A stretch of DNA of 64,000 nucleotides. Origin: an uncultured virus (IMG/VR IMGVR_UViG_3300027126_000148) (Duplodnaviria; Heunggongvirae; Uroviricota; Caudoviricetes). Both the position numbers and the translations under genes were made by a program. The DNA lies in IMG/VR virus record IMGVR_UViG_3300027126_000148. One strand, given 5' to 3'. Numbering within the stretch: the first letter of the stretch is position 1; every line of letters begins with the position of its first letter. Under the pieces are notes generated by a model. The model was not told the DNA's origin. It made no database searches and saw nothing but the letters and a program-made list of their open reading frames with translations. Of the stretch, positions 1 through 64,000 are shown piece after piece.

Positions 1-162
1 GTTTCTAGCATACTGCTTTGCAATGGTGGTTTTGCCAGACCCTCGCGGTGCAACAAAAAGAAAATTAGGAGAAATTTGACTCTTATCGTAAATATCAAGA
101 TAAAAATCTAACTTATTCTTAACTGCTTCCTGACCGATGATTGAATCAAAGCGATTGTTCAT
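1..162 (-). CDS. AAA+ ATPase, RuvB-like (N-terminal part, truncated by window edge)
   Basis: Not in ORF track; manual translation MNNRFDSIIGQEAVKNKL...FLFVAPRGSGKTTIAKQ shows the F-x-x-IIGQ start and Walker A typical of RuvB/clamp-loader-clade ATPases. Confidence 0.7.
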   Translation of the reverse strand, partial: MNNRFDSIIGQEAVKNKLDFYLDIYDKSQISPNFLFVAPRGSGKTTIAKQYARN

Positions 163-163
163 A

Positions 164-412
164 TTAAAATTCTTCCGAAACTGAAAAAGAAACGACTGGC
201 TTTTCTTCCTTCGTAGGAGCTACCTGATTGGAAGAGGTTGGGGTTTGAGGCAAGGATTCGCCCTCGTCAACAAGGCTCATTTGCTTTGCGAACTTCATGC
301 TGACTGGAATTTTGGCAGCGTCAGTCAACTTCTCACGAAGCTGCGAAACACTAACAAATGCGAGGTTTTTGCCGCCTGTAGGACGGCCACGGGTCTTCAA
401 GAGTGTACTCAT
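164..412 (-). CDS. Small hypothetical protein with RGRP (AT-hook-like) motif; probable start ATG at 412
   Basis: ORF track 164..448; the upstream extension overlaps a TTGACC-16-TAAGGT promoter-like sequence. Confidence 0.55.
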   Translation of the reverse strand: MSTLLKTRGRPTGGKNLAFVSVSQLREKLTDAAKIPVSMKFAKQMSLVDEGESLPQTPTSSNQVAPTKEEKPVVSFSVSEEF

Positions 413-420
413 CGGGGCTG

Positions 421-448
421 ACCTTAGCAGGTCCCTCAAGGAGGTCAA
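421..448 (-). promoter_or_regulatory. sigma70-like promoter TTGACC-N16-TAAGGT
   Basis: Seen on minus strand, 8 nt before ATG at 412. Confidence 0.5.
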
Positions 449-457
449 GAGGGAGAT

Positions 458-685
458 TTAAAAAATCTTTCCAAATCTAATCTGCTCGTTATTTCCGCAA
501 ACCAAGACCTCCAAACCAAAGATCATGTTCTTTGATTCATTAGTTTCTTTGATCAAATGAGCATTTAATTCTTTCTCAAATTCATCAAGAAGATTAGAAG
601 GAATGATTACGGCGTTAAAATGCTCGCCCAACTTGTATCCTCTGCCTTGGGCTTCTTGAATGGATTGTTGAATCTTTTGTAACAT
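458..685 (-). CDS. Hypothetical protein
   Basis: ORF tightly packed in minus-strand operon. Confidence 0.55.
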   Translation of the reverse strand: MLQKIQQSIQEAQGRGYKLGEHFNAVIIPSNLLDEFEKELNAHLIKETNESKNMIFGLEVLVCGNNEQIRFGKIF

Positions 686-686
686 A

Positions 687-1289
687 TTAGTAAAGGAACC
701 ACTCCCAGTCTCTGTGCTTGCTCTCTATATTAATGATAAAGGGATGAGAATTGGGTTTCTTGGGCTTTTTAATTAAAGGAATCCCAAATTCTTCAAGAGT
801 TTTATTAGATTTTAAACTATTGATTCTTTTATCGCAAGCCACCATATTTTCCCAAGTGTTCTTGCCGTTCTTTGAGACAGGAATCAGGTGGTCTATATTT
901 GCTTCTTCCTTCGACAATCTTCGGCCTGTGTACTGGCAGGTCCAGTTGTCTCTTTCAAGGATAGCTTTTTTGGTTAATTTAGTATGGTAGATTGGAATCT
1001 TTGAGAAGTTTTTGCTGATGACGACCGTGGGAATGCGAAACGTCTGATAAGGAGAGGAAATCGAATAATCAAAAGATCGCACTGGCAGAGTCTCCCAAAC
1101 TTCCCATGAAACCGGCTTGTATTCTGGGCTTTCAAAATCATATTCTCCATTTAGTAAAGGATAGTTAACATCCATAGCAAGGTATGTGCCCTTGAATATC
1201 TTACTGATGGCAGTTTCGATGCCTTCAGTTCCAATGCCTAACCAATTTTTATTTAGTTTTAGGCAGGTCAGATTTTCAATGGCGAACAT
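687..1289 (-). CDS. HNH endonuclease (McrA/HNH_5-like)
   Basis: RDNWTCQYTG...NIDHLIPVSKNGKNTWENMVACDKRINSLK HNH motif. Confidence 0.85.
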   Translation of the reverse strand: MFAIENLTCLKLNKNWLGIGTEGIETAISKIFKGTYLAMDVNYPLLNGEYDFESPEYKPVSWEVWETLPVRSFDYSISSPYQTFRIPTVVISKNFSKIPIYHTKLTKKAILERDNWTCQYTGRRLSKEEANIDHLIPVSKNGKNTWENMVACDKRINSLKSNKTLEEFGIPLIKKPKKPNSHPFIINIESKHRDWEWFLY

Positions 1290-1291
1290 AT

Positions 1292-1714
1292 TTATTTATA
1301 CTCTTCAAACTTATTCTCTCCGTTTGAGTCAATGGAGTAAAATGTTTTCTTAGGATTTAAGAATTTAATCAGATTTTGGCAAGAACTGCAAGGCTTAGAA
1401 TTCCTAATTTCTCCGTTTCGATCTATTCTTGTGATAACTAAATTCGTTTTGGAGAAATCAATATTAGTGAGATTCTTGAACTTTATGAAAGCATTTAACT
1501 CGGAGCAAGTATATTTGTCTGATATTTGTTCTCCGTTGATGCCTGTTTTGGGGTTTCTGCGGTTGGTAGGATTACTTTTTTTTGAATTCTTACCAATAGT
1601 AATTATACGATTCTTGTGAAAGATGAATGAAAAGTGTTGACATTTGAGATCTGAGTCTACCTCTCTCAAGGCTTTTGTCAGATTAATGCACTTTTCCAGA
1701 TTTACTTTTTTCAC
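1292..1714 (-). CDS. Zinc-dependent cytidine/dCMP deaminase-fold protein
   Basis: CSE (for H/CAE) and SKPCSSC zinc-binding motifs. Confidence 0.7.
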   Translation of the reverse strand: MKKVNLEKCINLTKALREVDSDLKCQHFSFIFHKNRIITIGKNSKKSNPTNRRNPKTGINGEQISDKYTCSELNAFIKFKNLTNIDFSKTNLVITRIDRNGEIRNSKPCSSCQNLIKFLNPKKTFYSIDSNGENKFEEYK

Positions 1715-1889
1715 AAGAGGATAATTCTGCTTTTCTTATGACTTCTTTAATGAAAGACACATAAAAAGCATCTTCTTTCTTAGACTCTTTTGCCATATCA
1801 ATTATGTCTTTTTTCCATTTGGGAAGGTCTTTGTAAGTTTCGTCCCAAGCTCTGGAGTATTCGTTATCAATCTTTTTTGATTTTGACAT
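1683..1889 (-). CDS. Hypothetical protein
   Basis: ORF track 1683..1901; ATG at 1889 preferred. Confidence 0.5.
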   Translation of the reverse strand: MSKSKKIDNEYSRAWDETYKDLPKWKKDIIDMAKESKKEDAFYVSFIKEVIRKAELSSCEKSKSGKVH

Positions 1890-2037
1890 ATTCTTCTTCA
1901 ATGCACTGCTTTAATATCTTTAGATAATGAGTAAAAAAGGATTCTCCCATCTTAGAAGGATCAGCAATCTTATCTTGACGATCTTTCTCATAACTGGCTT
2001 CGATTAGCTGTTGAACTAGTTTTAGAGAGTTGTCCAT
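1867..2037 (-). CDS. Small hypothetical protein (56 aa, MDNSLKLVQQ...)
   Basis: Manual translation; fills the gap and lies downstream of a TTGACA...GATAATAT promoter-like sequence. Confidence 0.5.
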   Translation of the reverse strand: MDNSLKLVQQLIEASYEKDRQDKIADPSKMGESFFTHYLKILKQCIEEEYVKIKKD

Positions 2038-2072
2038 ATATTTGGAATATTATCGGGCAAAATTAAGAGTTG

Positions 2073-2399
2073 TCAACTTTTTTTTGGTTTTCTTTTGGGA
2101 GTTTTCTTCTTTTGGCTTCCGCTGACTTTTTCTAAAAACTTTTCACTTACTAATTCAACAAGTTTCAAACCTAAGAACCCCGCAATGAAAGCCACGCCAT
2201 TCTGATGTTTAACATTAACAATATTTAAAGTGTCCACCAATACAGGAGTCAAAAAGTTTGCGGTAGACATTCCTCCAACAAGAGACAAGACAACAGATTT
2301 GACATCGGTCTTATCATTTTTTGTAGCCATCAAAATAGAACCAAATAAACCACTAATCAAAAAACCCATTTGGATGCCCATTTTTTGTAATTGTTCCAT
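2073..2399 (-). CDS. Small multi-TM membrane protein, holin-like
   Basis: About three hydrophobic segments and a lysine-rich C-terminus. Confidence 0.55.
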   Translation of the reverse strand: MEQLQKMGIQMGFLISGLFGSILMATKNDKTDVKSVVLSLVGGMSTANFLTPVLVDTLNIVNVKHQNGVAFIAGFLGLKLVELVSEKFLEKVSGSQKKKTPKRKPKKS

Positions 2400-2400
2400 G

Positions 2401-3021
2401 TTACTTCTTTTTTCTCTTAAGGGGTTTCTTTTTCATGGCGGCGGGGTTATCGTGTTTAATTAAATACACTAAGAACAGCACTACTCCTGCCAGAGAATAA
2501 AGATATATGTTTAGTAGTTTTGTTTCATCATGAATTATCTTTTCTGAACTATTATTTATTAAATCTCTAAACTTTTCTTTGCTAAGATATATTTTCTTTT
2601 TATAGTCTAAATATTTGTCACTAAAGAATGCCTTACTATCCATCTTCTCAAAAGCAGGGCCTTCTACTTCTTTTGCTAATTCATTGCTTATATCTAAACC
2701 AACTCTAAATTCTTTTAACTCCTCTTGGGTTAATATTTTAGAAATAAAGACTTCGTTGTTGAAATAATTTTGTCTTTCTTTTAGATGAGCATTAAATTCC
2801 TCTAAAAACTTCTTATCTCCTGTAGTTGTATATGCAGCGCCTAGATATGTTAAATTGTCTGTAGATCTTCTAAGGTAGAGAGTTATGTCTCTACCAAACC
2901 TAAATCTTACAAATGCTTTTTCTATATCTTTAAGACTAGATAAAGCAAGAATAACAAATATAGCAGTTGGTAAAAGTACTGCTAATAAGTATTTCTTTAT
3001 ATTTGGTATTAAGTTGTCCAT
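2401..3021 (-). CDS. Two-TM membrane protein with chemoreceptor/kinase-like extracytoplasmic helical sensor domain, no signalling domain
   Basis: TM-LRRSTDNLTYLGAAYTTTGDKKFL...LTQEE...SNEL...FSDKY..K-TM, then a short basic tail. Confidence 0.5.
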   Translation of the reverse strand: MDNLIPNIKKYLLAVLLPTAIFVILALSSLKDIEKAFVRFRFGRDITLYLRRSTDNLTYLGAAYTTTGDKKFLEEFNAHLKERQNYFNNEVFISKILTQEELKEFRVGLDISNELAKEVEGPAFEKMDSKAFFSDKYLDYKKKIYLSKEKFRDLINNSSEKIIHDETKLLNIYLYSLAGVVLFLVYLIKHDNPAAMKKKPLKRKKK

Positions 3022-3030
3022 TTTAGCCTT

Positions 3031-3987
3031 TTATTTAATCCATTTTTGTTCTTTTAAGATGTCGTCAATAAGATCTTTTTCTTTGCTATCCATTTCTTTG
3101 TCAAAGCGTTTTAGCGCTTCTGTTACGGGATAAACTCTGTCTGGGAATTCTTTCTGCTTTTCTTTAAGCTCTTGAATTACATCTACAATTTTAACAAGGG
3201 GAGATTTAAATTCTTCAACTTTGTCTTTAGATATCAGATTAGACAATTCAAAAGCTTTAGGAGTTAGGGCTTTTATTATAGAAACAAACATTGACCCTAA
3301 CATGTTAAATATTGAAAAAGCTGCGGCAGCAGCAGGGTGAACTGTGGCTAGTAAGCGAAGAATAACGAACACTACAACAAATACAATTATTGTAGTTAAT
3401 GCGCTAATAACGAACTTCTTTAATCCCCAGAATACAGCATTAAGACCAAACATGCCGCTCATTGAATCTAATACTGCTTTATTTTGATCAGCTTCTTTGG
3501 CGACTTCTTTAGCTTTATCAGTGAGTTGCCAGAGTTGATCGTCATACTTCTGATTTAGCTCTGACTTTTCTTTTTGAAGTTTATTGATTATATCATCGCG
3601 TTGGGCGAGCATTTCTTCGCCTTTTCTGCGTTCTTCGACTAAGGCAGAGTTTAGTAAATCTACTGTCGCTTTAATTCTTTTTGTTTCGTCTATGTGAGGC
3701 GAGCCTACAATAGAAATGACTCTTTCGTTTAATTTTAAAGCTGTGTCTACTTGTACAGGAGCATTAGTGACTTGATTTAAAGAATGCTGAATGCCGACAG
3801 AAAGGCCAGAGGTTTGAATTCTCTTGCCTTTGTCGTTTTTTTCTATTTCTACAAGAGTGTTGTCTACCTTCTTCTCTTCTTTGGCGATAACTTTTTGATT
3901 ATCGTCTATTTGCTTAGAAGGTTTAATAGTTGAGAAGCATCCCGTTAGTATTAGCAGGATGAAAGGTAACAATAGGGGTTTCTTCAT
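3031..3987 (-). CDS. Lipoprotein with coiled coil and C-terminal TM segments
   Basis: Signal peptide with LTGC lipobox, coiled coil, hydrophobic block. Confidence 0.6.
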   Translation of the reverse strand: MKKPLLLPFILLILTGCFSTIKPSKQIDDNQKVIAKEEKKVDNTLVEIEKNDKGKRIQTSGLSVGIQHSLNQVTNAPVQVDTALKLNERVISIVGSPHIDETKRIKATVDLLNSALVEERRKGEEMLAQRDDIINKLQKEKSELNQKYDDQLWQLTDKAKEVAKEADQNKAVLDSMSGMFGLNAVFWGLKKFVISALTTIIVFVVVFVILRLLATVHPAAAAAFSIFNMLGSMFVSIIKALTPKAFELSNLISKDKVEEFKSPLVKIVDVIQELKEKQKEFPDRVYPVTEALKRFDKEMDSKEKDLIDDILKEQKWIK

Positions 3988-4022
3988 TCCTATTATTACA
4001 CAATCTAATTAAAGACGCTTAA

Positions 4023-5306
4023 TTAATTAAACTCTCTGTAGTTAATGGCTCCATATACCACAGAGTCAGAAGACCCTAAAGGCAAACAAGACAAAACAAG
4101 AACGTCTCTTTTTCCTGTAATAGAAACTCCTAATTTCATTAAAGATTTTAAAGCAGCCGCTTGAATGTCTGTTTTCGCTTGAGCATATCCACCAGCAACT
4201 ATAAATCCTCCTGAGATTCTAGTGCCATTTGGGGCTACAGCATATTCTATTGCAGAATTAATAACCCCACTAAAAGATAAAGAACCTACTCCAGAAGGAT
4301 TCATGTATAATTGCCATTCGTAGTTATCATTACTTGTAGTAAGTAAGCTAAGATCTAAAATATCAATAGTGGTTCCTAAGTAGCCTGTCTTAAGTCTTGC
4401 AGCCATAATTGCATTTGTAACATTTTTAGTAGCCTGAACAGAACTTCCGCCTGTAGAAACGTAACTATTTGTAGCTATTTCTTCCTTTCCTCCTTCGCTT
4501 ATTACAGCAGAACAAATGCAATTAATTGAAGAAGCTATTCCTGTTCCATCGTTAATTATTTGATAACGCAATGGAAGATTAGGAGTAGACATGTAAACTG
4601 TCGTTAAATTATTTGCAGCAGATAGTTCATGTACATAATATGTAATTCCTTCTACATTAAAACCGTACCTAACTCTTCCAACTCCTAGCCATTCAAAATC
4701 CATTAGAAATATTTGAGTTTTTGTAAAATCTAAAGAAATCCCGCTGGCTCCTGTGCCATCCATTTTATCAAGATTCCAAGAAGACTGTGGAATTACATCG
4801 TCTTGCGGAGAACCAGAAGCTTTGCTTCTTCTTACTACGTTGATTGCTCCTGCGTTACACTCTAAAAATAGTCCGTTATTATCATCAAAATACCCCATTC
4901 TAGTAATAATTCCTGCCCCTCCACCAGATGCTTTAAGTATCCCTGTTATAAATATTAATTGACTCTTTGAGGCTTGATAGTTAAACCTCATAAAAGTCTG
5001 GCGAGTTCTTTTTCCTGCGGTCGATGCAGAAACAGAAAGAGTAGAAGAAGCTGTATCGTTAGAGTATACAGAATTAGTGCCAGATCCGCTTTCTTGAGCG
5101 TCATCCCAGTATAAAGGCTGATTATCAAAGACTTGTTTGCTATTAAAAATCATCTCAGGATTAGAAATCCTAAGTCTGCCGAAAGCGTCTTTCCCGCCAG
5201 CGCCACCACCAAAATCAGAATCTAATATCGGTCTCCATTTATTAAGTACTGTATCATAGATGTAATTCGATGATACATGGGGAAGACTTGGAGTTGGATC
5301 GTACAT
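4023..5306 (-). CDS. Putative virion structural protein (beta-rich)
   Basis: DAFGRLRISNP and DFEWLGVGRVR motifs recalled from phage structural proteins; GTGTAAT motif upstream; start moved to ATG 5306. Confidence 0.6.
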   Translation of the reverse strand: MYDPTPSLPHVSSNYIYDTVLNKWRPILDSDFGGGAGGKDAFGRLRISNPEMIFNSKQVFDNQPLYWDDAQESGSGTNSVYSNDTASSTLSVSASTAGKRTRQTFMRFNYQASKSQLIFITGILKASGGGAGIITRMGYFDDNNGLFLECNAGAINVVRRSKASGSPQDDVIPQSSWNLDKMDGTGASGISLDFTKTQIFLMDFEWLGVGRVRYGFNVEGITYYVHELSAANNLTTVYMSTPNLPLRYQIINDGTGIASSINCICSAVISEGGKEEIATNSYVSTGGSSVQATKNVTNAIMAARLKTGYLGTTIDILDLSLLTTSNDNYEWQLYMNPSGVGSLSFSGVINSAIEYAVAPNGTRISGGFIVAGGYAQAKTDIQAAALKSLMKLGVSITGKRDVLVLSCLPLGSSDSVVYGAINYREFN

Positions 5307-5322
5307 ATACACATTATTACAC

Positions 5323-5344
5323 AAAAAAGCCGCCTTTCGGCGGC
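5323..5344 (-). terminator. Rho-independent terminator
   Basis: GCCGCC-GAAA-GGCGGC-TTTTTT on minus strand. Confidence 0.8.
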
Positions 5345-5359
5345 GTGATTATCTTTTTC

Positions 5360-5611
5360 TTAATCTGGTCTAGCGGGATATATGCCTTGGGTACAAATTA
5401 TATATTTTAAACTTGTTCCTTGTAGCATTGGGCATTTATTTAAATTAGGAAGACAGAATGTAACTCTTCCATCTCCTCCGTATTGAGTGCCAAGGATAGA
5501 AAACAATGCGGTATATTGCTGAATTGATAATGTTTGACCGTCGCAATACATATAATACTGTGGGCTATATGTTCCTGCGAATAATTTAATGTCTCCTAGA
5601 TATTCTTCCAT
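5360..5611 (-). CDS. Stand-alone phage tail collar domain protein (MdpB-like)
   Basis: YLGDIKLFAG...CDGQTLSIQQYTALFSILGTQYGGDG..TF.LP.L...YIIC..GIYP.R. Confidence 0.85.
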   Translation of the reverse strand: MEEYLGDIKLFAGTYSPQYYMYCDGQTLSIQQYTALFSILGTQYGGDGRVTFCLPNLNKCPMLQGTSLKYIICTQGIYPARPD

Positions 5612-5621
5612 AGACTATTTA

Positions 5622-6128
5622 TTACACCAACTTAAAAATATTACTAGGCTTTCCTCTGCCATTTTTCTTTTCACCAACTTTTTTAATAGTATTGCCGAAG
5701 ATCATTTCTTTAACTTTAAGATAAAGCTTAGGATAAGGAATCTTGTTTGTAACGAGGAGTTCTTTCATAGTGAACTCGCCCTTTGGAATTTTTAGTTCAG
5801 CTTGAGTGTTCTCAACTTGTTCTTGCTTGTTTGCCAAGATTTCTTTATGCCTATTAATAGCAGTATCAAAAGAAATGCAGTCAAAGCCAGTCCTGCCAAA
5901 AGCATTATTATTAGGGTAAACCCACTTAGCCTCAATGGTTTTGCCATGAAAAACAAATTGATCTTGTTTTTTAGGCTTAACCAATTCATACTTTTTGGTT
6001 TTTGTGCTTTCTTTTGTTTTCTCGTAGATCATCCAGCCACCTTCAAGCTTCTTCATGAACTTGAACTGGTAACCTTTGTGAGCGAATTCCTTGGCGAGTA
6101 AGAGATAACCGTCTTTATCTTTTTCCAT
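5622..6128 (-). CDS. Hypothetical protein, possible C-terminal wHTH
   Basis: ORF; C-terminal GRGKPSNIF. Confidence 0.55.
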   Translation of the reverse strand: MEKDKDGYLLLAKEFAHKGYQFKFMKKLEGGWMIYEKTKESTKTKKYELVKPKKQDQFVFHGKTIEAKWVYPNNNAFGRTGFDCISFDTAINRHKEILANKQEQVENTQAELKIPKGEFTMKELLVTNKIPYPKLYLKVKEMIFGNTIKKVGEKKNGRGKPSNIFKLV

Positions 6129-6354
6129 TTTTTCTGTATACTTTGTTGTATTTGGTGATTGTCTGCTTTAAGAGTCTGTTGTCTTTGGAAATTACAACGT
6201 ATTCGTTTTCAATTAAATGAAGTAAGTCTCCTGCTTGAAAATTGTCACCTACTTTTGGTTGGTGATACTTTTGAAGATCTTTTTCTTTGAGTTCCATGAT
6301 GTTTATTGGTCTGTTGTCCATGATCAACTGGTTTGCCCCAGTTAATCTCATCAT
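6115..6354 (-). CDS. Hypothetical protein (start uncertain)
   Basis: ORF track. Confidence 0.45.
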   Translation of the reverse strand: MMRLTGANQLIMDNRPINIMELKEKDLQKYHQPKVGDNFQAGDLLHLIENEYVVISKDNRLLKQTITKYNKVYRKNGKR

Positions 6355-6412
6355 AATTAGATTTGAACTGTTTACTAAAACAATTTCTAGGATTACTTCC
6401 TTTTCCGTTCAT
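6245..6412 (-). CDS. Small hypothetical phage protein (MNGKGSNPRN...NYDEINW)
   Basis: Manual translation; GKG..PR...NYD.I.W pattern recalled from small phage proteins. Confidence 0.45.
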   Translation of the reverse strand: MNGKGSNPRNCFSKQFKSNYDEINWGKPVDHGQQTNKHHGTQRKRSSKVSPTKSR

Positions 6413-6578
6413 TTTCTTCGTTTGTTAGCAAAGAGGCCATTATTTCAAGCCTCGTTTTTTCAGAATATTGAGTCCAGTCAGCAATTTGCTGCCAAGATCT
6501 CCCGCAACCTATACAAAAACCGTCTTTTAATTTACAAAATCTGATGCAAGGGGTTGAAACCTTAGCAGCAGTGTCCAT
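6393..6578 (-). CDS. DUF1289-like small Cys-rich protein
   Basis: TPCIRFCKL.DGFCIGCGRS..QI..W motif. Confidence 0.75.
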   Translation of the reverse strand: MDTAAKVSTPCIRFCKLKDGFCIGCGRSWQQIADWTQYSEKTRLEIMASLLTNEENERKRK

Positions 6579-6783
6579 TTTTTTGTTGAGTTGTTTGTTT
6601 TCTAATGTCAACTATGTCATAGAACTTCATATAGTAGTCTTGAATAATCTTATCGATATTCTTAACTATACGATTAGGTTGTTCGCTGGGATCGACATTT
6701 TTAATACTTCGCGCCAGTTCGTTTAAGAGTTTTTTATTTTGCGACACTTTAGTCTCCTTTTTCGATTCTGTAGCTGTCTTCAT
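6562..6783 (-). CDS. Hypothetical protein
   Basis: ORF track 6562..6816; ATG 6783 preferred. Confidence 0.45.
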   Translation of the reverse strand: MKTATESKKETKVSQNKKLLNELARSIKNVDPSEQPNRIVKNIDKIIQDYYMKFYDIVDIRKQTTQQKNGHCC

Positions 6784-7099
6784 CAAAGTGCTGGGTGCTG
6801 ATTTCGATAATTTCACTATCTTTTAGAGCAGAGAATTGGTGGATCATTCCTACTGGGATATGAAAGGCATCACCTCGGCCCAAGGTAATCCAGTGATTTC
6901 TTGCAGTTTTTTCGTCCATGCCATAATGCAAGACAATTTTTCCGCTTTGAACGTAGAAGGTTTCATCTTTTATTTTATGATAATGAAGACTACACTTGCG
7001 ATCTTTAACGACAAAAAGTATCTTGCCGCAATACTTATCATTATTAACAATCCACTTCTCGTATCCCCAGCCTTTAGGTACAAAATGCAGTTTTGACAT
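6749..7099 (-). CDS. Cupin, sugar isomerase-like (mannose-6-P isomerase/D-lyxose isomerase type)
   Basis: KGWGYE.W...YCGKIL...SLHYH..KDETFYV...H cupin motifs. Confidence 0.8.
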   Translation of the reverse strand: MSKLHFVPKGWGYEKWIVNNDKYCGKILFVVKDRKCSLHYHKIKDETFYVQSGKIVLHYGMDEKTARNHWITLGRGDAFHIPVGMIHQFSALKDSEIIEISTQHFDEDSYRIEKGD

Positions 7100-7100
7100 A

Positions 7101-7313
7101 TTAAGATTTGCTTGAATTCTTCTCCTCTATATTCTTTATAGAACCATAATTATTATAAACATAATCAAACAACCAATCTTCAGCTTGTTCGCTTACCTTT
7201 ACCTTATCAAGTAACTCGCTATACAATTCAGCTTGCTGATTTTCTAAATTTTTTATCCTGTTTCGCGTATATCTAATAAACGCCACTTGTTCATATGTAA
7301 ATTTCATATCCAA
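7101..7313 (-). CDS. Hypothetical protein
   Basis: ORF in operon. Confidence 0.5.
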   Translation of the reverse strand: MDMKFTYEQVAFIRYTRNRIKNLENQQAELYSELLDKVKVSEQAEDWLFDYVYNNYGSIKNIEEKNSSKS

Positions 7314-7954
7314 AGAGTGTCATAATACTTGGCAAAAAGAGCGAGGCCATTGTTTTTTCTTTCATTAAGTTGATTGGATTTTTCCATGTAACGCTTCCAA
7401 TCTTCCTTTTCTTCTATGGTCTTTTCAGAGCTAAAATCGAAAGCCTTACCTTTAAAAGAAAGACTCTCTGGGAATTCACACATTTTATCGCCATTAACAA
7501 TATACTCAAAAGCAAAAATCATTTCATCAAGAGCGGCTTCCATTTCTTTTACGCCTTTTTCTTCAGCGGCTGTCTGTTCCTCGCCCTCAAGAAAATGAAA
7601 ATTGCTTGGTAAAAAACAAACAGGAATTCCAACCTTTCCCTTTTCCTTAAAATACTTAAGGCGAGGCAAGGCAAAAAGAGCTATCGTATAACCTAGAGAG
7701 TAAACATCATCATCAGAAACTCCATAGCGAAATTTCTGATACTTGCATTTAATCCACCACTTAATATTCCCCGGCCAGTACTTAGCTTTCCATGCCAACC
7801 TGAAGGGAACAAGATCAAGCAAAAAGTCTACATACTTATTGTAAATATATCCATCATCAGAAAACATGCTTTCAAAAGCTTTTTCGTTTTCTTCTGCTAT
7901 CTTTCTTTGTCTAGCAATTTCTTCTGGAGAGCGAAAGTCAAATTCTGTTTGCAT
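7304..7954 (-). CDS. Conserved-type phage hypothetical protein
   Basis: LDEMIFAFE...GLALFAKYYDTLW pattern. Confidence 0.6.
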   Translation of the reverse strand: MQTEFDFRSPEEIARQRKIAEENEKAFESMFSDDGYIYNKYVDFLLDLVPFRLAWKAKYWPGNIKWWIKCKYQKFRYGVSDDDVYSLGYTIALFALPRLKYFKEKGKVGIPVCFLPSNFHFLEGEEQTAAEEKGVKEMEAALDEMIFAFEYIVNGDKMCEFPESLSFKGKAFDFSSEKTIEEKEDWKRYMEKSNQLNERKNNGLALFAKYYDTLWI

Positions 7955-8321
7955 TGTAATTATCTATGTATTTTTTAATGTTTTCAGCGCCAACTGGATT
8001 CATGGAATGAATTTCGTATGGTGGGTGAGCGATTTTTTGATCTTGACAAACCTCAACCAAATACTTAGCGCAATCGTAGCCAGTTTTTTCTTTATACTTA
8101 GAGTAGTCAATTTTATGGGTTTCTAGGATTATTTTAAGATCACGATAATGCTGCGCCCCGAGATCATGATCATAGCAGACAAAGGACGGAACGCCCTTTA
8201 TCTTTATTATATCCCTAAATTGAAAAAAGTCACGGGCAATTGTCCATTCATAGTTAGGGATATTTACCCAAGTAACATCGCTTGGATAACGAATGTCATC
8301 AATGAAAAGATAATAACTCAT
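7938..8321 (-). CDS. Cyclic-phosphate-processing receiver-like (cREC) domain protein
   Basis: LFIDDIR.P...YDHDLG...TGYDCAKYL...IHSMNPVG..NI motifs. Confidence 0.75.
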   Translation of the reverse strand: MSYYLFIDDIRYPSDVTWVNIPNYEWTIARDFFQFRDIIKIKGVPSFVCYDHDLGAQHYRDLKIILETHKIDYSKYKEKTGYDCAKYLVEVCQDQKIAHPPYEIHSMNPVGAENIKKYIDNYNANRI

Positions 8322-9064
8322 AAATCTAAATAAGATTTAACCTCAATCTTGCCATTAGTTACAGTGAGCCATTGCCTTAGAGAAGTGTCTATGCAGTAAT
8401 TTTCAGTCTTTGCATATTTTGCAACTCCTCCCTGTCTACGAGGTGTATGCCCAACAATTTGATTAAGCCCTTCAACAGGAGCGAACTCCTTGTCAAAGTC
8501 TAACCAAACGATTCCTCCTTTATGATAATGTCCTCCTCTAGCTCTGCCAACGGCATAAAACCAATGGTTGTGACCGCTAATTAAATTAATATTGGCTCGC
8601 TCTCTTTCTTTGATTAAGAAAAGATTAATGTCAGAATGATCTTTCGCTGTAGGGTCAATAAAATCAGGGCAAAGACCTGCGTGAGTGCAAAGATAGCCAT
8701 CTACCCAAGCAAACCAATCAAATTTTTTATAAATGTTAAGGCGATTTTCGCCAAATGTTTCAGATATAGTGTTATACTTCCTATGCTCGTATCCACTACA
8801 CATTACATAAGAATTATAAAAAAAGTAATGAAGATCATGATTACCAAACAATGTGTGATTATTTGGAGAAGTTAGATAACCCATTAAATACTCAGCAGTT
8901 TTTGCATAATGCTGAGTCTCGTCATAAATAAAACTATCAAACCAATCGCCAAGAACGAGATTAATATCTGCGCCCTCTGATTTAATAATTTTATCCAGCT
9001 TATCCACTTCATTATGGATATCTGAAATGATTAAGATTTTCTTACCTCCGCTTGAGATATTCAT
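8318..9064 (-). CDS. Calcineurin-like metallophosphoesterase
   Basis: DIH, GDWFD, GNHD, THAG, GHT motifs. Confidence 0.85.
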   Translation of the reverse strand: MNISSGGKKILIISDIHNEVDKLDKIIKSEGADINLVLGDWFDSFIYDETQHYAKTAEYLMGYLTSPNNHTLFGNHDLHYFFYNSYVMCSGYEHRKYNTISETFGENRLNIYKKFDWFAWVDGYLCTHAGLCPDFIDPTAKDHSDINLFLIKERERANINLISGHNHWFYAVGRARGGHYHKGGIVWLDFDKEFAPVEGLNQIVGHTPRRQGGVAKYAKTENYCIDTSLRQWLTVTNGKIEVKSYLDL

Positions 9065-9071
9065 TTAAAAT

Positions 9072-9146
9072 TGGAGCCACGCTACGGAATCGAACCGTAC
9101 TCTGAGGTTTACAAAACCCCTGCATCGCCAACTATGCTTGCGCGGC
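9072..9146 (-). tRNA. tRNA-Thr(UGU) with encoded CCA
   Basis: GCCGCGC-AA-GCAT AGTTGGCG ATGC-A-GGGGT TTTGTAA ACCTC-AGAG-TACGG TTCGATT CCGTA-GCGTGGC-T-CCA folds into a cloverleaf. Confidence 0.9.
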
Positions 9147-10037
9147 AAATTCCTGCAATTTAAAGATCGCTAAATCTTTACTCTTCAATTCTATATCAAA
9201 GTCAACAACTTGTCCAAAGTTTTTTGGATGATTTATTGGCATGTCTGCATGTTTGCGAGTGCCGTCTATTCCTTCAGAGTAATGAAATAAAGGTTTGGTG
9301 GGCCAAGTGCGATAAGCATCATTAAACGCCTCTTCATCAGATTGATCGCCATGCAAGAGAGACTGATGCAAAGAATCGAAGGTAATTGGAATCCCATGAC
9401 GCTCATAAAAATACTTAATCAAGTTCTTGACTGACCAAGTGCCATTTTTGTTGTCATTAACTTCAAGCACCAATCTATCTTTTACACTTGGCTTAAGGCG
9501 ATTGTAAACTGAAATAAATCTCTGAGAGAGTTCTTCTGGATCGCCATCTTGTCTGATGTGAATGTTTAAAGGCGAGCGATAATCTTTGGGGCAATCATAG
9601 AGATCAAAGAGCATGGCGTGTTCGTCTAGGTCTCTGATTGAGTTGTTAACTACTTCTTCTTTCTGAGAAGTGAAACTAACAAACTCTGGAGGGTGAGCGG
9701 AGATTCGCAAGCCCGATCTCTTTATCTCTTTCTTAGTTTCATCAATGATATCAAAAATCTCTTTCGCATCGTCAAGTTGAGTGAGATCAAGATTAAGATC
9801 AGGATGACTAAGAAGAGGAGTAATCTCGCTAGAAAGTCTGTAAGATCCAATTCCGCTCTGAGCGCAGTGAGAAATTGTTTTAAGAGTGACATTGAAATTG
9901 TTAAGTATTCTCTTGGAGAGAACTTTCATCCCCTCCTCCCTGCCTAGGGCCTTGAATCTTGTGTAGGTGAGCGTTTGAAACTTGTCTCCTTTTTCGGATA
10001 AAACAAGAGAAATGCAGCAAAGTCCGTAATTTATCAC
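9132..10037 (-). CDS. uvsE: UV DNA damage endonuclease (UvsE/UVDE)
   Basis: YGLCCI, YRLSS, SAHP, NIH, LEVND, FDSLH, HYSE, HAD, DIELKSKD motifs. Confidence 0.9.
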   Translation of the reverse strand: MINYGLCCISLVLSEKGDKFQTLTYTRFKALGREEGMKVLSKRILNNFNVTLKTISHCAQSGIGSYRLSSEITPLLSHPDLNLDLTQLDDAKEIFDIIDETKKEIKRSGLRISAHPPEFVSFTSQKEEVVNNSIRDLDEHAMLFDLYDCPKDYRSPLNIHIRQDGDPEELSQRFISVYNRLKPSVKDRLVLEVNDNKNGTWSVKNLIKYFYERHGIPITFDSLHQSLLHGDQSDEEAFNDAYRTWPTKPLFHYSEGIDGTRKHADMPINHPKNFGQVVDFDIELKSKDLAIFKLQEFAAQA

Positions 10038-10043
10038 GCCCCC

Positions 10044-10071
10044 ACTCTAGCTGCTCACAAGGGGAAAGCAA
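10044..10071 (-). promoter_or_regulatory. sigma70-like promoter TTGCTT-N16-TAGAGT, near-leaderless
   Basis: -10 ends 6 nt before the GTG start of uvsE. Confidence 0.5.
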
Positions 10072-10073
10072 GG

Positions 10074-10301
10074 TTAAAATTCAAAATCTTCGTCTTCCAT
10101 CCGCTTGATCAAGTCGTCAATGCGGCCAATCTCTGCTCCTGCTTTGTTTTTCAAGTAAATGAGCTTATTTAAATGAGAAAGAGTTTCTTTGTCATTTTTT
10201 GATTTCTTAATAAGACCCATCGTTGTTGCGATTTCCTTCTTTAGCCAATTAGAAGTTTTCTTAATCATTAAGCATTGCTGCTTGGCTTCTTTTTCAGTCA
10301 T
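10074..10301 (-). CDS. Hypothetical protein
   Basis: ORF in operon. Confidence 0.5.
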   Translation of the reverse strand: MTEKEAKQQCLMIKKTSNWLKKEIATTMGLIKKSKNDKETLSHLNKLIYLKNKAGAEIGRIDDLIKRMEDEDFEF

Positions 10302-10750
10302 TTGTTTAGTTTGATTTCTTCTAAGATGGCGAGCAGATTCTCATCATAAATGCTAGTCCATCCAGTATTAAAGCCAGCTTGATCCTTAGCGAGAGTCTTA
10401 ACCCACCCTTTAGAATTCCTTCCTACAGTTTCATTGAAGACTCCTGTTTCTTCGCAAATAAAAGAACTTAAACTCTCTGCCGCTTTAACTGCGCCGTAAA
10501 TCTCTTCACTATCTGTTCCGCCATAATAAAGTCTAAGCGTTCCAAACTTCTCTTTGATTTGCAGAACCTTAAAAGAGTCCATCTCTTCGGGAGGTTTATC
10601 CTTGTTTATGTAACCTAAAGTATTTTCAACTCGTAAGAATGCCCAATTCAAAAGAAAAAACCAACCATCAGAACAATCAAACGACAATCCTCCCTTATCA
10701 AAGAAAGGGGCGAAACGGTTGCAAAGATAATTTTCTAGCTTTACATTCAT
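10298..10750 (-). CDS. Phage protein of the QIKEKFG.LR.Y family
   Basis: GW...QIKEKFGTLRLYY...AESLS..ICE..G. Confidence 0.65.
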   Translation of the reverse strand: MNVKLENYLCNRFAPFFDKGGLSFDCSDGWFFLLNWAFLRVENTLGYINKDKPPEEMDSFKVLQIKEKFGTLRLYYGGTDSEEIYGAVKAAESLSSFICEETGVFNETVGRNSKGWVKTLAKDQAGFNTGWTSIYDENLLAILEEIKLNK

Positions 10751-11100
10751 TGTTTTTCAGATAAATCTTCGATTACTGCTTCTGAAGTATCCCATCTAAG
10801 ATACTTTTCTAAATCCATTATATGAAACAATTCATCTTTTGCCCAAAGAATTTCTTTTCGATTTCCAAGAGTAGATTCTCGGTCGCTTATTGAACCCATG
10901 ACGGCGCAAGAAGTATAATTGTAAGCAAAATCAAGAGTGAAGTACTGGTCCTCAGTTTCTCCCTTCCAGATTTCAACTAGCAATTCTAATTCAGTGTTAA
11001 AAAACTTTTCTAATAGGCAGAGACGAGCGATTTTAAGATCTCTCATGTACTGAGAAGGATCTTCTTTTCGTGTTTCACTATTACTTGTGGATGTATCCAT
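10747..11100 (-). CDS. Hypothetical protein
   Basis: ORF in operon; start uncertain. Confidence 0.45.
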   Translation of the reverse strand: MDTSTSNSETRKEDPSQYMRDLKIARLCLLEKFFNTELELLVEIWKGETEDQYFTLDFAYNYTSCAVMGSISDRESTLGNRKEILWAKDELFHIMDLEKYLRWDTSEAVIEDLSEKQ

Positions 11101-11708
11101 ACTTTGTGACCTTTTTCTTTTGCTTTTAGGCAGAAGCCAACGTCTTCCATGCAGAAGTCGTGAGCATTACCAATATTAAAGAAGATCGGCTGGAACCAAG
11201 GATAATCCAAACTCTCAAATATGCCTTTCTTAATTAAGATAAAACCAAACCCAGTGTAGTCAGCTACGAAGGGTTTTGTTTCGCCTACTATATCTTCTCT
11301 CTGAACGAACTTAAAGTAACCATTTTTTTCAAAAAACTTTTCATCCCAATCTACTACGGTTGCAAACTGATTAGGTTCTCTAGTCCCATTTGTCATTAAA
11401 TATAAACCTGATGCAATATCAACTTCCATCTGAAGAAGTTTAATAAAGTCTTCAGGTTTGAAGATGATGTCAGAGTCTATCCATAACATGTAATCATAAT
11501 CAAGCTTTCCGCTCCAAGGCTTTTGATCTTTGCCAGCTTGAACATTGCCGCCAAGACACATGTTTCTGACGTAATAAATATTACATGATTCTTTCCTTGA
11601 CAATAATACATGAATACCATTGTGAAGACACCAATGATAGAATTCGATAAAGGAATCAAGAAAAGCCCCGGAAAAGTTGTTTCCGGGGATGCAGATAACT
11701 AGCTTCAT
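11043..11708 (-). CDS. GT-A fold (GT2-like) glycosyltransferase-like protein
   Basis: WIDSD (DxD), TGFGFILIK, EDVGFC, H motifs. Confidence 0.75.
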   Translation of the reverse strand: MKLVICIPGNNFSGAFLDSFIEFYHWCLHNGIHVLLSRKESCNIYYVRNMCLGGNVQAGKDQKPWSGKLDYDYMLWIDSDIIFKPEDFIKLLQMEVDIASGLYLMTNGTREPNQFATVVDWDEKFFEKNGYFKFVQREDIVGETKPFVADYTGFGFILIKKGIFESLDYPWFQPIFFNIGNAHDFCMEDVGFCLKAKEKGHKVWIHPQVIVKHEKKILLST

Positions 11709-11717
11709 AAATAAGAA

Positions 11718-11864
11718 TTACTTCTTCGGCTTCTTCTTATTCTGATTTAGACAGATGGCAACACGCTGCTTCTGGTCTGGATATTCGTCCTTTGGAATGT
11801 CGGTCATGCAACGCCCCATGAACTTCTTTGGATCTTCGCCCTTGCGCTTGTTTGGTACTGGCAT
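11718..11864 (-). CDS. Small phage protein (48 aa, MPVPNKRKGEDPKKFMGRCM...EYPDQKQRVAIC)
   Basis: Manual translation; F..RCM...EYPD..QR.AIC pattern recalled from small phage proteins. Confidence 0.6.
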   Translation of the reverse strand: MPVPNKRKGEDPKKFMGRCMTDIPKDEYPDQKQRVAICLNQNKKKPKK

Positions 11865-11865
11865 A

Positions 11866-12027
11866 TTATTTAATTTTAATTTTTAACTGCAAATTTTTGT
11901 TTGATTTTTCTTCAATATAATCTCTGGCTGCTTGTTTGCCTTCCTTTGAATAAGGAAAGGCTCCATAGGTGTAATTATTTTTCTTTGAGATTACCATGTA
12001 GAATTTTTCTCGTTTTAGTTTTGGCAT
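11866..12027 (-). CDS. Small hypothetical protein (53 aa)
   Basis: Manual translation MPKLKREKFY...YGAFPYSKEG; fills the gap with 1-nt spacing on both sides. Confidence 0.55.
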   Translation of the reverse strand: MPKLKREKFYMVISKKNNYTYGAFPYSKEGKQAARDYIEEKSNKNLQLKIKIK

Positions 12028-12028
12028 C

Positions 12029-12277
12029 TTATTCCTTTATTTTATCGATCCTTAACAAAATTTCATCAATCTTGTCTTCCTCTAACCTTTTTTTAGCCAA
12101 AAAAACCTCAAGATTTTTATAAAGTGATTCTAACTTCGCTTCTCTTTCCAAAGAAAACTCTTTTCTCTCGACTCTATCTATTTCATCAAGAATCTCAGAA
12201 GTTTTATTCATCCACCAAGCGGTAGTCTTCTGAAGTAAAATAGCGTCTTCAAAAATTTTGTTTTCTTCAGCGGTCAT
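12029..12277 (-). CDS. Hypothetical coiled-coil protein
   Basis: ORF; GTGTAAT motif upstream. Confidence 0.55.
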   Translation of the reverse strand: MTAEENKIFEDAILLQKTTAWWMNKTSEILDEIDRVERKEFSLEREAKLESLYKNLEVFLAKKRLEEDKIDEILLRIDKIKE

Positions 12278-12317
12278 CTTAGCTATATCTTATATTACAC
12301 ATTCTATTTTATCGTGT

Positions 12318-12977
12318 TTATTTGGCTAGTTCTGGCTCATTCTTGAACTCATAATACATAAGTTCTTCATCGCCAGCAGTCCACTTATAGGCAAGCCCTT
12401 CACAAGAGAACTCATGTCCGAAAGGTTTCCAGTTTTTTGCCTCTGGAGGAAGCGGGGAGCCAATGAAAGCTCCAGAATCTCTCCAAACTATTCTGTTGTT
12501 TGGTTGAGCGAACATTTGCCCTCCTTCTCCCCAGAAGATGTGAGCGCATTTATGCCCAGCAGATATCTCAGAATAACCTAAATTATAATCATCACCATTA
12601 CACCAATCAATCGTGAAGCAGTACTTGCCCACATGTTTGCTCTTGTCTTTCAAAAGAATATAAGCAGAAGCGTTTTTTAAATAATCAAATCTCTGAACTG
12701 TGAAATAGTAACTAAAACTATCCCACAATTGCAGCCAATGTAATTCATAGTCAGTGTTTGGGTTACCGTCAAAAGACAAGTAGTGAATTGGAACCCTTGC
12801 AAACTGTGCGCCAAACTCACTCATTACATTAAACATTAAGCATCTCTTTGGAATCGAAACCGCAGAGAATATTTCGACTGGGAGCCATTCTTTTATGGTT
12901 CTAGGTTTTGCGTTATGCAGAAAGGAAACGTCAAGGTATCCAATCTGAACTGGTATTGATGAACTTAGATAACTCAT
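12318..12977 (-). CDS. Conserved-type phage hypothetical protein
   Basis: LQLWDSFSY...YCFTIDW...HKCAH...AQPNNRI.W pattern. Confidence 0.6.
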   Translation of the reverse strand: MSYLSSSIPVQIGYLDVSFLHNAKPRTIKEWLPVEIFSAVSIPKRCLMFNVMSEFGAQFARVPIHYLSFDGNPNTDYELHWLQLWDSFSYYFTVQRFDYLKNASAYILLKDKSKHVGKYCFTIDWCNGDDYNLGYSEISAGHKCAHIFWGEGGQMFAQPNNRIVWRDSGAFIGSPLPPEAKNWKPFGHEFSCEGLAYKWTAGDEELMYYEFKNEPELAK

Positions 12978-12982
12978 AAAAT

Positions 12983-13005
12983 AAAAACCCCGCCCGAAGG
13001 CGGGG
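12983..13005 (-). terminator. Rho-independent terminator after hsp20
   Basis: CCCCGCC-TTCG-GGCGGGG-TTTTT (cUUCGg loop). Confidence 0.85.
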
Positions 13006-13011
13006 AGTAAC

Positions 13012-13350
13012 TTAGGTTACTTTAACTTTCTTCGGCTGATAGGCTCCCTTAACAGGGACCGACAAAGTAAGTAGTCCGTTCTCAGCAGAAGCTTTCAAAA
13101 GAGAAGCGTCCGCTGCGGAAGGAATCCATAGCGAAGCTTCAGCTTTCCTCTTCGTGTTAGATGCTTTAATGGTAACTGAATCGCCAATATCTTCTCTCTT
13201 TACTGTAATATCTAAATCTTCTTTACTGAAACCCGGTACTTCAATTTCAGAAATATATTCGTTGCTCATTTTATCTAGCACGAATGAATCTTTATTGTAA
13301 AGATCTAGTTTTTGAGTTTGACCATTGCTTGATTGAATATAGTATATCAT
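13012..13350 (-). CDS. Small heat shock protein (Hsp20/alpha-crystallin)
   Basis: EVPGFSKEDLDITV...ASAENGLLTLSVP...PKKVKV. Confidence 0.85.
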   Translation of the reverse strand: MIYYIQSSNGQTQKLDLYNKDSFVLDKMSNEYISEIEVPGFSKEDLDITVKREDIGDSVTIKASNTKRKAEASLWIPSAADASLLKASAENGLLTLSVPVKGAYQPKKVKVT

Positions 13351-13364
13351 AGAGTTTTTCCTCT

Positions 13365-13381
13365 AGCAAAAACTGTGCCAA
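13365..13381 (-). promoter_or_regulatory. sigma54 (-24/-12) promoter
   Basis: TTGGCACAGTTTTTGCT with GG-N10-GC spacing, just upstream of hsp20. Confidence 0.75.
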
Positions 13382-13451
13382 CTTTAAAAACCGCCTTTTT
13401 ACTGCTTATTTGAGACATTCTGAGACAAAATTGGTTGTCACAGTGACAAAG

Positions 13452-13937
13452 TTACACGCCGGTACTTCCGAATCCGCCCGTTCTGTCGCTTGAAGAAAGC
13501 TGGGTTACTTCTTGCCAATCAACAGCGTGATATTTTTCAATAATAAGTTGTGCGATTCTGTCTCCAGCTTTAATATTGAAATCAAAACTTGAACCAGCAA
13601 TATTTGGAGTAAGCCCCATCATACTTGCGAGATCAATACTTAGATTCATAAGGACAACTTTAACTTCTCCACGATAACTGGAATCTACAACTCCAGCAAG
13701 AACATCAATTCCGTTCTTGACTGCTAGACCGCTGCGAGGAGCAATTCTTGCATAATAACCTTGAGGAACTTCAATTGAAAGGCCAGTGCTAACCAAAGCG
13801 CGGCTCATCGGCTTGATCCTCACGTTTTCAGTTGCGTACAAGTCATAACCAGCATCTCCAGTCTTTTGGCGAGTCGGCGTGATGGCTGAGTTATTTAGTT
13901 TTACAAACTTAACTGGTATGATTGATTCTATATCCAT
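13452..13937 (-). CDS. dut: dUTPase (trimeric)
   Basis: AGYDL, RSGLA, GVVDSSYRGE, RIAQL, RTGGFGSTG motifs. Confidence 0.95.
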   Translation of the reverse strand: MDIESIIPVKFVKLNNSAITPTRQKTGDAGYDLYATENVRIKPMSRALVSTGLSIEVPQGYYARIAPRSGLAVKNGIDVLAGVVDSSYRGEVKVVLMNLSIDLASMMGLTPNIAGSSFDFNIKAGDRIAQLIIEKYHAVDWQEVTQLSSSDRTGGFGSTGV

Positions 13938-14386
13938 GATTGTAAATGAGATTTAATTTTAGAAAGGTTTTCTTCTTTTAGTTCTTGATAATGAATTTTA
14001 TAAAAATCAAAGATCTCTTTGAACTTGTTGCATTGATCATACTCTTTGATATAAAATACTCTTTGAATCTCATGAGAAACAATGTCTTTGGCGCAAGCGA
14101 AGCAAGGGGAGATTGTCAAGCATATACTCTCTCCTTCTCCTTTTCTTATCAAGGACAAAGCGTTAGTTTCTGCATGAATCATTATTTCTCGCTTTCTTGG
14201 ACGATTTTCCTCTTTCTTCATCCACTCTTTGACTGGGAAGCCTTTCTTGAGGCCATTGTACCCAGTTGAAATTATTCTTCCCTCTTTGTTTAGAATGCAA
14301 GCCCCAACTTTGGTGTGAGGGTCTTCGCTTCTAGAGGAAGCGGCAAGAGCCATCATGCATCCATATTCGTGCCAAGAAAGTCTCAT
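13928..14386 (-). CDS. dCMP deaminase
   Basis: RSEDPHTKVGAC, GYNG, HAETNA, PCFAC; start moved to MRLSW at 14386. Confidence 0.9.
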   Translation of the reverse strand: MRLSWHEYGCMMALAASSRSEDPHTKVGACILNKEGRIISTGYNGLKKGFPVKEWMKKEENRPRKREIMIHAETNALSLIRKGEGESICLTISPCFACAKDIVSHEIQRVFYIKEYDQCNKFKEIFDFYKIHYQELKEENLSKIKSHLQSWI

Positions 14387-14463
14387 GGACAATATTCTCG
14401 CGCAGCAAAAGCAAAAAATCAAGTTTATTTGGAGCTTTTTCTGGCATTCTTGTATGATTAAGT

Positions 14464-14880
14464 ATGACAATCGCAGATGCTTCAGTTAAATTATATCAAT
14501 GGTATTTTCAGAATGATAGTTTCTGTGAGAATGATTTTACCAAACTACTTACCATTTCCGAGAATCCAGAATCTGAAAGGGCTTGCGTCTTGTGTACTCT
14601 TGAAGAGTTTGAGAAGAACGGAATCGTAAAAAAGGCAACGTTTAAAAATAATAATTATTGGATTCTTTCTAAGAAGTTTGATGCTTACGAGCAGAGCGTC
14701 ACCATCTCCCCTAAAACTTCTTTCATTATCGCAGAAATTATTAATTCTTATTGCGCTCTCATTGAAAACGATTCTGAAAGATGCAACCCAGCTTCAATCA
14801 GCGAGAAGGACATCAAGAACCTTTTGGTCATCTTCAGCGAGTTGCGCGAAAAAACTTTTGACAAAACCAAGTCCCCATGA
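14464..14880 (+). CDS. Hypothetical protein, first gene of the plus-strand arm
   Basis: ORF with TATGAT just before the ATG. Confidence 0.6.
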   Translation: MTIADASVKLYQWYFQNDSFCENDFTKLLTISENPESERACVLCTLEEFEKNGIVKKATFKNNNYWILSKKFDAYEQSVTISPKTSFIIAEIINSYCALIENDSERCNPASISEKDIKNLLVIFSELREKTFDKTKSP

Positions 14881-14887
14881 CTAGGAT
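14858..14887 (+). promoter_or_regulatory. sigma70-like promoter TTGACA-N18-TAGGAT
   Basis: Perfect -35; predicted start about 14893-14894, at the 5' end of the structured region. Confidence 0.55.
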
Positions 14888-14892
14888 GAGTT

Positions 14893-15320
14893 AGTTCTTT
14901 GTCTGGGTGAACAGCCTACTGGGGATATCCCAGTTTGAACGCATCAGAGACATCAGGCCCGTAAAAAGACCCTAGTCAACTGGATCTAAGAAATCCAACG
15001 CCATTTCGGGAAAAGGCGACGTTCCGCAAGGAGAAGACTTTGAAAAAGCTGAAACCTCATTTTTCTCAAAAGAAAAAGCTGGCAGTTCGTCCTAAGAAAA
15101 ATCCCACCCGCAAAGACAAAGAACTTAAACAAAGAGTTAGTCATTAGCTAGGCTTTCTTAAGAAGGCTGAAAATCTGATAAACAGACTGCGAAGGATTGA
15201 AATGGGTAACTCTTGATTATTTTGAAATCTCTAACTCTTTAGAGATGACAAGCCTTTTCCTATTTTAACTCAAAGAAAAATCATAAAGCTGGCAGTTCCT
15301 TTTACAAACCAGCCTTTCTT
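14893..15320 (+). ncRNA. Candidate structured non-coding RNA of unknown class
   Basis: No ORF of 60 aa or more; 12-bp perfect closing stem 14893-14904/15114-15125, several internal hairpins, second domain 15132-15214, upstream promoter. Confidence 0.55.
15075..15298 (+). repeat. 14-nt direct repeat AAAGCTGGCAGTTC (15075-15088 and 15285-15298)
   Basis: Seen directly; both copies are preceded by CTCAAA(A)GAAAAA. Confidence 0.8.
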
Positions 15321-15337
15321 AAATACTATTACTTACT

Positions 15338-15970
15338 ATGTCTAACCTGTGTTTAGGAATTGCTGGTGCAGCTACTGTTGGTAAGGATACTTACTATAAA
15401 TTACTAAAGGAAGTTTGTTTAGAAGACTTTGGAGTGAACGTAGTAAGGTTTGCTCTAGCTGACATTTTAAAATCTGACTTGCGAGATTTTATTATTAATA
15501 AGCATGGAGTTGATATTATAAATTGCTCTTCTGAAGATAAAAACAAAGTGAGATTTGAACTTGTTGAACATGCAAGAAAAATGAGACAAGAAACAAATGG
15601 AAGATATTGGATTTCAAAATTAGATGAAGTGATTGAAGAATACAAGAAGAGTGAAATTTTTAAAAGCTCTGATATTTTTTGTGTAACTGATATTAGACAC
15701 TTCGAATATCCTGCTGACGAAGTGGTCTGGCTAAAGGAAGAAAATAAAGGGATTTTAATTTATGTTGAAAAATTTTTTGATGACGGTTCAATTTGCAATC
15801 CTGCGAATAATGATGAGAGAAGAAACGATCCTCTTCTTAGAGAACATTCTGATTATATTGTTCGCTGGAAGCATGCAGATCCTGAAAAATATTTGAAGTC
15901 TTTGGTTAAAAAGACTGTTGACATCTTCGTAAAAGAAGGTAAACTTTTCGCACATGATAGACTCAACTGA
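15338..15970 (+). CDS. Deoxynucleoside monophosphate kinase-like P-loop protein
   Basis: GIAGAATVGKDT, FALAD.LK, VTDIR..YP.DE. Confidence 0.75.
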   Translation: MSNLCLGIAGAATVGKDTYYKLLKEVCLEDFGVNVVRFALADILKSDLRDFIINKHGVDIINCSSEDKNKVRFELVEHARKMRQETNGRYWISKLDEVIEEYKKSEIFKSSDIFCVTDIRHFEYPADEVVWLKEENKGILIYVEKFFDDGSICNPANNDERRNDPLLREHSDYIVRWKHADPEKYLKSLVKKTVDIFVKEGKLFAHDRLN

Positions 15971-16541
15971 CAACGAACTTGTAACGAAGGTAAAACTTCA
16001 ACAATGCAACCAATCATTAAAAACTCTTATAGAAAGGCACTCGCCTCTCTGTTTTGATATTTTTAAGAAATACAACAAGATTCTTCAAGAAAGAGGAATA
16101 AGTCCAGAAGATCTTGTAAGTGAAAAAGATTACATTATCTATAAATGTACTCTTAATTTTGACGAGACACAAAATAGCAAGTTCTCGACTTGGCTCGCTA
16201 ACCATGTTAAATACAAATGTTTAACAAACATTACTAAACACAAGTGGGCGATTTCTCTTGATGATGAAAATCAGAAAAACATAGCAGCAAATTTATGCCA
16301 AGAGATTAATGATTTTGAAGAAAAGAAGGAGTTTGTTTTTAATCTTCTTTCTCAGATGAAAGACAAGAGGCTGGAGAAAATAATCATGCTGAGATACTAT
16401 GGGGACAAATCTTCTCGTAAATGGAAGAATATATCCAAAGAACTTGGAGTCACATATCAAACAGCAATCACTTTACACAAGAAAGCTTTAGAGTTTCTAA
16501 AGACGAAAATCGAGAGCAAAGAAATGCAAGATTTTGTGTAA
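15954..16541 (+). CDS. Phage sigma70-family RNA polymerase sigma factor
   Basis: Region 2-like FDETQNSKFSTWL and region 4 HTH WKNISKELGVTYQ...LHKKAL. Confidence 0.75.
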   Translation: MIDSTDNELVTKVKLQQCNQSLKTLIERHSPLCFDIFKKYNKILQERGISPEDLVSEKDYIIYKCTLNFDETQNSKFSTWLANHVKYKCLTNITKHKWAISLDDENQKNIAANLCQEINDFEEKKEFVFNLLSQMKDKRLEKIIMLRYYGDKSSRKWKNISKELGVTYQTAITLHKKALEFLKTKIESKEMQDFV

Positions 16542-16591
16542 ATAGACTTTACTTTTCGGGATGTATAGGCTAGTATTTTATTGCATATATT

Positions 16592-16948
16592 ATGCCTACT
16601 CCTAATACTAACAATACTGAAAGTAATACAATTCGACGCGAACTTGGCGCACTTTGGAGCCGTAAAGGTTCTAGTGGTTCTGAGTATCTAACTGGTAAAT
16701 TCCGCCTTAAGGATATCAAGGATAACTTTGACGAAGTTAAGATCATTGTTTTCCCGAACAACAAGAAGAAGAACGACGGCTCTCCTGACTTTCAGATTTT
16801 TATGGAGAAGGCTCAGTACGAAACCCTCACTGGAACTCAAGGCGCTCCCGCTCCTGCTCCAGCAGCAAAGGCCGCTCCTCGCGCAGTAGTTAAGCCTCTT
16901 GTAAAGGCCGCAGTCAGCCAAGTCAGCGCAGATGATGATTTGATCTAA
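16592..16948 (+). CDS. DUF736-like putative ssDNA-binding protein
   Basis: GALW.RK...YLTG...PNNKK...SPDF and acidic tail DDDLI. Confidence 0.55.
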   Translation: MPTPNTNNTESNTIRRELGALWSRKGSSGSEYLTGKFRLKDIKDNFDEVKIIVFPNNKKKNDGSPDFQIFMEKAQYETLTGTQGAPAPAPAAKAAPRAVVKPLVKAAVSQVSADDDLI

Positions 16949-16949
16949 C

Positions 16950-18029
16950 ATGAAATTTGCCTTACATCTTCCAGTAAACACGACCAGCTTTGGTCAGGTA
17001 TCAATTCAGCTTCTCAAGGAGATTTATTCCTTGAAGCTGGAGCCATCATTGTTTATGATTGGCAATCCTGACTTTGGGCAGGAGGAGGTTTCGGAAGATT
17101 TTAAGAATTGGTTTAATTCTTGTTTGAAGAAAGGTCTTCGATATCATTCAAGAAAAGATCCAGTTTTTAAACTATGGCATATTAATGGCTCCCTTGAGTC
17201 TTATAGTGATCGGCAGTTTCTCCTTACTTTCCATGAACTTGATGCCCTCACTCAGACTGAAATTAATATCTTAAAGAACAACCATAAGGTATTAGTCTCA
17301 TCTCCTTACTCTGTGAAGGTATTCAATGAACATGGGGTAGATAATACTTCTTATTTACCCCTGTTCTTTGATTCTAAGAATTTTAAAGCTACAAACAAAA
17401 CGTATTTTACTGATGGAAGAATTACGTTTAATCTTTGTGGCAAGTTTGAAAAGCGCAAGCACCATGTAAAAGCAATTCGCGCATGGATCAACAAGTACGC
17501 AAACAATAGTAATTATTCTTTGCAGTGCGCCCTTTATAATAACTTTCTATCCCAAGAAGATAACACCAAACTAATTAACATGGCAGTTGAAGGAAAGAAA
17601 TTCTTCAATGTTAGTTTCTTTGGTCACATGGCTCAGGTTAATCTTTATAATGAATTTCTAAATTCAGCAGATATTATTCTTGGAGCTTCTGGCGGCGAAG
17701 GCTGGGCTTTGCCAGAGTTTCAATCTGTTGCTATTGGTAAACACTCTGTGATTGTAAATGCCCATGCTTATACTGCTTGGGCAAACGAAAAGAACTCTGT
17801 TCTGCTAAATCCTTCAGGCAAGATTCCTGCTTATGATGGAATTTTCTTTCATCAAGGTCAAGAATTTAATCAAGGAAATATTCTTGATTGGTCAGAAGAC
17901 GCTTTTATCGAAAGCTGCGAAAAAGCAATTGCAAGAGTCAAGCAGAGCAGAATAAATCAAGAAGGTTTGAAGCTGCAAGAGCAGTTCACCGTCAAAAAGA
18001 CCGTAGAGCAGATTCTCTCTCTTTTCTAA
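16950..18029 (+). CDS. GT-B (GT4-like) glycosyltransferase
   Basis: GKFEKRK and GEGWALPEFQS motifs. Confidence 0.75.
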   Translation: MKFALHLPVNTTSFGQVSIQLLKEIYSLKLEPSLFMIGNPDFGQEEVSEDFKNWFNSCLKKGLRYHSRKDPVFKLWHINGSLESYSDRQFLLTFHELDALTQTEINILKNNHKVLVSSPYSVKVFNEHGVDNTSYLPLFFDSKNFKATNKTYFTDGRITFNLCGKFEKRKHHVKAIRAWINKYANNSNYSLQCALYNNFLSQEDNTKLINMAVEGKKFFNVSFFGHMAQVNLYNEFLNSADIILGASGGEGWALPEFQSVAIGKHSVIVNAHAYTAWANEKNSVLLNPSGKIPAYDGIFFHQGQEFNQGNILDWSEDAFIESCEKAIARVKQSRINQEGLKLQEQFTVKKTVEQILSLF

Positions 18030-18030
18030 T

Positions 18031-18375
18031 ATGCCAGTCTACATTTTTCAAAATCCCAAAACAAAAGAATACAAAGAAGTTTTTCTTGGCATTGACGCAG
18101 AGAAAGTGTATTCTGAGGGCGGAGTCAAGTGGCAAAGAATTTTTATTGCTCCAAATGTAAGTGTAGATACACATATAGATGCGAACTCTGAGCGAGATTT
18201 TGTTGAAAAGACTAAGAGAAAGAATTATAATCTTGGCGAAATGTGGGATGCTTCGAAAGATCTTTCTGAAAAAAGAGAAAAAGAAAGAGGAGTAGACCCT
18301 GTTAAAGATAAGGCTCAAAAAGAATACTCAAAGAAGCGTCGTGGCGCAAAGCACACGAACAGAGTAGTTCTTTAA
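18031..18375 (+). CDS. FmdB-like small phage protein
   Basis: MPVYIFQNP.T.E N-terminus. Confidence 0.5.
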   Translation: MPVYIFQNPKTKEYKEVFLGIDAEKVYSEGGVKWQRIFIAPNVSVDTHIDANSERDFVEKTKRKNYNLGEMWDASKDLSEKREKERGVDPVKDKAQKEYSKKRRGAKHTNRVVL

Positions 18376-18425
18376 TTTTTGATTTCCCAAATCAGATTCC
18401 TGTCGGTGTAATTTATTATCCTAAT

Positions 18426-20393
18426 ATGAGTAAGGCTATTAACTTCCTAGATGAAATGGCGAACTTTACGTTCGTAACGAAATACGCAAAATATGATGAA
18501 AAGAAAAAGCGTAGAGAAACATGGGACGAGACTGTTACAAGAGTCGAAACCATGCACTTGAAGAAATTCAAGCACCTACCAAAAGAAGATAAATATGAAA
18601 TCTCAAGGGCTTTCGACTTGGTTAGACAAAGGAAGGTTACTCCTTCAATGCGTAGTATGCAATTCGGCGGTAAGGCTGTTGAAGCGCATAATGGGAGAAT
18701 CTTTAACTGCGCTGTACGTCATATTGATTCTATTCGTTCTTTTGCTGAGTCCTTTTATACTCTTCTTTGTGGTACTGGTGTTGGATTTGGTATCACTGAT
18801 AAGTTCCTCAATCGACTTCCTGATCTCGTTAACGCTAAAGACAAGACGGGAACGGTAATTACTTATACCGTAAATGATAGCATTGAAGGCTGGGGCGATT
18901 CAATCGAAGCCCTATTAAACTGCTATTTCAAGAACACTGCTTACTCTGGTCGTAAGATTGTATTTGATTATAGCAAAATTCGCCCAAAGGGCGCGAAGCT
19001 CAAGACTGGCGGCGGCAAGGCTCCCGGCTACAAGGGTCTTAAGAATTGTCACTTCAAGGTTAAACTGCTCCTTGATACCATCATTGAAGACGGCAATCAA
19101 ATTCGCCTAAAGACTGTTAACGCTTATGATATTTTGATGCATTGCGCTGATGCAGTGTTGTCAGGTGGCATTCGCCGTTCTGCTTGCAGCGTTATCTTTG
19201 ACGCTCAGGACAAGGACATGATGAATGCCAAGACTGGAAATTGGTTCCTTGATAATCCTCAGAGAGCTAGATCAAACAATTCTGCCATTATTATTCGCGG
19301 TAAGACTTCTTATGAAGAGTTTGAAACTCTTATCAATAAGACCAAAGAGTTTGGCGAGCCGGGATTCTTGTACGTTGTTGACGAGAATCAGCTTTTGAAT
19401 CCTTGCTTTGAGATTTCTTTTATTCCTATCACTAAAGATGGGCGTTGTGGATTCCAATTCTGTAACCTCACTTCTATTAATGGAGCGAAAGTTGAGTCTC
19501 TAGAAGATTTTAAAAATGCTTCTTGGGCTGCTTCTTTGATAGGTACGCTGCAAGCTGCCTATACCACATTCCCTTATCTTGGTCATACTTCAGAGGAGCT
19601 AACAGAGCAAGAGGCTTTGCTTGGTGTTTCTATTACGGGAATGATGGACAATCCAGAAGTTCTTTTCAATCCAGAATATCAAAGAGAAGCTGCCAAGGTA
19701 TCAGTTAATACTAATATCGAATGGGCCAAGAAGATTGGTATTAATCAGGCTTCTAGAGTAACCTGCATCAAGCCAGAAGGCACTAATTCAATTGTATTGT
19801 CTGCTGCTTCTGGAATTCACCCACATCACGCTCGTAAGTACTTCCGCCGAATTCAGGTCAATAAGGAAGATAACGTCTATAAGTTCTTTAAGATGTTTAA
19901 CGAACACGCTTGCGAAGAGAGTGTTTGGAGCGCAAACAAGGTAGATGATGTCATCTCATTCCCTATTGAAGTAAGTGAGAATGTTAAGATTAAATCTGAA
20001 CTTAACGCCATCGAACATTTGGAACTTATTAAGTTGACTCAAACCAATTGGGTAAACTGCGGTACAACTGAAGCCAACAAGAAACCCTTAAACCATTCGG
20101 TTAGCTGCACTGTTATCGTTAAAGACGACGAATGGAAGACCGTTACGGAATACCTTTACAAGAATCAAGAGTATTTTACTGCTGTTTCTTTATTGCCTTA
20201 TTCTGGAGACAAGATCTACCAGCAAGCTCCAATGGAAGCTATTGTAACGCCTGAAGATGAAGCTAAGTTCAAGAAGCTTCAGGAAGAATGGTCTCGCGTT
20301 GACTTTACTAAGCTTATTGAGGACGAAGACGAAACAAGTCATACCCAAGAAGCTGCTTGTGCTGGCGGAAAATGCGAGCCAGCTAGTCTTTAA
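18426..20393 (+). CDS. nrdJ: Ribonucleotide reductase, class II (B12-dependent, RTPR-like)
   Basis: FNC, RRSA, NPCFEI, FCNL, TCIKPEGT, C-terminal CAGGKC; no nrdB in the window. Confidence 0.85.
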   Translation: MSKAINFLDEMANFTFVTKYAKYDEKKKRRETWDETVTRVETMHLKKFKHLPKEDKYEISRAFDLVRQRKVTPSMRSMQFGGKAVEAHNGRIFNCAVRHIDSIRSFAESFYTLLCGTGVGFGITDKFLNRLPDLVNAKDKTGTVITYTVNDSIEGWGDSIEALLNCYFKNTAYSGRKIVFDYSKIRPKGAKLKTGGGKAPGYKGLKNCHFKVKLLLDTIIEDGNQIRLKTVNAYDILMHCADAVLSGGIRRSACSVIFDAQDKDMMNAKTGNWFLDNPQRARSNNSAIIIRGKTSYEEFETLINKTKEFGEPGFLYVVDENQLLNPCFEISFIPITKDGRCGFQFCNLTSINGAKVESLEDFKNASWAASLIGTLQAAYTTFPYLGHTSEELTEQEALLGVSITGMMDNPEVLFNPEYQREAAKVSVNTNIEWAKKIGINQASRVTCIKPEGTNSIVLSAASGIHPHHARKYFRRIQVNKEDNVYKFFKMFNEHACEESVWSANKVDDVISFPIEVSENVKIKSELNAIEHLELIKLTQTNWVNCGTTEANKKPLNHSVSCTVIVKDDEWKTVTEYLYKNQEYFTAVSLLPYSGDKIYQQAPMEAIVTPEDEAKFKKLQEEWSRVDFTKLIEDEDETSHTQEAACAGGKCEPASL

Positions 20394-20444
20394 AATTTTC
20401 AACCTTTTTTGTTCATACAGTATTTCTAAGGTGTAGAATATTGT

Positions 20445-20522
20445 ATGCACATTGAGGTCGATTTTTCCAAAAGAATAGCAACGAAACAAAAGCAAAACAG
20501 CGGGAAAAACGCAGTGCGCTGA
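20445..20522 (+). CDS. Possible 25-aa peptide
   Basis: MHIEVDFSKRIATKQKQNSGKNAVR; GTGTAGAATA motif upstream and terminator downstream. Confidence 0.3.
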   Translation: MHIEVDFSKRIATKQKQNSGKNAVR

Positions 20523-20527
20523 ATCAT

Positions 20528-20560
20528 AGCGACTTTCTGTTACCAGAGAGTCGCTTTTTT
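20528..20560 (+). terminator. Rho-independent terminator
   Basis: AGCGACTTTCTG-TTAC-CAGAGAGTCGCT-TTTTT. Confidence 0.8.
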
Positions 20561-20595
20561 ATTATAATTATTAAAACTTACATCAAATAACTAAT

Positions 20596-20880
20596 ATGAA
20601 CCCACCAACAGGAACAGCTATGGACTGGCAAACTTTATTTAATATAGCATTATCTATTCTTAGTTTCTTGGCTGCTTGGGTATTTAAAAGAAACTTTGAT
20701 GCAATAGATAAACAAGAAGATAAAATATCTGCTCTTGAAAATAAAATTCATACAATAGAAGTATCTCTTCCTAAAGAGTACGTTAATAAAGAAGACCTCA
20801 ATAAATTCTCAGAACACATTAATGCTAGATTTGATAAAATAGAAGCAAAACTTGACAATATCATTGAAAGAAGTAAATAG
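20596..20880 (+). CDS. Single-TM coiled-coil protein (holin/lysis-associated type)
   Basis: N-terminal TM, YV.KEDL...RFDKIEAKLD. Confidence 0.55.
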   Translation: MNPPTGTAMDWQTLFNIALSILSFLAAWVFKRNFDAIDKQEDKISALENKIHTIEVSLPKEYVNKEDLNKFSEHINARFDKIEAKLDNIIERSK

Positions 20881-20990
20881 TATTTGATAGGCATACTTAA
20901 AAACACTTGGATTAAGCGCACAATTCCAAAATCTCATAAAAAATTTTTTTTATGTTGTAAAGATTCTTCGTGAATTGATATAATGAATGC

Positions 20991-21833
20991 ATGAAGGTGT
21001 ATCTTTGTGGGATAACACAAAATCAGCTTAAAAATATAGATGAATTAACTAAAAATTGCTATCAAATTTTCGATGGCTTGATTTTTGTTGATGCGGGATC
21101 TACAGACGGAACGAAGGAACTTTTAGAAGAGAGAAAAGGTTGCGGTCAAATCATTTATCGCAAATGGACCAATGATCACGACCTTCAAATGAACGAATTC
21201 TTACGCCAAGGGCCAATGAAAATTGGCGACTGGTTTGTCATTAGAGATTCTAGAGAAAGATTTAATACTGAATGGGTTTCTAACATTAAAGATCTAATTT
21301 CTAGAGCAAAACTATCAGGCATCCGATCAATGTATAACTACAACAAAGGATTTGCTTTTGAATATTATGATGATATGCATTTTAATTCTTCTCCTCATTG
21401 GGGCTTAATTGGAGCGAGAAGTAAAGCGATAGATTTAAGTCACTATTTTGATGAAAATAAAAAAGAACATACTTGGAGACAAAAAGAAGAAAAAGGAGAC
21501 CCAGAAAGAGATGATTCTTATTATATCGATCATCATTTTAAATACTATTATATATACGGCAGAAGCAATCATCTTCTTTTAGGTAGAGAAAATGATCAAG
21601 AAGGGTTTTGGAAAGCGGAAACTAGTCGAGTGAATTTCAGATTATATTGCAACTCAATAGGCTTAGATTTTACACCAGAATCTTTTTTGAATTACGCAAA
21701 AAACGAAGGGATGAAAGATATCAAGTTTAAAGAATTCATCAACGCAGAAGATATCCTTAAAAAATTTTATAGGAAACATATACTTAAAGAATCTTTAGAA
21801 AGTATAAAACAAAACAATTTTATTCTAACATGA
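20991..21833 (+). CDS. GT2-like glycosyltransferase
   Basis: VDAGSTDGT, DSRE. Confidence 0.7.
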   Translation: MKVYLCGITQNQLKNIDELTKNCYQIFDGLIFVDAGSTDGTKELLEERKGCGQIIYRKWTNDHDLQMNEFLRQGPMKIGDWFVIRDSRERFNTEWVSNIKDLISRAKLSGIRSMYNYNKGFAFEYYDDMHFNSSPHWGLIGARSKAIDLSHYFDENKKEHTWRQKEEKGDPERDDSYYIDHHFKYYYIYGRSNHLLLGRENDQEGFWKAETSRVNFRLYCNSIGLDFTPESFLNYAKNEGMKDIKFKEFINAEDILKKFYRKHILKESLESIKQNNFILT

Positions 21834-22591
21834 AATTTTCTTCTTACTCTTCTGCGTTTAATCTCATTAAGATGGGATTCGACTGGCAAAACTCTATACT
21901 AAACTACTCTCAGTTTATGGATGAGGTTGTGCTTGCTATTAATAAGTCAGAAGACGGCACGTTTGAAATCGTCAGTAAATTTCTAAAAGATAAAAACATT
22001 GTTAACGTTATTCTTTGTCAATGTTCTTTCGACTACTCTGACTTAGCTTTTGATGGTAAAATCAAGAATTTCGCTCTCCAGCATACATCAGGAAATATTA
22101 AAATATCGTGTGATATAGATGAGAGGTTTCCTTTGCATCAAAAAGATTTATGGCGCAAAGCGGCAAACTACTTGCTTTCTCAAGCAGAAGCTTCTGCCTA
22201 TTTAATTCCAAGCATTAATCTATGTGGTGATATTTATCATTATAAAGATATAGGTTATAAATGGTACATGCACAAAGATGGGTTGTATCGCGGCATTGTA
22301 AATTTTGCCAAGAAACAAGACGGTAAAATAGATACAGACAAAAGTGACACTTGTGAGTTAATAGATGCTTCTGGAAATCTTGTTAAGACTTTAATGTTTG
22401 ATAATTCAATTGAAAGTCTTAGAGAAGGCCAAACTCCTTATGTATTCCATTACTGGGCAGTAGACAAGGAACAAAGAATTAAACAAAATGAATTCTGGCA
22501 ACCAGTTTGGTCCAATAGAGCAGGAAGAGAAATAAATACAAAAACCGATTTTTCAAAAATAGAAACAAAGAAACACGAACTAAAAATATAA
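21830..22591 (+). CDS. GT2-like glycosyltransferase
   Basis: SEDGT, KNFAL, DIDE. Confidence 0.7.
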   Translation: MKFSSYSSAFNLIKMGFDWQNSILNYSQFMDEVVLAINKSEDGTFEIVSKFLKDKNIVNVILCQCSFDYSDLAFDGKIKNFALQHTSGNIKISCDIDERFPLHQKDLWRKAANYLLSQAEASAYLIPSINLCGDIYHYKDIGYKWYMHKDGLYRGIVNFAKKQDGKIDTDKSDTCELIDASGNLVKTLMFDNSIESLREGQTPYVFHYWAVDKEQRIKQNEFWQPVWSNRAGREINTKTDFSKIETKKHELKI

Positions 22592-22593
22592 TT

Positions 22594-23316
22594 ATGTTTA
22601 ATATCGTTTTTTTAACAAGCACAAAACAGCACTATGGTTTAACTGAGGTAGACATAGTTACTTTAAAAGATTTGTTTAAAAAGTCTCAGCTAGTTAGTAA
22701 AGTCGATAAATTAGCACATATAAAAATAATCCCCGGAGATGAAAAAATAGCCCTTGAAAAGGCAGAGTTTTTTAAATCTTTAGGGTTCGAAGTTATTCAA
22801 ACTACAGAATATTGGGAAAGCGATCATGAAAGCCAATACTTAGGTTTAGCCAAAGACATGGCTAAGTGCTATAACCATCCAATGATTAAAAAGAGTCAAT
22901 TTACTTTTCATTTAGAAAATGATTGGATATTTCACACTGACAAACTAGATTCTTTATTTGATAATTCTATCTACATTCTTGAAAATAATCCTAATCTTGT
23001 GTATCATAGATATTCAAGAGTAGATCAGCCAGACATTGTACAAAGGCTTTCTGCGGAAAAGAAAGACGGATTTTATTCAGTTAAACGAGAATGGAGCTTT
23101 AATCCAGCAATGCTTAGATCTAGAGATATGATTTATATTTCTAATTTTGTTCTTAAAAATTTTAAACAAATTCACCCTCATGTAGAAATGGCTTATGAAT
23201 TAGCCGCAAAATATTTATTAAATCAAGAAGATATTTTTAGCTTCACTGACAACGGTATCGTCGAACACATTGGGTGGCAAAAAGAATACAATAATTTCAT
23301 AAACAAAAACAAATAA
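22594..23316 (+). CDS. GT-A-like glycosyltransferase
   Basis: FHLENDW, WSFNP, VEHIG. Confidence 0.55.
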   Translation: MFNIVFLTSTKQHYGLTEVDIVTLKDLFKKSQLVSKVDKLAHIKIIPGDEKIALEKAEFFKSLGFEVIQTTEYWESDHESQYLGLAKDMAKCYNHPMIKKSQFTFHLENDWIFHTDKLDSLFDNSIYILENNPNLVYHRYSRVDQPDIVQRLSAEKKDGFYSVKREWSFNPAMLRSRDMIYISNFVLKNFKQIHPHVEMAYELAAKYLLNQEDIFSFTDNGIVEHIGWQKEYNNFINKNK

Positions 23317-23324
23317 TTAAATAT

Positions 23325-23951
23325 ATGTGGTTTGAAAAAGGAATAAATAATCCAGATCATGATTTTCATGACATTCAACAAATGGCGGTGGACTCCGCTT
23401 TAGATGGAGACTTTTTAGTGGAAGTTGGGTCTTTTGTGGGAGAGTCCATGCATTCTTTGATCGATAAAGGTAAAAAAACTAATAAAAAATTAAAGTATAT
23501 AACTGTTGATTATTTTGATATAGATTTAATGTGTAAAGACGATGATGAAGCAGAAAAGTATCATCACGAAATGGACAAAATAATGGGAAACGGAATCACT
23601 CCAAACGAATGGATTAGAAAAAATGGCCCAAGATGCATGCTGGTTGAATATTTTAATTATCTTCACTTAACTAAAAAAAATAACGACATGCATTCTGTTA
23701 TTGTTTCAAAAAGCTATGAAGCTGCTGATTATTTCAAAGATGGATCTGTGCATTTTTGTTTTATAGACGCTGGACATTCATATGGAAACGTCACCAAAGA
23801 TTTAAATGCATGGTTTCCAAAAATGAAATATAACGGCCTTTTGTGCGGACACGATTGGCATGGAGAGGGAGTCAGAAAAGCTGTAATAGATTTCGCAGAA
23901 AAGAAGAATATAAAAATTTATACTACTGCTTCTAGTTGGATTTTAAAATAA
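23325..23951 (+). CDS. Class I SAM methyltransferase (Methyltransf_24-like)
   Basis: VEVGSFVGES, FIDAGHSY, GHDW...GV..AV. Confidence 0.8.
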   Translation: MWFEKGINNPDHDFHDIQQMAVDSALDGDFLVEVGSFVGESMHSLIDKGKKTNKKLKYITVDYFDIDLMCKDDDEAEKYHHEMDKIMGNGITPNEWIRKNGPRCMLVEYFNYLHLTKKNNDMHSVIVSKSYEAADYFKDGSVHFCFIDAGHSYGNVTKDLNAWFPKMKYNGLLCGHDWHGEGVRKAVIDFAEKKNIKIYTTASSWILK

Positions 23952-24772
23952 TGAATAAAAGAATATTAGGAAATCAAGGGCAATTTGGAGATCTTTGTAT
24001 GAATACGGTTGCTTTTAAAAAGATAAAAGAATTGTATCCAAATGATTTTCTTATCATGTCTATTAATAAAAAATACTCTGAGATAGCTCCTATTTTTTTT
24101 AATAATCCTTATATTGATTCTTTAGTTATTTGGGATCAATACGATAATTGGCCCAATGAAAAAGATGCGCTAACTATAAAAAAATACAAAAACTCAATAA
24201 TTAATCACCCAATGTCTTCGCATACTATCGACAGATGGTATCTAAGGTCTCATCAAACAGAAGAATGCGCTTTCATGAATGGTTACTATGGAGAAAGGTT
24301 CCCAAATGGAGAACAATGTATTTTAAATAAATGGTTCGACGTACAGAAAAACGATAAACTAATATCCTTTGCTCCATTTGCTGGATTTTATAATCCAAAT
24401 AATAGAAAAAAACTTTCTATTAGTAATGCTCAAAAAATTGTTGACTTAATAAAAGCTAATGGATATGATATTATACAACTAGGAGGAAAAGATGAGCCAC
24501 ATTTAGAAGGAGCAATAAAAATTGATTGTTCTTTTTTTGAATCTATTAAAATTGGTCTTTCTAGTAAATTTTATATAGGAACTGATACCGGAATGACTTG
24601 GATACTCTCAGCTTATTCTAAACCGACTATTGGATTATATTCTTATGAGTTTTATGGAAAAGAATACGTCAAAAACATTCAACCAGTTAATCCAAATAGC
24701 ATTTATTTAAGCGAAAATAATGTTAACGATATTACAATAGATCAAATAGAAGAAAAATTCAAAAATTTATAA
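23951..24772 (+). CDS. GT9-like (ADP-heptose transferase family) glycosyltransferase
   Basis: GQFGDL, NPYID, IQLGG, IGTDTG; start at ATG 23951. Confidence 0.7.
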   Translation: MNKRILGNQGQFGDLCMNTVAFKKIKELYPNDFLIMSINKKYSEIAPIFFNNPYIDSLVIWDQYDNWPNEKDALTIKKYKNSIINHPMSSHTIDRWYLRSHQTEECAFMNGYYGERFPNGEQCILNKWFDVQKNDKLISFAPFAGFYNPNNRKKLSISNAQKIVDLIKANGYDIIQLGGKDEPHLEGAIKIDCSFFESIKIGLSSKFYIGTDTGMTWILSAYSKPTIGLYSYEFYGKEYVKNIQPVNPNSIYLSENNVNDITIDQIEEKFKNL

Positions 24773-24773
24773 T

Positions 24774-25373
24774 ATGGGTAATTTACAAACATTTAATCTA
24801 GGATTTTTTAAATCTAAAATAAACGCAACAGCGTTTTTTGAAACGGGCCTTGGAAGTGGAAGTGGTCTTGTATACGCTTCTGCTTTTAATTTTGATATTT
24901 TAATTTCTACAGAAATAGATGAGAATGCGATAGTTAGATTTAAGAATTCTTATTCTGAGGGATTATCAAAAACTAGTAAAATTCATATTTTTAAAGGAAA
25001 CAGTGCTGAGATTTTGGACAACGCTTTACCCCTTATCGACGCTCACAAATCTTGCATTTTTTGGTTAGACGCTCATTTTCCGGGAGAAACAAGCGGATTT
25101 TCTTATGAGCATGAAAAAAACATTTCTGTAAGACTGCCGCTAGAACAAGAAATAGAAGCGATTCTAAAGCATCGGGCGAATAAAAAAGATATTATCATTA
25201 TCGATGATATTAGAATTTATGAAAAGAGAAATTACGAAGCAAAATGTCTTGACGATATTGGATTAAGTCATCTCGCTAAATATGAGAATCAAATCAATCA
25301 ACTTCTAGAAAAAAAGTTTGATATTTATAAGTTCGATATAGATACCGGATTTGCAGTTTGTCTACCTAAATAA
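24774..25373 (+). CDS. SAM methyltransferase-like protein
   Basis: FETGLGSG, GNS, FWLDAH, IIDD. Confidence 0.65.
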   Translation: MGNLQTFNLGFFKSKINATAFFETGLGSGSGLVYASAFNFDILISTEIDENAIVRFKNSYSEGLSKTSKIHIFKGNSAEILDNALPLIDAHKSCIFWLDAHFPGETSGFSYEHEKNISVRLPLEQEIEAILKHRANKKDIIIIDDIRIYEKRNYEAKCLDDIGLSHLAKYENQINQLLEKKFDIYKFDIDTGFAVCLPK

Positions 25374-25374
25374 T

Positions 25375-26052
25375 ATGAGAAAATTTGGAATACGAATGGG
25401 CGGAAATGAATCCGACATAGAAAATACCATATCGACATATCTTTCTAAAACAGAAGATAAAGAATTTAAATATCTAGAAATTGGCGCTGCTGGCACAGTT
25501 TCTATGAAGTCTATTTATGAAATTATTTCAGAAAATGTAAAGCATAATAATTGGCAAGTATACGGACTTGATTTACCAAACGGATGGAGTCTAGATTGGA
25601 ATGAAATTCAAAAATTCAATCATCCTCTTTCTATTTTTATAAATGGCAACAAAAGCATGTCTAGATTTGACGATTTTTCAAAAGCGTCATTATGGCTTGA
25701 AAGCGAACCAAGAAAATGGATTTCTAATTTAAAAGATGAATCTATAGATATATGTTTCATCGATGGCTGTCATGGCGCACCATGTGTAATCGCAGATTTT
25801 AAAGCAGTACAATCAAAAATAAAGAAAGACGGCATTGTATTTTTTCATGACGCAGGAGAACCTGAACAAGGTACAGATTGGCAAGGGCACTGTAATGAGT
25901 ATATTAATGTCAGGAAAGCTGTTTACGATTTAGGATTGCTGAACACTAGCGATAAAAAACTTGAACATTGGGAATTCTTATTTGAGACAGAAGGCTCAAG
26001 GAAAATCGGCAAAGATGGAAATAGCTGCGTTTTTATAAAAAAAAATAAATAA
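25375..26052 (+). CDS. Class I SAM methyltransferase (Methyltransf_24-like)
   Basis: YLEIG, FIDGCH, FHD; start ATG 25375. Confidence 0.7.
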   Translation: MRKFGIRMGGNESDIENTISTYLSKTEDKEFKYLEIGAAGTVSMKSIYEIISENVKHNNWQVYGLDLPNGWSLDWNEIQKFNHPLSIFINGNKSMSRFDDFSKASLWLESEPRKWISNLKDESIDICFIDGCHGAPCVIADFKAVQSKIKKDGIVFFHDAGEPEQGTDWQGHCNEYINVRKAVYDLGLLNTSDKKLEHWEFLFETEGSRKIGKDGNSCVFIKKNK

Positions 26053-26610
26053 ATGAACCAATATCTCAATCATTTTTTAAATTCCAAAGGGAATAGAGAT
26101 TTAATATTTCAAGATGTATTAAACTCTTTTTCTAGTAAACCTATTTCAGTTTTAGAAATTGGAGCGGCGAGAAGTTTAGACTCATATTCAAGAATGGCAG
26201 ATGGATGGAGTTCTTTTCATTATTATAACTATATAAAAAAGAATGGCGGGTCTTTAACCATCTGCGATATTAGCGAAATAGCTCTTTCTAATTGTAAAAC
26301 TTTGTTTGAAAATCTAATCTCTGATGTAGATATAAAATTTGTATTAGGAGATGGAGGTCTTTTGATAAATGAAAAATACGATCTTATTTATTTAGATGGA
26401 GGAGACGACCCTGAAGACATGGTAAATCAATTATCTAAAATTAATTTAAATTCTCAAAAAGTTCTATGTGATGATTTCCACACAAAGGGCTCTTTAGCGA
26501 GGAGCATATTCCCAAATGTTACTCTTTATAAATGGCAAGGGCACGAACATGAAATGGCTTTTTATAGACACAACTATAAAGGACTTATAATTTGCAACAC
26601 TATACAATAA
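26053..26610 (+). CDS. Class I SAM methyltransferase-like protein
   Basis: VLEIGAAR, DLIYLDG, CDD. Confidence 0.65.
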   Translation: MNQYLNHFLNSKGNRDLIFQDVLNSFSSKPISVLEIGAARSLDSYSRMADGWSSFHYYNYIKKNGGSLTICDISEIALSNCKTLFENLISDVDIKFVLGDGGLLINEKYDLIYLDGGDDPEDMVNQLSKINLNSQKVLCDDFHTKGSLARSIFPNVTLYKWQGHEHEMAFYRHNYKGLIICNTIQ

Positions 26611-26613
26611 TAA

Positions 26614-27468
26614 ATGAAAATTGCTAGTTTTGGTGCAGAACATTTTTTGGGACAATTACCAAGAATAATGGAAGGTTGGAAACTTTTAGGACACGAATGT
26701 TCTAAAAACAAAGCTGACCTTATATACTCTAATGATCCTTCTGGATATGATGAAGCAATAAAGTATAAAGAAGAAAATGGCGGTATTTTAATATTGAATG
26801 TTTTGGATATACCATTTCATCTTAAAGAGATAAATACAATAATTAATACAATAAAGCCAAAGCTTCAAAAAGCAGACATAATAACCTCAATCAGCAAAAC
26901 AACCTCTCTTTCAATTAAAAAATATATTGGGCTTAATTCTTATATAATATACAATCCAGTAAAAGACGTTTCTTTTTTAAATTTAAGAAAAGAAAAATTT
27001 TTTATGGCGGTTGGAAGACTAGCAGATCCAAATAAAAGATTTGCTTTAGCAGTAAATTCAATCAATATTTTTAATAAAGAAATTGATATTTTTGGTTCAG
27101 ACAGTCTTGTTATAAGACACCCAATAATTAAAGGACACGGAATAGTTTCTGATGAAAAATTAAATTATAATTATAATATTACAAAATTTTATTTAGCCAC
27201 TTCTTACAATGAAGGGCTTTGTCTTCCAATGATAGAATCTTTAATCTGCGGATGCATTCCAATCACATGTTTAGACATGACAACGGCAAGCGAATTTATT
27301 CCTGAAGAATTTTTAACCGAGCCAAACCAAGAAAAAATAGCTCAAAAAATTAGTTCAATTAATCAAGACTATAACAATTATCAAAAAATAGCTCTTTCTT
27401 TTGGGAAAAAATATTCTAAAACATTTAACAAAACGACAATCGCGCAAAATATATTAAATCTACTATGA
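26614..27468 (+). CDS. GT4-like glycosyltransferase
   Basis: VGR...KR, SYNEGLCLPMIES..CGC. Confidence 0.75.
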   Translation: MKIASFGAEHFLGQLPRIMEGWKLLGHECSKNKADLIYSNDPSGYDEAIKYKEENGGILILNVLDIPFHLKEINTIINTIKPKLQKADIITSISKTTSLSIKKYIGLNSYIIYNPVKDVSFLNLRKEKFFMAVGRLADPNKRFALAVNSINIFNKEIDIFGSDSLVIRHPIIKGHGIVSDEKLNYNYNITKFYLATSYNEGLCLPMIESLICGCIPITCLDMTTASEFIPEEFLTEPNQEKIAQKISSINQDYNNYQKIALSFGKKYSKTFNKTTIAQNILNLL

Positions 27469-28226
27469 AAATTGGTATTTTAGGATGCGGCCATAACTGC
27501 ATCGATGATTTGCAGAATAGACTAGCACCTTGGTTTGAAGCAGCAAAAGAATGCGAGATTATCTTTTCTTTTGTTTCGTGCATGTTTAAAGAATACAAAG
27601 ATTTAAATATAAGCATTGACAATTCAAAGACTGTATCATATTTTAATGATTTAAAGAACAGAGGCTTGATTCAGCATTTCAATGCCCCCAATGAAGCTCT
27701 TGTTGAATCTGATGCTAGAAATTTAGCTTTATTTCCCCTATTATCCGACAATGTTGACTGCGTTTGGCTATTAGATCTTAGCGACGAATACTATTCTGTA
27801 AAAGAAATAAAAGCAATAATCTCTTATATATCTAATGATAAGTTTAATCAGTGGTATAGTATTAATTTTAAAAACTACATCTTAGATGGCAAGCAATGGA
27901 TAGACGACTTTTGTCCACCAAGAATTTTCTTTAACTCTAGAGGGCTAAAGCTTGTTAAGTTTTACTGGGATAATGATATTATTTACAGTAATGGAAGAGA
28001 TGAGCTTAACTATAAATATTTAGTAAATCAAAACATTCCAAAACATTATGCTCATGTCAGACACATGACTTGGCTGCATTCAAATGGAAAATTAAAAGTA
28101 GAATACCAAAACAAACACTTTGGTCATTGCTCTTACAAATGGAATTACGAAACTAACAAACTAGAAATAGACAAAAGCTTTTTTGTAAAAAATAATATTC
28201 CCCAACCTATAATACATACAGAATAA
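27465..28226 (+). CDS. GT-A-like glycosyltransferase
   Basis: ARNLAL, WLLDLSDE, PPRIF. Confidence 0.55.
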   Translation: MKIGILGCGHNCIDDLQNRLAPWFEAAKECEIIFSFVSCMFKEYKDLNISIDNSKTVSYFNDLKNRGLIQHFNAPNEALVESDARNLALFPLLSDNVDCVWLLDLSDEYYSVKEIKAIISYISNDKFNQWYSINFKNYILDGKQWIDDFCPPRIFFNSRGLKLVKFYWDNDIIYSNGRDELNYKYLVNQNIPKHYAHVRHMTWLHSNGKLKVEYQNKHFGHCSYKWNYETNKLEIDKSFFVKNNIPQPIIHTE

Positions 28227-29278
28227 TGAAAAATGTAATTATCACAGGAATTACTGGGCAAGATGGGTCTTACATGGTTGATCACCTTATTGCAAATACT
28301 AACTTTAATATATTTGGCGCAGTGAGAAGACTGTCTAAGCCTAACTATTCTAATTTTTCTAAGCATCTTTGTAATAGTCGATTTAAGCTTGTCACTTTTG
28401 ATCTTTCTGATTCTCAATCAATTGACAATGCTGTTAGAGAAATTAAACCTGATTATTTTATTAATTTCGCCGCGCAATCTTTTGTTGGTTCAAGCTGGCA
28501 AATTCCTGAACAAACATTTGACGCTGGAGCTATGGGTGTGCTAAGATGTCTTGAAGCCGTGCGTAAGTACTCTCCAAGTTGTCGATTTTATAACGCTGGA
28601 AGCTCTGAAGAGTTTGGAGACGTAAAATATGCGCCTCAAGATGAGAAACATCCTCTTTCTCCAAGGTCTCCCTATGGAGCGGCAAAAGCTGCGGCAAGGC
28701 ATTTAGTTAAAGTATATCGTGAATCTTATAATCTTTTTGCAATTCAAGGTTATCTTTTTAATCATGAATCACCAAGAAGAGGAGAAGAGTTTGTTACTCG
28801 AAAAATTACTAAAGGAGTAGCCAGAATAATAAAGGCTATTAAAAGAGGAGAATCTTTTGATCCTATTTGTTTGGGAAATGTTGATGCAAAAAGAGACTGG
28901 AGTCACGCAATTGATTTCGTAGATGGAGTCTGGAAAATGCTCAATCAAGAAAAACCAAATGAATACGTTTTATCAAGCAATGAAACTCATACTATTAGAG
29001 AATTTATTGAACTAGCATTTAAAGAAGTTGGTATAGAAGGTTTTTGGCATGGACAAGGAACAAATGAAGAATATTCTTTATCAACTGAATATGCCATACG
29101 CAACGATGCAGCGTCTTCTGTTTTGATTCGAATAGATCCAAAATTTTTCCGTCCAGCAGAGGTAGAACTACTTCTTGGAGACTCTTCCAAGGCTCGCAAA
29201 GAATTAGACTGGAATCCAAAGTACTCTTTTCATCAATTAGTAAAAGACATGGTAGCATCTGATCTTAATCAATTTTAA
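28226..29278 (+). CDS. gmd: GDP-mannose 4,6-dehydratase
   Basis: ITGITGQDGSY, AAQSFV..SW, SPRSPYGAAK, FNHESPRRG.EFVTRKIT, FRPAEV. Confidence 0.93.
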   Translation: MKNVIITGITGQDGSYMVDHLIANTNFNIFGAVRRLSKPNYSNFSKHLCNSRFKLVTFDLSDSQSIDNAVREIKPDYFINFAAQSFVGSSWQIPEQTFDAGAMGVLRCLEAVRKYSPSCRFYNAGSSEEFGDVKYAPQDEKHPLSPRSPYGAAKAAARHLVKVYRESYNLFAIQGYLFNHESPRRGEEFVTRKITKGVARIIKAIKRGESFDPICLGNVDAKRDWSHAIDFVDGVWKMLNQEKPNEYVLSSNETHTIREFIELAFKEVGIEGFWHGQGTNEEYSLSTEYAIRNDAASSVLIRIDPKFFRPAEVELLLGDSSKARKELDWNPKYSFHQLVKDMVASDLNQF

Positions 29279-29670
29279 TGTCAATTCAACAAACCATTGT
29301 AGAAAAATTCGTAAGAAAAGAAGAGCAAAATTGGCCTAGGGACATGAAAGTCGCCACTAGGCTTTTAAAAAAATTTCCAGAACATGGGTTTTGGGAATGG
29401 GTAGAGCCTTACCCTTTAGTTTCTAATCTTGCTTTCTTACAGAATAAAGAAATTCTAGAGACTTTAAAAGAAAGATACTCACTTTTTCTTCAGCAAAAGG
29501 ACTTGAAGCGGTCGAAAGAAAAGCTCAAAGAAAGCTTTGACTCAAAGACTGCAATCAGCTATAATGAAGAGAACAGCAAAGTGGGCGAAGACATTCACAT
29601 CGTCAAAAAGCCCAGAACTTTAAAAGAATTTCTTAATTATGGCCCGACCCCCGAAAACACAGCAACCTGA
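29278..29670 (+). CDS. Hypothetical protein
   Basis: ORF in operon. Confidence 0.55.
   Translation: MSIQQTIVEKFVRKEEQNWPRDMKVATRLLKKFPEHGFWEWVEPYPLVSNLAFLQNKEILETLKERYSLFLQQKDLKRSKEKLKESFDSKTAISYNEENSKVGEDIHIVKKPRTLKEFLNYGPTPENTAT
29537..29565 (+). promoter_or_regulatory. sigma70-like promoter TTGACT-N17-TATAAT upstream of the recombination/replication module
   Basis: Near-consensus hexamers, 17-nt spacer. Confidence 0.6.
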
Positions 29671-30790
29671 AGAAAAAATCTCAGCAGTTGGAGCCTCAAG
29701 CAGACTCCAAGCTATTCTAAACAATAAAGATCATAAAGATGATCATTTTAATTTCGAAGAAGCAGTAAGCTGGAAGATTTCTACGGGAAGCCTACTCTTA
29801 GACGCAGCAGTAGGTGGCGGAATTACCCCTTCTCTTATTCGTCTTTGCGGACCAAACAATGAAGGCAAAACTCCTCAAGCGTTGGAGATTTGTAGGAACT
29901 TCCTTTCTGAGATTCCAAAAAGCAGAGTAGTCTGGGTCTTGGCAGAGGGTCGTCTTTCTAAAGAGAACAGAGAACGCTGCGGAATGAAGTTCGTCACCGA
30001 TGCCTCAGAATGGACTGACGGGTCAGTTTTCATTCTTGAATCAAATGTATACGATTTAGTAATTGATGTTATTAAAGATCTTGTCCTTAATAATCAAGAA
30101 GATCATCGTTATTGCTTCGTGATTGATTCAATGGATGGTCTTATCTTAAAGAGAGACAAAGACACAAGCCCAGCAGACGCAAGCAAGGTTGCTGGAACTC
30201 AAGTAATTAGTAAGAAGTTATTGCAATCACTAAGCATTGGAATGTTCAAGCACGGGCATCTAATGATCGCTATTAGTCAAATCACTTCTGAAATTAAAAT
30301 CGATCCTTATGCTAAGAATGCTCCCAGAGGCGGAATGTTCAGCGGAGGAAATGCGCTCTTGCATTGGGCTGACTTTATCCTAGAGTACAGCCCAACCGCA
30401 ATGGGAGACTACATCCTTGACAACCCATCAGGAAAGATGAATGATGGCAAGACTAAATCGATTGGAAAATATTCCAAGGTAATGATTCAAAAGTCTACCA
30501 GCGAAGCAACTCGCAAAAATATTATTCAGTATCCTATTAAATTTGGAAAGAAGCCTTCTGGCATCTGGGTTGAATATGAGATTCTTGATTGCTTGCTCAT
30601 GTGGGATCTTGTTGTTGCAAAGGGAGCTTGGATTACCGTTGACGACTCTTTGATTGAAGAGCTTAAGACTGTTGAAATTGAAATGCCCAAACAGCACCAA
30701 GGAAGAGAAAACTTCAGAAAATGGCTTGAAGAAAATGAACAGGCCACCAAGTATCTCTTTGGTAAGCTGAAAGCTGTTCAATCAAAATGA
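29639..30790 (+). CDS. RecA/UvsX-like recombinase
   Basis: ISTGSLLLD.AVGGG, Walker A GPNNEGKT, VIDS, SGGNALLHWA, KGAW. Confidence 0.85.
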   Translation: MARPPKTQQPEEKISAVGASSRLQAILNNKDHKDDHFNFEEAVSWKISTGSLLLDAAVGGGITPSLIRLCGPNNEGKTPQALEICRNFLSEIPKSRVVWVLAEGRLSKENRERCGMKFVTDASEWTDGSVFILESNVYDLVIDVIKDLVLNNQEDHRYCFVIDSMDGLILKRDKDTSPADASKVAGTQVISKKLLQSLSIGMFKHGHLMIAISQITSEIKIDPYAKNAPRGGMFSGGNALLHWADFILEYSPTAMGDYILDNPSGKMNDGKTKSIGKYSKVMIQKSTSEATRKNIIQYPIKFGKKPSGIWVEYEILDCLLMWDLVVAKGAWITVDDSLIEELKTVEIEMPKQHQGRENFRKWLEENEQATKYLFGKLKAVQSK

Positions 30791-31206
30791 AGTTATATTC
30801 TGTAACCGGCAGAATAGTTAACAAAAATGTTTCTCAATTTTTAATAGATTGGGATAAACAGTCTCGTTCTAAGATTCAGTTTCAGGTGAAGCAATTCCTG
30901 AAACCGTTTTGGAAGACTCATGTTTGCTACGAAGAGTTCCCAGTCTTTGGCAGCAGAATGAAAGTTGACTTTATTAATGCTTCCCGCAAAATAGCGGTAG
31001 AGGTTAATGGCGATCAACACTCTTCTTTTAATAAATTCTTTCACAATAACTCAAGGCTTAATTATCTTAACTCTATAAAAAGAGATTACAAGAAGTCTGT
31101 GTGGTTAGAAAAGAATGGATTTCAACTAATAGAATTAGAGACATCTGATTTAAATAAATTGAGTTATGACTATATAAATCATACATTCAATATATCGTTA
31201 GTGTAA
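30787..31206 (+). CDS. DUF559/Vsr-like PD-(D/E)XK endonuclease
   Basis: EEFPV...VDF...AVEVNGDQH...RD.KK. Confidence 0.7.
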   Translation: MKLYSVTGRIVNKNVSQFLIDWDKQSRSKIQFQVKQFLKPFWKTHVCYEEFPVFGSRMKVDFINASRKIAVEVNGDQHSSFNKFFHNNSRLNYLNSIKRDYKKSVWLEKNGFQLIELETSDLNKLSYDYINHTFNISLV

Positions 31207-31214
31207 TATACTCT

Positions 31215-31496
31215 GTGGCAAAAAATAAAGAATTCCATTTTCCAGAAAGCATTCTATCACAAATAGATGAATGCTCGCAGGGAGGGTTTCTATTGTTTAC
31301 CTTTGACAAAAAGGGAATGCCAGAAGTAAGGTCTAAATTCGATAATGCACAGAACGCAATGGCTATGCATTATTATATTAATAATTGGCTTAGCGCTGTT
31401 GAACAAATCAATTTAGAAAATACAATTCATAACATTATCGCTTCTGATCAAGAAGACGAAGACGGTGAAGACGAAGATGGTCCCGCTAGTAAATAA
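31215..31496 (+). CDS. Hypothetical protein, acidic C-terminus
   Basis: ORF; GTGTAAT upstream. Confidence 0.55.
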   Translation: MAKNKEFHFPESILSQIDECSQGGFLLFTFDKKGMPEVRSKFDNAQNAMAMHYYINNWLSAVEQINLENTIHNIIASDQEDEDGEDEDGPASK

Positions 31497-31512
31497 TTCT
31501 TTTTTTAGTTAA

Positions 31513-32997
31513 ATGAAACTTTCCTCTATTAAGGTAGAGCAATCCTTGCTTGGTTCGCTCATTAAAAACTCAGAATCCTTCTATGATATAGATCACTTTA
31601 TATCAGAGATTGATTTTACAAATGATGTAAATGGTACTATTTACTCAATAATTCGCCAGATCTGCAATGCTAAAGAAAAAATAGATAAAGTTATTCTGGC
31701 TCAGAAAATTCAGAATCTTGGCATTTCGTTTCAAGAAGATCTTGACATATACGATTATATCGACTGTCTTTCTTTAGCTGTTTCAAATAAAGATTCTGCT
31801 ATTAAATACGCTAAAGAGTTAAAGCAGTTTTCTATTCGCCGCGATATAAAAGGCATGGCGCAAAGGATAATAGAAACCGTTTCTACCAATCCTGAAAAGA
31901 ATGCCAATCAAATCATAGCTGAAGTAGACTCTATATATGGCGAAAAGATTAATTCTTTTGATGCTACTGAAGAAATCAGAAACATATTCGATGACATAGA
32001 AGCGTTCATTGAAGAAAAAGGCAATAATCCTCAAGATGAAGCAGGTATAGATTTACATTATCCAGAGTTTGCAAGACTCTATGGAGGCCTGAGGAATGGT
32101 AACGTTTACGCAATCGTTAGCCGCCCCGGTCAAGGAAAAAGCTCATTCTTGGTTGAGATGTCTCTTGGAGCTTATTTAAAGAACAAGAAAGTTAGTGTTC
32201 TTTATCTTGATACTGAAATGTTCTCGCAAGACGTTAAACTCCGTATTGCGGCAGCAAAGACTGGGGTTCCTTTCTGGTATATTGACACAGGAAACTGGCG
32301 CAAGAACCCTGAGATGGTTACTAAAGTCAGAGGATTCCTAAAAGAGTTCAGTAAATATAATTACACTCATCATTGTGTTGGCAATAAAGGAATTGATGAG
32401 ATTGTTTCTTTTATTCGTAGGTGGTATTATAGCAAGGTTGGAAGAGGTAATCCTGCCCTTATTTGCTATGATTACGTTAAGCTCACCGGAGAAAAGGTAG
32501 GTCAAAACTGGGCAGAGCATCAAGCGATTGGCGAAAAGATCGATAAACTTAAAAAGATCTCAGAAGAAATTAATGCTCCCCTATTCACTGCAATGCAAAT
32601 GAATAGGTCTGGCGAAAATTTCAACAGAAATGCTGGAGATGTAACAGACGATAGCTCTGCAATCGCCCTATCTGATCGACTTCAATGGTTTTCAAGCTAT
32701 GTCGCAATTTTCCGAAGAAAAACTCTTGACGAAATAGAGCGCGATACCCCAGACTTCGGGACTCATAAGTTGATAACTTTGAAGAGCCGATTCCAAGGCA
32801 AAGATGCTGCTGGACATCAAGATCTTCTTAGAAGAAGAAATGAACATGGTGATGAACGTTATGTTCAAAACTTTATCAACTTTCAGATTAATAATTTCAG
32901 TGTAGAAGAGAGAGGTTCCTTGGGAGATATTATTGAGAGAGAGCGTCAGACATTCTCGTTGAATGACGCTAATCCCAATGATGGCACTTTGCTATGA
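31513..32997 (+). CDS. dnaB: Replicative DNA helicase, DnaB family
   Basis: N-terminal EQSLLG domain, SRPGQGKS, DTEM, YDY, QMNR, KSR. Confidence 0.9.
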   Translation: MKLSSIKVEQSLLGSLIKNSESFYDIDHFISEIDFTNDVNGTIYSIIRQICNAKEKIDKVILAQKIQNLGISFQEDLDIYDYIDCLSLAVSNKDSAIKYAKELKQFSIRRDIKGMAQRIIETVSTNPEKNANQIIAEVDSIYGEKINSFDATEEIRNIFDDIEAFIEEKGNNPQDEAGIDLHYPEFARLYGGLRNGNVYAIVSRPGQGKSSFLVEMSLGAYLKNKKVSVLYLDTEMFSQDVKLRIAAAKTGVPFWYIDTGNWRKNPEMVTKVRGFLKEFSKYNYTHHCVGNKGIDEIVSFIRRWYYSKVGRGNPALICYDYVKLTGEKVGQNWAEHQAIGEKIDKLKKISEEINAPLFTAMQMNRSGENFNRNAGDVTDDSSAIALSDRLQWFSSYVAIFRRKTLDEIERDTPDFGTHKLITLKSRFQGKDAAGHQDLLRRRNEHGDERYVQNFINFQINNFSVEERGSLGDIIERERQTFSLNDANPNDGTLL

Positions 32998-33911
32998 GCG
33001 ACATAAAAGAAATACTTAATAACATCGGTTATCAAAATCTTAAAGACTTTGGCGGTTGGTATAGAACTAAGCCAATTTATAGAGCTTCTGATAATGATAC
33101 GGTCTTAGCCATAAATAAAAATACTGGCTATTGGTATGACTACAAACTCTGTAAAGGGGGTAAGCTAAGCGAATTAGTTCAAATCACGCTTAATCTAAAC
33201 GATCTGTCTTATGCAGATAAGATGCTCGCTGAACGGTTCAACTTCACAGGAATTGTAACCAATCCAGAGAAAACAATTATTAATCAAGTAAAGATTTACA
33301 ATGAGTCGATGCTTGATGGGCTTACAAGAGATCACTCTTATTGGTTCAAGAGAGGAGTCAAAGAAGAAATCGTATCCGAGTTTAAAGGCGGCATAGCCAA
33401 GAAAGGGAATATGATTAACCGTTATGTTTTTCCTATTTATAATCCTTCTGGCAAAATTGTCGGATTTAGCGGCAGGTCACTAGTTGATTCAAATAGATCT
33501 GATTTTATAAAATGGAAACACCTTGGAACCAAGAAAGAGTGGGTTTACCCAGCTTTCTTTAGCAAAAACTCTATTGCCGAAAGTAAAAAAGTATTCCTCA
33601 TTGAGAGTATTGGTGACATGCTCGCTTTGTGGCAAGCTGGCTACAAGAACGTAATCGTAACTTTTGGATTAGCCATCTCTCCTAAAATAATAAAATTCCT
33701 GTTAGAGAGTTCTGTTGAACAAGTTATTGTGGCCTTTAATAATGATTCTTTTAATAATTCTGCTGGTAATGAAGCTGCGAAAAAGGCTCGCTCCAAACTC
33801 TTGATGTTCTTCGATGAAAACCAAGTGAAGATAAAGCTGCCTCCCAAAAAAGATTTTGGATTAATGGGCAAAAATGAGATAGACTTATATATGAAGGAAT
33901 TCAATGGATAA
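32994..33911 (+). CDS. DNA primase (DnaG-like TOPRIM)
   Basis: RYVFPI...VGFSGR, LIESIGDM, AFNND, KDFG. Confidence 0.85.
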   Translation: MSDIKEILNNIGYQNLKDFGGWYRTKPIYRASDNDTVLAINKNTGYWYDYKLCKGGKLSELVQITLNLNDLSYADKMLAERFNFTGIVTNPEKTIINQVKIYNESMLDGLTRDHSYWFKRGVKEEIVSEFKGGIAKKGNMINRYVFPIYNPSGKIVGFSGRSLVDSNRSDFIKWKHLGTKKEWVYPAFFSKNSIAESKKVFLIESIGDMLALWQAGYKNVIVTFGLAISPKIIKFLLESSVEQVIVAFNNDSFNNSAGNEAAKKARSKLLMFFDENQVKIKLPPKKDFGLMGKNEIDLYMKEFNG

Positions 33912-34830
33912 GAAAGAAGTTTACCTATCTGCATCCAGAATCAAAGCTCTCGAAACTTGTTCATGGTCTTATTATTGTAAGTATCATTTAAACATTCCTG
34001 AGAGATCTAATTCAGGGGCAAAGCGCGGCACAATTTGCCACTTAGTGTTTGAATTGCTTCTTAATCCTCGCCACAAGAAGATTAACAAGGAAATTATTGA
34101 CTCTGGCGATCCGCTTTCCTGCGTTCCAATAGGCAAGTTAGTAATAAAACATGCCACAAGAGAAGGAATCAATACTCCTGAAGATATAGCATTAATCAAT
34201 AAAATGATTCTCGTCGGTCTTAAGAGCGACTTCTTTCCGAAAGGCGGAAGCATTCAAGACCCAGAGTTCGAATTTAAAATCGAAAGAGACGGCTACAAGG
34301 CTAGAGGATTCATCGACCTTCCTATTCTTTATAAGAAAGAAAAGAAAAGTAAGATTAGAGATTACAAGTCCAGCAAGGCAAAATTCAAAGGAGAAGAGTT
34401 GACAGCCAATGTACAGGCCATGTTATACTCTATCGCTTCTAAAATTTACTGGCCCGAATACAAACCAGAAGTAGAATTTGTATTTCTTAGATTCCCTAAA
34501 GAGCCAGTTCAGTCGGTAAAATTTACCGATGATGAATTGTCTGGATTTGAAGTTTATCTTAAACATGTTTACGATAAAGTCACCAATTTCTCTGAACAGG
34601 ACGCTAAACAAAACTTTGCTGCTGACGATGTAAAGAGCAAGTGGCTGTGTCAGGCGGGAGCTACTTGGGTTTGCCCTTTCAAGAATGAGATGTGGTTCTA
34701 CTCTATTTACGATAAGGACAATAATTTTGTAAAGAGCTTTTTTACAGCAGAAGAAGCTAAAGCGGCGAAGAAAGACGAGACTCAAGTCATTAAAAAGTTC
34801 AAGTACGAAGGTTGCCCCAGATGGAAATAA
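33904..34830 (+). CDS. PD-(D/E)XK nuclease (RecB/AddB/Cas4-like exonuclease)
   Basis: LSASRI...C, RGTICH, GFID, DYKS, Q...Y, C...CPF. Confidence 0.8.
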   Translation: MDKKEVYLSASRIKALETCSWSYYCKYHLNIPERSNSGAKRGTICHLVFELLLNPRHKKINKEIIDSGDPLSCVPIGKLVIKHATREGINTPEDIALINKMILVGLKSDFFPKGGSIQDPEFEFKIERDGYKARGFIDLPILYKKEKKSKIRDYKSSKAKFKGEELTANVQAMLYSIASKIYWPEYKPEVEFVFLRFPKEPVQSVKFTDDELSGFEVYLKHVYDKVTNFSEQDAKQNFAADDVKSKWLCQAGATWVCPFKNEMWFYSIYDKDNNFVKSFFTAEEAKAAKKDETQVIKKFKYEGCPRWK

Positions 34831-34839
34831 CTCTTATTT

Positions 34840-35601
34840 ATGAAAATATTACCTCTTTTTAAAAGCCATTACAGCATTGGCAAATCAATCTTAACCCTAG
34901 ATAAAGCCGGTTCTTCTTCTAAAGAAGGTTCATCTTCTATAGTAGATATCGTTAAAGAAAATAAACTAGATCAAGTTTTCCTTGTGGAGGAGAACATGAG
35001 TTCTTTTCTTGATGCGTTTAAGAACTTTAACTCTATTAAGGTTCCATTCTTCTATGGTCTTAGACTGGAGCTTTGTCCAGACATCAACGAAAAGACTGAA
35101 GAGTCTTTAAAGAAATGCAGCAAAATAATAATTTTTGCTAAAAATGGCAATGGATACAAGAAACTGATTAAAATATTCAGTATCGCTGCGACAGATGGGT
35201 TTTATTATACCCCAAGAATAGACGAAAAGACCTTGACTCAAGAGTGGGATGAGTCTAGTCTAAAACTGTGCGTTCCATTCTATGATTCGTTTTTATTCAA
35301 TAACGCGATGTCTTATTCTTTGTGCTGCCCAGAGTTGACATTTACAAAACCCACTTTCTTTATTGAAGACAACAATCTTCCATTCGATCAAATAGTAAAA
35401 CAAAAGGTAATTAAATTCTGCTCAGATCAGTACGAGACTGTTCCTTGCAAGAGTATTTACTACAAGACAAGAGAAGACTTTAAGGCGTACTTGACTTTTA
35501 GATGCATAAATAATAGAACGACTCTTAATAAGCCAAACTTGGAACATATGTGCAGCACTGAATTTAGTTTTGAAAGCTGGAAGGAGGCGAATTCCATATG
35601 A
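34840..35601 (+). CDS. Stand-alone PHP domain of DNA polymerase III alpha
   Basis: SHYSIGKSIL, FAKNGNGYKKLIKI.S.A..DGFYYTPRID. Confidence 0.8.
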   Translation: MKILPLFKSHYSIGKSILTLDKAGSSSKEGSSSIVDIVKENKLDQVFLVEENMSSFLDAFKNFNSIKVPFFYGLRLELCPDINEKTEESLKKCSKIIIFAKNGNGYKKLIKIFSIAATDGFYYTPRIDEKTLTQEWDESSLKLCVPFYDSFLFNNAMSYSLCCPELTFTKPTFFIEDNNLPFDQIVKQKVIKFCSDQYETVPCKSIYYKTREDFKAYLTFRCINNRTTLNKPNLEHMCSTEFSFESWKEANSI

Positions 35602-36236
35602 TGGAAAATCTTCTTCGTTACGACAAAGACAAAGTTTATACTTTTATTGACTTAGAAACAGAGAACCTGTGTCTTAGTTTCGTAAACAATCGCCCTTGGC
35701 AATGCGGCATGATCAAAGTTAAGGGAAACGAAATCCTACAAACTTCTGATATTTATATTAAATGGGATAAACCAATTAACGTAAGTAAGGAAGCCGCTCA
35801 AATTACTCGCTTCGACCAGTACAAGTATAATAAAATTGCCATACATTCCAGCGAAGCTATTAAAACGATAGCTCAATGGTTAGAAAATTGTGATTATATT
35901 ATCGGGCACAACGTACTAAACTTTGATATTTATCTTATTAAAGACTACTACGAAATGTATGGAATGGAATGGAAGCATTTAATAAAGAAAGTTATAGACA
36001 CTAACTGCCTAGCGAAAGGCATCAAGTACGAAATCCCTTATTCTCAAGAAATGGAACTCATTGAGTATCAATATAGAATTCTTAATGAGAGACGAAAAGG
36101 AGTAAAAACTAACCTTACAAGTCTTGGAAAAGACCATAGCATAGAACACGATTACGAAACTCTTCACGACGCACTTAACGATTTACATTTGAACATTAAA
36201 GTATGGAACAAACTGAAATTCCAAATCGCAGTATGA
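35598..36236 (+). CDS. DEDDh 3'-5' exonuclease (DnaQ/epsilon-like)
   Basis: DLETE, GHNVLNFD, DT, HDALND. Confidence 0.85.
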   Translation: MMENLLRYDKDKVYTFIDLETENLCLSFVNNRPWQCGMIKVKGNEILQTSDIYIKWDKPINVSKEAAQITRFDQYKYNKIAIHSSEAIKTIAQWLENCDYIIGHNVLNFDIYLIKDYYEMYGMEWKHLIKKVIDTNCLAKGIKYEIPYSQEMELIEYQYRILNERRKGVKTNLTSLGKDHSIEHDYETLHDALNDLHLNIKVWNKLKFQIAV

Positions 36237-38791
36237 ATTTTTCAAAAGACTTTCAAAAGTACGACCTTGGGCTTCATGGACTTAGAATGCCTGTCTTTGA
36301 AATTGATCAGAGACACAAGACAAGACTTAAGCTGCCCGATTCGACTTCTAATTATGACTTTTTAAGAAGTCTAGCGAGAGAAGGCTTTTATAAGCTCAAT
36401 CTTGAAAAAGGAAGCGACCTTTACAAGAGATACATTGATCGTGTTAATTACGAATTACAAATCCTTCAAGAGTTAGAGTTTATTGACTACATCATCCTTA
36501 TTTGGGATGTTATTAATTATTGCAGAGAGAATAATATTCCAACTGGACCGGGAAGAGGGTCTTGCGCTGGCTCTCTTCTCTTATTTCTCATTGATGTAAC
36601 CAAAATTGATCCCATTAAATACGAACTATTCTTTGAGCGCTTCATCTCGAAAGCCAGAGCAAAGAAAACAGTCATTGATGGAGTAACGTATTTTGATGGC
36701 TCTCTATTTCCTGACGTTGATCTTGATATTTGTTATTATAATCGTTATAAAGTAATTGCTTATCTTGAAGAGAAGTTTAAAGGTAAGACCTCTAAGATCC
36801 TTACTCTAAATACTCTAAGCTCTAAGCTTTGCATTAAGGAGTCAGGCAAAGTGGTGGCGGAAAAGCAAGAGAGCGAAATGAATGATGTTTCCTCTTACAT
36901 CCCTAAGCTATTCGGTCAGGTTAAGAGTCTTGAAGAGGCGGTTACTGAAAGCGAAAAATTCGCTGAATGGGCTAGTCAAAATGATGAGGTTTATAAGATT
37001 GCTTTAAAACTTCAGAATCTTAATAAAAACAAAGGAGTTCATCCTTCCGGTCTTTTGTTGGCTCACTCTCCTCTTGAAGAGTCTTGTCCTGTAGAACTCT
37101 CGTCAGACAAACAAGCTGTCTCAAGCTATGACATGAATAATGTTACAGCTTATAATATTAAACTCGACTTGCTTGGCTTGCGAGGCGTGTCAGTTGTAGA
37201 CGACGTTTGTAAATCTCTTGGAATTAGATATGAGGATATTGATGTAAATGATGTCTTTATTTATCAACAGTTGCAAGACTTTAAACTGCCTCATGGATTG
37301 TTCCAAATTGAGGCAGAAACTAACTTTAAAGTATGCCAAAAGGTAAAGCCCAAGAATCTTGAGCAGTTAAGTGGTGTATTGGCTCTAGCTCGCCCCGGCG
37401 CACTACAGTTCATTGACAAGTACGCCAACTACACAAATAACGATCATTATGAAAGCATTCATCCTTTCTTCGATGACATCTTAGGCGTTACCGGAGGCGT
37501 TTGCTTGTATCAAGAGCAGTTGATGAAAATGGTCAGTAAGGTTGGGTTCTCACTTGATGAAGCAGAAATTGTTCGACGCTGCGTAGGCAAAAAGAAGGTC
37601 GAAGAGATGAAAGAGTGGGAGCAGAAGATCAAAGATAAGATCTCCCAACAAAAACTAGATCCCAAGATTGGCGAAGTTCTTTGGCGAATTGCCAACGACT
37701 CAGCCAACTATCAGTTCAATAAATCACACTCAGTTGCATACGCCGCTCTTGCTGCGATCTCTATTTATCTCAAATTCAAATACCCACAGCAGTTCTTCTT
37801 GTCTTTGTTAAAGATGAGCAAGCATGAACCTGATCCTATTGGAGAAATATCCAAAATTGAAAAGGAGCTAGTTTATTTCAACATTAAGCTTCTTCCTCCT
37901 CATTTATTAAAGTCAAAAGAAGAGTTTTGCATCGAAGGAGACAACATCCGCTTTGGACTTCTCTCTGTTAAAGGCATTAGCGAAAAGACAATCATGGCGG
38001 TAAATGAGTTCAGAGGAGAGTTTAAGAACAAGTTTGACATCTTTGAAACGGCTTCTCAAGCTAATCTGAACATCGGCGTTCTCTGCGCTCTTATTCAAGC
38101 AGGAGCCTTAGATGGAGACTTCAAGCAATCAAGAAGCAAGATCGTTTATGAAGCGCAGCTTTGGAACGTGCTAACCAACAAAGAAAAAGTAAACGCCAAA
38201 CTATTTGGAGAAAACTTTGACTATGATTTGGTAAAGATACTTATGCACATGAAGGACAATAAAGATGTGCAAGGCAAGCCTTATATTAAAGAGTCAAGAC
38301 TCCAGACAATGAGGGCCAAAGCAGAGCCTTATAAAAAGATCTATGAAATCAATAGCAAGTCAGAGAGTTTTGCAAATTGGTTTTATGAGAATTCTATTAT
38401 TGGATATAGCGTTAGAAATAAACTAAGAGAAGTTTTCATCTCAAAGAAAGACGATCTTGTCTATATAAAAGATATTGCTGATTTTGCTGAGAAAGATGAA
38501 GTTAGCTTTATTGGTGTAATCCAAGAGTGTAAATCTGGAGTATCAAGAGAAAAGAAGACTAGATATTTTAAGATGCAAATCTCAGACGAAACTGGCGCTG
38601 TAAACACCATGATCTTTTCCGATAAGATTGACGATATGCAGAGTCTGAATAATAGAATGCCAAAAGAGGAAGATATCGTTATCGTTACTGGACAGAAGTT
38701 TGGAGACTCTGTTTTCGCCAGATTAGTAGCCATCCAAACCCATACAGTTTACACTAAACTTTCCCAATTAAAAGCCGAAAAAAATAATTGA
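36233..38791 (+). CDS. dnaE: DNA polymerase III alpha catalytic core (lacks PHP)
   Basis: GPGRGSCAGSL, FERF, PDVDLD, HPSG, KLDLLGL, YQEQ, FNKSH, C-terminal OB fold; ATGA overlap start at 36233. Confidence 0.92.
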   Translation: MNFSKDFQKYDLGLHGLRMPVFEIDQRHKTRLKLPDSTSNYDFLRSLAREGFYKLNLEKGSDLYKRYIDRVNYELQILQELEFIDYIILIWDVINYCRENNIPTGPGRGSCAGSLLLFLIDVTKIDPIKYELFFERFISKARAKKTVIDGVTYFDGSLFPDVDLDICYYNRYKVIAYLEEKFKGKTSKILTLNTLSSKLCIKESGKVVAEKQESEMNDVSSYIPKLFGQVKSLEEAVTESEKFAEWASQNDEVYKIALKLQNLNKNKGVHPSGLLLAHSPLEESCPVELSSDKQAVSSYDMNNVTAYNIKLDLLGLRGVSVVDDVCKSLGIRYEDIDVNDVFIYQQLQDFKLPHGLFQIEAETNFKVCQKVKPKNLEQLSGVLALARPGALQFIDKYANYTNNDHYESIHPFFDDILGVTGGVCLYQEQLMKMVSKVGFSLDEAEIVRRCVGKKKVEEMKEWEQKIKDKISQQKLDPKIGEVLWRIANDSANYQFNKSHSVAYAALAAISIYLKFKYPQQFFLSLLKMSKHEPDPIGEISKIEKELVYFNIKLLPPHLLKSKEEFCIEGDNIRFGLLSVKGISEKTIMAVNEFRGEFKNKFDIFETASQANLNIGVLCALIQAGALDGDFKQSRSKIVYEAQLWNVLTNKEKVNAKLFGENFDYDLVKILMHMKDNKDVQGKPYIKESRLQTMRAKAEPYKKIYEINSKSESFANWFYENSIIGYSVRNKLREVFISKKDDLVYIKDIADFAEKDEVSFIGVIQECKSGVSREKKTRYFKMQISDETGAVNTMIFSDKIDDMQSLNNRMPKEEDIVIVTGQKFGDSVFARLVAIQTHTVYTKLSQLKAEKNN

Positions 38792-38825
38792 TAAATCGGC
38801 TTTTTTCAGGCAAAATAATGTCTGA

Positions 38826-39407
38826 ATGAACCTACAATTTTATAAGGGAAATGCAAAAGTAACTGGAACCGCTTGTTCTTTTCAAACAAAGGGAACCTCT
38901 TTGTTTGTTAACTTCATCAAGCAGCACTCTTGGAATGAAGCCAAGAAACTTGGATCTTTTCGTGAGAACGCAAAGAACCCAGAGAAGACTACTGTTCTAA
39001 AATTCAACGCAGTAGAAGCCGCAGGTATCGTAGACGCAATTGATAGAAATGCAGAATACAAGTTCTATCATACTGCTCCTAATTCAAATGCTATGGGCAA
39101 GTTCTGTCCTTATCTAAGGGACAATGCCCAGATTGGTTTTTCTTTCAATGCTACTAAGGAGCAAAAAGGAGATACCGTTAACAAGGTGAGCTTTTTGATT
39201 GGCTTTTCTTTTGCAGAAGCCGTAATGGTCAAGACTTTCCTTTTGGAGTTCATTAGGAACTCTTTCTATCCTCAAGACGACGCTGCTTCACAAAAGGAGG
39301 CTCAAGAAGAAGAAGCGCCAAAGAAGCCAGCGTATAATAAAATTCAACTAAATCAGCCAGCCGCTCAGACTGAAGCAGAGGCTCAGGCAGAAGAACTCGT
39401 ATTCTAA
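38826..39407 (+). CDS. Hypothetical replication-associated protein, acidic tail (possible SSB)
   Basis: Follows dnaE; ends AQAEELVF. Confidence 0.5.
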   Translation: MNLQFYKGNAKVTGTACSFQTKGTSLFVNFIKQHSWNEAKKLGSFRENAKNPEKTTVLKFNAVEAAGIVDAIDRNAEYKFYHTAPNSNAMGKFCPYLRDNAQIGFSFNATKEQKGDTVNKVSFLIGFSFAEAVMVKTFLLEFIRNSFYPQDDAASQKEAQEEEAPKKPAYNKIQLNQPAAQTEAEAQAEELVF

Positions 39408-41314
39408 TGCGAAAGAAAAAGATAGTAATTCAAACGGATTGGTGCCTCGCTAAAACTGGATTCGGTAGGGCAGCGAAGGAACTAATCTCTTACCTGTACA
39501 ACACGGGTAAGTATGATATTATCCATTATTGTGCGGGAACTCAAGTGGGTTCCACCATTCTTTCTAAAACTCCTTGGAAGAGTTTAGGAAGCGTACCTAC
39601 CGATCCAAACGAGGTCAACAGAATTAATGCAGATCAAACTCTCGCAAGAGATGTTTCTTATGGCTCTTATTATGTTGATCAAGTAATTAAAGAAGAAAAG
39701 CCCGATATTTGGATTGGCGCACAAGATCCTTGGGCTTTTACTCAATATTACAACAAGCACTGGTATAAAAATATTACCTCTTTGCTTTGGGTGACTCTTG
39801 ATTCTTTGCCTATCTATGATGAAGCAATTAATCAAGCTAAAAAATCATCTCAGTACTGGATTTGGAGTGAGTTTGCTACAAACGAAATGCACAAAATTGG
39901 TATTAATAATGCCAAAACTGTTCATGGGCCAGTAAACCACTCTAAATTTAGTTATCTAGGTTCAGAGAAAAGGAATAAATTAAGATCCCGTTTCGGACTT
40001 TCTGATTCTTTCGTTGTCGGTTTCGTGTTTAGAAATCAACTTCGCAAGTCTGTTCCTAATCTTCTAGAAGGATTTAAAGACTTTGTTAAAAATAATCCCG
40101 ATGTTAAAAATGCAAAGCTACTATTACATACTCATTGGGGCGAAGGATGGGACATTCATAAGCTTGCTGACGAATATAAAATAGATAGAAAAGATATTCA
40201 CACTACTTATGTTTGCAATAAATGTAAAAATTACTTTATTACTCCTTTCCAAGGGCAAGAACTAAGCTGTCCTTCCTGTAAATCAGAAAAAAGCTGCTCG
40301 ACGACAAATACAAATTTTGGCGTGTCTGAGGAACAGCTATGCGAGATTTATAATCTAATGGATGTGTATTGCCATCCGTTTACTAGCGGTGGGCAAGAAA
40401 TTCCAATTCAAGAGGCTAAGTATTGTGAACTATTAACTTTAGTTACTAATTATAGTTGTGGCGAAGACATGTGTCACCCTGATGCTGGATCTATTGCTCT
40501 AGAATGGTCAGAGTATAGAGAACACGGGACTCAGTTCAGGAAAGCTTCAACATATCCCTCTTCTATCGCCAAGCAATTGTATCGCGCTTACAAGATGCCA
40601 GAAGCGGAGAAAAGGCAGATTGGTCAAAAGGCAAGAAAGTGGGCAATAGATAATTATTCTGTTCCTGTTATTGGAAAGATCTTTGAGAAATATATTGATT
40701 CTATTCCTTTTACAGCTTATGACTTTTCTTTAAAGGAAGAAGAAAAAGACCCTAATGCAGTTATCCCAAATATTGCAGAAAATGGAGAATGGCTAATCTT
40801 CATGTATCGCAATATACTTAAAATGCCTCAAGTCGATATAAACGATGACGGCTTTAAGCATTGGTCTAAAAAATTAGCAGAAGGAGAATCTCGACAAAAT
40901 ATTGAGAACTATTTTCGTCAAGTAGCCGCCCAAGAAAATCAAAAAAACAGAAAAGTTGATTTTGAAGAATTTCTAGATCCTAATGATAAAGGAAAGCGGA
41001 TATTGTTTGTAATGCCAGAAAGTATTGGAGATATTTATCTTTGCACCGCTCTTCTTGAATCAATTAAAGAAACTTATCCTGATCATAATTTATATTTTGC
41101 TACCAAGAAAGAGTATTTTTCAATCCTTGAAGGCAACCCTTTCGTCCACAGGACCATAGAATACATCCCTCAAATGGACAGCTTGCTATGGCTGGAAGGA
41201 CACGGCAATCATCAAGGATATTTTGAAATCGCTTTCTTGCCTCACATAGGAACCCAGAAGATGCTTAACTATCTTCATAACGGAAAAGATAAGATCGCAT
41301 TCGATATTAAATAA
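39407..41314 (+). CDS. GT4-like glycosyltransferase with Zn-ribbon insertion, fused to a GT9-like N-terminal domain
   Basis: TGFGR, RNQLRK, CNKC...CPSC, GGQEIPIQEA; C-terminal ESIGDIYLCTALL...ILEGNPFV. Confidence 0.75.
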   Translation: MRKKKIVIQTDWCLAKTGFGRAAKELISYLYNTGKYDIIHYCAGTQVGSTILSKTPWKSLGSVPTDPNEVNRINADQTLARDVSYGSYYVDQVIKEEKPDIWIGAQDPWAFTQYYNKHWYKNITSLLWVTLDSLPIYDEAINQAKKSSQYWIWSEFATNEMHKIGINNAKTVHGPVNHSKFSYLGSEKRNKLRSRFGLSDSFVVGFVFRNQLRKSVPNLLEGFKDFVKNNPDVKNAKLLLHTHWGEGWDIHKLADEYKIDRKDIHTTYVCNKCKNYFITPFQGQELSCPSCKSEKSCSTTNTNFGVSEEQLCEIYNLMDVYCHPFTSGGQEIPIQEAKYCELLTLVTNYSCGEDMCHPDAGSIALEWSEYREHGTQFRKASTYPSSIAKQLYRAYKMPEAEKRQIGQKARKWAIDNYSVPVIGKIFEKYIDSIPFTAYDFSLKEEEKDPNAVIPNIAENGEWLIFMYRNILKMPQVDINDDGFKHWSKKLAEGESRQNIENYFRQVAAQENQKNRKVDFEEFLDPNDKGKRILFVMPESIGDIYLCTALLESIKETYPDHNLYFATKKEYFSILEGNPFVHRTIEYIPQMDSLLWLEGHGNHQGYFEIAFLPHIGTQKMLNYLHNGKDKIAFDIK

Positions 41315-41315
41315 T

Positions 41316-42488
41316 ATGCACCTTTTAGAGCAATACTCCCTAGCTTCTGGAGTAAAGATTAAGAAGCCATATATCTACGAAAAATTTTTTCCAGTTACTG
41401 CTGATAAGTATATTACTTTTCACCCAAGCTCAAAGCCTTCAAAAACTTATGATTACTGGCAAGAAGTCATTAATTTGATTTTGCCCATCTTGGAGTCTAA
41501 AGGAATAAAAATTATTCAACTTGGGCAGGAAAAAGAGAAAGTCTACACTGGAGTGCTTAGTCTTGTTGGACTTACGAATATCAATCAGACAGCTTTCGTC
41601 CTTAGAAGTTCTTTGCTGCATGTAGGTGCAGACAGTTTTCCCACTCATATCGCTTCTGGATATGGTAAAAAGATTGTCGCCCTTTACTCAAACAATTACA
41701 TAAGCTGTGTAAAGCCATTCTTTGGCAATCCTAAAGACCATATTCTTCTTGAACCAAAGAGGAAAAACAAGCCAACTTTTTCTTTTGAAGAGAACCCAAA
41801 GACAATCAATAGCATCAAGCCAGAGGTTATTGCAAACAATGTATTAACTCTTTTAGAGATCCCTCATTCTAATTCTATTCAAAGCCTCTACTTCGGCGCT
41901 GAATACAATAACATGAGATTAGAGATGGTTCCTAATCAAATAGTAAATCCAAAACAGTTTAATTCTAACAATATTGTCGTTAGAATGGACTTAGACCATA
42001 ATGAAAAGTTCTTAAATGAACAATTGCAAGTCTGTCAGTGCTTCATTATTGCTAATAAACCCATTAATTCCGAATTGATTCTGAACAATCAAAAGAATAT
42101 TGGACGCATTTTCTATGAAATCAAAGAAGATAGCCAAATAGAATTTGCTAATTTTCTAGCTCATAATAATATTTCTTATCAATTGTTTACTTATTTGCAA
42201 GACAAGAAGCTAGAAGAAGTGAAGCTTAAATATCTTGATCAAGAATCTATTGTAGAAATGCCAACAAATCTAAAGCATAAAACTGGTATCGAATACACTC
42301 TTAATTCTTTTTATAAGTCAAATAAAAGAATAATCAGTAATGGCAAAATTTATTTAAGTGAGTCCTCTTTAAAAAATGGAATAGAAGCCAAGCAGCTTGC
42401 CGAACCAGTCATTGACTGCCCAGAGTTTTGGAAAGAAGTAGAGAGTTTTTGGATTTTTAGAGTTGATAAGTCGCCAGTTGCCGCATAG
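41316..42488 (+). CDS. Protein with GT9-like C-terminal-half domain plus unknown domain
   Basis: ITFHP...K.YDYW..V...IIQLG...HVGADSFPTHIA. Confidence 0.65.
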   Translation: MHLLEQYSLASGVKIKKPYIYEKFFPVTADKYITFHPSSKPSKTYDYWQEVINLILPILESKGIKIIQLGQEKEKVYTGVLSLVGLTNINQTAFVLRSSLLHVGADSFPTHIASGYGKKIVALYSNNYISCVKPFFGNPKDHILLEPKRKNKPTFSFEENPKTINSIKPEVIANNVLTLLEIPHSNSIQSLYFGAEYNNMRLEMVPNQIVNPKQFNSNNIVVRMDLDHNEKFLNEQLQVCQCFIIANKPINSELILNNQKNIGRIFYEIKEDSQIEFANFLAHNNISYQLFTYLQDKKLEEVKLKYLDQESIVEMPTNLKHKTGIEYTLNSFYKSNKRIISNGKIYLSESSLKNGIEAKQLAEPVIDCPEFWKEVESFWIFRVDKSPVAA

Positions 42489-42497
42489 TATACCTAT

Positions 42498-43199
42498 GTG
42501 AATACTGTAAAGAAACTTGTTCGTTCTTCTGATGGCCTCATTGAAGGTGTAGAATACCACTTTAATGATGATGGATCTATTAACTGGCGTAAAATGATCA
42601 AGCCAGAGTTCCTTGTTCCAAATAGGGACAGGACTAATGAAACTGATGTTACCAAGTTAGAGGATAAAGATCTACTTATCCTTCTAGCTGGAATTAAATA
42701 TGTTGCTCAACTTAGAGGATTTTTCTCTGTCGATTATACCGTAACTTCCCCAAGCTCAGACTATGTAGTTGCTGTTTGCAAGATAGACTGGGTTCCAAAC
42801 TACGAAACAGAAGGCACTCCAATTACTTTCTCTTCTGTTGGAGACGCTTCTCCCGGTAACACGAAGGACTTCGCTCGCCACTTCTTGGGTCCAATTGCAG
42901 AGAACAGGGCCTTCATTCGCTGTGTTCGAAATTTCTTAAAGATCAACATTGTTGGTCAAGACGAAATTGGCAAGTCAAAGAATAACGTCGTTGATGACTC
43001 TGCTGCTGAGTCCTCGGCAGCATTTGAGCCTCATGCCATCCTTGAAAAAGTAATGAAAGAGAAAAGCGTTTCTTTCGCCAAGCTCAAAGAAAAGCTTACA
43101 AAAGAAAACTATGCTAATGCAGATTCTTTAATGTCAATAGCCGACATTCCAAAGATTAAAATCTTTGAATTGATTGAAAGAATTCAAAAAGCTAAGTAA
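42498..43199 (+). CDS. Hypothetical protein, possible single-strand annealing protein
   Basis: GDAS...AENRAF.R.VR..L.I resembles Rad52/Sak-like SSAP motifs (weak). Confidence 0.45.
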   Translation: MNTVKKLVRSSDGLIEGVEYHFNDDGSINWRKMIKPEFLVPNRDRTNETDVTKLEDKDLLILLAGIKYVAQLRGFFSVDYTVTSPSSDYVVAVCKIDWVPNYETEGTPITFSSVGDASPGNTKDFARHFLGPIAENRAFIRCVRNFLKINIVGQDEIGKSKNNVVDDSAAESSAAFEPHAILEKVMKEKSVSFAKLKEKLTKENYANADSLMSIADIPKIKIFELIERIQKAK

Positions 43200-46100
43200 T
43201 TAAGAAGTTCCAATTCCGGGGGAGCTAGATCCTGCTCCAACTGATCCAACAAAAACTTTATTTACTGAACTGGTAGTTCCTAATCCTTTGAACAATGAAG
43301 CTGCCGAATTTACACTTTCGATTCTTAATTTTAAATATTTGGAATCGATTGGATCATTTGGATTTACATAGTCCCCTGTTTCGGGAACCTTTGTAGAGAA
43401 ATCTATTCTTAGATTCCTGCCATTCTTAGATGGCTTTGTAGTTGTGAGCATAAACCTCTTTCCATTATATCCAGTAGGATAAAGGACTGAGGTTTTAAAC
43501 TGTAAATCCATATCATTAAAATCAGCATCATCATTTGAATATATCTGATCATATCTAATGGTGAATGAATTTTCTCCAACATAACTATTTCCAGTTAATA
43601 CAATATCGGCTATTTTAGCAAAGTTATTTGGATTTTGTATAGTTAAGAATGGTTGTTCTGAAGTTTGATAAATCGCTCCGACATTGTAGAGCTTCATGTC
43701 TAGCTTTTCACCAACTACAAATCCATTATCTAATGGGAATGTAGTTGAAGCAGTATAATACGCATAATATTTAGAACCATCTCCACTTTGTGCCGCAAAG
43801 TTATCTCCAGAGAACTGAAGATTGGCAGGAGGATTTCTTAAAATGAAACCAGAAGATGGATTTGGAACGATAGCATTACTTCCTTGCCAGAAATCTTGGT
43901 AATAACCAATTGGATTAACAACTATATTTACTCCTGTAATTTGACCTACATAAGGAGGCATGAACGAAACTAAGCCATATATTGTAGGTACTCCATTGCC
44001 ACCATCTTGAAGACTTAAATTAACCGGCGTAAAAGTATACCCAGCGCCACCACTGATAATAGAGTAGCCAGTAATGTTTGCTCCGGGTTGATTATAAAAA
44101 TTTATCTTTGCTTGTTTTTTATTAGATTGGAATACTGTTGGATAGTTTTCTACTATTATTCCATCGACTTGAGAAAAGAAGTCAACGCCTGTTAAAAATC
44201 TAACTCCTTCACCATTAAAAGAAACAACAGAGCCATCCCAACCGCTAACTTGAGTTGTTCCATCTAGTCTATAAGTTAGACTATTGTTTAAGTAAGCATC
44301 ATTGATGGATATAAAAGGAATATAATTAAAGTTTCCAGTTACTGGATATTCTTCTCCTAAATAAGTTTGTAAATAAAACATTCCAGAAACTGGTCTTATG
44401 TCTTCTACGTCTTTACCATGCAAATTCCTTCCTGCCATAGATGGAGGATAAAACTTTAACACGCCATAGTCTTTATAAGTAACACTGCTATTTATATCTC
44501 TAGCATCAGTGACTACTGAAATTCCTGATTTATAATTTCCAGACAAATAAGGGAAAGATGCAGCAATTACTCCAGAAGCGCCTCTCGCAAGAGTACCAAC
44601 TCCCTCAAACCTAATTCCTGTTACATAATTAAGATTTTCTCCAGTTAAAGTAATTAGAGATCTATATGTACCAGTTAAAATATTTAATGTTGAAATCGAT
44701 ATAGAAGGAGGCTTAACAGTAATTGTTTTATACATTCTATCAGCATCAAAACTATTTCTCTGGAAGAAGATTTGTCCACTTCCAATATAGCCATCTAAAG
44801 TAATATAGCTATTAGAACTTACAGTGGTTCCTATGCCGATTATATCTGCGCCACTTATTAATAGATCTAAATCTGGTATTTGAGAAGAAACGTCAGATGC
44901 AATATTTAGATTTCCAGACAAGATAGAATACCCAGTATAAGGTTGAGCCAGACCAGAAAGAGTTGATATATCAATAACTTGCATAGCTTGAGAAATCAAA
45001 TACTGGCCCGTTTTATTAGTTAGCAAATTAAATCCACTAATGTATAAATCTCTAGTTTGAAATCTATGAGCGTTTATTCCTGTGATAACGATTCCATCTC
45101 TTGTTCTATAAGTATCTGCATTTGATCCAGAAACGGTAGTGCTTGGATTAAAAGATGGAGAAAAGCCTTTAATTTCTACAGTAGTTCCAGAATTAAAAAA
45201 TCTAAAAGCACCTTTCTTTACGTCTCTTGGTACAGTCACTAATGCGCCAGTCGAAGTAGGAGCAATGACATGAGGATATTTTATTATTTCATTATTGAAT
45301 CCAACGCCATAAAAATCAAGAGCATTTAAATTGCTTCCAGACAGACTAATGGAGTCTCCAAAATATGCAGAGTTGGGGGTTATTTTTGAAATTATTGGGT
45401 TAACAAAAGTTAAAGAATCTGTAGTAGTGACTCTTGAACTACCATTTACAACCATTGGGCCATCTGAGATGTCGTATACTTGAGGAATAAAAAAGCTTAA
45501 TCCGCTTATACTTTGTCTTCTAAAAGCTGTTATTACTTTATACGCACCATCTTGTCTTCCTAGCTCAATAGAAGTAACAGTATTTAAAAATTTTCCAGAA
45601 AGAGTAATCAGAGTATTTGCTACACCCGTTAATGGAGAAAAGCCATCTATAACTAAAGTTCCGCTCTTGATTGGCAAACCACTTGGATATGTATAAGTAT
45701 AGTAATTTGAATTGATTGTTAAACTGTTTCCGCTTTCTGCGAAATCAGGAACTGTGAAGACTAGCTTTTGATCAAACTCAGAACCGTTTTGAGAGATAGT
45801 ATAATTACTAACATTATAACCTCCAACATTAATTGAACCAACGTAATAAATATCGCTTCCATATCCAGTAGCTGGCTGACCTTGTTCTAACAAAGATGGA
45901 TATATTCCTGTTATCGTTGGAGTCTTTAAGAACGTAAAGATCTTATCAAAGCCTCCTGTAATTCTTGAATTAGAATTATCTAATACTAAATTAGATTTTC
46001 TAAGAGATGTTAAGTTTGGAGTATTAAGACTTAGATACCCAAAGCTTCTTATATTATCATCAATTAGCCCAGCATTAGCATGAACTAATACTTCTGTAGT

Positions 46101-48710
46101 TGAATTATTTCTAGCCCTTCTAATTGGCGCAAAATTAGAATACTGATAAGGATTTTCTCTAACTACTCTAACCTCATCTATGTAACCGCTCCAATAGTTA
46201 GCAGGAGTATTTGCGTAATCTCTTCCTATATAAATATCAAAAGTTGGGCTAGTTAAACTCTTATCACTATTTAAACTGAAATCTAAATTAGAGGTTGCGA
46301 AATCTAAAGAATACTCGCTTCCACTTAAATTTATAGGCGAACCATTCAATAAAATCTTTCCACTGATTGTTCCTTGATTTATGTAACTCTTTGAAATAGA
46401 CAAGTGGTTCCAATCTGACGCATTTATTTGTCCAGAAAAATTAGGACTAAAGCCATTCCAATCTATTCCCGAGATTACTACCTTATTAGACGTTACGAAA
46501 ACGTTTAAACCGCTTTGGCTTCCTATTAAAAATTTTCTATCGGAGGCAGAGAAAGAAGTTAGTGGCTTAAAGTCTAGCTCAACTGTAAAGGTGTTTTCAT
46601 AACTTAATGGGACGTTTGGATACTCACCCGTTATAGAAAACTTTATATATGGACCGGGGCTTCCAGAGAACAAGAAACTCCTGTCATCAAATTTAGAAGT
46701 ATTATTGCTTATGGCTACAGAACTAGAAATCGTTAAATCTTTCTGAGGTCTAAATGTTGATTGATAAGAATAGCTATTTGCATTTTCAGTAGCTTCAACA
46801 ATTGAATTAGCATCACCAGTATCCTGAAACAGGAACTGAGATTCTGGGTAAATATTATGCCCAAGAACTTCAATAAATCCACCAATGTAATTTTCAAAAG
46901 TTGATACGTTTTTAATTACTGGAGAGCCTTTGATAATTTCAAAATTCTTAAATAAGAAATCTCTTCCGCCTGTGTTTCTTATTGTAATATCATAACACCC
47001 TGCATCTGCATTTGTACCAGTGAAAGTTAAACTAGTGTTGCTAGAATTTTTAACAAAAGCAGTTATTGGGAAAGTTTTATTATATAACCCATAATTATAA
47101 TCTTCTACATATCCAGAGATATCTCTTATTTTAGATATTTGAGTTCTGTCTGCTCTATAATCATAATCAGAATAGTTTCCTTGAAGGAATAGTTTGGTAT
47201 TTGGAACATCAAATAATCCAGAACCAGTAACTAATTGACCAATGCTGCTATACAAACCCGCATCTTTAATAATTCTAAAATCTTCTATATATCCAGAAAA
47301 TGGATTAACCCCATAAGCTCCATAAGAGCCTGTATTATTAGTCCCAATGAACAATCCACTACCTGCTGTTATTGTATATGGAGTACCTGCCGAGACTGTT
47401 GCAAATGTCTGCCTATTATTTCCGCTAATAGCGTAGAAAGTATCTCCGTTTGCAGACGTTCTAGAAATTATTACTTTTGTCCATTGATTTGCAGGTATTA
47501 AAGAAGTTGCTATATTAAATTTTGCAGCGTTGCTTGCGTAGAAAGTCCAATTTGTACTCGCAGCAGCTTTATAAAAATAGAAACCATTTCCATCCCAACC
47601 TATGTCTTGGAACATGTCAACCCTTTGAGCGGTTGTATATGGTAATGGATTAACTGAAAATTCAATTGTGAATGGTGCAGCACCAAAATTAAAATCTCCT
47701 CCAGAAGGAGATGGAACTTGTAAATAAGAATTTCCGCTAAATAATAAAGATCTACCAAACAAACCAACAGCAGAACTCCTTACTCCGCTATTTAATATAT
47801 TTTTTGGTTCTCTATAGTTTAATCCGCTAAGGATAATTCCTGTTGCATAATCGAAATTTTTGCCAATGGCAACATTTGATTGTCCAGAATTTAAATAAAA
47901 GTTTAAACCATTAAATACTTGAGGAGCTTTTAAAACAGTAATTTGACTTCTAGAAGTAAATGTTGTGTTATCTTTTGAGTTAATTGTCAAAAATCCTTGG
48001 TTTGCATTTTGAGGGACAATTCCAGAAATCATATCCCCAACACCAGTAAACCTTGCGGTAACAAAACCAGTAGCTTGGCTATCTACATAAGTAGTAAAAT
48101 TTACAGGGAAATATCCTTCGTTTACATAAGAGAGATTAAAATTCTTACCAGAAATTCTTAATAAGTCCCCTTCATAAGGAAGATTGTCGCTAAATCCACT
48201 TATAAAAATTCTACCATAAAAATTAAAATCACTAACCGCAGGTACAATTCCTGTATTATTGTATCCACTAACTCTAATTGGGCCAGTCGTATAACCGCTA
48301 GGAACCTTAACCAATAAGACACCACTGTCTGGTTGATAAGATATATTTGTTCCTGTTATGTTGTTAAATGATACATATTGAATACCGCTCAATGATTTAC
48401 CGCTGATTGAAACAAATTCTCCAACTTCTTGCGTTTGAGGAATTACTGCGTCTAATCTTGGGATTGGAAAAAATGGTACTCCACTGACATACATTGGAGA
48501 TGAAATTGTATCTCCTGTAATAAAATGAAATCTAGCCTCTCCAAAGACTATATTTTCTGGAACATTAAATTCTATGTATTCTGGATCAGCTTCATAGTAT
48601 GAGAAGTCTACGAATCCAGCACCGGGAAGTTGCAAGCCACTAACGGCATAAAGACCTGCGCCCGTGACGCGCATTCTTTGATTTATTGAACCTGTATTGT
48701 AACTTGGCAT
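43200..48710 (-). CDS. Giant virion protein with IPT/TIG-like repeats and two LamG/ConA-like domains
   Basis: Repeated P...G..V.I.G.NF units; FSGYIEDFRI and WSGYIDEVRV LamG motifs. Confidence 0.75.
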   Translation of the reverse strand: MPSYNTGSINQRMRVTGAGLYAVSGLQLPGAGFVDFSYYEADPEYIEFNVPENIVFGEARFHFITGDTISSPMYVSGVPFFPIPRLDAVIPQTQEVGEFVSISGKSLSGIQYVSFNNITGTNISYQPDSGVLLVKVPSGYTTGPIRVSGYNNTGIVPAVSDFNFYGRIFISGFSDNLPYEGDLLRISGKNFNLSYVNEGYFPVNFTTYVDSQATGFVTARFTGVGDMISGIVPQNANQGFLTINSKDNTTFTSRSQITVLKAPQVFNGLNFYLNSGQSNVAIGKNFDYATGIILSGLNYREPKNILNSGVRSSAVGLFGRSLLFSGNSYLQVPSPSGGDFNFGAAPFTIEFSVNPLPYTTAQRVDMFQDIGWDGNGFYFYKAAASTNWTFYASNAAKFNIATSLIPANQWTKVIISRTSANGDTFYAISGNNRQTFATVSAGTPYTITAGSGLFIGTNNTGSYGAYGVNPFSGYIEDFRIIKDAGLYSSIGQLVTGSGLFDVPNTKLFLQGNYSDYDYRADRTQISKIRDISGYVEDYNYGLYNKTFPITAFVKNSSNTSLTFTGTNADAGCYDITIRNTGGRDFLFKNFEIIKGSPVIKNVSTFENYIGGFIEVLGHNIYPESQFLFQDTGDANSIVEATENANSYSYQSTFRPQKDLTISSSVAISNNTSKFDDRSFLFSGSPGPYIKFSITGEYPNVPLSYENTFTVELDFKPLTSFSASDRKFLIGSQSGLNVFVTSNKVVISGIDWNGFSPNFSGQINASDWNHLSISKSYINQGTISGKILLNGSPINLSGSEYSLDFATSNLDFSLNSDKSLTSPTFDIYIGRDYANTPANYWSGYIDEVRVVRENPYQYSNFAPIRRARNNSTTEVLVHANAGLIDDNIRSFGYLSLNTPNLTSLRKSNLVLDNSNSRITGGFDKIFTFLKTPTITGIYPSLLEQGQPATGYGSDIYYVGSINVGGYNVSNYTISQNGSEFDQKLVFTVPDFAESGNSLTINSNYYTYTYPSGLPIKSGTLVIDGFSPLTGVANTLITLSGKFLNTVTSIELGRQDGAYKVITAFRRQSISGLSFFIPQVYDISDGPMVVNGSSRVTTTDSLTFVNPIISKITPNSAYFGDSISLSGSNLNALDFYGVGFNNEIIKYPHVIAPTSTGALVTVPRDVKKGAFRFFNSGTTVEIKGFSPSFNPSTTVSGSNADTYRTRDGIVITGINAHRFQTRDLYISGFNLLTNKTGQYLISQAMQVIDISTLSGLAQPYTGYSILSGNLNIASDVSSQIPDLDLLISGADIIGIGTTVSSNSYITLDGYIGSGQIFFQRNSFDADRMYKTITVKPPSISISTLNILTGTYRSLITLTGENLNYVTGIRFEGVGTLARGASGVIAASFPYLSGNYKSGISVVTDARDINSSVTYKDYGVLKFYPPSMAGRNLHGKDVEDIRPVSGMFYLQTYLGEEYPVTGNFNYIPFISINDAYLNNSLTYRLDGTTQVSGWDGSVVSFNGEGVRFLTGVDFFSQVDGIIVENYPTVFQSNKKQAKINFYNQPGANITGYSIISGGAGYTFTPVNLSLQDGGNGVPTIYGLVSFMPPYVGQITGVNIVVNPIGYYQDFWQGSNAIVPNPSSGFILRNPPANLQFSGDNFAAQSGDGSKYYAYYTASTTFPLDNGFVVGEKLDMKLYNVGAIYQTSEQPFLTIQNPNNFAKIADIVLTGNSYVGENSFTIRYDQIYSNDDADFNDMDLQFKTSVLYPTGYNGKRFMLTTTKPSKNGRNLRIDFSTKVPETGDYVNPNDPIDSKYLKLRIESVNSAASLFKGLGTTSSVNKVFVGSVGAGSSSPGIGTS

Positions 48711-48711
48711 A

Positions 48712-49791
48712 TTATAGTCCTTCGAAATTTATAGATAGTCTTATGTCGTTTTTATTTACGCTTGTTTTAAAATTAAATATTGAAGAAGAGCTAGTTTCTT
48801 CTGTTTCAATATATATAGGAGCAGCACCTTTTAATTGAGCAGGAGCAACAGCGGTTAGAGAAGAAGTAGAAGCAACGCTAAAAGAAGAAGCTTCTGTATT
48901 ACCAAAAAGAATCTTTTTAACATTTATAAAGTTGCTTCCATTTATTGTAACAGTTCCTCCCGGTAAAATTACTCTTGGAGTGAAGTCTGAAATAAGTGGT
49001 TTAAAATGAGAGAAATCTTGTCTTAAAGAAAATTCAGATCTGATGTATCCTTGAGCCTCAACCGAAGATCTTTTTGAAGATACTATTCCTGCAAAAGATA
49101 ACGTGTCTAAAGGTTGAGATCCAGTTTGTAAAGATACATAAAAAGAGCAAGGAACGCCTGAATAAGGCAAAGAATAATTAAAATTATCAATTTCAAAACT
49201 AAGGCTCTGAGATCTTTTTCCTAAATAAGCTCTTCCACTTTGATCAAAAACCGAAGATCCTTCTTTGTTATATTTTTCGACCTCTCTTTGGTATTGGTAA
49301 CTAAAGCTGGTAAAATTATAACCATTTGAGTCAAAGGCAGTACCATCTAAATTACCAGAGAGATAAAAGTTTGAGAAATTTAAAGGAGCAATCTCTGGTT
49401 GATTAGTTGGAGTGACCGCCGAAAAAGAACCCTTTAGAGTTTCAAAAACTTTAATCTCCAGATCAACTTTTGCTAATGAATCTGGAGAACCTTTTATTGA
49501 ATAATTTGTTATATATCCATTTTCAAAATAAAGACCACAAAAATTACCAGAAATACCTTGCTCAGAATTTCCTCCTAGCAAATACTCTTTTACAAAGTCT
49601 TTTCCAGTTAAATAGTAAGATATTGAAAAATTAGTGTCTACAGTATCTTCTGGAGCATATGTATAAGAATTTTTCTTGAACTCTTCATTATAAACAGGAG
49701 AGTTTGTCGAATCAAGAGACATGTTTACATTAGTGGCGAGGATATCAATACCACTTAATTTAAACGGGCAATTTTTATAATTAAAATACAT
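48712..49791 (-). CDS. Tail tube-like protein with C-terminal IPT/TIG domain
   Basis: Similar pattern to the two neighbours; C-terminal FTP...PGGTVTINGSNF...VAP. Confidence 0.55.
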   Translation of the reverse strand: MYFNYKNCPFKLSGIDILATNVNMSLDSTNSPVYNEEFKKNSYTYAPEDTVDTNFSISYYLTGKDFVKEYLLGGNSEQGISGNFCGLYFENGYITNYSIKGSPDSLAKVDLEIKVFETLKGSFSAVTPTNQPEIAPLNFSNFYLSGNLDGTAFDSNGYNFTSFSYQYQREVEKYNKEGSSVFDQSGRAYLGKRSQSLSFEIDNFNYSLPYSGVPCSFYVSLQTGSQPLDTLSFAGIVSSKRSSVEAQGYIRSEFSLRQDFSHFKPLISDFTPRVILPGGTVTINGSNFINVKKILFGNTEASSFSVASTSSLTAVAPAQLKGAAPIYIETEETSSSSIFNFKTSVNKNDIRLSINFEGL

Positions 49792-50595
49792 TTAGAAACT
49801 CCTTTTTAATGATATTTTATTTTTGGCAAAATCATCAAGATTAATTGACATATTGGAAGAGTCTATTTTACTTCCTGATGTATTTAAAAGTATTATTGAT
49901 TGGTCGCCAAAAGTCGTGATGTTTATTTTAGCATTCTCTGCTGTTGATAAATCTGTATTTGAAAAATTAGAATTAAAATTCTCTATCGTAAAGTCGAAGG
50001 ATTCTTGACCCGCAGATAAATCAACTTGCCTTGGTCTTTGTTGCCCAATGGAATAAATGGGATTCCAGCTAATAGAAAGATCGTAACTAAAGTCTAAAAC
50101 ATTATATACTGCGGCTGTTCCTGAAACTTTAGCGTTCCAAGAATGGGCAATTCCAGATCCGCTATTTAGATTATTATTTGCGACTTTATCATTTAAACTT
50201 CCTGATAAGTTAGAAAAACTAGAAAACGAAACAGATGCTTGAACTTTGGAGTTTGGATTTACCCCTAATGCAAATCTAGAAGGATAAAAAGAACCACTTG
50301 CGCCAGCCACAACAACTTGAACAGGAACAAAAGACTCTGGGAAACTATTGGTAAATACTCCTGTCTTTACATATTCAAAACATTTGTAAATAGGGTCAGA
50401 AATATTTGGAAAATAAGTAAAGTCTATATTGGTCTCGTCTGCTTTGGTCTTAACCATTTGAGAAGAGTTTTGTCTTCCAATGGTGTAAGTAGAATTCATA
50501 CTTCGATTTACAGCAATAGAAGTATTCTGAGCCAGAATTACTCCTGACCCAAAACGTGAATTAAACACGACCTCGCATTCATTAAAATATTTCAT
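49792..50595 (-). CDS. Tail tube-like protein
   Basis: Two internal units (YTIGRQ / YSIGQQRP). Confidence 0.5.
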   Translation of the reverse strand: MKYFNECEVVFNSRFGSGVILAQNTSIAVNRSMNSTYTIGRQNSSQMVKTKADETNIDFTYFPNISDPIYKCFEYVKTGVFTNSFPESFVPVQVVVAGASGSFYPSRFALGVNPNSKVQASVSFSSFSNLSGSLNDKVANNNLNSGSGIAHSWNAKVSGTAAVYNVLDFSYDLSISWNPIYSIGQQRPRQVDLSAGQESFDFTIENFNSNFSNTDLSTAENAKINITTFGDQSIILLNTSGSKIDSSNMSINLDDFAKNKISLKRSF

Positions 50596-50604
50596 CCTTT
50601 TGCC

Positions 50605-51423
50605 TTATTTCAGATAACCCCTATACCTTACCGTTATTCCTACAGGAGAATTTACACTAGCAGAGAAGTCTTCGGAAACATCAATAAAATAACATAACGA
50701 ACTTCCGAAATCAAAATTTACCGAATTCCCATTAAAGTCTTTAGTTTTAATGTAAAAATTACTGATATTTTTTATGTTGTATGATAAGTCTGATAGTTTT
50801 TGTAAAGAGTAACTGTCTTGAGCGATGTTAAATTCACAACTTACTTCAAGAGGATAAACTGTTCTTACAGAAAACGGGGTTGAAGAACCTAGGTAATAAG
50901 CGGCGTTTCTATTAGCGTTTATATTAAGGTTGAAAGAATTAACTCTATTTGTTACAAAGTCATTGATTCCTATGTCTATTGAATTTGAATTTACTAAAGA
51001 TACGGCACTTGATTGATTGAAGCTTCCTTGAGAAGCTATAGACCCAGCATCATTATATATTTCAAAATTTGCTCTGACAGTTGGGACTTCTCCAATTTGA
51101 GCCCCACAAGTATAAGAACTTAAATAACCGCTTTGAAATCCAAATAGTATATTAGAACTTGGATTACTCTTCTTGGTAATAAAGCCATAGTTACCCGCCT
51201 CACCTGTGCAAGCGAGAAAATCATTAGAAGTAGTTAATAGACTAGTTACAGACAAAGAGGCAGTCTTTGCTCCTTCTGGAGTGTAAAAGCTGCTATTCAT
51301 ACCAAGATATTTGGTATGTTGAACTGACATTTGATAGGAAGCCTGAATATCCTGAACGCCATGAACTTGGCTTTGATTCAAGTAAAAATCCAAGTTCTGT
51401 TTATTTAGTCGAGATAATGCCAT
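50605..51423 (-). CDS. Tail tube-like protein
   Basis: GVQ...YLG and RVNSF...YYLGSSTP...YPLEVSCEF. Confidence 0.5.
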   Translation of the reverse strand: MALSRLNKQNLDFYLNQSQVHGVQDIQASYQMSVQHTKYLGMNSSFYTPEGAKTASLSVTSLLTTSNDFLACTGEAGNYGFITKKSNPSSNILFGFQSGYLSSYTCGAQIGEVPTVRANFEIYNDAGSIASQGSFNQSSAVSLVNSNSIDIGINDFVTNRVNSFNLNINANRNAAYYLGSSTPFSVRTVYPLEVSCEFNIAQDSYSLQKLSDLSYNIKNISNFYIKTKDFNGNSVNFDFGSSLCYFIDVSEDFSASVNSPVGITVRYRGYLK

Positions 51424-51435
51424 CTTATTTTATTA

Positions 51436-51455
51436 TTTACACAAAAAAGTGTAAT
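51436..51455. promoter_or_regulatory. Back-to-back GTGTAA motifs (bidirectional phage promoter candidate)
   Basis: TTTACAC-AAAAAA-GTGTAAT between divergent structural operons. Confidence 0.65.
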
Positions 51456-51480
51456 AATAAGTTGGTAAAAGGTAAAAGGT

Positions 51481-52035
51481 ATGTCTAGCTCCATTTTTAA
51501 CATTAGTACATGGAATAATTCCAGCGTATACAATAAACACGATATTATCGTATATACGGATAATCGGTATTATTACGCTAAAGCTGCTGTACCTGCTAAT
51601 AATCCACCAGTTTATTCTAGCGTGATATCTAATTCAGACGCTTACTGGGGAGGATTCTTTCAACATCCAGTAGTGAAAAAAGACTACCCTTTTTTTATCT
51701 GGAAGCCTTCTTATCAAACTCAAGCTAACTTTGAACCAAAAGTAAGCGTAGTTAAATATGGAGATGGCTATGAAAAGAGAGTAAGTGATCAAATTAACTT
51801 CAATCTCCTTAATTTTGATTTAAACTTTGATGGTTTAACTCTGGATGAATGCACAGCTATTCTGCATTTTTTAAGCGCAAGAGCAGCGAAACATGCGTTT
51901 ATCTATTACCCATCCGCCCCTTATTCTGTAGCTTCTACAGATGCTAAACTATTCGTTTGCAGAAGATGGGGCTCCTCTAATCCATTCTTCAATAACTTTT
52001 CTATAAAAGCTACGTTCGAAGAAGTACCAGCATAA
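51481..52035 (+). CDS. Minor tail protein, lambda gpM-like, with N-terminal CBM-like extension
   Basis: WKPS...VVKYGDGYEKR...IN...FL...F...ATFEEV. Confidence 0.8.
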   Translation: MSSSIFNISTWNNSSVYNKHDIIVYTDNRYYYAKAAVPANNPPVYSSVISNSDAYWGGFFQHPVVKKDYPFFIWKPSYQTQANFEPKVSVVKYGDGYEKRVSDQINFNLLNFDLNFDGLTLDECTAILHFLSARAAKHAFIYYPSAPYSVASTDAKLFVCRRWGSSNPFFNNFSIKATFEEVPA

Positions 52036-52039
52036 TACT

Positions 52040-53161
52040 ATGGCTACTCAACAACAAAAAGATGCAGCTTTAAAAGTAAATAAAGAGTTCTTTTCGCTTG
52101 AACCTTCTTCTATTATTTCTTTATTTGAAGTTGATTTAACTGAAATTGGCTTTGACACAGACCCCCAATTCGTCGTTAATCTTAAGAATTTTCAAATAAT
52201 ATTACCGGGAGGAGATGATGGAGTTTTTAATTATAAAATAATACGTCTCCATAACAATCTAAAACTTGGAAGAAACATTATTTATTGGAAAGGAAATGCT
52301 TATCTACCTGCCCCGCTTGCTACAGAAGGATTTGAATTAGCTTCAAGAGGCGTATTTCCAAAACCCAAAGTTCAAATAAGCTTTTCTGATGACATGCTTG
52401 ATGTGTTTAGCCTCTTTAGAGGAACGGTTAATTTTGGAGACTTGATTGGCGCTAAGTTCACTAGAATTAGGACTTTTGCCAAATTCCTTGATAGGAATAA
52501 TTTTTATCAAGCTGATGGAGTGTCTGCTCTATCTCCTGATAAATTGGTTATACCAGAAGGGTTTGATCCTGATCCTAACTGCGAATTTCCCAGAGATATT
52601 TATTATTTTGATAGAAAATCTTCTGAAAACAAGAATAGTATTCAGTTTGAATTATCAAGCGCAATAGATCTAGACAGAGCTAAACTTCCCAAGAGAAGAG
52701 TCCTAAGTTATATTTGCCCTTGGCAGTATAGAGGAGAAGGATGCCTTTATGAATATCAAGAAAAATTAAACGAAGACATTCATGGCACTATAACTCCAAT
52801 ACCAAATAAAAGCGATTCTAGCGGAGCAAAAGCTCCTGTTTGCGCTACAGAAGATGATCAAATAATTTCAAAAATGCCAATCTTTTCTGGCACGACCGTA
52901 GGAACCAACAAGATAGAATCTTGGAAACTATCAACGCCTTATAACAAAGGAGATGTGGTTTTCATTAATAAGAAAAATATTAATTTTTACTTTGTAGCCA
53001 AAACAAACGTTCCTATGGATATGCCTCCTCCAAATGGACAGTATTGGATAGCCGACCAATGTTCTAAAAGCGTAAAAGGCTGTAAAACAAGATTTGGAGA
53101 AAACGCTTTACCTTTCGGCGGCTTCTATGGAGTATCTAATTATAATAGAGGAGCATTGTAA
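52040..53161 (+). CDS. Minor tail protein, lambda gpL-like
   Basis: GAKFTRIRTFAKFLD..NF, PDP, CPWQYRGEGC, CSKSVKGCK.RF, LPFGGF. Confidence 0.9.
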   Translation: MATQQQKDAALKVNKEFFSLEPSSIISLFEVDLTEIGFDTDPQFVVNLKNFQIILPGGDDGVFNYKIIRLHNNLKLGRNIIYWKGNAYLPAPLATEGFELASRGVFPKPKVQISFSDDMLDVFSLFRGTVNFGDLIGAKFTRIRTFAKFLDRNNFYQADGVSALSPDKLVIPEGFDPDPNCEFPRDIYYFDRKSSENKNSIQFELSSAIDLDRAKLPKRRVLSYICPWQYRGEGCLYEYQEKLNEDIHGTITPIPNKSDSSGAKAPVCATEDDQIISKMPIFSGTTVGTNKIESWKLSTPYNKGDVVFINKKNINFYFVAKTNVPMDMPPPNGQYWIADQCSKSVKGCKTRFGENALPFGGFYGVSNYNRGAL

Positions 53162-53919
53162 TGGTTTCGGACGAAATAAAAGCAAAAATAAAAAAACACG
53201 CATTAAAGGAAAACCCTGAAGAATGCTGTGGTCTTTTACTTTTAAATAGGGAAAACGAATTAGAAGCTTTCTCATGTAGAAACGCTGCTCAAGACAAAGA
53301 AAACGAATTTGTCGTCTGTCAAATGGATTATCTAAAAGCGACAATGCATGGCAAAATAATTGGCATTTATCATTCGCACTGTATACAAGACAATTCTTTT
53401 TCGGAGCTAGACAAGCAGATAAGTCACAAGCTTAACCTAAAAAATATAGTTTACATACTTAAAAAAGACTCTTTCGAAGAGTACTCTCCAGAAAATTACT
53501 ATAATAAATACATTGATAAAGATTTTGTAATTGGTGAATCTGATTGTTTATCAATAGTGGAGAATTACTATAATCAAGAATTTGGCATTAAAATTTTTCA
53601 CTACGAAAGAGGAGCAGATTGGGACAAGAACTACGAAGACTTCGTAAAGCACAAACTTGCAGAGTTTTGCGACTCACAAAATTTCGACAAGTTCTTCGAA
53701 AAAGAAAACTTTATTAAAATTGAAGACATAGAAAATGCTAAGAAGCACGATATAATAGTATTTAAATACTTCGACAATTACCCCTCTCACTTCGGAATCT
53801 ATCTTGGACAAAACTACATTTTGCACCAACCAAGAAATAAAAAATCAGTAATTGAAAAACTAACAGACGCAGAAAAAAGAAGAATATACTGCTTTGCAAG
53901 AAATAAAGAGCTATGCTAA
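53161..53919 (+). CDS. Tail tip protein, lambda gpK-like (JAB/MPN + NlpC/P60), copy 1
   Basis: EECCG, HSH...S.LD; DCLS, HFGIYLG, ILH. Confidence 0.85.
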   Translation: MVSDEIKAKIKKHALKENPEECCGLLLLNRENELEAFSCRNAAQDKENEFVVCQMDYLKATMHGKIIGIYHSHCIQDNSFSELDKQISHKLNLKNIVYILKKDSFEEYSPENYYNKYIDKDFVIGESDCLSIVENYYNQEFGIKIFHYERGADWDKNYEDFVKHKLAEFCDSQNFDKFFEKENFIKIEDIENAKKHDIIVFKYFDNYPSHFGIYLGQNYILHQPRNKKSVIEKLTDAEKRRIYCFARNKELC

Positions 53920-54659
53920 CAGAGGAACTTAAAAATCAGATTATAGAACATGCTAATACTTCTAATAACGAAGTATGCGGTTTTCTATTATATACAGACA
54001 ACGGAATAGAGATTCAAAAGAAAGAAAATCTAATCAACTCTGCTACTGAGTTTATGATGGATGTTAACGGGCAATCTAATGTTGCTGGCTACTATCATTC
54101 TCATATCGATTTCGATAATATTTCAGATGCAGATATAATTGTGTCTGAAAGACTAGGATTACCATGTGTTGTTTACAATAAGCAAAGCGGATCTTTTCAT
54201 GTCTATTCCCCTAATAGTTACAAGATTCAATACGAAGGAAGACCTTTTCTTTTAGGTTTTGCAGACTGTTTATGGCTAGTAAAAGACTACTATGCACACG
54301 ATTTAAATCTTCATCTCTGTCCAGAATTAGAAGTTCTTAAAAATAATGTTTCCGAAGAAGACTACAACGAGACGGCAAGTAAAAGACTTCTAGACGAAGA
54401 AGGAGCTTTAAAAGGAAAAGATGACTATTTAAAGAGGTACTTTGAACATAATGGATTTAGACAAGTTTCTAATTTTAAAAAGAATGATGTCTTGATAATG
54501 AGGACAAAAAGGTTCGATTTCCCAATTCATTGCGCTATTTATCTTGGAGGAGATATGATTTTGCATCACCCCGGAAATAAGACCTCTCTTATCGAAAAGC
54601 TTTCTAACCAACACAAAAAATGGGTAATTTATATAATGAGACACAACCTTTATGACTAA
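53913..54659 (+). CDS. Tail tip protein, lambda gpK-like (JAB/MPN + NlpC/P60), copy 2
   Basis: EVCG, HSH...SDAD; DCLWL, HCAIYLG, ILHH. Confidence 0.85.
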   Translation: MLTEELKNQIIEHANTSNNEVCGFLLYTDNGIEIQKKENLINSATEFMMDVNGQSNVAGYYHSHIDFDNISDADIIVSERLGLPCVVYNKQSGSFHVYSPNSYKIQYEGRPFLLGFADCLWLVKDYYAHDLNLHLCPELEVLKNNVSEEDYNETASKRLLDEEGALKGKDDYLKRYFEHNGFRQVSNFKKNDVLIMRTKRFDFPIHCAIYLGGDMILHHPGNKTSLIEKLSNQHKKWVIYIMRHNLYD

Positions 54660-55389
54660 TATTACCTTACACGGAGAAATAGCGGAGCAAGTAGGAAGAG
54701 AGAACTGGAAAATAAAAGTAAATTCCATAAAGGAAGCATTGCGAGCTATTCAGGTTTTGTCCAAGGGTAAGTTATTGAAATATCTAATTGGGGCAGCAGA
54801 AAAAAGCGTAGAGTATAAGGTGATCGTTAATAAAAGAGAAATAATGAATCCAGAAAATATTTCTCTAGAAAAACCAGAGTCTATTCTTAATTCTGAATTA
54901 GTAATGATAAACGAGAAGTTGGAAACTCTAGACATAGTTCCAATCATTAGAGGCGCTGGAGGCGGCGGCAATAGCACAACAAAAGGAGTATTAGCTTTAG
55001 TTCTTGGGGTTATATTAATTGCTACAGGCATAGGAGCGGCAGGAGGAGTTACATTCCTTGGCATGGCAGGAGTTAAAGGAGGCTTGGGTGCAACCATGTT
55101 ATCTAGCGCACTAATTGGCGCAGGTGTTGGGCTGGCCGTAACAGGAATCACGCTGTTAATGATGTCTCCTCCAAAATTTGATGATTTTAGAAAGATTCAA
55201 GAAGATGGCAGTAAACCAAACTACTTATTTGACGGACCTTCTAACATTCTTGGAGAAGGTGGCCCTGTACCAATTGGTTATGGCAAGATGAAAATAGGAT
55301 CTCAAACAGTTGAAGTATCTGTTAATAATGTTGAACTTGGTACTAAATCAACAGCAACAGACGTAAAAGACTCAATTAATTACATATAA
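54652..55389 (+). CDS. Tail assembly protein, lambda gpI-like
   Basis: I.LHG.IA, IVPIIRGAG, TM region, YLFDGPSN...GGPVPIGYG..KIGS. Confidence 0.88.
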   Translation: MTNITLHGEIAEQVGRENWKIKVNSIKEALRAIQVLSKGKLLKYLIGAAEKSVEYKVIVNKREIMNPENISLEKPESILNSELVMINEKLETLDIVPIIRGAGGGGNSTTKGVLALVLGVILIATGIGAAGGVTFLGMAGVKGGLGATMLSSALIGAGVGLAVTGITLLMMSPPKFDDFRKIQEDGSKPNYLFDGPSNILGEGGPVPIGYGKMKIGSQTVEVSVNNVELGTKSTATDVKDSINYI

Positions 55390-55391
55390 AA

Positions 55392-58300
55392 ATGAATAAC
55401 TTCGAAGATTTTAAATACATAAAAGGCTTTGGCGGCGGAGGCGGAGCAAGTCAAGCCCCAGCGCCAACTTCTGCATACGAAGATGTTGAGGGGTTTGTCT
55501 ACGATGGCCTTGCTTATAATGTATATCAATTTGCCAAAGTAAAAGATCTTTTATCAGAAGGACCAATTGGAGGTTTGCTTGAGGGGCAATATCTTTTTTC
55601 AGGTCAAGCTGGAGACCTAGGTTTTAAAAAAGTTACTTACAATGAATACCCATCAGTGGTAGGAAGCGACGGCGAATCAAAGTATTTAAGATCGGTGCAG
55701 TGGAATCAAACACCCCTTTTAGATAGCCAAGACAAATACAATTTCCAACAAATAAATATCCAAGTAACAAATGGAACTCCAGTAGGCACTTCATCAGGAG
55801 GAGAGTTTGACAACGTTTCTTATATTCGTTCAATAGGAGAAAGATTAAGAGGACCAAATCAACTAGCTACTACTGAAGACGATGTTCTTGATTATCAAAG
55901 GACCTATCGCATTCTTAATAGAGAGTGCAAAAAGATGTCTCTTATTTTTAGAGTTTCTTCTCTTTATGTTGCTTTAAAATATCAAGACCTAGAAGCTGTA
56001 GAAAAAGGATTAAAAATAGAAGGAGTTACGTCGGCAAATAAAACTAATGGTAATTTTACATTAGACCCCTCAACTAGAGAAGTTGAACTCACCGATGGAA
56101 AGACGCTAGATGCAGGAGTAGGCTCTGTAATACGCCATAATTTTAAAATTAGAATTAGGATATCTCCAATTTATAAAGAAGGCTACAACGGTAATTCTGC
56201 GACTATTCCTTTGACTTCAGATAAAGTTAAAGTAGTTAATGACGCAAAAGATCTAGTAGTTAACGTAGATTCATTTCCTCAAGTATTCGAAATAGAATCA
56301 AAAGGAAAAGTTACCCAAGGTTACGCTAAACAAGTTGTCTTTGATACTTCTTCTAAATTCCTTTCATTAAATGAAAATGAAAATTGGTTAGGTTGGGATA
56401 TTTCAGTATTAAAAATTAGTCCAGAAGATACTTATTCTTCAAGAGTTTCTTTTATAAGCTTAGAGAGTATTACTGAAATTTATTCTTCTTCATTCAGATA
56501 TACTAATTCTGCAATCGTAACCTCTAAATTTAATGCCGCATACTTCTCAAAAATACCAGAAAGATCATACGATGTTAAGCTACTGAAGGTTAAAGTTCCT
56601 GCTAATTATGACCCAGTAACGAAGACTTACGGCAATACTACGCCTCTTTCAATTACAGAAACTAATTCATTTAAGAAAACCGATAAAGTAATAACAACAG
56701 ATTTCTTTATTGGAGAAGACGCTTCTTATGCAAATTCTGACAATGTTAATCCTCCGATTACAGACGGCTTAATTGCTCAGTTTGATGCGAGCAATCCCTC
56801 CTTAACTACTTCAACTGGAGCCGTAACTAGTTGGCCCAATACTGTAGCTGGATCAACTATAAAATGTATATTAGGAGATGGAACTTACGCATCTCCTGCT
56901 GGAACTACAGCTAGACCAATATATGGATCAAACTACTCAGAGCAAAGCCCTAATGGAAATTATGGAGTTTCATTTACGACAAGTCAAAAAGTAAGATTCG
57001 TTTATCAAACCGAAACTGCCTCATTTTCTGACGCTAATAACAATTATACTATTTTTACAGTATGCAAATGGCATGATAGCGCGACAAGCGCAGAAAGAAA
57101 CAAGATAATTTCATCATCTACCGCACCTTCTTCTTTTGTTTTAGGTTTCGATGCTAAATTCAATAGCACATTTGTTATAGGAGCGCAAGTCTATGGCGTA
57201 ATGCCCATTAATTTTTATCAATTCAATCGATCTAATTACTGGGACACTTCTAATGACGCAAATACTTACATAGCAGGTACAAGCGTAAACAATCTAAAAG
57301 ATATAAATATTTTTTGGCAAAACACTAATTACTACGCAAAACCAGTTTATGCAGTAGCCGCTCCAAAAGGATTAGCTATCAATTCAGCAGGGGCCACTAG
57401 CAGATGTACCGTATTTGAGATACTAGTTTTCAACAAAGCCTTGTCTAAATCAGACGGCATAAAGATAAGAAACTGGTTAAATAACAAGTGGAACGTAACC
57501 AGAAACAGCATAAGCACTACAACTACAAGCGGATCTTATAATACCAACGTTCTTAATGTAGGGGCAAGCACTTATTTAAAAATGCCATTAAAAACTCTTT
57601 GCGCTAACGGCCAATCGACAAAAGCCTACAGTTATGCAGGAGGCAACCTAGCTTCCTCTGATTATTATCAATTTGATTTAATACCTCAAAGATATTGGAA
57701 AAACTCCTCTGTTCCATCTAACTTTTCTTTAAAAGATCAAGGGTTTTGCAGCTTCTATTCTGACTTTTTTATTAAACTAAGCGCAAGCATTTCAAACGGT
57801 AACTATACTTTAATTCATAGAGATAATCAATTTAATCTTTCTATGACTATATCTGGAGAAAATGTAAGTTTAATACTCACAATTATTTCTTCAAATGATG
57901 GTAAAAAATACACTATAACAAAAGCATTAGATTCAACAAAGTATTCAACAACTAGACTCAAAGACGCTTTCACAAGAATTAGTTTTTACGCATTACCAAA
58001 AGTAGTCAAACCAAACATATCATATAACGCAAACGCCGCTAAAGTAACTAACATAAATATATCAGACAGAACTTGGACTAATGATTATCTTACAGTTAGA
58101 AGAGTTACGACTGACGGAGGGGAAAAAGCGTTAGCTCTAGAATTAAAAGATTTTTATTTAATAAAATCTATAACATTTAAAGAAGACACTTCTTATAGTA
58201 GCGAAATAAACAACTTACCACAGACTTGCTATAAATATATATATTGTAATTTTAATTCTTCATCAGTTAATATTGGGCAACAAAAATTCCCAAATTATAT

Positions 58301-61300
58301 AGCTGGTATTGAAAGAAGATTAACTAAAGAATATTTTCCTGACATATTAAATGCAGAAATAGATATTCTAGTAAATCTTGAAAAACAAATTCAATGCAAT
58401 ATAAATATCGCTAATTACTCCAGCTACCAAACTCTTTGCGTAGGAGCTTTATGGAGACCCAATTCAGACGCTACTTTTCAAAACGAAATAAATCAAAGAG
58501 TACAAGTAAGCGCCATTTCTCAAGCAGCTTTAGATGCTTATAACAAATTAGATGTACATAAAACATTCGACGGGTCTTCTACTTCAATAACTCTTGATTC
58601 TTCTCAAGAGCAAGTCAAAGTTCTTATTCCTCTTGCCGCTGGACAAATATATGACGCAGCAAATACAAAAACTGGCCCATTTATACCTTCTTACTTTATA
58701 ACAAATAATAATCAAATAGAAATATTTACAGACAAATCTGGTGCTGGATTTGGCGGTAAAATACAAGGATTTGCTGATTCTATTAGGGTAAATCAAATTG
58801 ATTTTGACAGACTTTCTTTGACTCAAGCTTTTGCAAGAAACCTTTTCTCGGAAGGTCTTTCTAGGAAAACAGTTGTTTACGATGTAGCGGGAGTTTTACC
58901 TTATTCTACATCAAACGATTATTGGGATGGAGAATTTAAAACTAATAAAGAGTGGACCGATAATCCAGCTTGGTGCTTCTACGATCTATTAACAAATAAA
59001 AGATACGGAGTAGGTAATTATGTTACAGAAAATGATGTAGATAAATGGTCTCTTTATCAAATAGCTAAGTATTGCGATGAGCTTGTTTCAGATGGATTTG
59101 GAGGAGTAGAACCAAGATTTACTTGTAACCTTTATATACAAAGTCAAGATGACGCTCTTAAAGTATTGTCTGACATGGCATCAGTATTTAGAGGAATGTT
59201 TTATTACTCAAATGGATTCATTTACGCTATAAATGACATGCCAGAAGAGACTCCTATTTACTCTTTTACTAACTCTAATGTTGTTGATGGAAACTTCAAT
59301 TACGAATCTACTTCACTAAAAGATAGAAACTCTGCTGTATATGTTCGTTATATTGATAAAAATAATTTCTATAAACCAGCAGTAGAATACGTTGAAAATA
59401 TTGAAGCGGTTAGAAAATTCGGATTTAAAGAAACCGAATTAACAGCCTTTGGATGCACCAGTAGAGGTCAAGCTCAAAGACTTGGCAGATGGTTGTTGGC
59501 ATCAGAGTATAATGAAACAGAGACCGTATCTTTTGAATCTGGCCCAGAGTGCGTATATTTAAAACCCGGAGATGTAATTAAGGTTTATGATTACAATAGA
59601 AAATACAAGACAGTAGGAGGAAGGTTAAATAATATTAATATCTCTGGGGGTGTTAATGCAACTACTGGCATATTGGCGCTAGATAGAAAACTTGATTTCA
59701 ATTTCTCAGGAAATCAAAGCTATAAATTAACAATACTATCTCCTAAGTACAATCTCGACCCCAGTTTTGCAGGAGCAGTAAATAGCAATATTGATTATAA
59801 CGAATACAGACAACCGCTGACTAACTCTTTTATAATTAATAGCGGTAACTTAATAACTGGTCAATATTACGATTCTATAAGAATTACTGGATTAGCACCA
59901 GTAATGGCTTCTGGATTGAATGTAACTGGATTATCTTATTTTACTGGAGCATCTGGAATGTCTCCAAAATCAATAACTTGGGCTTTAGAAAATTCAGGCA
60001 ATTTAAATGGCTCTACAGATAGTGATTATGATTTTTATAGAGTATTTAGAATTCAAGAATCTACAGAGGGAAGCAGCTACACTGTTATGGGTTCCCAAAT
60101 GTATCACTTAAAATATGCCCAAATAGAATCTGGACTAAATATCACTCCTGCAAAAGCACCAGCACCAGAAGCCTCTGCTCCTTTAAGAGCTTTATTCACT
60201 CTTGGAGTCACAGAATCTAACGGCGTAATAGATCAAAGTAAAGTTAGCGTCGAAATCTTCTACGATTCTTCTATAAAAGAAACTACAATAGGGTTTAAAA
60301 TATTCAATAAAGCATTCTATGGATCTGATTTTAATCCAAATAGCTCTAGTGATTTTACGTTTGTTCCAATTGATATTTATGAATCCTATGTAAGGGCTGT
60401 ACTAGATAAAGAAAAAATAAAAGGGTCCATAAGAATTTACGGCACAAATATTAACAACAGTTCTCCATTGTCTTATGTTGAAGCTTCAAGCTCTGACAAT
60501 TCAAGCGAAACATTTGTTTCTCCAATTATTGCAATCACTTATGATGATGTAAATACAAGTTCTTCTGTTACTGTAAATAATAAAGCCTATAGTTTTAGAT
60601 CTCCAATTACTTTAACAAGATCAGAGTATTTTCAATCTTCAATACCATCACAAGTTCAATCAATTAAACCTTCAGAGTCTTTATTGTTTAACATACCCCT
60701 GCAATTTATAAAGAATCCAAACAAGTTTAATAATCTTGATTACCCTTATAGAATAGTAATAATACCTGAGAAAGTAAATACAAAAGAGTCCTTTATTACT
60801 AGCTATGATAAATACCTCAATTCTTCCACAAGCTGGGAAGAGTATTTAACGTTTGACGAAGATAGCACTAACGATAATATCTATAATTATAAAACCTCAA
60901 ATGTTTTAGGCAGATATAGAGACTTCTCTTTAGCTATAGATAAGAGAACATTTACTGATTCTGGCATGAAGTCTACTTCAAACGAATTCAAGAATGCAGA
61001 TGGATTTTTATTAGTAACTTATGATAATCAAGACGCTGATTTAAAAGCTTCTCTAAATGCAATTTTAAATGACACAAGAGCAACCTATTCGATTGTTACA
61101 AGCCAAGGATCAAATAGATTAAGATTTACTGTTCAACAAGATTCCGCGAGTTCTTTCATTAATGCATTTTATTTGTTATTAATACCTAGCGATAGTACTT
61201 TCAAGTTTGGCGTTAATTCAATAAATCATAATTCTGACGGCACACCTCTCTCAATTAATGACGCAACTGGAAAAGAAATAATTGACTCTCATTTCGTAAC

Positions 61301-62753
61301 TATACCAAATAACCAAGCGATCTTTAATTTTAATGACCTAAGCGACGACAACGGCAAAGGTTTTGATTCTACCTCTTATAATGCTTATTTAATCGCCGTA
61401 GACTCCCTGATGTTCGCTTGGCAGTTTAATTCAAACGCAGCAACAGTAAGGAATATCCTAGATTACTATTCTAGCTTTATTGACAAAGACAGTATTCAAG
61501 GCAAAAACTATGCTCAAATTAGCGACCCAATTATTATAAAACAAGAGTCATCAAACCCTCTGTCTTTCTCATTAGAATCAGTGTTAAAAGATGCGGATAC
61601 AAGATATCTTCACTTTACATTTAACAAAACAATATTAACTGAAAACACATTTGAAACTAGTGTTAATACTCTAGGTTCTCCTAATTATGCGATATCTAGG
61701 AAAAGCGTAATTTACAAGCCTACTACAAATCTTAATTTATCCGCAGGAGGTAAAGACAATAACGTTTTATCTTCAGATCCAGATGGCACTATGGCTTATT
61801 ATAAACTCTCTTTACAGAATAGAGATAACATACCTAATGCTTCCATATCTCCAAAAATACCTACAGGCAAGAGAGCTTACGTTTTAAACGGAAATAAGAT
61901 TTTCACAAGAGCTTTAGTTGCTGACCCTGCTGCTCCTGTACAATTATTAAAAGGAGTAGAATCAGAATTAGTAACCTCTAACGTCTTTAAGTCTAAAGGA
62001 AAAATCACCAATAGTTCTTTTGGCGAAGGAGGCGAAGAATTCTTTGATATATCAATTACTAGATTAAATAACTCAACATTCACAGGCAATATAAAGAGTC
62101 TGATTCCTGACAACGCAAACACTTATTTAATTCCTGTAAACGCCTCAACTTCAAACACAGAAGCCAGTGCTAAATCAGTATTTAACAATGTATTAAATGA
62201 TGGGCTACTTAACTCATCTTTTAATGCTGTAAATGTAACTCCTGAAAATAATTTTTCTGAACTTGGAGTTAGCACCAAATCTGTTGAGATATTTATAAAT
62301 AGAGAACCAAAAGACTTTACTGTTTATACTATAAATCAACAAACTACCAATTCATTGAGTAATGGTATAAATACTTTATTTTATGCTGGAGTGCCCGTTT
62401 TAGAAAACGAGTCTTTGTCTGTTTCTTTCGCAATTGGAAACGTTAATAAGGCTAAGGCTATAAAAGTATACTGCTTTGCAGGAGAAGACTTTATTGCCAG
62501 CGAAGTAGATAAGGCTCAAATAATTCCCGGAGATGATAATATTATTAAGGTCACCTTAAAAAATGTACCTTATGCAAATTATTACACTTATATTAACACT
62601 TACGCTGCGACTGAATCAATAACTAATCCAAACTTCTGGAAGTTTAAGAGCCCAAAGAATTTAGCGTTTGCACATTTAAATTTCAGAAATAAATTTCCTT
62701 TATATAATTTCCACATTCAAGCCTTAGAACTATCAATAGTAATAACTTACTAA
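55392..62753 (+). CDS. Central tail fiber/host specificity protein, lambda gpJ-like, with large insertion
   Basis: DLLSEGPIGG, KVPANYDP, WDGEFK...WTDNPAWCFYDLLT..RYG, IAKYCDELV.DG.GG.EPRFTCN, GCTSRGQAQR.GRW. Confidence 0.9.
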   Translation: MNNFEDFKYIKGFGGGGGASQAPAPTSAYEDVEGFVYDGLAYNVYQFAKVKDLLSEGPIGGLLEGQYLFSGQAGDLGFKKVTYNEYPSVVGSDGESKYLRSVQWNQTPLLDSQDKYNFQQINIQVTNGTPVGTSSGGEFDNVSYIRSIGERLRGPNQLATTEDDVLDYQRTYRILNRECKKMSLIFRVSSLYVALKYQDLEAVEKGLKIEGVTSANKTNGNFTLDPSTREVELTDGKTLDAGVGSVIRHNFKIRIRISPIYKEGYNGNSATIPLTSDKVKVVNDAKDLVVNVDSFPQVFEIESKGKVTQGYAKQVVFDTSSKFLSLNENENWLGWDISVLKISPEDTYSSRVSFISLESITEIYSSSFRYTNSAIVTSKFNAAYFSKIPERSYDVKLLKVKVPANYDPVTKTYGNTTPLSITETNSFKKTDKVITTDFFIGEDASYANSDNVNPPITDGLIAQFDASNPSLTTSTGAVTSWPNTVAGSTIKCILGDGTYASPAGTTARPIYGSNYSEQSPNGNYGVSFTTSQKVRFVYQTETASFSDANNNYTIFTVCKWHDSATSAERNKIISSSTAPSSFVLGFDAKFNSTFVIGAQVYGVMPINFYQFNRSNYWDTSNDANTYIAGTSVNNLKDINIFWQNTNYYAKPVYAVAAPKGLAINSAGATSRCTVFEILVFNKALSKSDGIKIRNWLNNKWNVTRNSISTTTTSGSYNTNVLNVGASTYLKMPLKTLCANGQSTKAYSYAGGNLASSDYYQFDLIPQRYWKNSSVPSNFSLKDQGFCSFYSDFFIKLSASISNGNYTLIHRDNQFNLSMTISGENVSLILTIISSNDGKKYTITKALDSTKYSTTRLKDAFTRISFYALPKVVKPNISYNANAAKVTNINISDRTWTNDYLTVRRVTTDGGEKALALELKDFYLIKSITFKEDTSYSSEINNLPQTCYKYIYCNFNSSSVNIGQQKFPNYIAGIERRLTKEYFPDILNAEIDILVNLEKQIQCNINIANYSSYQTLCVGALWRPNSDATFQNEINQRVQVSAISQAALDAYNKLDVHKTFDGSSTSITLDSSQEQVKVLIPLAAGQIYDAANTKTGPFIPSYFITNNNQIEIFTDKSGAGFGGKIQGFADSIRVNQIDFDRLSLTQAFARNLFSEGLSRKTVVYDVAGVLPYSTSNDYWDGEFKTNKEWTDNPAWCFYDLLTNKRYGVGNYVTENDVDKWSLYQIAKYCDELVSDGFGGVEPRFTCNLYIQSQDDALKVLSDMASVFRGMFYYSNGFIYAINDMPEETPIYSFTNSNVVDGNFNYESTSLKDRNSAVYVRYIDKNNFYKPAVEYVENIEAVRKFGFKETELTAFGCTSRGQAQRLGRWLLASEYNETETVSFESGPECVYLKPGDVIKVYDYNRKYKTVGGRLNNINISGGVNATTGILALDRKLDFNFSGNQSYKLTILSPKYNLDPSFAGAVNSNIDYNEYRQPLTNSFIINSGNLITGQYYDSIRITGLAPVMASGLNVTGLSYFTGASGMSPKSITWALENSGNLNGSTDSDYDFYRVFRIQESTEGSSYTVMGSQMYHLKYAQIESGLNITPAKAPAPEASAPLRALFTLGVTESNGVIDQSKVSVEIFYDSSIKETTIGFKIFNKAFYGSDFNPNSSSDFTFVPIDIYESYVRAVLDKEKIKGSIRIYGTNINNSSPLSYVEASSSDNSSETFVSPIIAITYDDVNTSSSVTVNNKAYSFRSPITLTRSEYFQSSIPSQVQSIKPSESLLFNIPLQFIKNPNKFNNLDYPYRIVIIPEKVNTKESFITSYDKYLNSSTSWEEYLTFDEDSTNDNIYNYKTSNVLGRYRDFSLAIDKRTFTDSGMKSTSNEFKNADGFLLVTYDNQDADLKASLNAILNDTRATYSIVTSQGSNRLRFTVQQDSASSFINAFYLLLIPSDSTFKFGVNSINHNSDGTPLSINDATGKEIIDSHFVTIPNNQAIFNFNDLSDDNGKGFDSTSYNAYLIAVDSLMFAWQFNSNAATVRNILDYYSSFIDKDSIQGKNYAQISDPIIIKQESSNPLSFSLESVLKDADTRYLHFTFNKTILTENTFETSVNTLGSPNYAISRKSVIYKPTTNLNLSAGGKDNNVLSSDPDGTMAYYKLSLQNRDNIPNASISPKIPTGKRAYVLNGNKIFTRALVADPAAPVQLLKGVESELVTSNVFKSKGKITNSSFGEGGEEFFDISITRLNNSTFTGNIKSLIPDNANTYLIPVNASTSNTEASAKSVFNNVLNDGLLNSSFNAVNVTPENNFSELGVSTKSVEIFINREPKDFTVYTINQQTTNSLSNGINTLFYAGVPVLENESLSVSFAIGNVNKAKAIKVYCFAGEDFIASEVDKAQIIPGDDNIIKVTLKNVPYANYYTYINTYAATESITNPNFWKFKSPKNLAFAHLNFRNKFPLYNFHIQALELSIVITY

Positions 62754-62754
62754 A

Positions 62755-63453
62755 ATGAAACACTACATAGTATATTTTATAAACGGCAGCTACAAATACT
62801 TGCAGTCTTCTCTTAACTTAATGGACAACCTAGATAAGCTTCATCTTGTAGGAGTAGACTATGAAGTAGTCGATTATATCGTACCATTAGAAAAACACAT
62901 TGATCAAAGCGTACTAGAACATAGAAAATTTTTACCTGATGGCAATTCAATATGGAAAAAAGAAGAGCTTATCAATAAAAAAGTAAAAGAATTCACTTCT
63001 AAAAGAAACGCTTTACTGCAAAAGCTTGATATTGATTTTATTATATCACTAGAGACCCCTAATAACAAACAAACAGAGATCATTAAAAAGAATAAAAACT
63101 TCTTAAGAGAACTCTCTTGCAGAACAGAGATGCATCATGTTCATGACTGCGAAAAGATTAATAAGTTTAACGCTTTTTATAATATAGTAGACATACAAAT
63201 CATTGACCCCGGTTATGGTTGTTCAGAACCTGTGCCTTCTGTTACTATAGCTCAACCTGAAGAAAGTGAGTTTAATTATGGACTAACTGCTTCTGCTCAT
63301 GCTATTAGAGGATCAAAAGGAGAGCTTCTTTCAATAACAATGGAAAAGCTAGGTAGTGGTTATATTTCAGATCCAGAGATTAAAATTAGCGGGTATGAAG
63401 CAGAAAACGCAAAACATCCTATAGTAAAAGCAGTGATTGGTAATATAATGTAA
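62755..63453 (+). CDS. Tail-associated protein (fiber assembly-like)
   Basis: KRNALLQKLD..F...LE...K..LR pattern; C-terminal DPGYG/GSGY units. Confidence 0.55.
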   Translation: MKHYIVYFINGSYKYLQSSLNLMDNLDKLHLVGVDYEVVDYIVPLEKHIDQSVLEHRKFLPDGNSIWKKEELINKKVKEFTSKRNALLQKLDIDFIISLETPNNKQTEIIKKNKNFLRELSCRTEMHHVHDCEKINKFNAFYNIVDIQIIDPGYGCSEPVPSVTIAQPEESEFNYGLTASAHAIRGSKGELLSITMEKLGSGYISDPEIKISGYEAENAKHPIVKAVIGNIM

Positions 63454-63456
63454 TAT

Positions 63457-64000
63457 ATGACGGATGTGCTATTTAGTTTCGGTGATGAGCATTTTTATTC
63501 AAATAATTTAGCTAACTGGTCTTCTATTAATTCAGGCCAAGAAATTGAAATAATGGGTAGCCCAGAGAAGTTCTCTGCTGTTCGTATTAATTCTATTAAT
63601 TACAATAAACCATTCTCCGTCATCTCTGAGTCAAGGATTAAATTTGATTCTAATGCAAAAGACTTGGTATTAGATGGTGATACTATTGATTGCTATTTTA
63701 AAACTTATTATGTTGCGCTTATTAATGATGTTATTGAGAAAGGTAGTGGATATAAAATCAATGAAGTAGTTAGTCTTTCTAATAGCTCTTATTTTGAGAA
63801 TAGTTTAGACAAGAAAGAAAAAGCTTTATTTAAGGTCATCTCTATAGACTCTAATGGCGGCATCTTAGAATTAAATCTAATTAGTAAAGGCAAATTTTGC
63901 CAAAATTTTAATGAAGCAGAAATAGAAGGCGGCTCTGGCAAAGGAGCCAAGCTTTCTGTAATCTTGGGCAAAAACAATAATAAAGAACTTAAGTTCTTTT
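63457..64000 (+). CDS. Putative virion structural protein (truncated by window edge)
   Basis: Manual translation MTDVLFSFG...KGSGY...GGSGKGA, open to the end. Confidence 0.55.
   Translation, partial: MTDVLFSFGDEHFYSNNLANWSSINSGQEIEIMGSPEKFSAVRINSINYNKPFSVISESRIKFDSNAKDLVLDGDTIDCYFKTYYVALINDVIEKGSGYKINEVVSLSNSSYFENSLDKKEKALFKVISIDSNGGILELNLISKGKFCQNFNEAEIEGGSGKGAKLSVILGKNNNKELKFF

Follow-up and report, generated by a model that had tools for sequence, protein, structure and literature searches.

What is encoded in the largest gap between called ORFs of this uncultured phage, and what ties it to the sigma factor gene that lies just downstream? In the window, the whole 64,000-nt stretch of DNA that was analysed, the gap spans 457 nt (14881–15337) between the ORFs 14464–14880 and 15338–15970, exceeding the runners-up of 335 and 292 nt, so that the long ORF-free stretch described in an earlier note on this DNA is borne out. 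Two small ORFs within the gap, 14986–15144 (−) and 15040–15147 (+), were considered as protein genes and rejected; their lengths shift by 1–2 nt among relatives, which marks the gap as non-coding. Instead, it almost certainly holds a real gene for a folded RNA, running from 14893 to about 15298 on the plus strand. The locus is arranged as follows:

14464–14880 (+): upstream neighbour, a 138-aa protein with a predicted winged-helix fold
14858–14887 (+): promoter P1, with −35 TTGACA (14858–14863), an 18-nt spacer and −10 TAGGAT (14882–14887); 10/12 consensus matches
14893–15298 (+): the RNA, ~406 nt when measured from its predicted start to where tag 2 ends; backed by conservation, covariation, strand and RNA-library contigs
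15301–15329 (+): promoter-like site P2, TTTACA-N17-TACTAT, 9/12 matches
15338–15970 (+): dNMP-kinase-like gene
15954–16541 (+): phage sigma factor

Promoters, transcripts and family membership

Promoter P1, claimed in the earlier note as TTGACA-N18-TAGGAT, is indeed present, with a predicted start at ~14893–14895. A promoter of the form TTGnnn-16..19-nAnnnT is found at the equivalent position in 26 of the 31 distinct family sequences, where it ends 5–16 nt upstream of the conserved 5′ end of the RNA. In one relative the −10 element reads TAGTAT, nearer to consensus than the TAGGAT of the window. The 3′ boundary at the end of tag 2 is a working limit, and transcripts could continue into the kinase gene. 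Promoter-like site P2 would start a kinase mRNA at or just before the ATG (15338), ahead of which no Shine-Dalgarno sequence is visible; both of its hexamers are retained in the close clade, and the second clade has a TGTTAGATT/TGTTATAAT promoter-like site 3′ of tag 2.

Sixteen RNA runs contain part of the stretch, and contigs of four RNA libraries cover the region (14912–15511, 14922–15420, 14915–15369 and 14577–15202), three of them bridging tag 2 and the kinase start. These are assembled contigs, from which strand, ends and level are not readable and in which DNA carry-over is possible; the similar starts at 14912, 14915 and 14922 (one with adapter letters) are not usable as evidence of an RNA end, nor are depth differences between the gap and its flanking genes, or uncovered stretches, usable as evidence of level.

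At gathering threshold, Rfam 15 recovers only a tRNA (9075–9146) from the whole window, and a permissive scan of 14700–15500 returns six matches of 12–21 bits, against gathering thresholds of 39–86, the best with an E-value of 0.69. The RNA family is absent from Rfam 15, the region matching none of its families, which include GOLLD, ROOL, OLE, raiA, HEARO, 6S, RNase P, tmRNA, SRP, riboswitches and self-cleaving ribozymes. No published description of this RNA was found in the literature, judged mostly from titles and abstracts. The proposal of the earlier note, a 230–430-nt phage ncRNA of undescribed class, is supported by this Rfam result together with the conservation, covariation and plus-strand G-U pairing described below.

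GOLLD, ROOL, OLE and the raiA motif are large ‘ornate’ bacterial and phage RNAs with no known function (PMC12286853, PMC5737381). Going by the cited parts of these reports, the present RNA resembles them as a large, multi-helix, phage-carried ncRNA with conserved cores and covarying stems, found comparatively. It differs in being smaller (~410 nt), in lacking any Rfam 15 match, in its twin lineage-specific tags, and in being fixed before a phage sigma gene, rather than lying by tRNA clusters as a rule.

Conservation and fold of the RNA

The RNA family comprises 31 distinct sequences on 40 IMG/VR contigs. Within the close clade (20 IMG/VR loci), nucleotide identity across the gap is 88.7–99.8%, and the bin 14914–15063 stands at 0.93–0.99 versus 0.66–0.91 for coding bins; protein identity in close relatives is 72–95% for the kinase and 76–98% for the 138-aa protein. 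The RNA region is better conserved than its flanking genes, and so passes the test of conservation in relatives that the earlier note had proposed. It is still recognised by nhmmer and the covariance model R1 where sigma, kinase and upstream protein are only 32–38% identical, and six further diverged contigs match the RNA model with E-values of 1.6e-15 to 6.7e-30. Among 65 distant sigma loci the RNA is present in just four (by nhmmer and covariance model), and no kinship to it was found in the large gaps before sigma in L105, L110, L136, L145 and L155.

Bacterial homologues, sought through a shared 18-mer, were rejected: 22 genome matches compare with ~17 expected by chance (own arithmetic). 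Ten Flavobacteriaceae matches of this 18-mer fall within a protein-coding gene (checked in L218, ORF 2348–3487), their covariance-model E-values of 1e-6 to 0.8 are due to the shared 18-mer, and Rfam gives no match at these bacterial loci. In the search for cultured relatives, no DNA match was found in the phage collection; the sigma protein gave no tblastn match and the polymerase is at most 25–31% identical to anything. A MITE or other mobile element was likewise set aside, the 12-nt arm of helix P1 occurring only at its two sites in the 64 kb (allowing up to one mismatch) and the syntenic site being fixed in relatives.

The RNA is made up of the following elements:

14893–15125 (+): domain 1, helices P1 to P6 plus two invariant cores, closed by long-range helix P1
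14893–14909 with 15109–15125 (+): helix P1, with a 4-nt GCAA/GUGA bulge
14918–14935 (+): hairpin P2, ACUGGG/CCCAGU
14954–14971 (+): invariant core 1, CAGGCCCGUAAAAAGACC, identical in 34 IMG/VR loci
14981–14997 (+): hairpin P3, UGGAU/AUCCA
14999–15018 (+): hairpin P4, CGCC/GGCG, whose invariant loop AUUUCGGGAAAA is core 2
15022–15033 (+): hairpin P5, UUCC-GCAA-GGAG, with a GNRA loop; invariant in the close clade
15047–15088 (+): unit 1, outer AGCUG/CAGUU and CC/GG around hairpin P6, its 3′ side ending in tag 1
15060–15077 (+): hairpin P6, UUUUUCU-CAAA-AGAAAAA
15075–15088 (+): tag 1, AAAGCUGGCAGUUC, the exact twin of tag 2
15132–15214 (+): domain 2, closed by helix P7, with hairpins P8 and P9 and a conserved core inside
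15132–15139 with 15207–15214 (+): helix P7, AAGAGUUA with UAACUCUU
15151–15168 (+): hairpin P8, with compensatory changes
15174–15186 (+): hairpin P9, with compensatory changes
15187–15208 (+): conserved core of domain 2, CUGCGAAGGAUUGAAAUGGGUA
15227–15246 (+): hairpin AUCUCUAA-CUCU-UUAGAGAU, its loop varying in relatives
15263–15298 (+): unit 2, in which a short linker joins the semi-conserved motif AACUCAAAGAAAAA to tag 2
15285–15298 (+): tag 2, AAAGCUGGCAGUUC

This architecture was assessed by covariation. Across 19 sequences, 99.5% of 418 cells pair and nine of 22 pairs change on both sides, giving a covariation score of 0.345 versus 0.193 in shuffles (reached by 0/500) and at most 0.115 when slid; in a model-fitted alignment of 25 sequences, 97.8% of cells are paired, compensatory changes affect 12 of 15 pairs, and a score of 0.664 compares with 0.303 in shuffles (0/500), although the deep covariation lies mostly between few clades, so that the shuffle controls overstate independence. 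Compensatory changes support P1, P2, P3, P4, P6 and P7, and most of the helices proposed in the earlier note covary. The alignment holds 48 G-U versus three A-C cells, with 97.8% paired when read on the plus strand and 85.7% on the minus, and this G-U excess identifies plus as the RNA strand. The single-sequence minimum free energy is no better than that of shuffles (z −1.19 on the plus strand, −1.30 on the minus), an outcome that the earlier note had named as telling against its RNA; the comparative evidence outweighs this null result, conservation and covariation lifting the region above chance.

Domain 1 is A-rich and higher in G+C than its surroundings. Its closing helix contains a perfect 12-nt inverted repeat (14893–14904/15114–15125, 12/12, arms 209 nt apart), and the 12-bp long-range stem of the earlier note is present as described, whereas the match alone is within chance, at least two such matches arising in 18 of 100 shuffles of the 64 kb. 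A G-C to A-U compensation (pair 62/279) is seen in five of 18 close relatives, and in L244, L249, L253 and L255 both strands are replaced yet complementary (read by eye from the duplexes). Duplex energies do not discriminate (cognate −12.7 versus non-cognate −11.7 kcal/mol, with 158 of 398 non-cognate duplexes equally low), because the 5′ strand is nearly invariant. For hairpins P2 and P3, every pair has changed on both sides among the 25 sequences (6/6 and 5/5), with 97.9% and 99.2% of cells paired, respectively. Hairpin P4 has one compensatory pair and two with one-sided changes only (96% paired, 25 sequences), and an alternative pairing of its 3′ strand with GCCU at 14913–14916 fits the data equally well. 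Core 1 CCCGUAAA and the P4 loop UUUCGGG could form a candidate pseudoknot, all seven proposed pairs of which never vary. At the position of P5 the second clade has another, GAAA-capped, covarying hairpin (AAGUA/UACUU, GAGUA/UACUC, GGGUA/UACCC or GAGCA/UGCUC, read from the alignment), and P6 is replaced in other lineages by UCCUC/GAGGA, CCC/GGG, CCCC/GGGG or UUCCU/AGGAA.

In domain 2, cognate P7 duplexes average −9.4 kcal/mol (n = 13) versus −5.9 ± 1.9 for non-cognate ones (n = 128, three equally low), and P8 and P9 are compensatory at pairs 317/326, 318/325 and 336/348. The hairpin at 15227–15246 is clade-specific, other clades placing other hairpins there. Of the smaller elements that the earlier note had drawn, the ACTGGG/CCCAGT, TGGAT/ATCCA, CGCC/GGCG, TCC-GCAA-GGA and TTTTTCT/AGAAAAA hairpins and the second-domain stem AAGAGTTA/TAACTCTT all appear in minimum-free-energy or consensus folds. 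The AGTC/GACT junction closer and the alternative pairing of GGGTGAAC with GTTCGTCC find no support in diverged relatives, where these sequences are not retained, and the GCTGG/CCAGC hairpin is lost in seven of 18 close relatives.

Twin tags ahead of the sigma operon

All 31 distinct sequences carry one exact 13–18-nt repeat, the tag, in two copies 180–212 nt apart. In shuffles of the window extract, a repeat of at least 13 nt at such spacing arises in just five of 2000. The 31 sequences hold eight lineage-specific tag variants, and the pair changes in concert between lineages, its two copies having been replaced jointly at least eight times. Ahead of each copy stand the purine-rich motif CYCARRGRAAAA and a small hairpin. 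No partner of the tags came to light. Only the two copies are found in the 64-kb window, allowing up to two mismatches, and a scan with the dual-tag pattern returned 15 true loci plus six false ones within a tail-fibre repeat.

Three accounts of the tags were rejected. A promoter or regulon motif is at odds with the two copies in the window, the lack of enrichment of 7- and 8-mers, and the two copies on the 109-kb L244 contig. A cis ‘anti-tag’ switch lacks cognate specificity, with no recurrent complementary site across nine representatives. Uniform palindromy gave a mixed result, since four of the eight variants are no more self-complementary than shuffles; the other four are partly so (dyad symmetry matched by 5/1000 shuffles in L244 and 14/1000 in L238), and at best the tags form 3–4-bp mini-hairpins.

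The RNA is co-oriented with, and upstream of, the sigma gene, the intervening kinase gene being optional. Judged where the flank reaches, sigma lies downstream in the window clade, in L161, L165, L166 and L168, and in L187, L246, L249, L253 and L255; the flanks of L238 and L244 end before any sigma gene. In four of the six diverged members (L246, L249, L253 and L255) the kinase is missing and sigma follows the RNA directly. What separates the two also varies: L244 has a tRNA-Gly gene after tag 2 and a separate promoter before the kinase; in L246 sigma has its own promoter; and in L249 a terminator-like site lies between the RNA and the sigma ATG. With such a tRNA, promoters or promoter-like sites intervening in L244, L246, the window and the second clade, the RNA need not share an mRNA with sigma.

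Regulatory roles and competing readings

Taken as a whole, there is about an even chance that this uncatalogued RNA regulates the sigma operon, or serves as its leader, and presents paired docking sites. The RNA gene itself, its strand, fold elements and synteny, and the joint change of the tags are shown by the comparisons above, while the regulatory role and the docking are inferred. A host-type (sigma70-like) early promoter would transcribe the RNA from a start that coincides with the 5′ strand of helix P1, and the two-domain, ~410-nt product would be a regulatory module of the sigma operon, either as leader or as co-transcribed ncRNA. It might set whether and when RNA polymerase and ribosomes arrive at the sigma gene, through processive antitermination or through control of read-through, processing or stability, and the twin tags would dock a single specificity partner, protein or nucleic acid. 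That the RNA acts on the sigma operon, as synteny suggests, may be given an even chance; the docking of one partner at both tags is a more tentative suggestion, somewhat less likely than not.

Cis-acting antitermination and leader RNAs such as HK022 put, EAR and the long rpoS leader, and the lambdoid nut site, in which boxA and a phage-specific boxB occur in two copies per phage, matched to the phage's own factor, offer a parallel. Like these, the present RNA is a promoter-proximal element heading into regulatory genes, an analogy by description, with sequences compared through Rfam. Lambdoid nut sites place a phage-specific element after a conserved motif, twice over; here, by analogy, each tag has a semi-conserved motif before it, and in L249 the RNA is followed by a terminator-like site. 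Unlike nut, both tag copies lie on one transcript, 180–212 nt apart, within a large conserved fold, and unlike boxB the tags form mini-hairpins of 3–4 bp at best.

The strongest competitor, itself fairly unlikely, is a stable ncRNA that works in trans and on its own, of the same kind as the large ornate phage RNAs, its adjacency to sigma reflecting shared early timing only. It might act as decoy or scaffold, with host RNA polymerase, sigma70, Hfq-like proteins or a defence factor as target, or might self-assemble. A strong promoter of its own, a 5′ end held in helix P1 by a strand further along, an arrangement seen in many stable RNAs, and the L249 unit that spans promoter to terminator would all suit such a molecule, which in L244 would be freed by RNase P processing of the tRNA that follows. 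The window, L246 and the second clade have promoter-like sites after tag 2. Its near-invariant cores, across lineages with ~35% identical proteins, suggest a conserved host target, and the four partly self-complementary tag variants could mediate RNA-RNA contacts. Against this, the RNA stays next to the (kinase-)sigma genes, and points the same way, wherever the flank is visible, and the RNA-library contigs continue into the kinase gene. Across lineages, 18–60 nt or more lie between tag 2 and the following start codon; in L238 (18 nt) and L255 (24 nt) this leaves no space for a promoter. The RNA is dissimilar to the 6S, GOLLD, ROOL, OLE and raiA models.

A riboswitch-like leader, in which the invariant cores would shape a ligand pocket (perhaps, in view of the kinase gene, one for a nucleotide-related metabolite) and the tag units would be the expression platform, is improbable. 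Extreme conservation of junction and loop sequences alongside covarying stems is the usual aptamer signature, and a nucleotide kinase lies directly downstream in most members; that kinase is missing in four of the six diverged members, the RNA is large for the class (~410 nt, two domains), and no Rfam riboswitch model matches it. The alternative pairing of tag 2 with an upstream strand, for which a competing hairpin exists, is strong in the second clade only (−12.3 kcal/mol, three of 500 shuffles as good), and lacks cognate specificity, as the window clade illustrates (−5.3 kcal/mol, 176 of 500 as good).

Also improbable is that the tags act as DNA, as a pair of operators for the winged-helix protein or as iteron-like origin sites at the strand-switch point, with transcription secondary or serving as an R-loop primer. 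The upstream 138-aa protein, for which no Pfam or PHROG match was found, is predicted to be winged-helix (model pLDDT 86.9) and is syntenic in most lineages, with homologues of 33–38% identity directly 5′ of the RNA in L161, L165, L187, L238, L244, L246 and L255. It is not directly upstream in L249 or L253, which carry a very different, purine-only tag, and some tags (L244, L238) do show the dyad symmetry given above. Yet the tags persist in these two contigs without the winged-helix gene, half of the tag variants do not exceed shuffles in self-complementarity, and the Foldseek matches are weak, the best being wHTH regulators at an E-value of 0.03, with none at or below 0.001. The structured DNA origin offered as an alternative in the earlier note fits the locus in one respect, a minimum of cumulative GC skew and a flip of gene orientation at ~14–15 kb, where the skew is confounded with the change of gene strand. 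An origin cannot, however, explain 48 G-U against three A-C cells, and this strand-specific bias, with the 12 of 15 compensatory pairs, marks selection on a plus-strand RNA fold.

Least probable is an RNA-guided device, a Cas-free analogue of dCas12f-gRNA-sigmaE in which tag 1 RNA would pair with the template strand at tag 2, ~200 bp downstream, and would either bring in RNA polymerase or the phage sigma or hold an R-loop in place ahead of the sigma operon. In the cited part of the work on that system, guides are 14–16 nt long, ‘category III’ loci are self-targeting, and transcription starts 46 bp from the target (PMC13472631). On that description the likeness is one of layout, a structured RNA linked to an alternative sigma, with a short lineage-specific segment that recurs exactly upstream of the sigma operon (PMC13472631): an RNA segment equals a DNA site there over an exact 13–18 nt in 31/31 sequences, in eight variants, close to the guide length and the category III arrangement (PMC13472631), no cis RNA partner accounts for tag identity, and the tag is not a regulon motif. 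By the same description, the present locus departs from it in its carrier, a phage rather than a Bacteroidota chromosome, in a first tag that is internal rather than 3′-terminal, in a scaffold about four times longer, in variable downstream spacing with tRNA or terminator able to intervene, and in having no Cas12f-like gene in the window. The device is opposed by the lack of Cas12f, TnpB, IscB or another known RNA-guided protein in the 64-kb window (57 ORFs by Pfam, 32 by PHROGs), by unit-to-unit similarity that reaches past the tag into the preceding purine-rich motif, by the misfit of a fixed-distance promoter (18 nt in L238, 24 nt in L255, a tRNA in L244, a terminator in L249), and by RNA-library contigs that run through tag 2, which points to its being transcribed itself.

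Returning to the regulatory RNA of the sigma operon, the tags could conceivably be a programmable address, whereby the copy in the folded RNA would have to match the one lying at the sigma operon's entrance, although this is improbable. If true, it would amount to a Cas-independent, sequence-addressed switch (by RNA-guided recruitment, R-loop anchoring or strand exchange) coupling the RNA to the phage sigma, and a new wiring of RNA-guided transcription control.

Phages that encode sigma factors use them to switch from early to later gene expression. An RNA conserved far beyond the surrounding proteins, and fixed before the sigma gene, points to RNA-based control of this switch in uncultured aquatic phages. 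It is a well-supported addition to the few large, structured RNAs of phages that have no known function, and its two identical tags provide an experimental handle that other such RNAs do not offer, as tag swaps could expose both the partner and the mechanism.

The gap and its genomic setting

The window is a phage genome piece of 35% G+C with tightly packed genes, and Pfam and PHROG matches indicate a DnaE-like polymerase, helicase, primase, UvsX-like recombinase, RNR, many glycosyltransferases and tail genes. An ORF-free stretch had been proposed at the switch in gene direction, and 457 nt without a credible ORF do separate a 138-aa ORF from a dNMP-kinase-like gene, a length that no other ORF-free gap in the window reaches; the small ORFs inside it are frame-shifted among relatives.

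Features around and within the gap
13928-14470 (-): dCMP deaminase, last of the leftward genes
14464-14880 (+): 138-aa ORF, first of the rightward genes
15075-15088 and 15285-15298 (+): two copies of the tag AAAGCTGGCAGTTC, the only two in the window with up to 2 mismatches allowed
15338-15970 (+): dNMP-kinase-like gene, downstream of the gap
15954-16541 (+): sigma factor gene, directly after the kinase-like gene

The suggested TTGACA-N18-TAGGAT promoter lies at 14858-14887 and agrees with the consensus at 10/12 positions, and a sigma70-type promoter stands just 5' of the conserved RNA start in 26 of 31 distinct family sequences. The 138-aa protein gave a confident model (pLDDT 86.9) of helix-strand-helix-helix-hairpin plus two helices, its best Foldseek rows being winged-helix regulators of the PadR, BlaI, MecI, MarR, Fur and TubR types, none of which reaches E 0.001. 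Its start (ATG, 14464) overlaps that of the deaminase ORF (TTG, 14470), which implies either divergent promoters inside coding sequence or a deaminase start further in.

Elsewhere, a second, weak deaminase-like gene (1292-1714, -; E 2.5e-4) adjoins an HNH endonuclease (687-1289). A 'cyclic-phosphate processing receiver' domain protein (7938-9064, -; PF20274, E 1.9e-17) sits beside a calcineurin-like phosphoesterase (PF00149) and is closely followed by a tRNA (9075-9146) and a UvdE-like endonuclease; with the phosphoesterase it could form a nucleotide-signal or RNA-end processing pair. The unusually long run of glycosyltransferases at 20991-29278 and 39407-42488 (+), with two class-24 methyltransferase-like proteins and a nucleotide-sugar epimerase, could have a role in DNA or surface-glycan modification. 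In the replicase (34840-38791, +), the PHP domain, the RNase T-like exonuclease and the DnaE-like polymerase each have a gene of their own, and identity to the nearest phage records is only 25-31%. As the phage collection yielded neither a DNA match to the window nor a tblastn match to the sigma protein, and polymerase identity reaches only ~31%, this phage is without a cultured relative in that collection.

A structured RNA family and its fold

Consistent with the undescribed class envisaged in the earlier note, Rfam 15 at gathering thresholds recovered only the tRNA at 9075-9146 in the window, and a permissive scan of 14700-15500 returned six chance-level matches (best E 0.69). Across 15 same-clade IMG/VR contigs, collected by protein-anchored scans, the gap is 88.7-99.8% identical, with the kinase at 72-95% and the 138-aa protein at 76-98%; sliding bins over 14914-15063 are 0.93-0.99 identical, against 0.66-0.91 in coding bins. 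Scanning metagenomes with a 21-mer brought in another 19 loci, each at least 87% identical. Through distant sigma homologues, 80 of 254 sigma loci were retrieved, 65 of them distant, and a sequence profile followed by R1, a covariance model of the RNA core, detected the RNA in four of the 65; there the sigma, kinase and upstream proteins share only 32-37% identity with those of the window. The invariant 18-mer CAGGCCCGTAAAAAGACC occurs at 34 IMG/VR loci and a two-block pattern at 40, including six new, more diverged contigs (R1 E 1.6e-15 to 6.7e-30), bringing the family to 31 distinct sequences.

Among bacterial and archaeal genomes, 22 loci match the 18-mer, about the chance expectation. The ten in Flavobacteriaceae (including L208, L218 and L222) combine this match with a weak R1 score within a protein-coding gene conserved in Maribacter-like bacteria, as checked in L218 (ORF 2348-3487), and are therefore false positives, not homologues. 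Five loci with related sigma genes have ORF-free gaps of 450-610 nt upstream of the sigma region (L105 941-1410, L110 1064-1516, L136 1339-1819, L145 1320-1789 and L155 1264-1875); these gaps gave no profile or model match, and any RNAs in them may be unrelated or very distant.

The RNA is predicted to run for ~410 nt from about 14893 to ~15298, domain 1 being closed by the long-range stem P1 (14893-14909/15109-15125) and domain 2 by P7 (15132-15139/15207-15214). Its strand is the plus strand, because G-U cells outnumber A-C cells 48 to 3 and 97.8% of cells pair on plus versus 85.7% on minus. Domain 1 is A-rich, with G+C above that of the genome. The perfect 12-nt inverted repeat (14893-14904/15114-15125) and local hairpins drawn in the earlier note are present; taken by itself such a 12-mer match is not beyond chance, and the folding energy of the gap is no better than that of dinucleotide shuffles (z -1.19 on +, -1.30 on -). 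Other proposed elements fell away: the GCTGG/CCAGC hairpin is missing in 7 of 18 close relatives, and neither the AGTC/GACT junction closer nor the alternative pairing GGGTGAAC/GTTCGTCC is kept in diverged ones.

Covariation carries the fold. RNAalifold on 18 close sequences predicted 119 pairs, seven compensatory, including a G-C to A-U change in P1, and among 19 diverse sequences 15 of 41 predicted domain 1 pairs are compensatory. In a hand-set structure of the domain 1 hairpins P2, P3 and P4 plus a candidate pseudoknot, 99.5% of 418 cells are paired, 9/22 pairs vary on both sides, and the covariation score is 0.345 versus 0.193 in shuffles (0/500) and at most 0.115 with the partner slid; the seven candidate pseudoknot pairs are invariant in all sequences compared. 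Twenty-five sequences aligned to the model, a procedure that tilts the count in its favour, have 97.8% of cells paired and 12/15 pairs compensatory, with a score of 0.664 versus 0.303. The P4 region fits an alternative pairing equally well. Every lineage rebuilds P7, as originally drawn, from its own pair of sequences, and cognate duplexes average -9.4 kcal/mol (n=13) versus -5.9 +/- 1.9 for non-cognate ones (n=128; 3 as low). Comparison of duplexes shows P1 likewise rebuilt in L244, L249, L253 and L255; the cognate energy test is non-discriminating here because its 5' strand, AGUUCUUUGU, is almost invariant. In the P6 hairpin, UUUUUCU/AGAAAAA is replaced by UCCUC/GAGGA and other pairs across lineages.

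Twin tags

In each of the 31 sequences one tag of 13-18 nt recurs exactly, at a spacing of 180-212, and eight different tag sequences occur; when the window's extract was shuffled 2000 times, a repeat of at least 13 nt at such spacing arose in only 5 of the shuffles. Tag 1 makes up the 3' strand of the P6 arm and tag 2 closes the RNA; a small hairpin, or else the purine-rich motif CYCARRGRAAAA, stands before each copy. Putatively, both tags dock a single partner specific to the lineage. Pairing with a cis 'anti-tag' was rejected for want of cognate specificity (-12.3 kcal/mol, 3/500 shuffles, in the second clade of diverged relatives versus absent in the window clade, -5.3, 176/500), and a regulon motif was not upheld. 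Nor are the tags general palindromes, two of eight variants being clearly self-complementary and four not. Tail-fibre-like genes with tandem repeats at six loci (L050, L051, L053, L056, L059 and L063) contain AGCTGGCAGTT twice by chance, giving false dual-tag matches.

Synteny and possible functions

The order winged-helix-like gene, RNA, optional kinase, sigma is kept across a deep split. L246, L249, L253 and L255 are without the kinase, sigma following the RNA directly; L249 and L253 are without the winged-helix-like gene, and a leftward ORF abuts the promoter. In L238 and L244 the available flank stops before any sigma gene could appear. What follows tag 2 differs: a promoter-like site in the window and second clade, a promoter of its own in L246, a start codon after 18 nt in L238 and 24 nt in L255, in L249 a terminator-like hairpin lying 6 nt ahead of the sigma ATG region, and, about a dozen bases on in L244, a tRNA-Gly(GCC) gene (1656-1731), at which RNase P processing would define the 3' end of the RNA. 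These differences do not uphold a promoter at fixed distance from the tag. Part of the stretch is present in 16 RNA runs, and contigs assembled from four riverine RNA libraries span 14912-15511, 14922-15420, 14915-15369 and 14577-15202, three bridging tag 2 to the kinase start; such contigs do not report ends, strand or level and may stem from DNA carry-over, so that they place the region in RNA libraries, in one piece with the kinase gene, and no more.

The data show the RNA gene and its strand, along with most helices, the family and the synteny. As to function, our preferred inference is a module that would regulate the sigma operon as a leader or through antitermination or read-through control, because the RNA consistently lies ahead of the sigma gene and points the same way, some lineages have no room for a separate promoter, one has a terminator between RNA and sigma, and the RNA-library contigs continue into the next gene. 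The main rival, a stand-alone trans-acting RNA, draws on the several lineages in which a tRNA, terminator or promoter parts the RNA from the next gene. A riboswitch, and DNA-level operators or an origin, are possible at lower odds, as is an RNA-guided device analogous to dCas12f-gRNA-sigmaE (PMC13472631); the window ORFs include no Cas12f-like gene.

In the literature as partly accessible, no description of this sigma-linked phage RNA was found, and the features reported there for large structured phage RNAs do not include paired tags that change in concert and are linked to a sigma operon, as seen here. The RNA is classified as a new family within a known kind, the large structured phage RNAs of unknown function.
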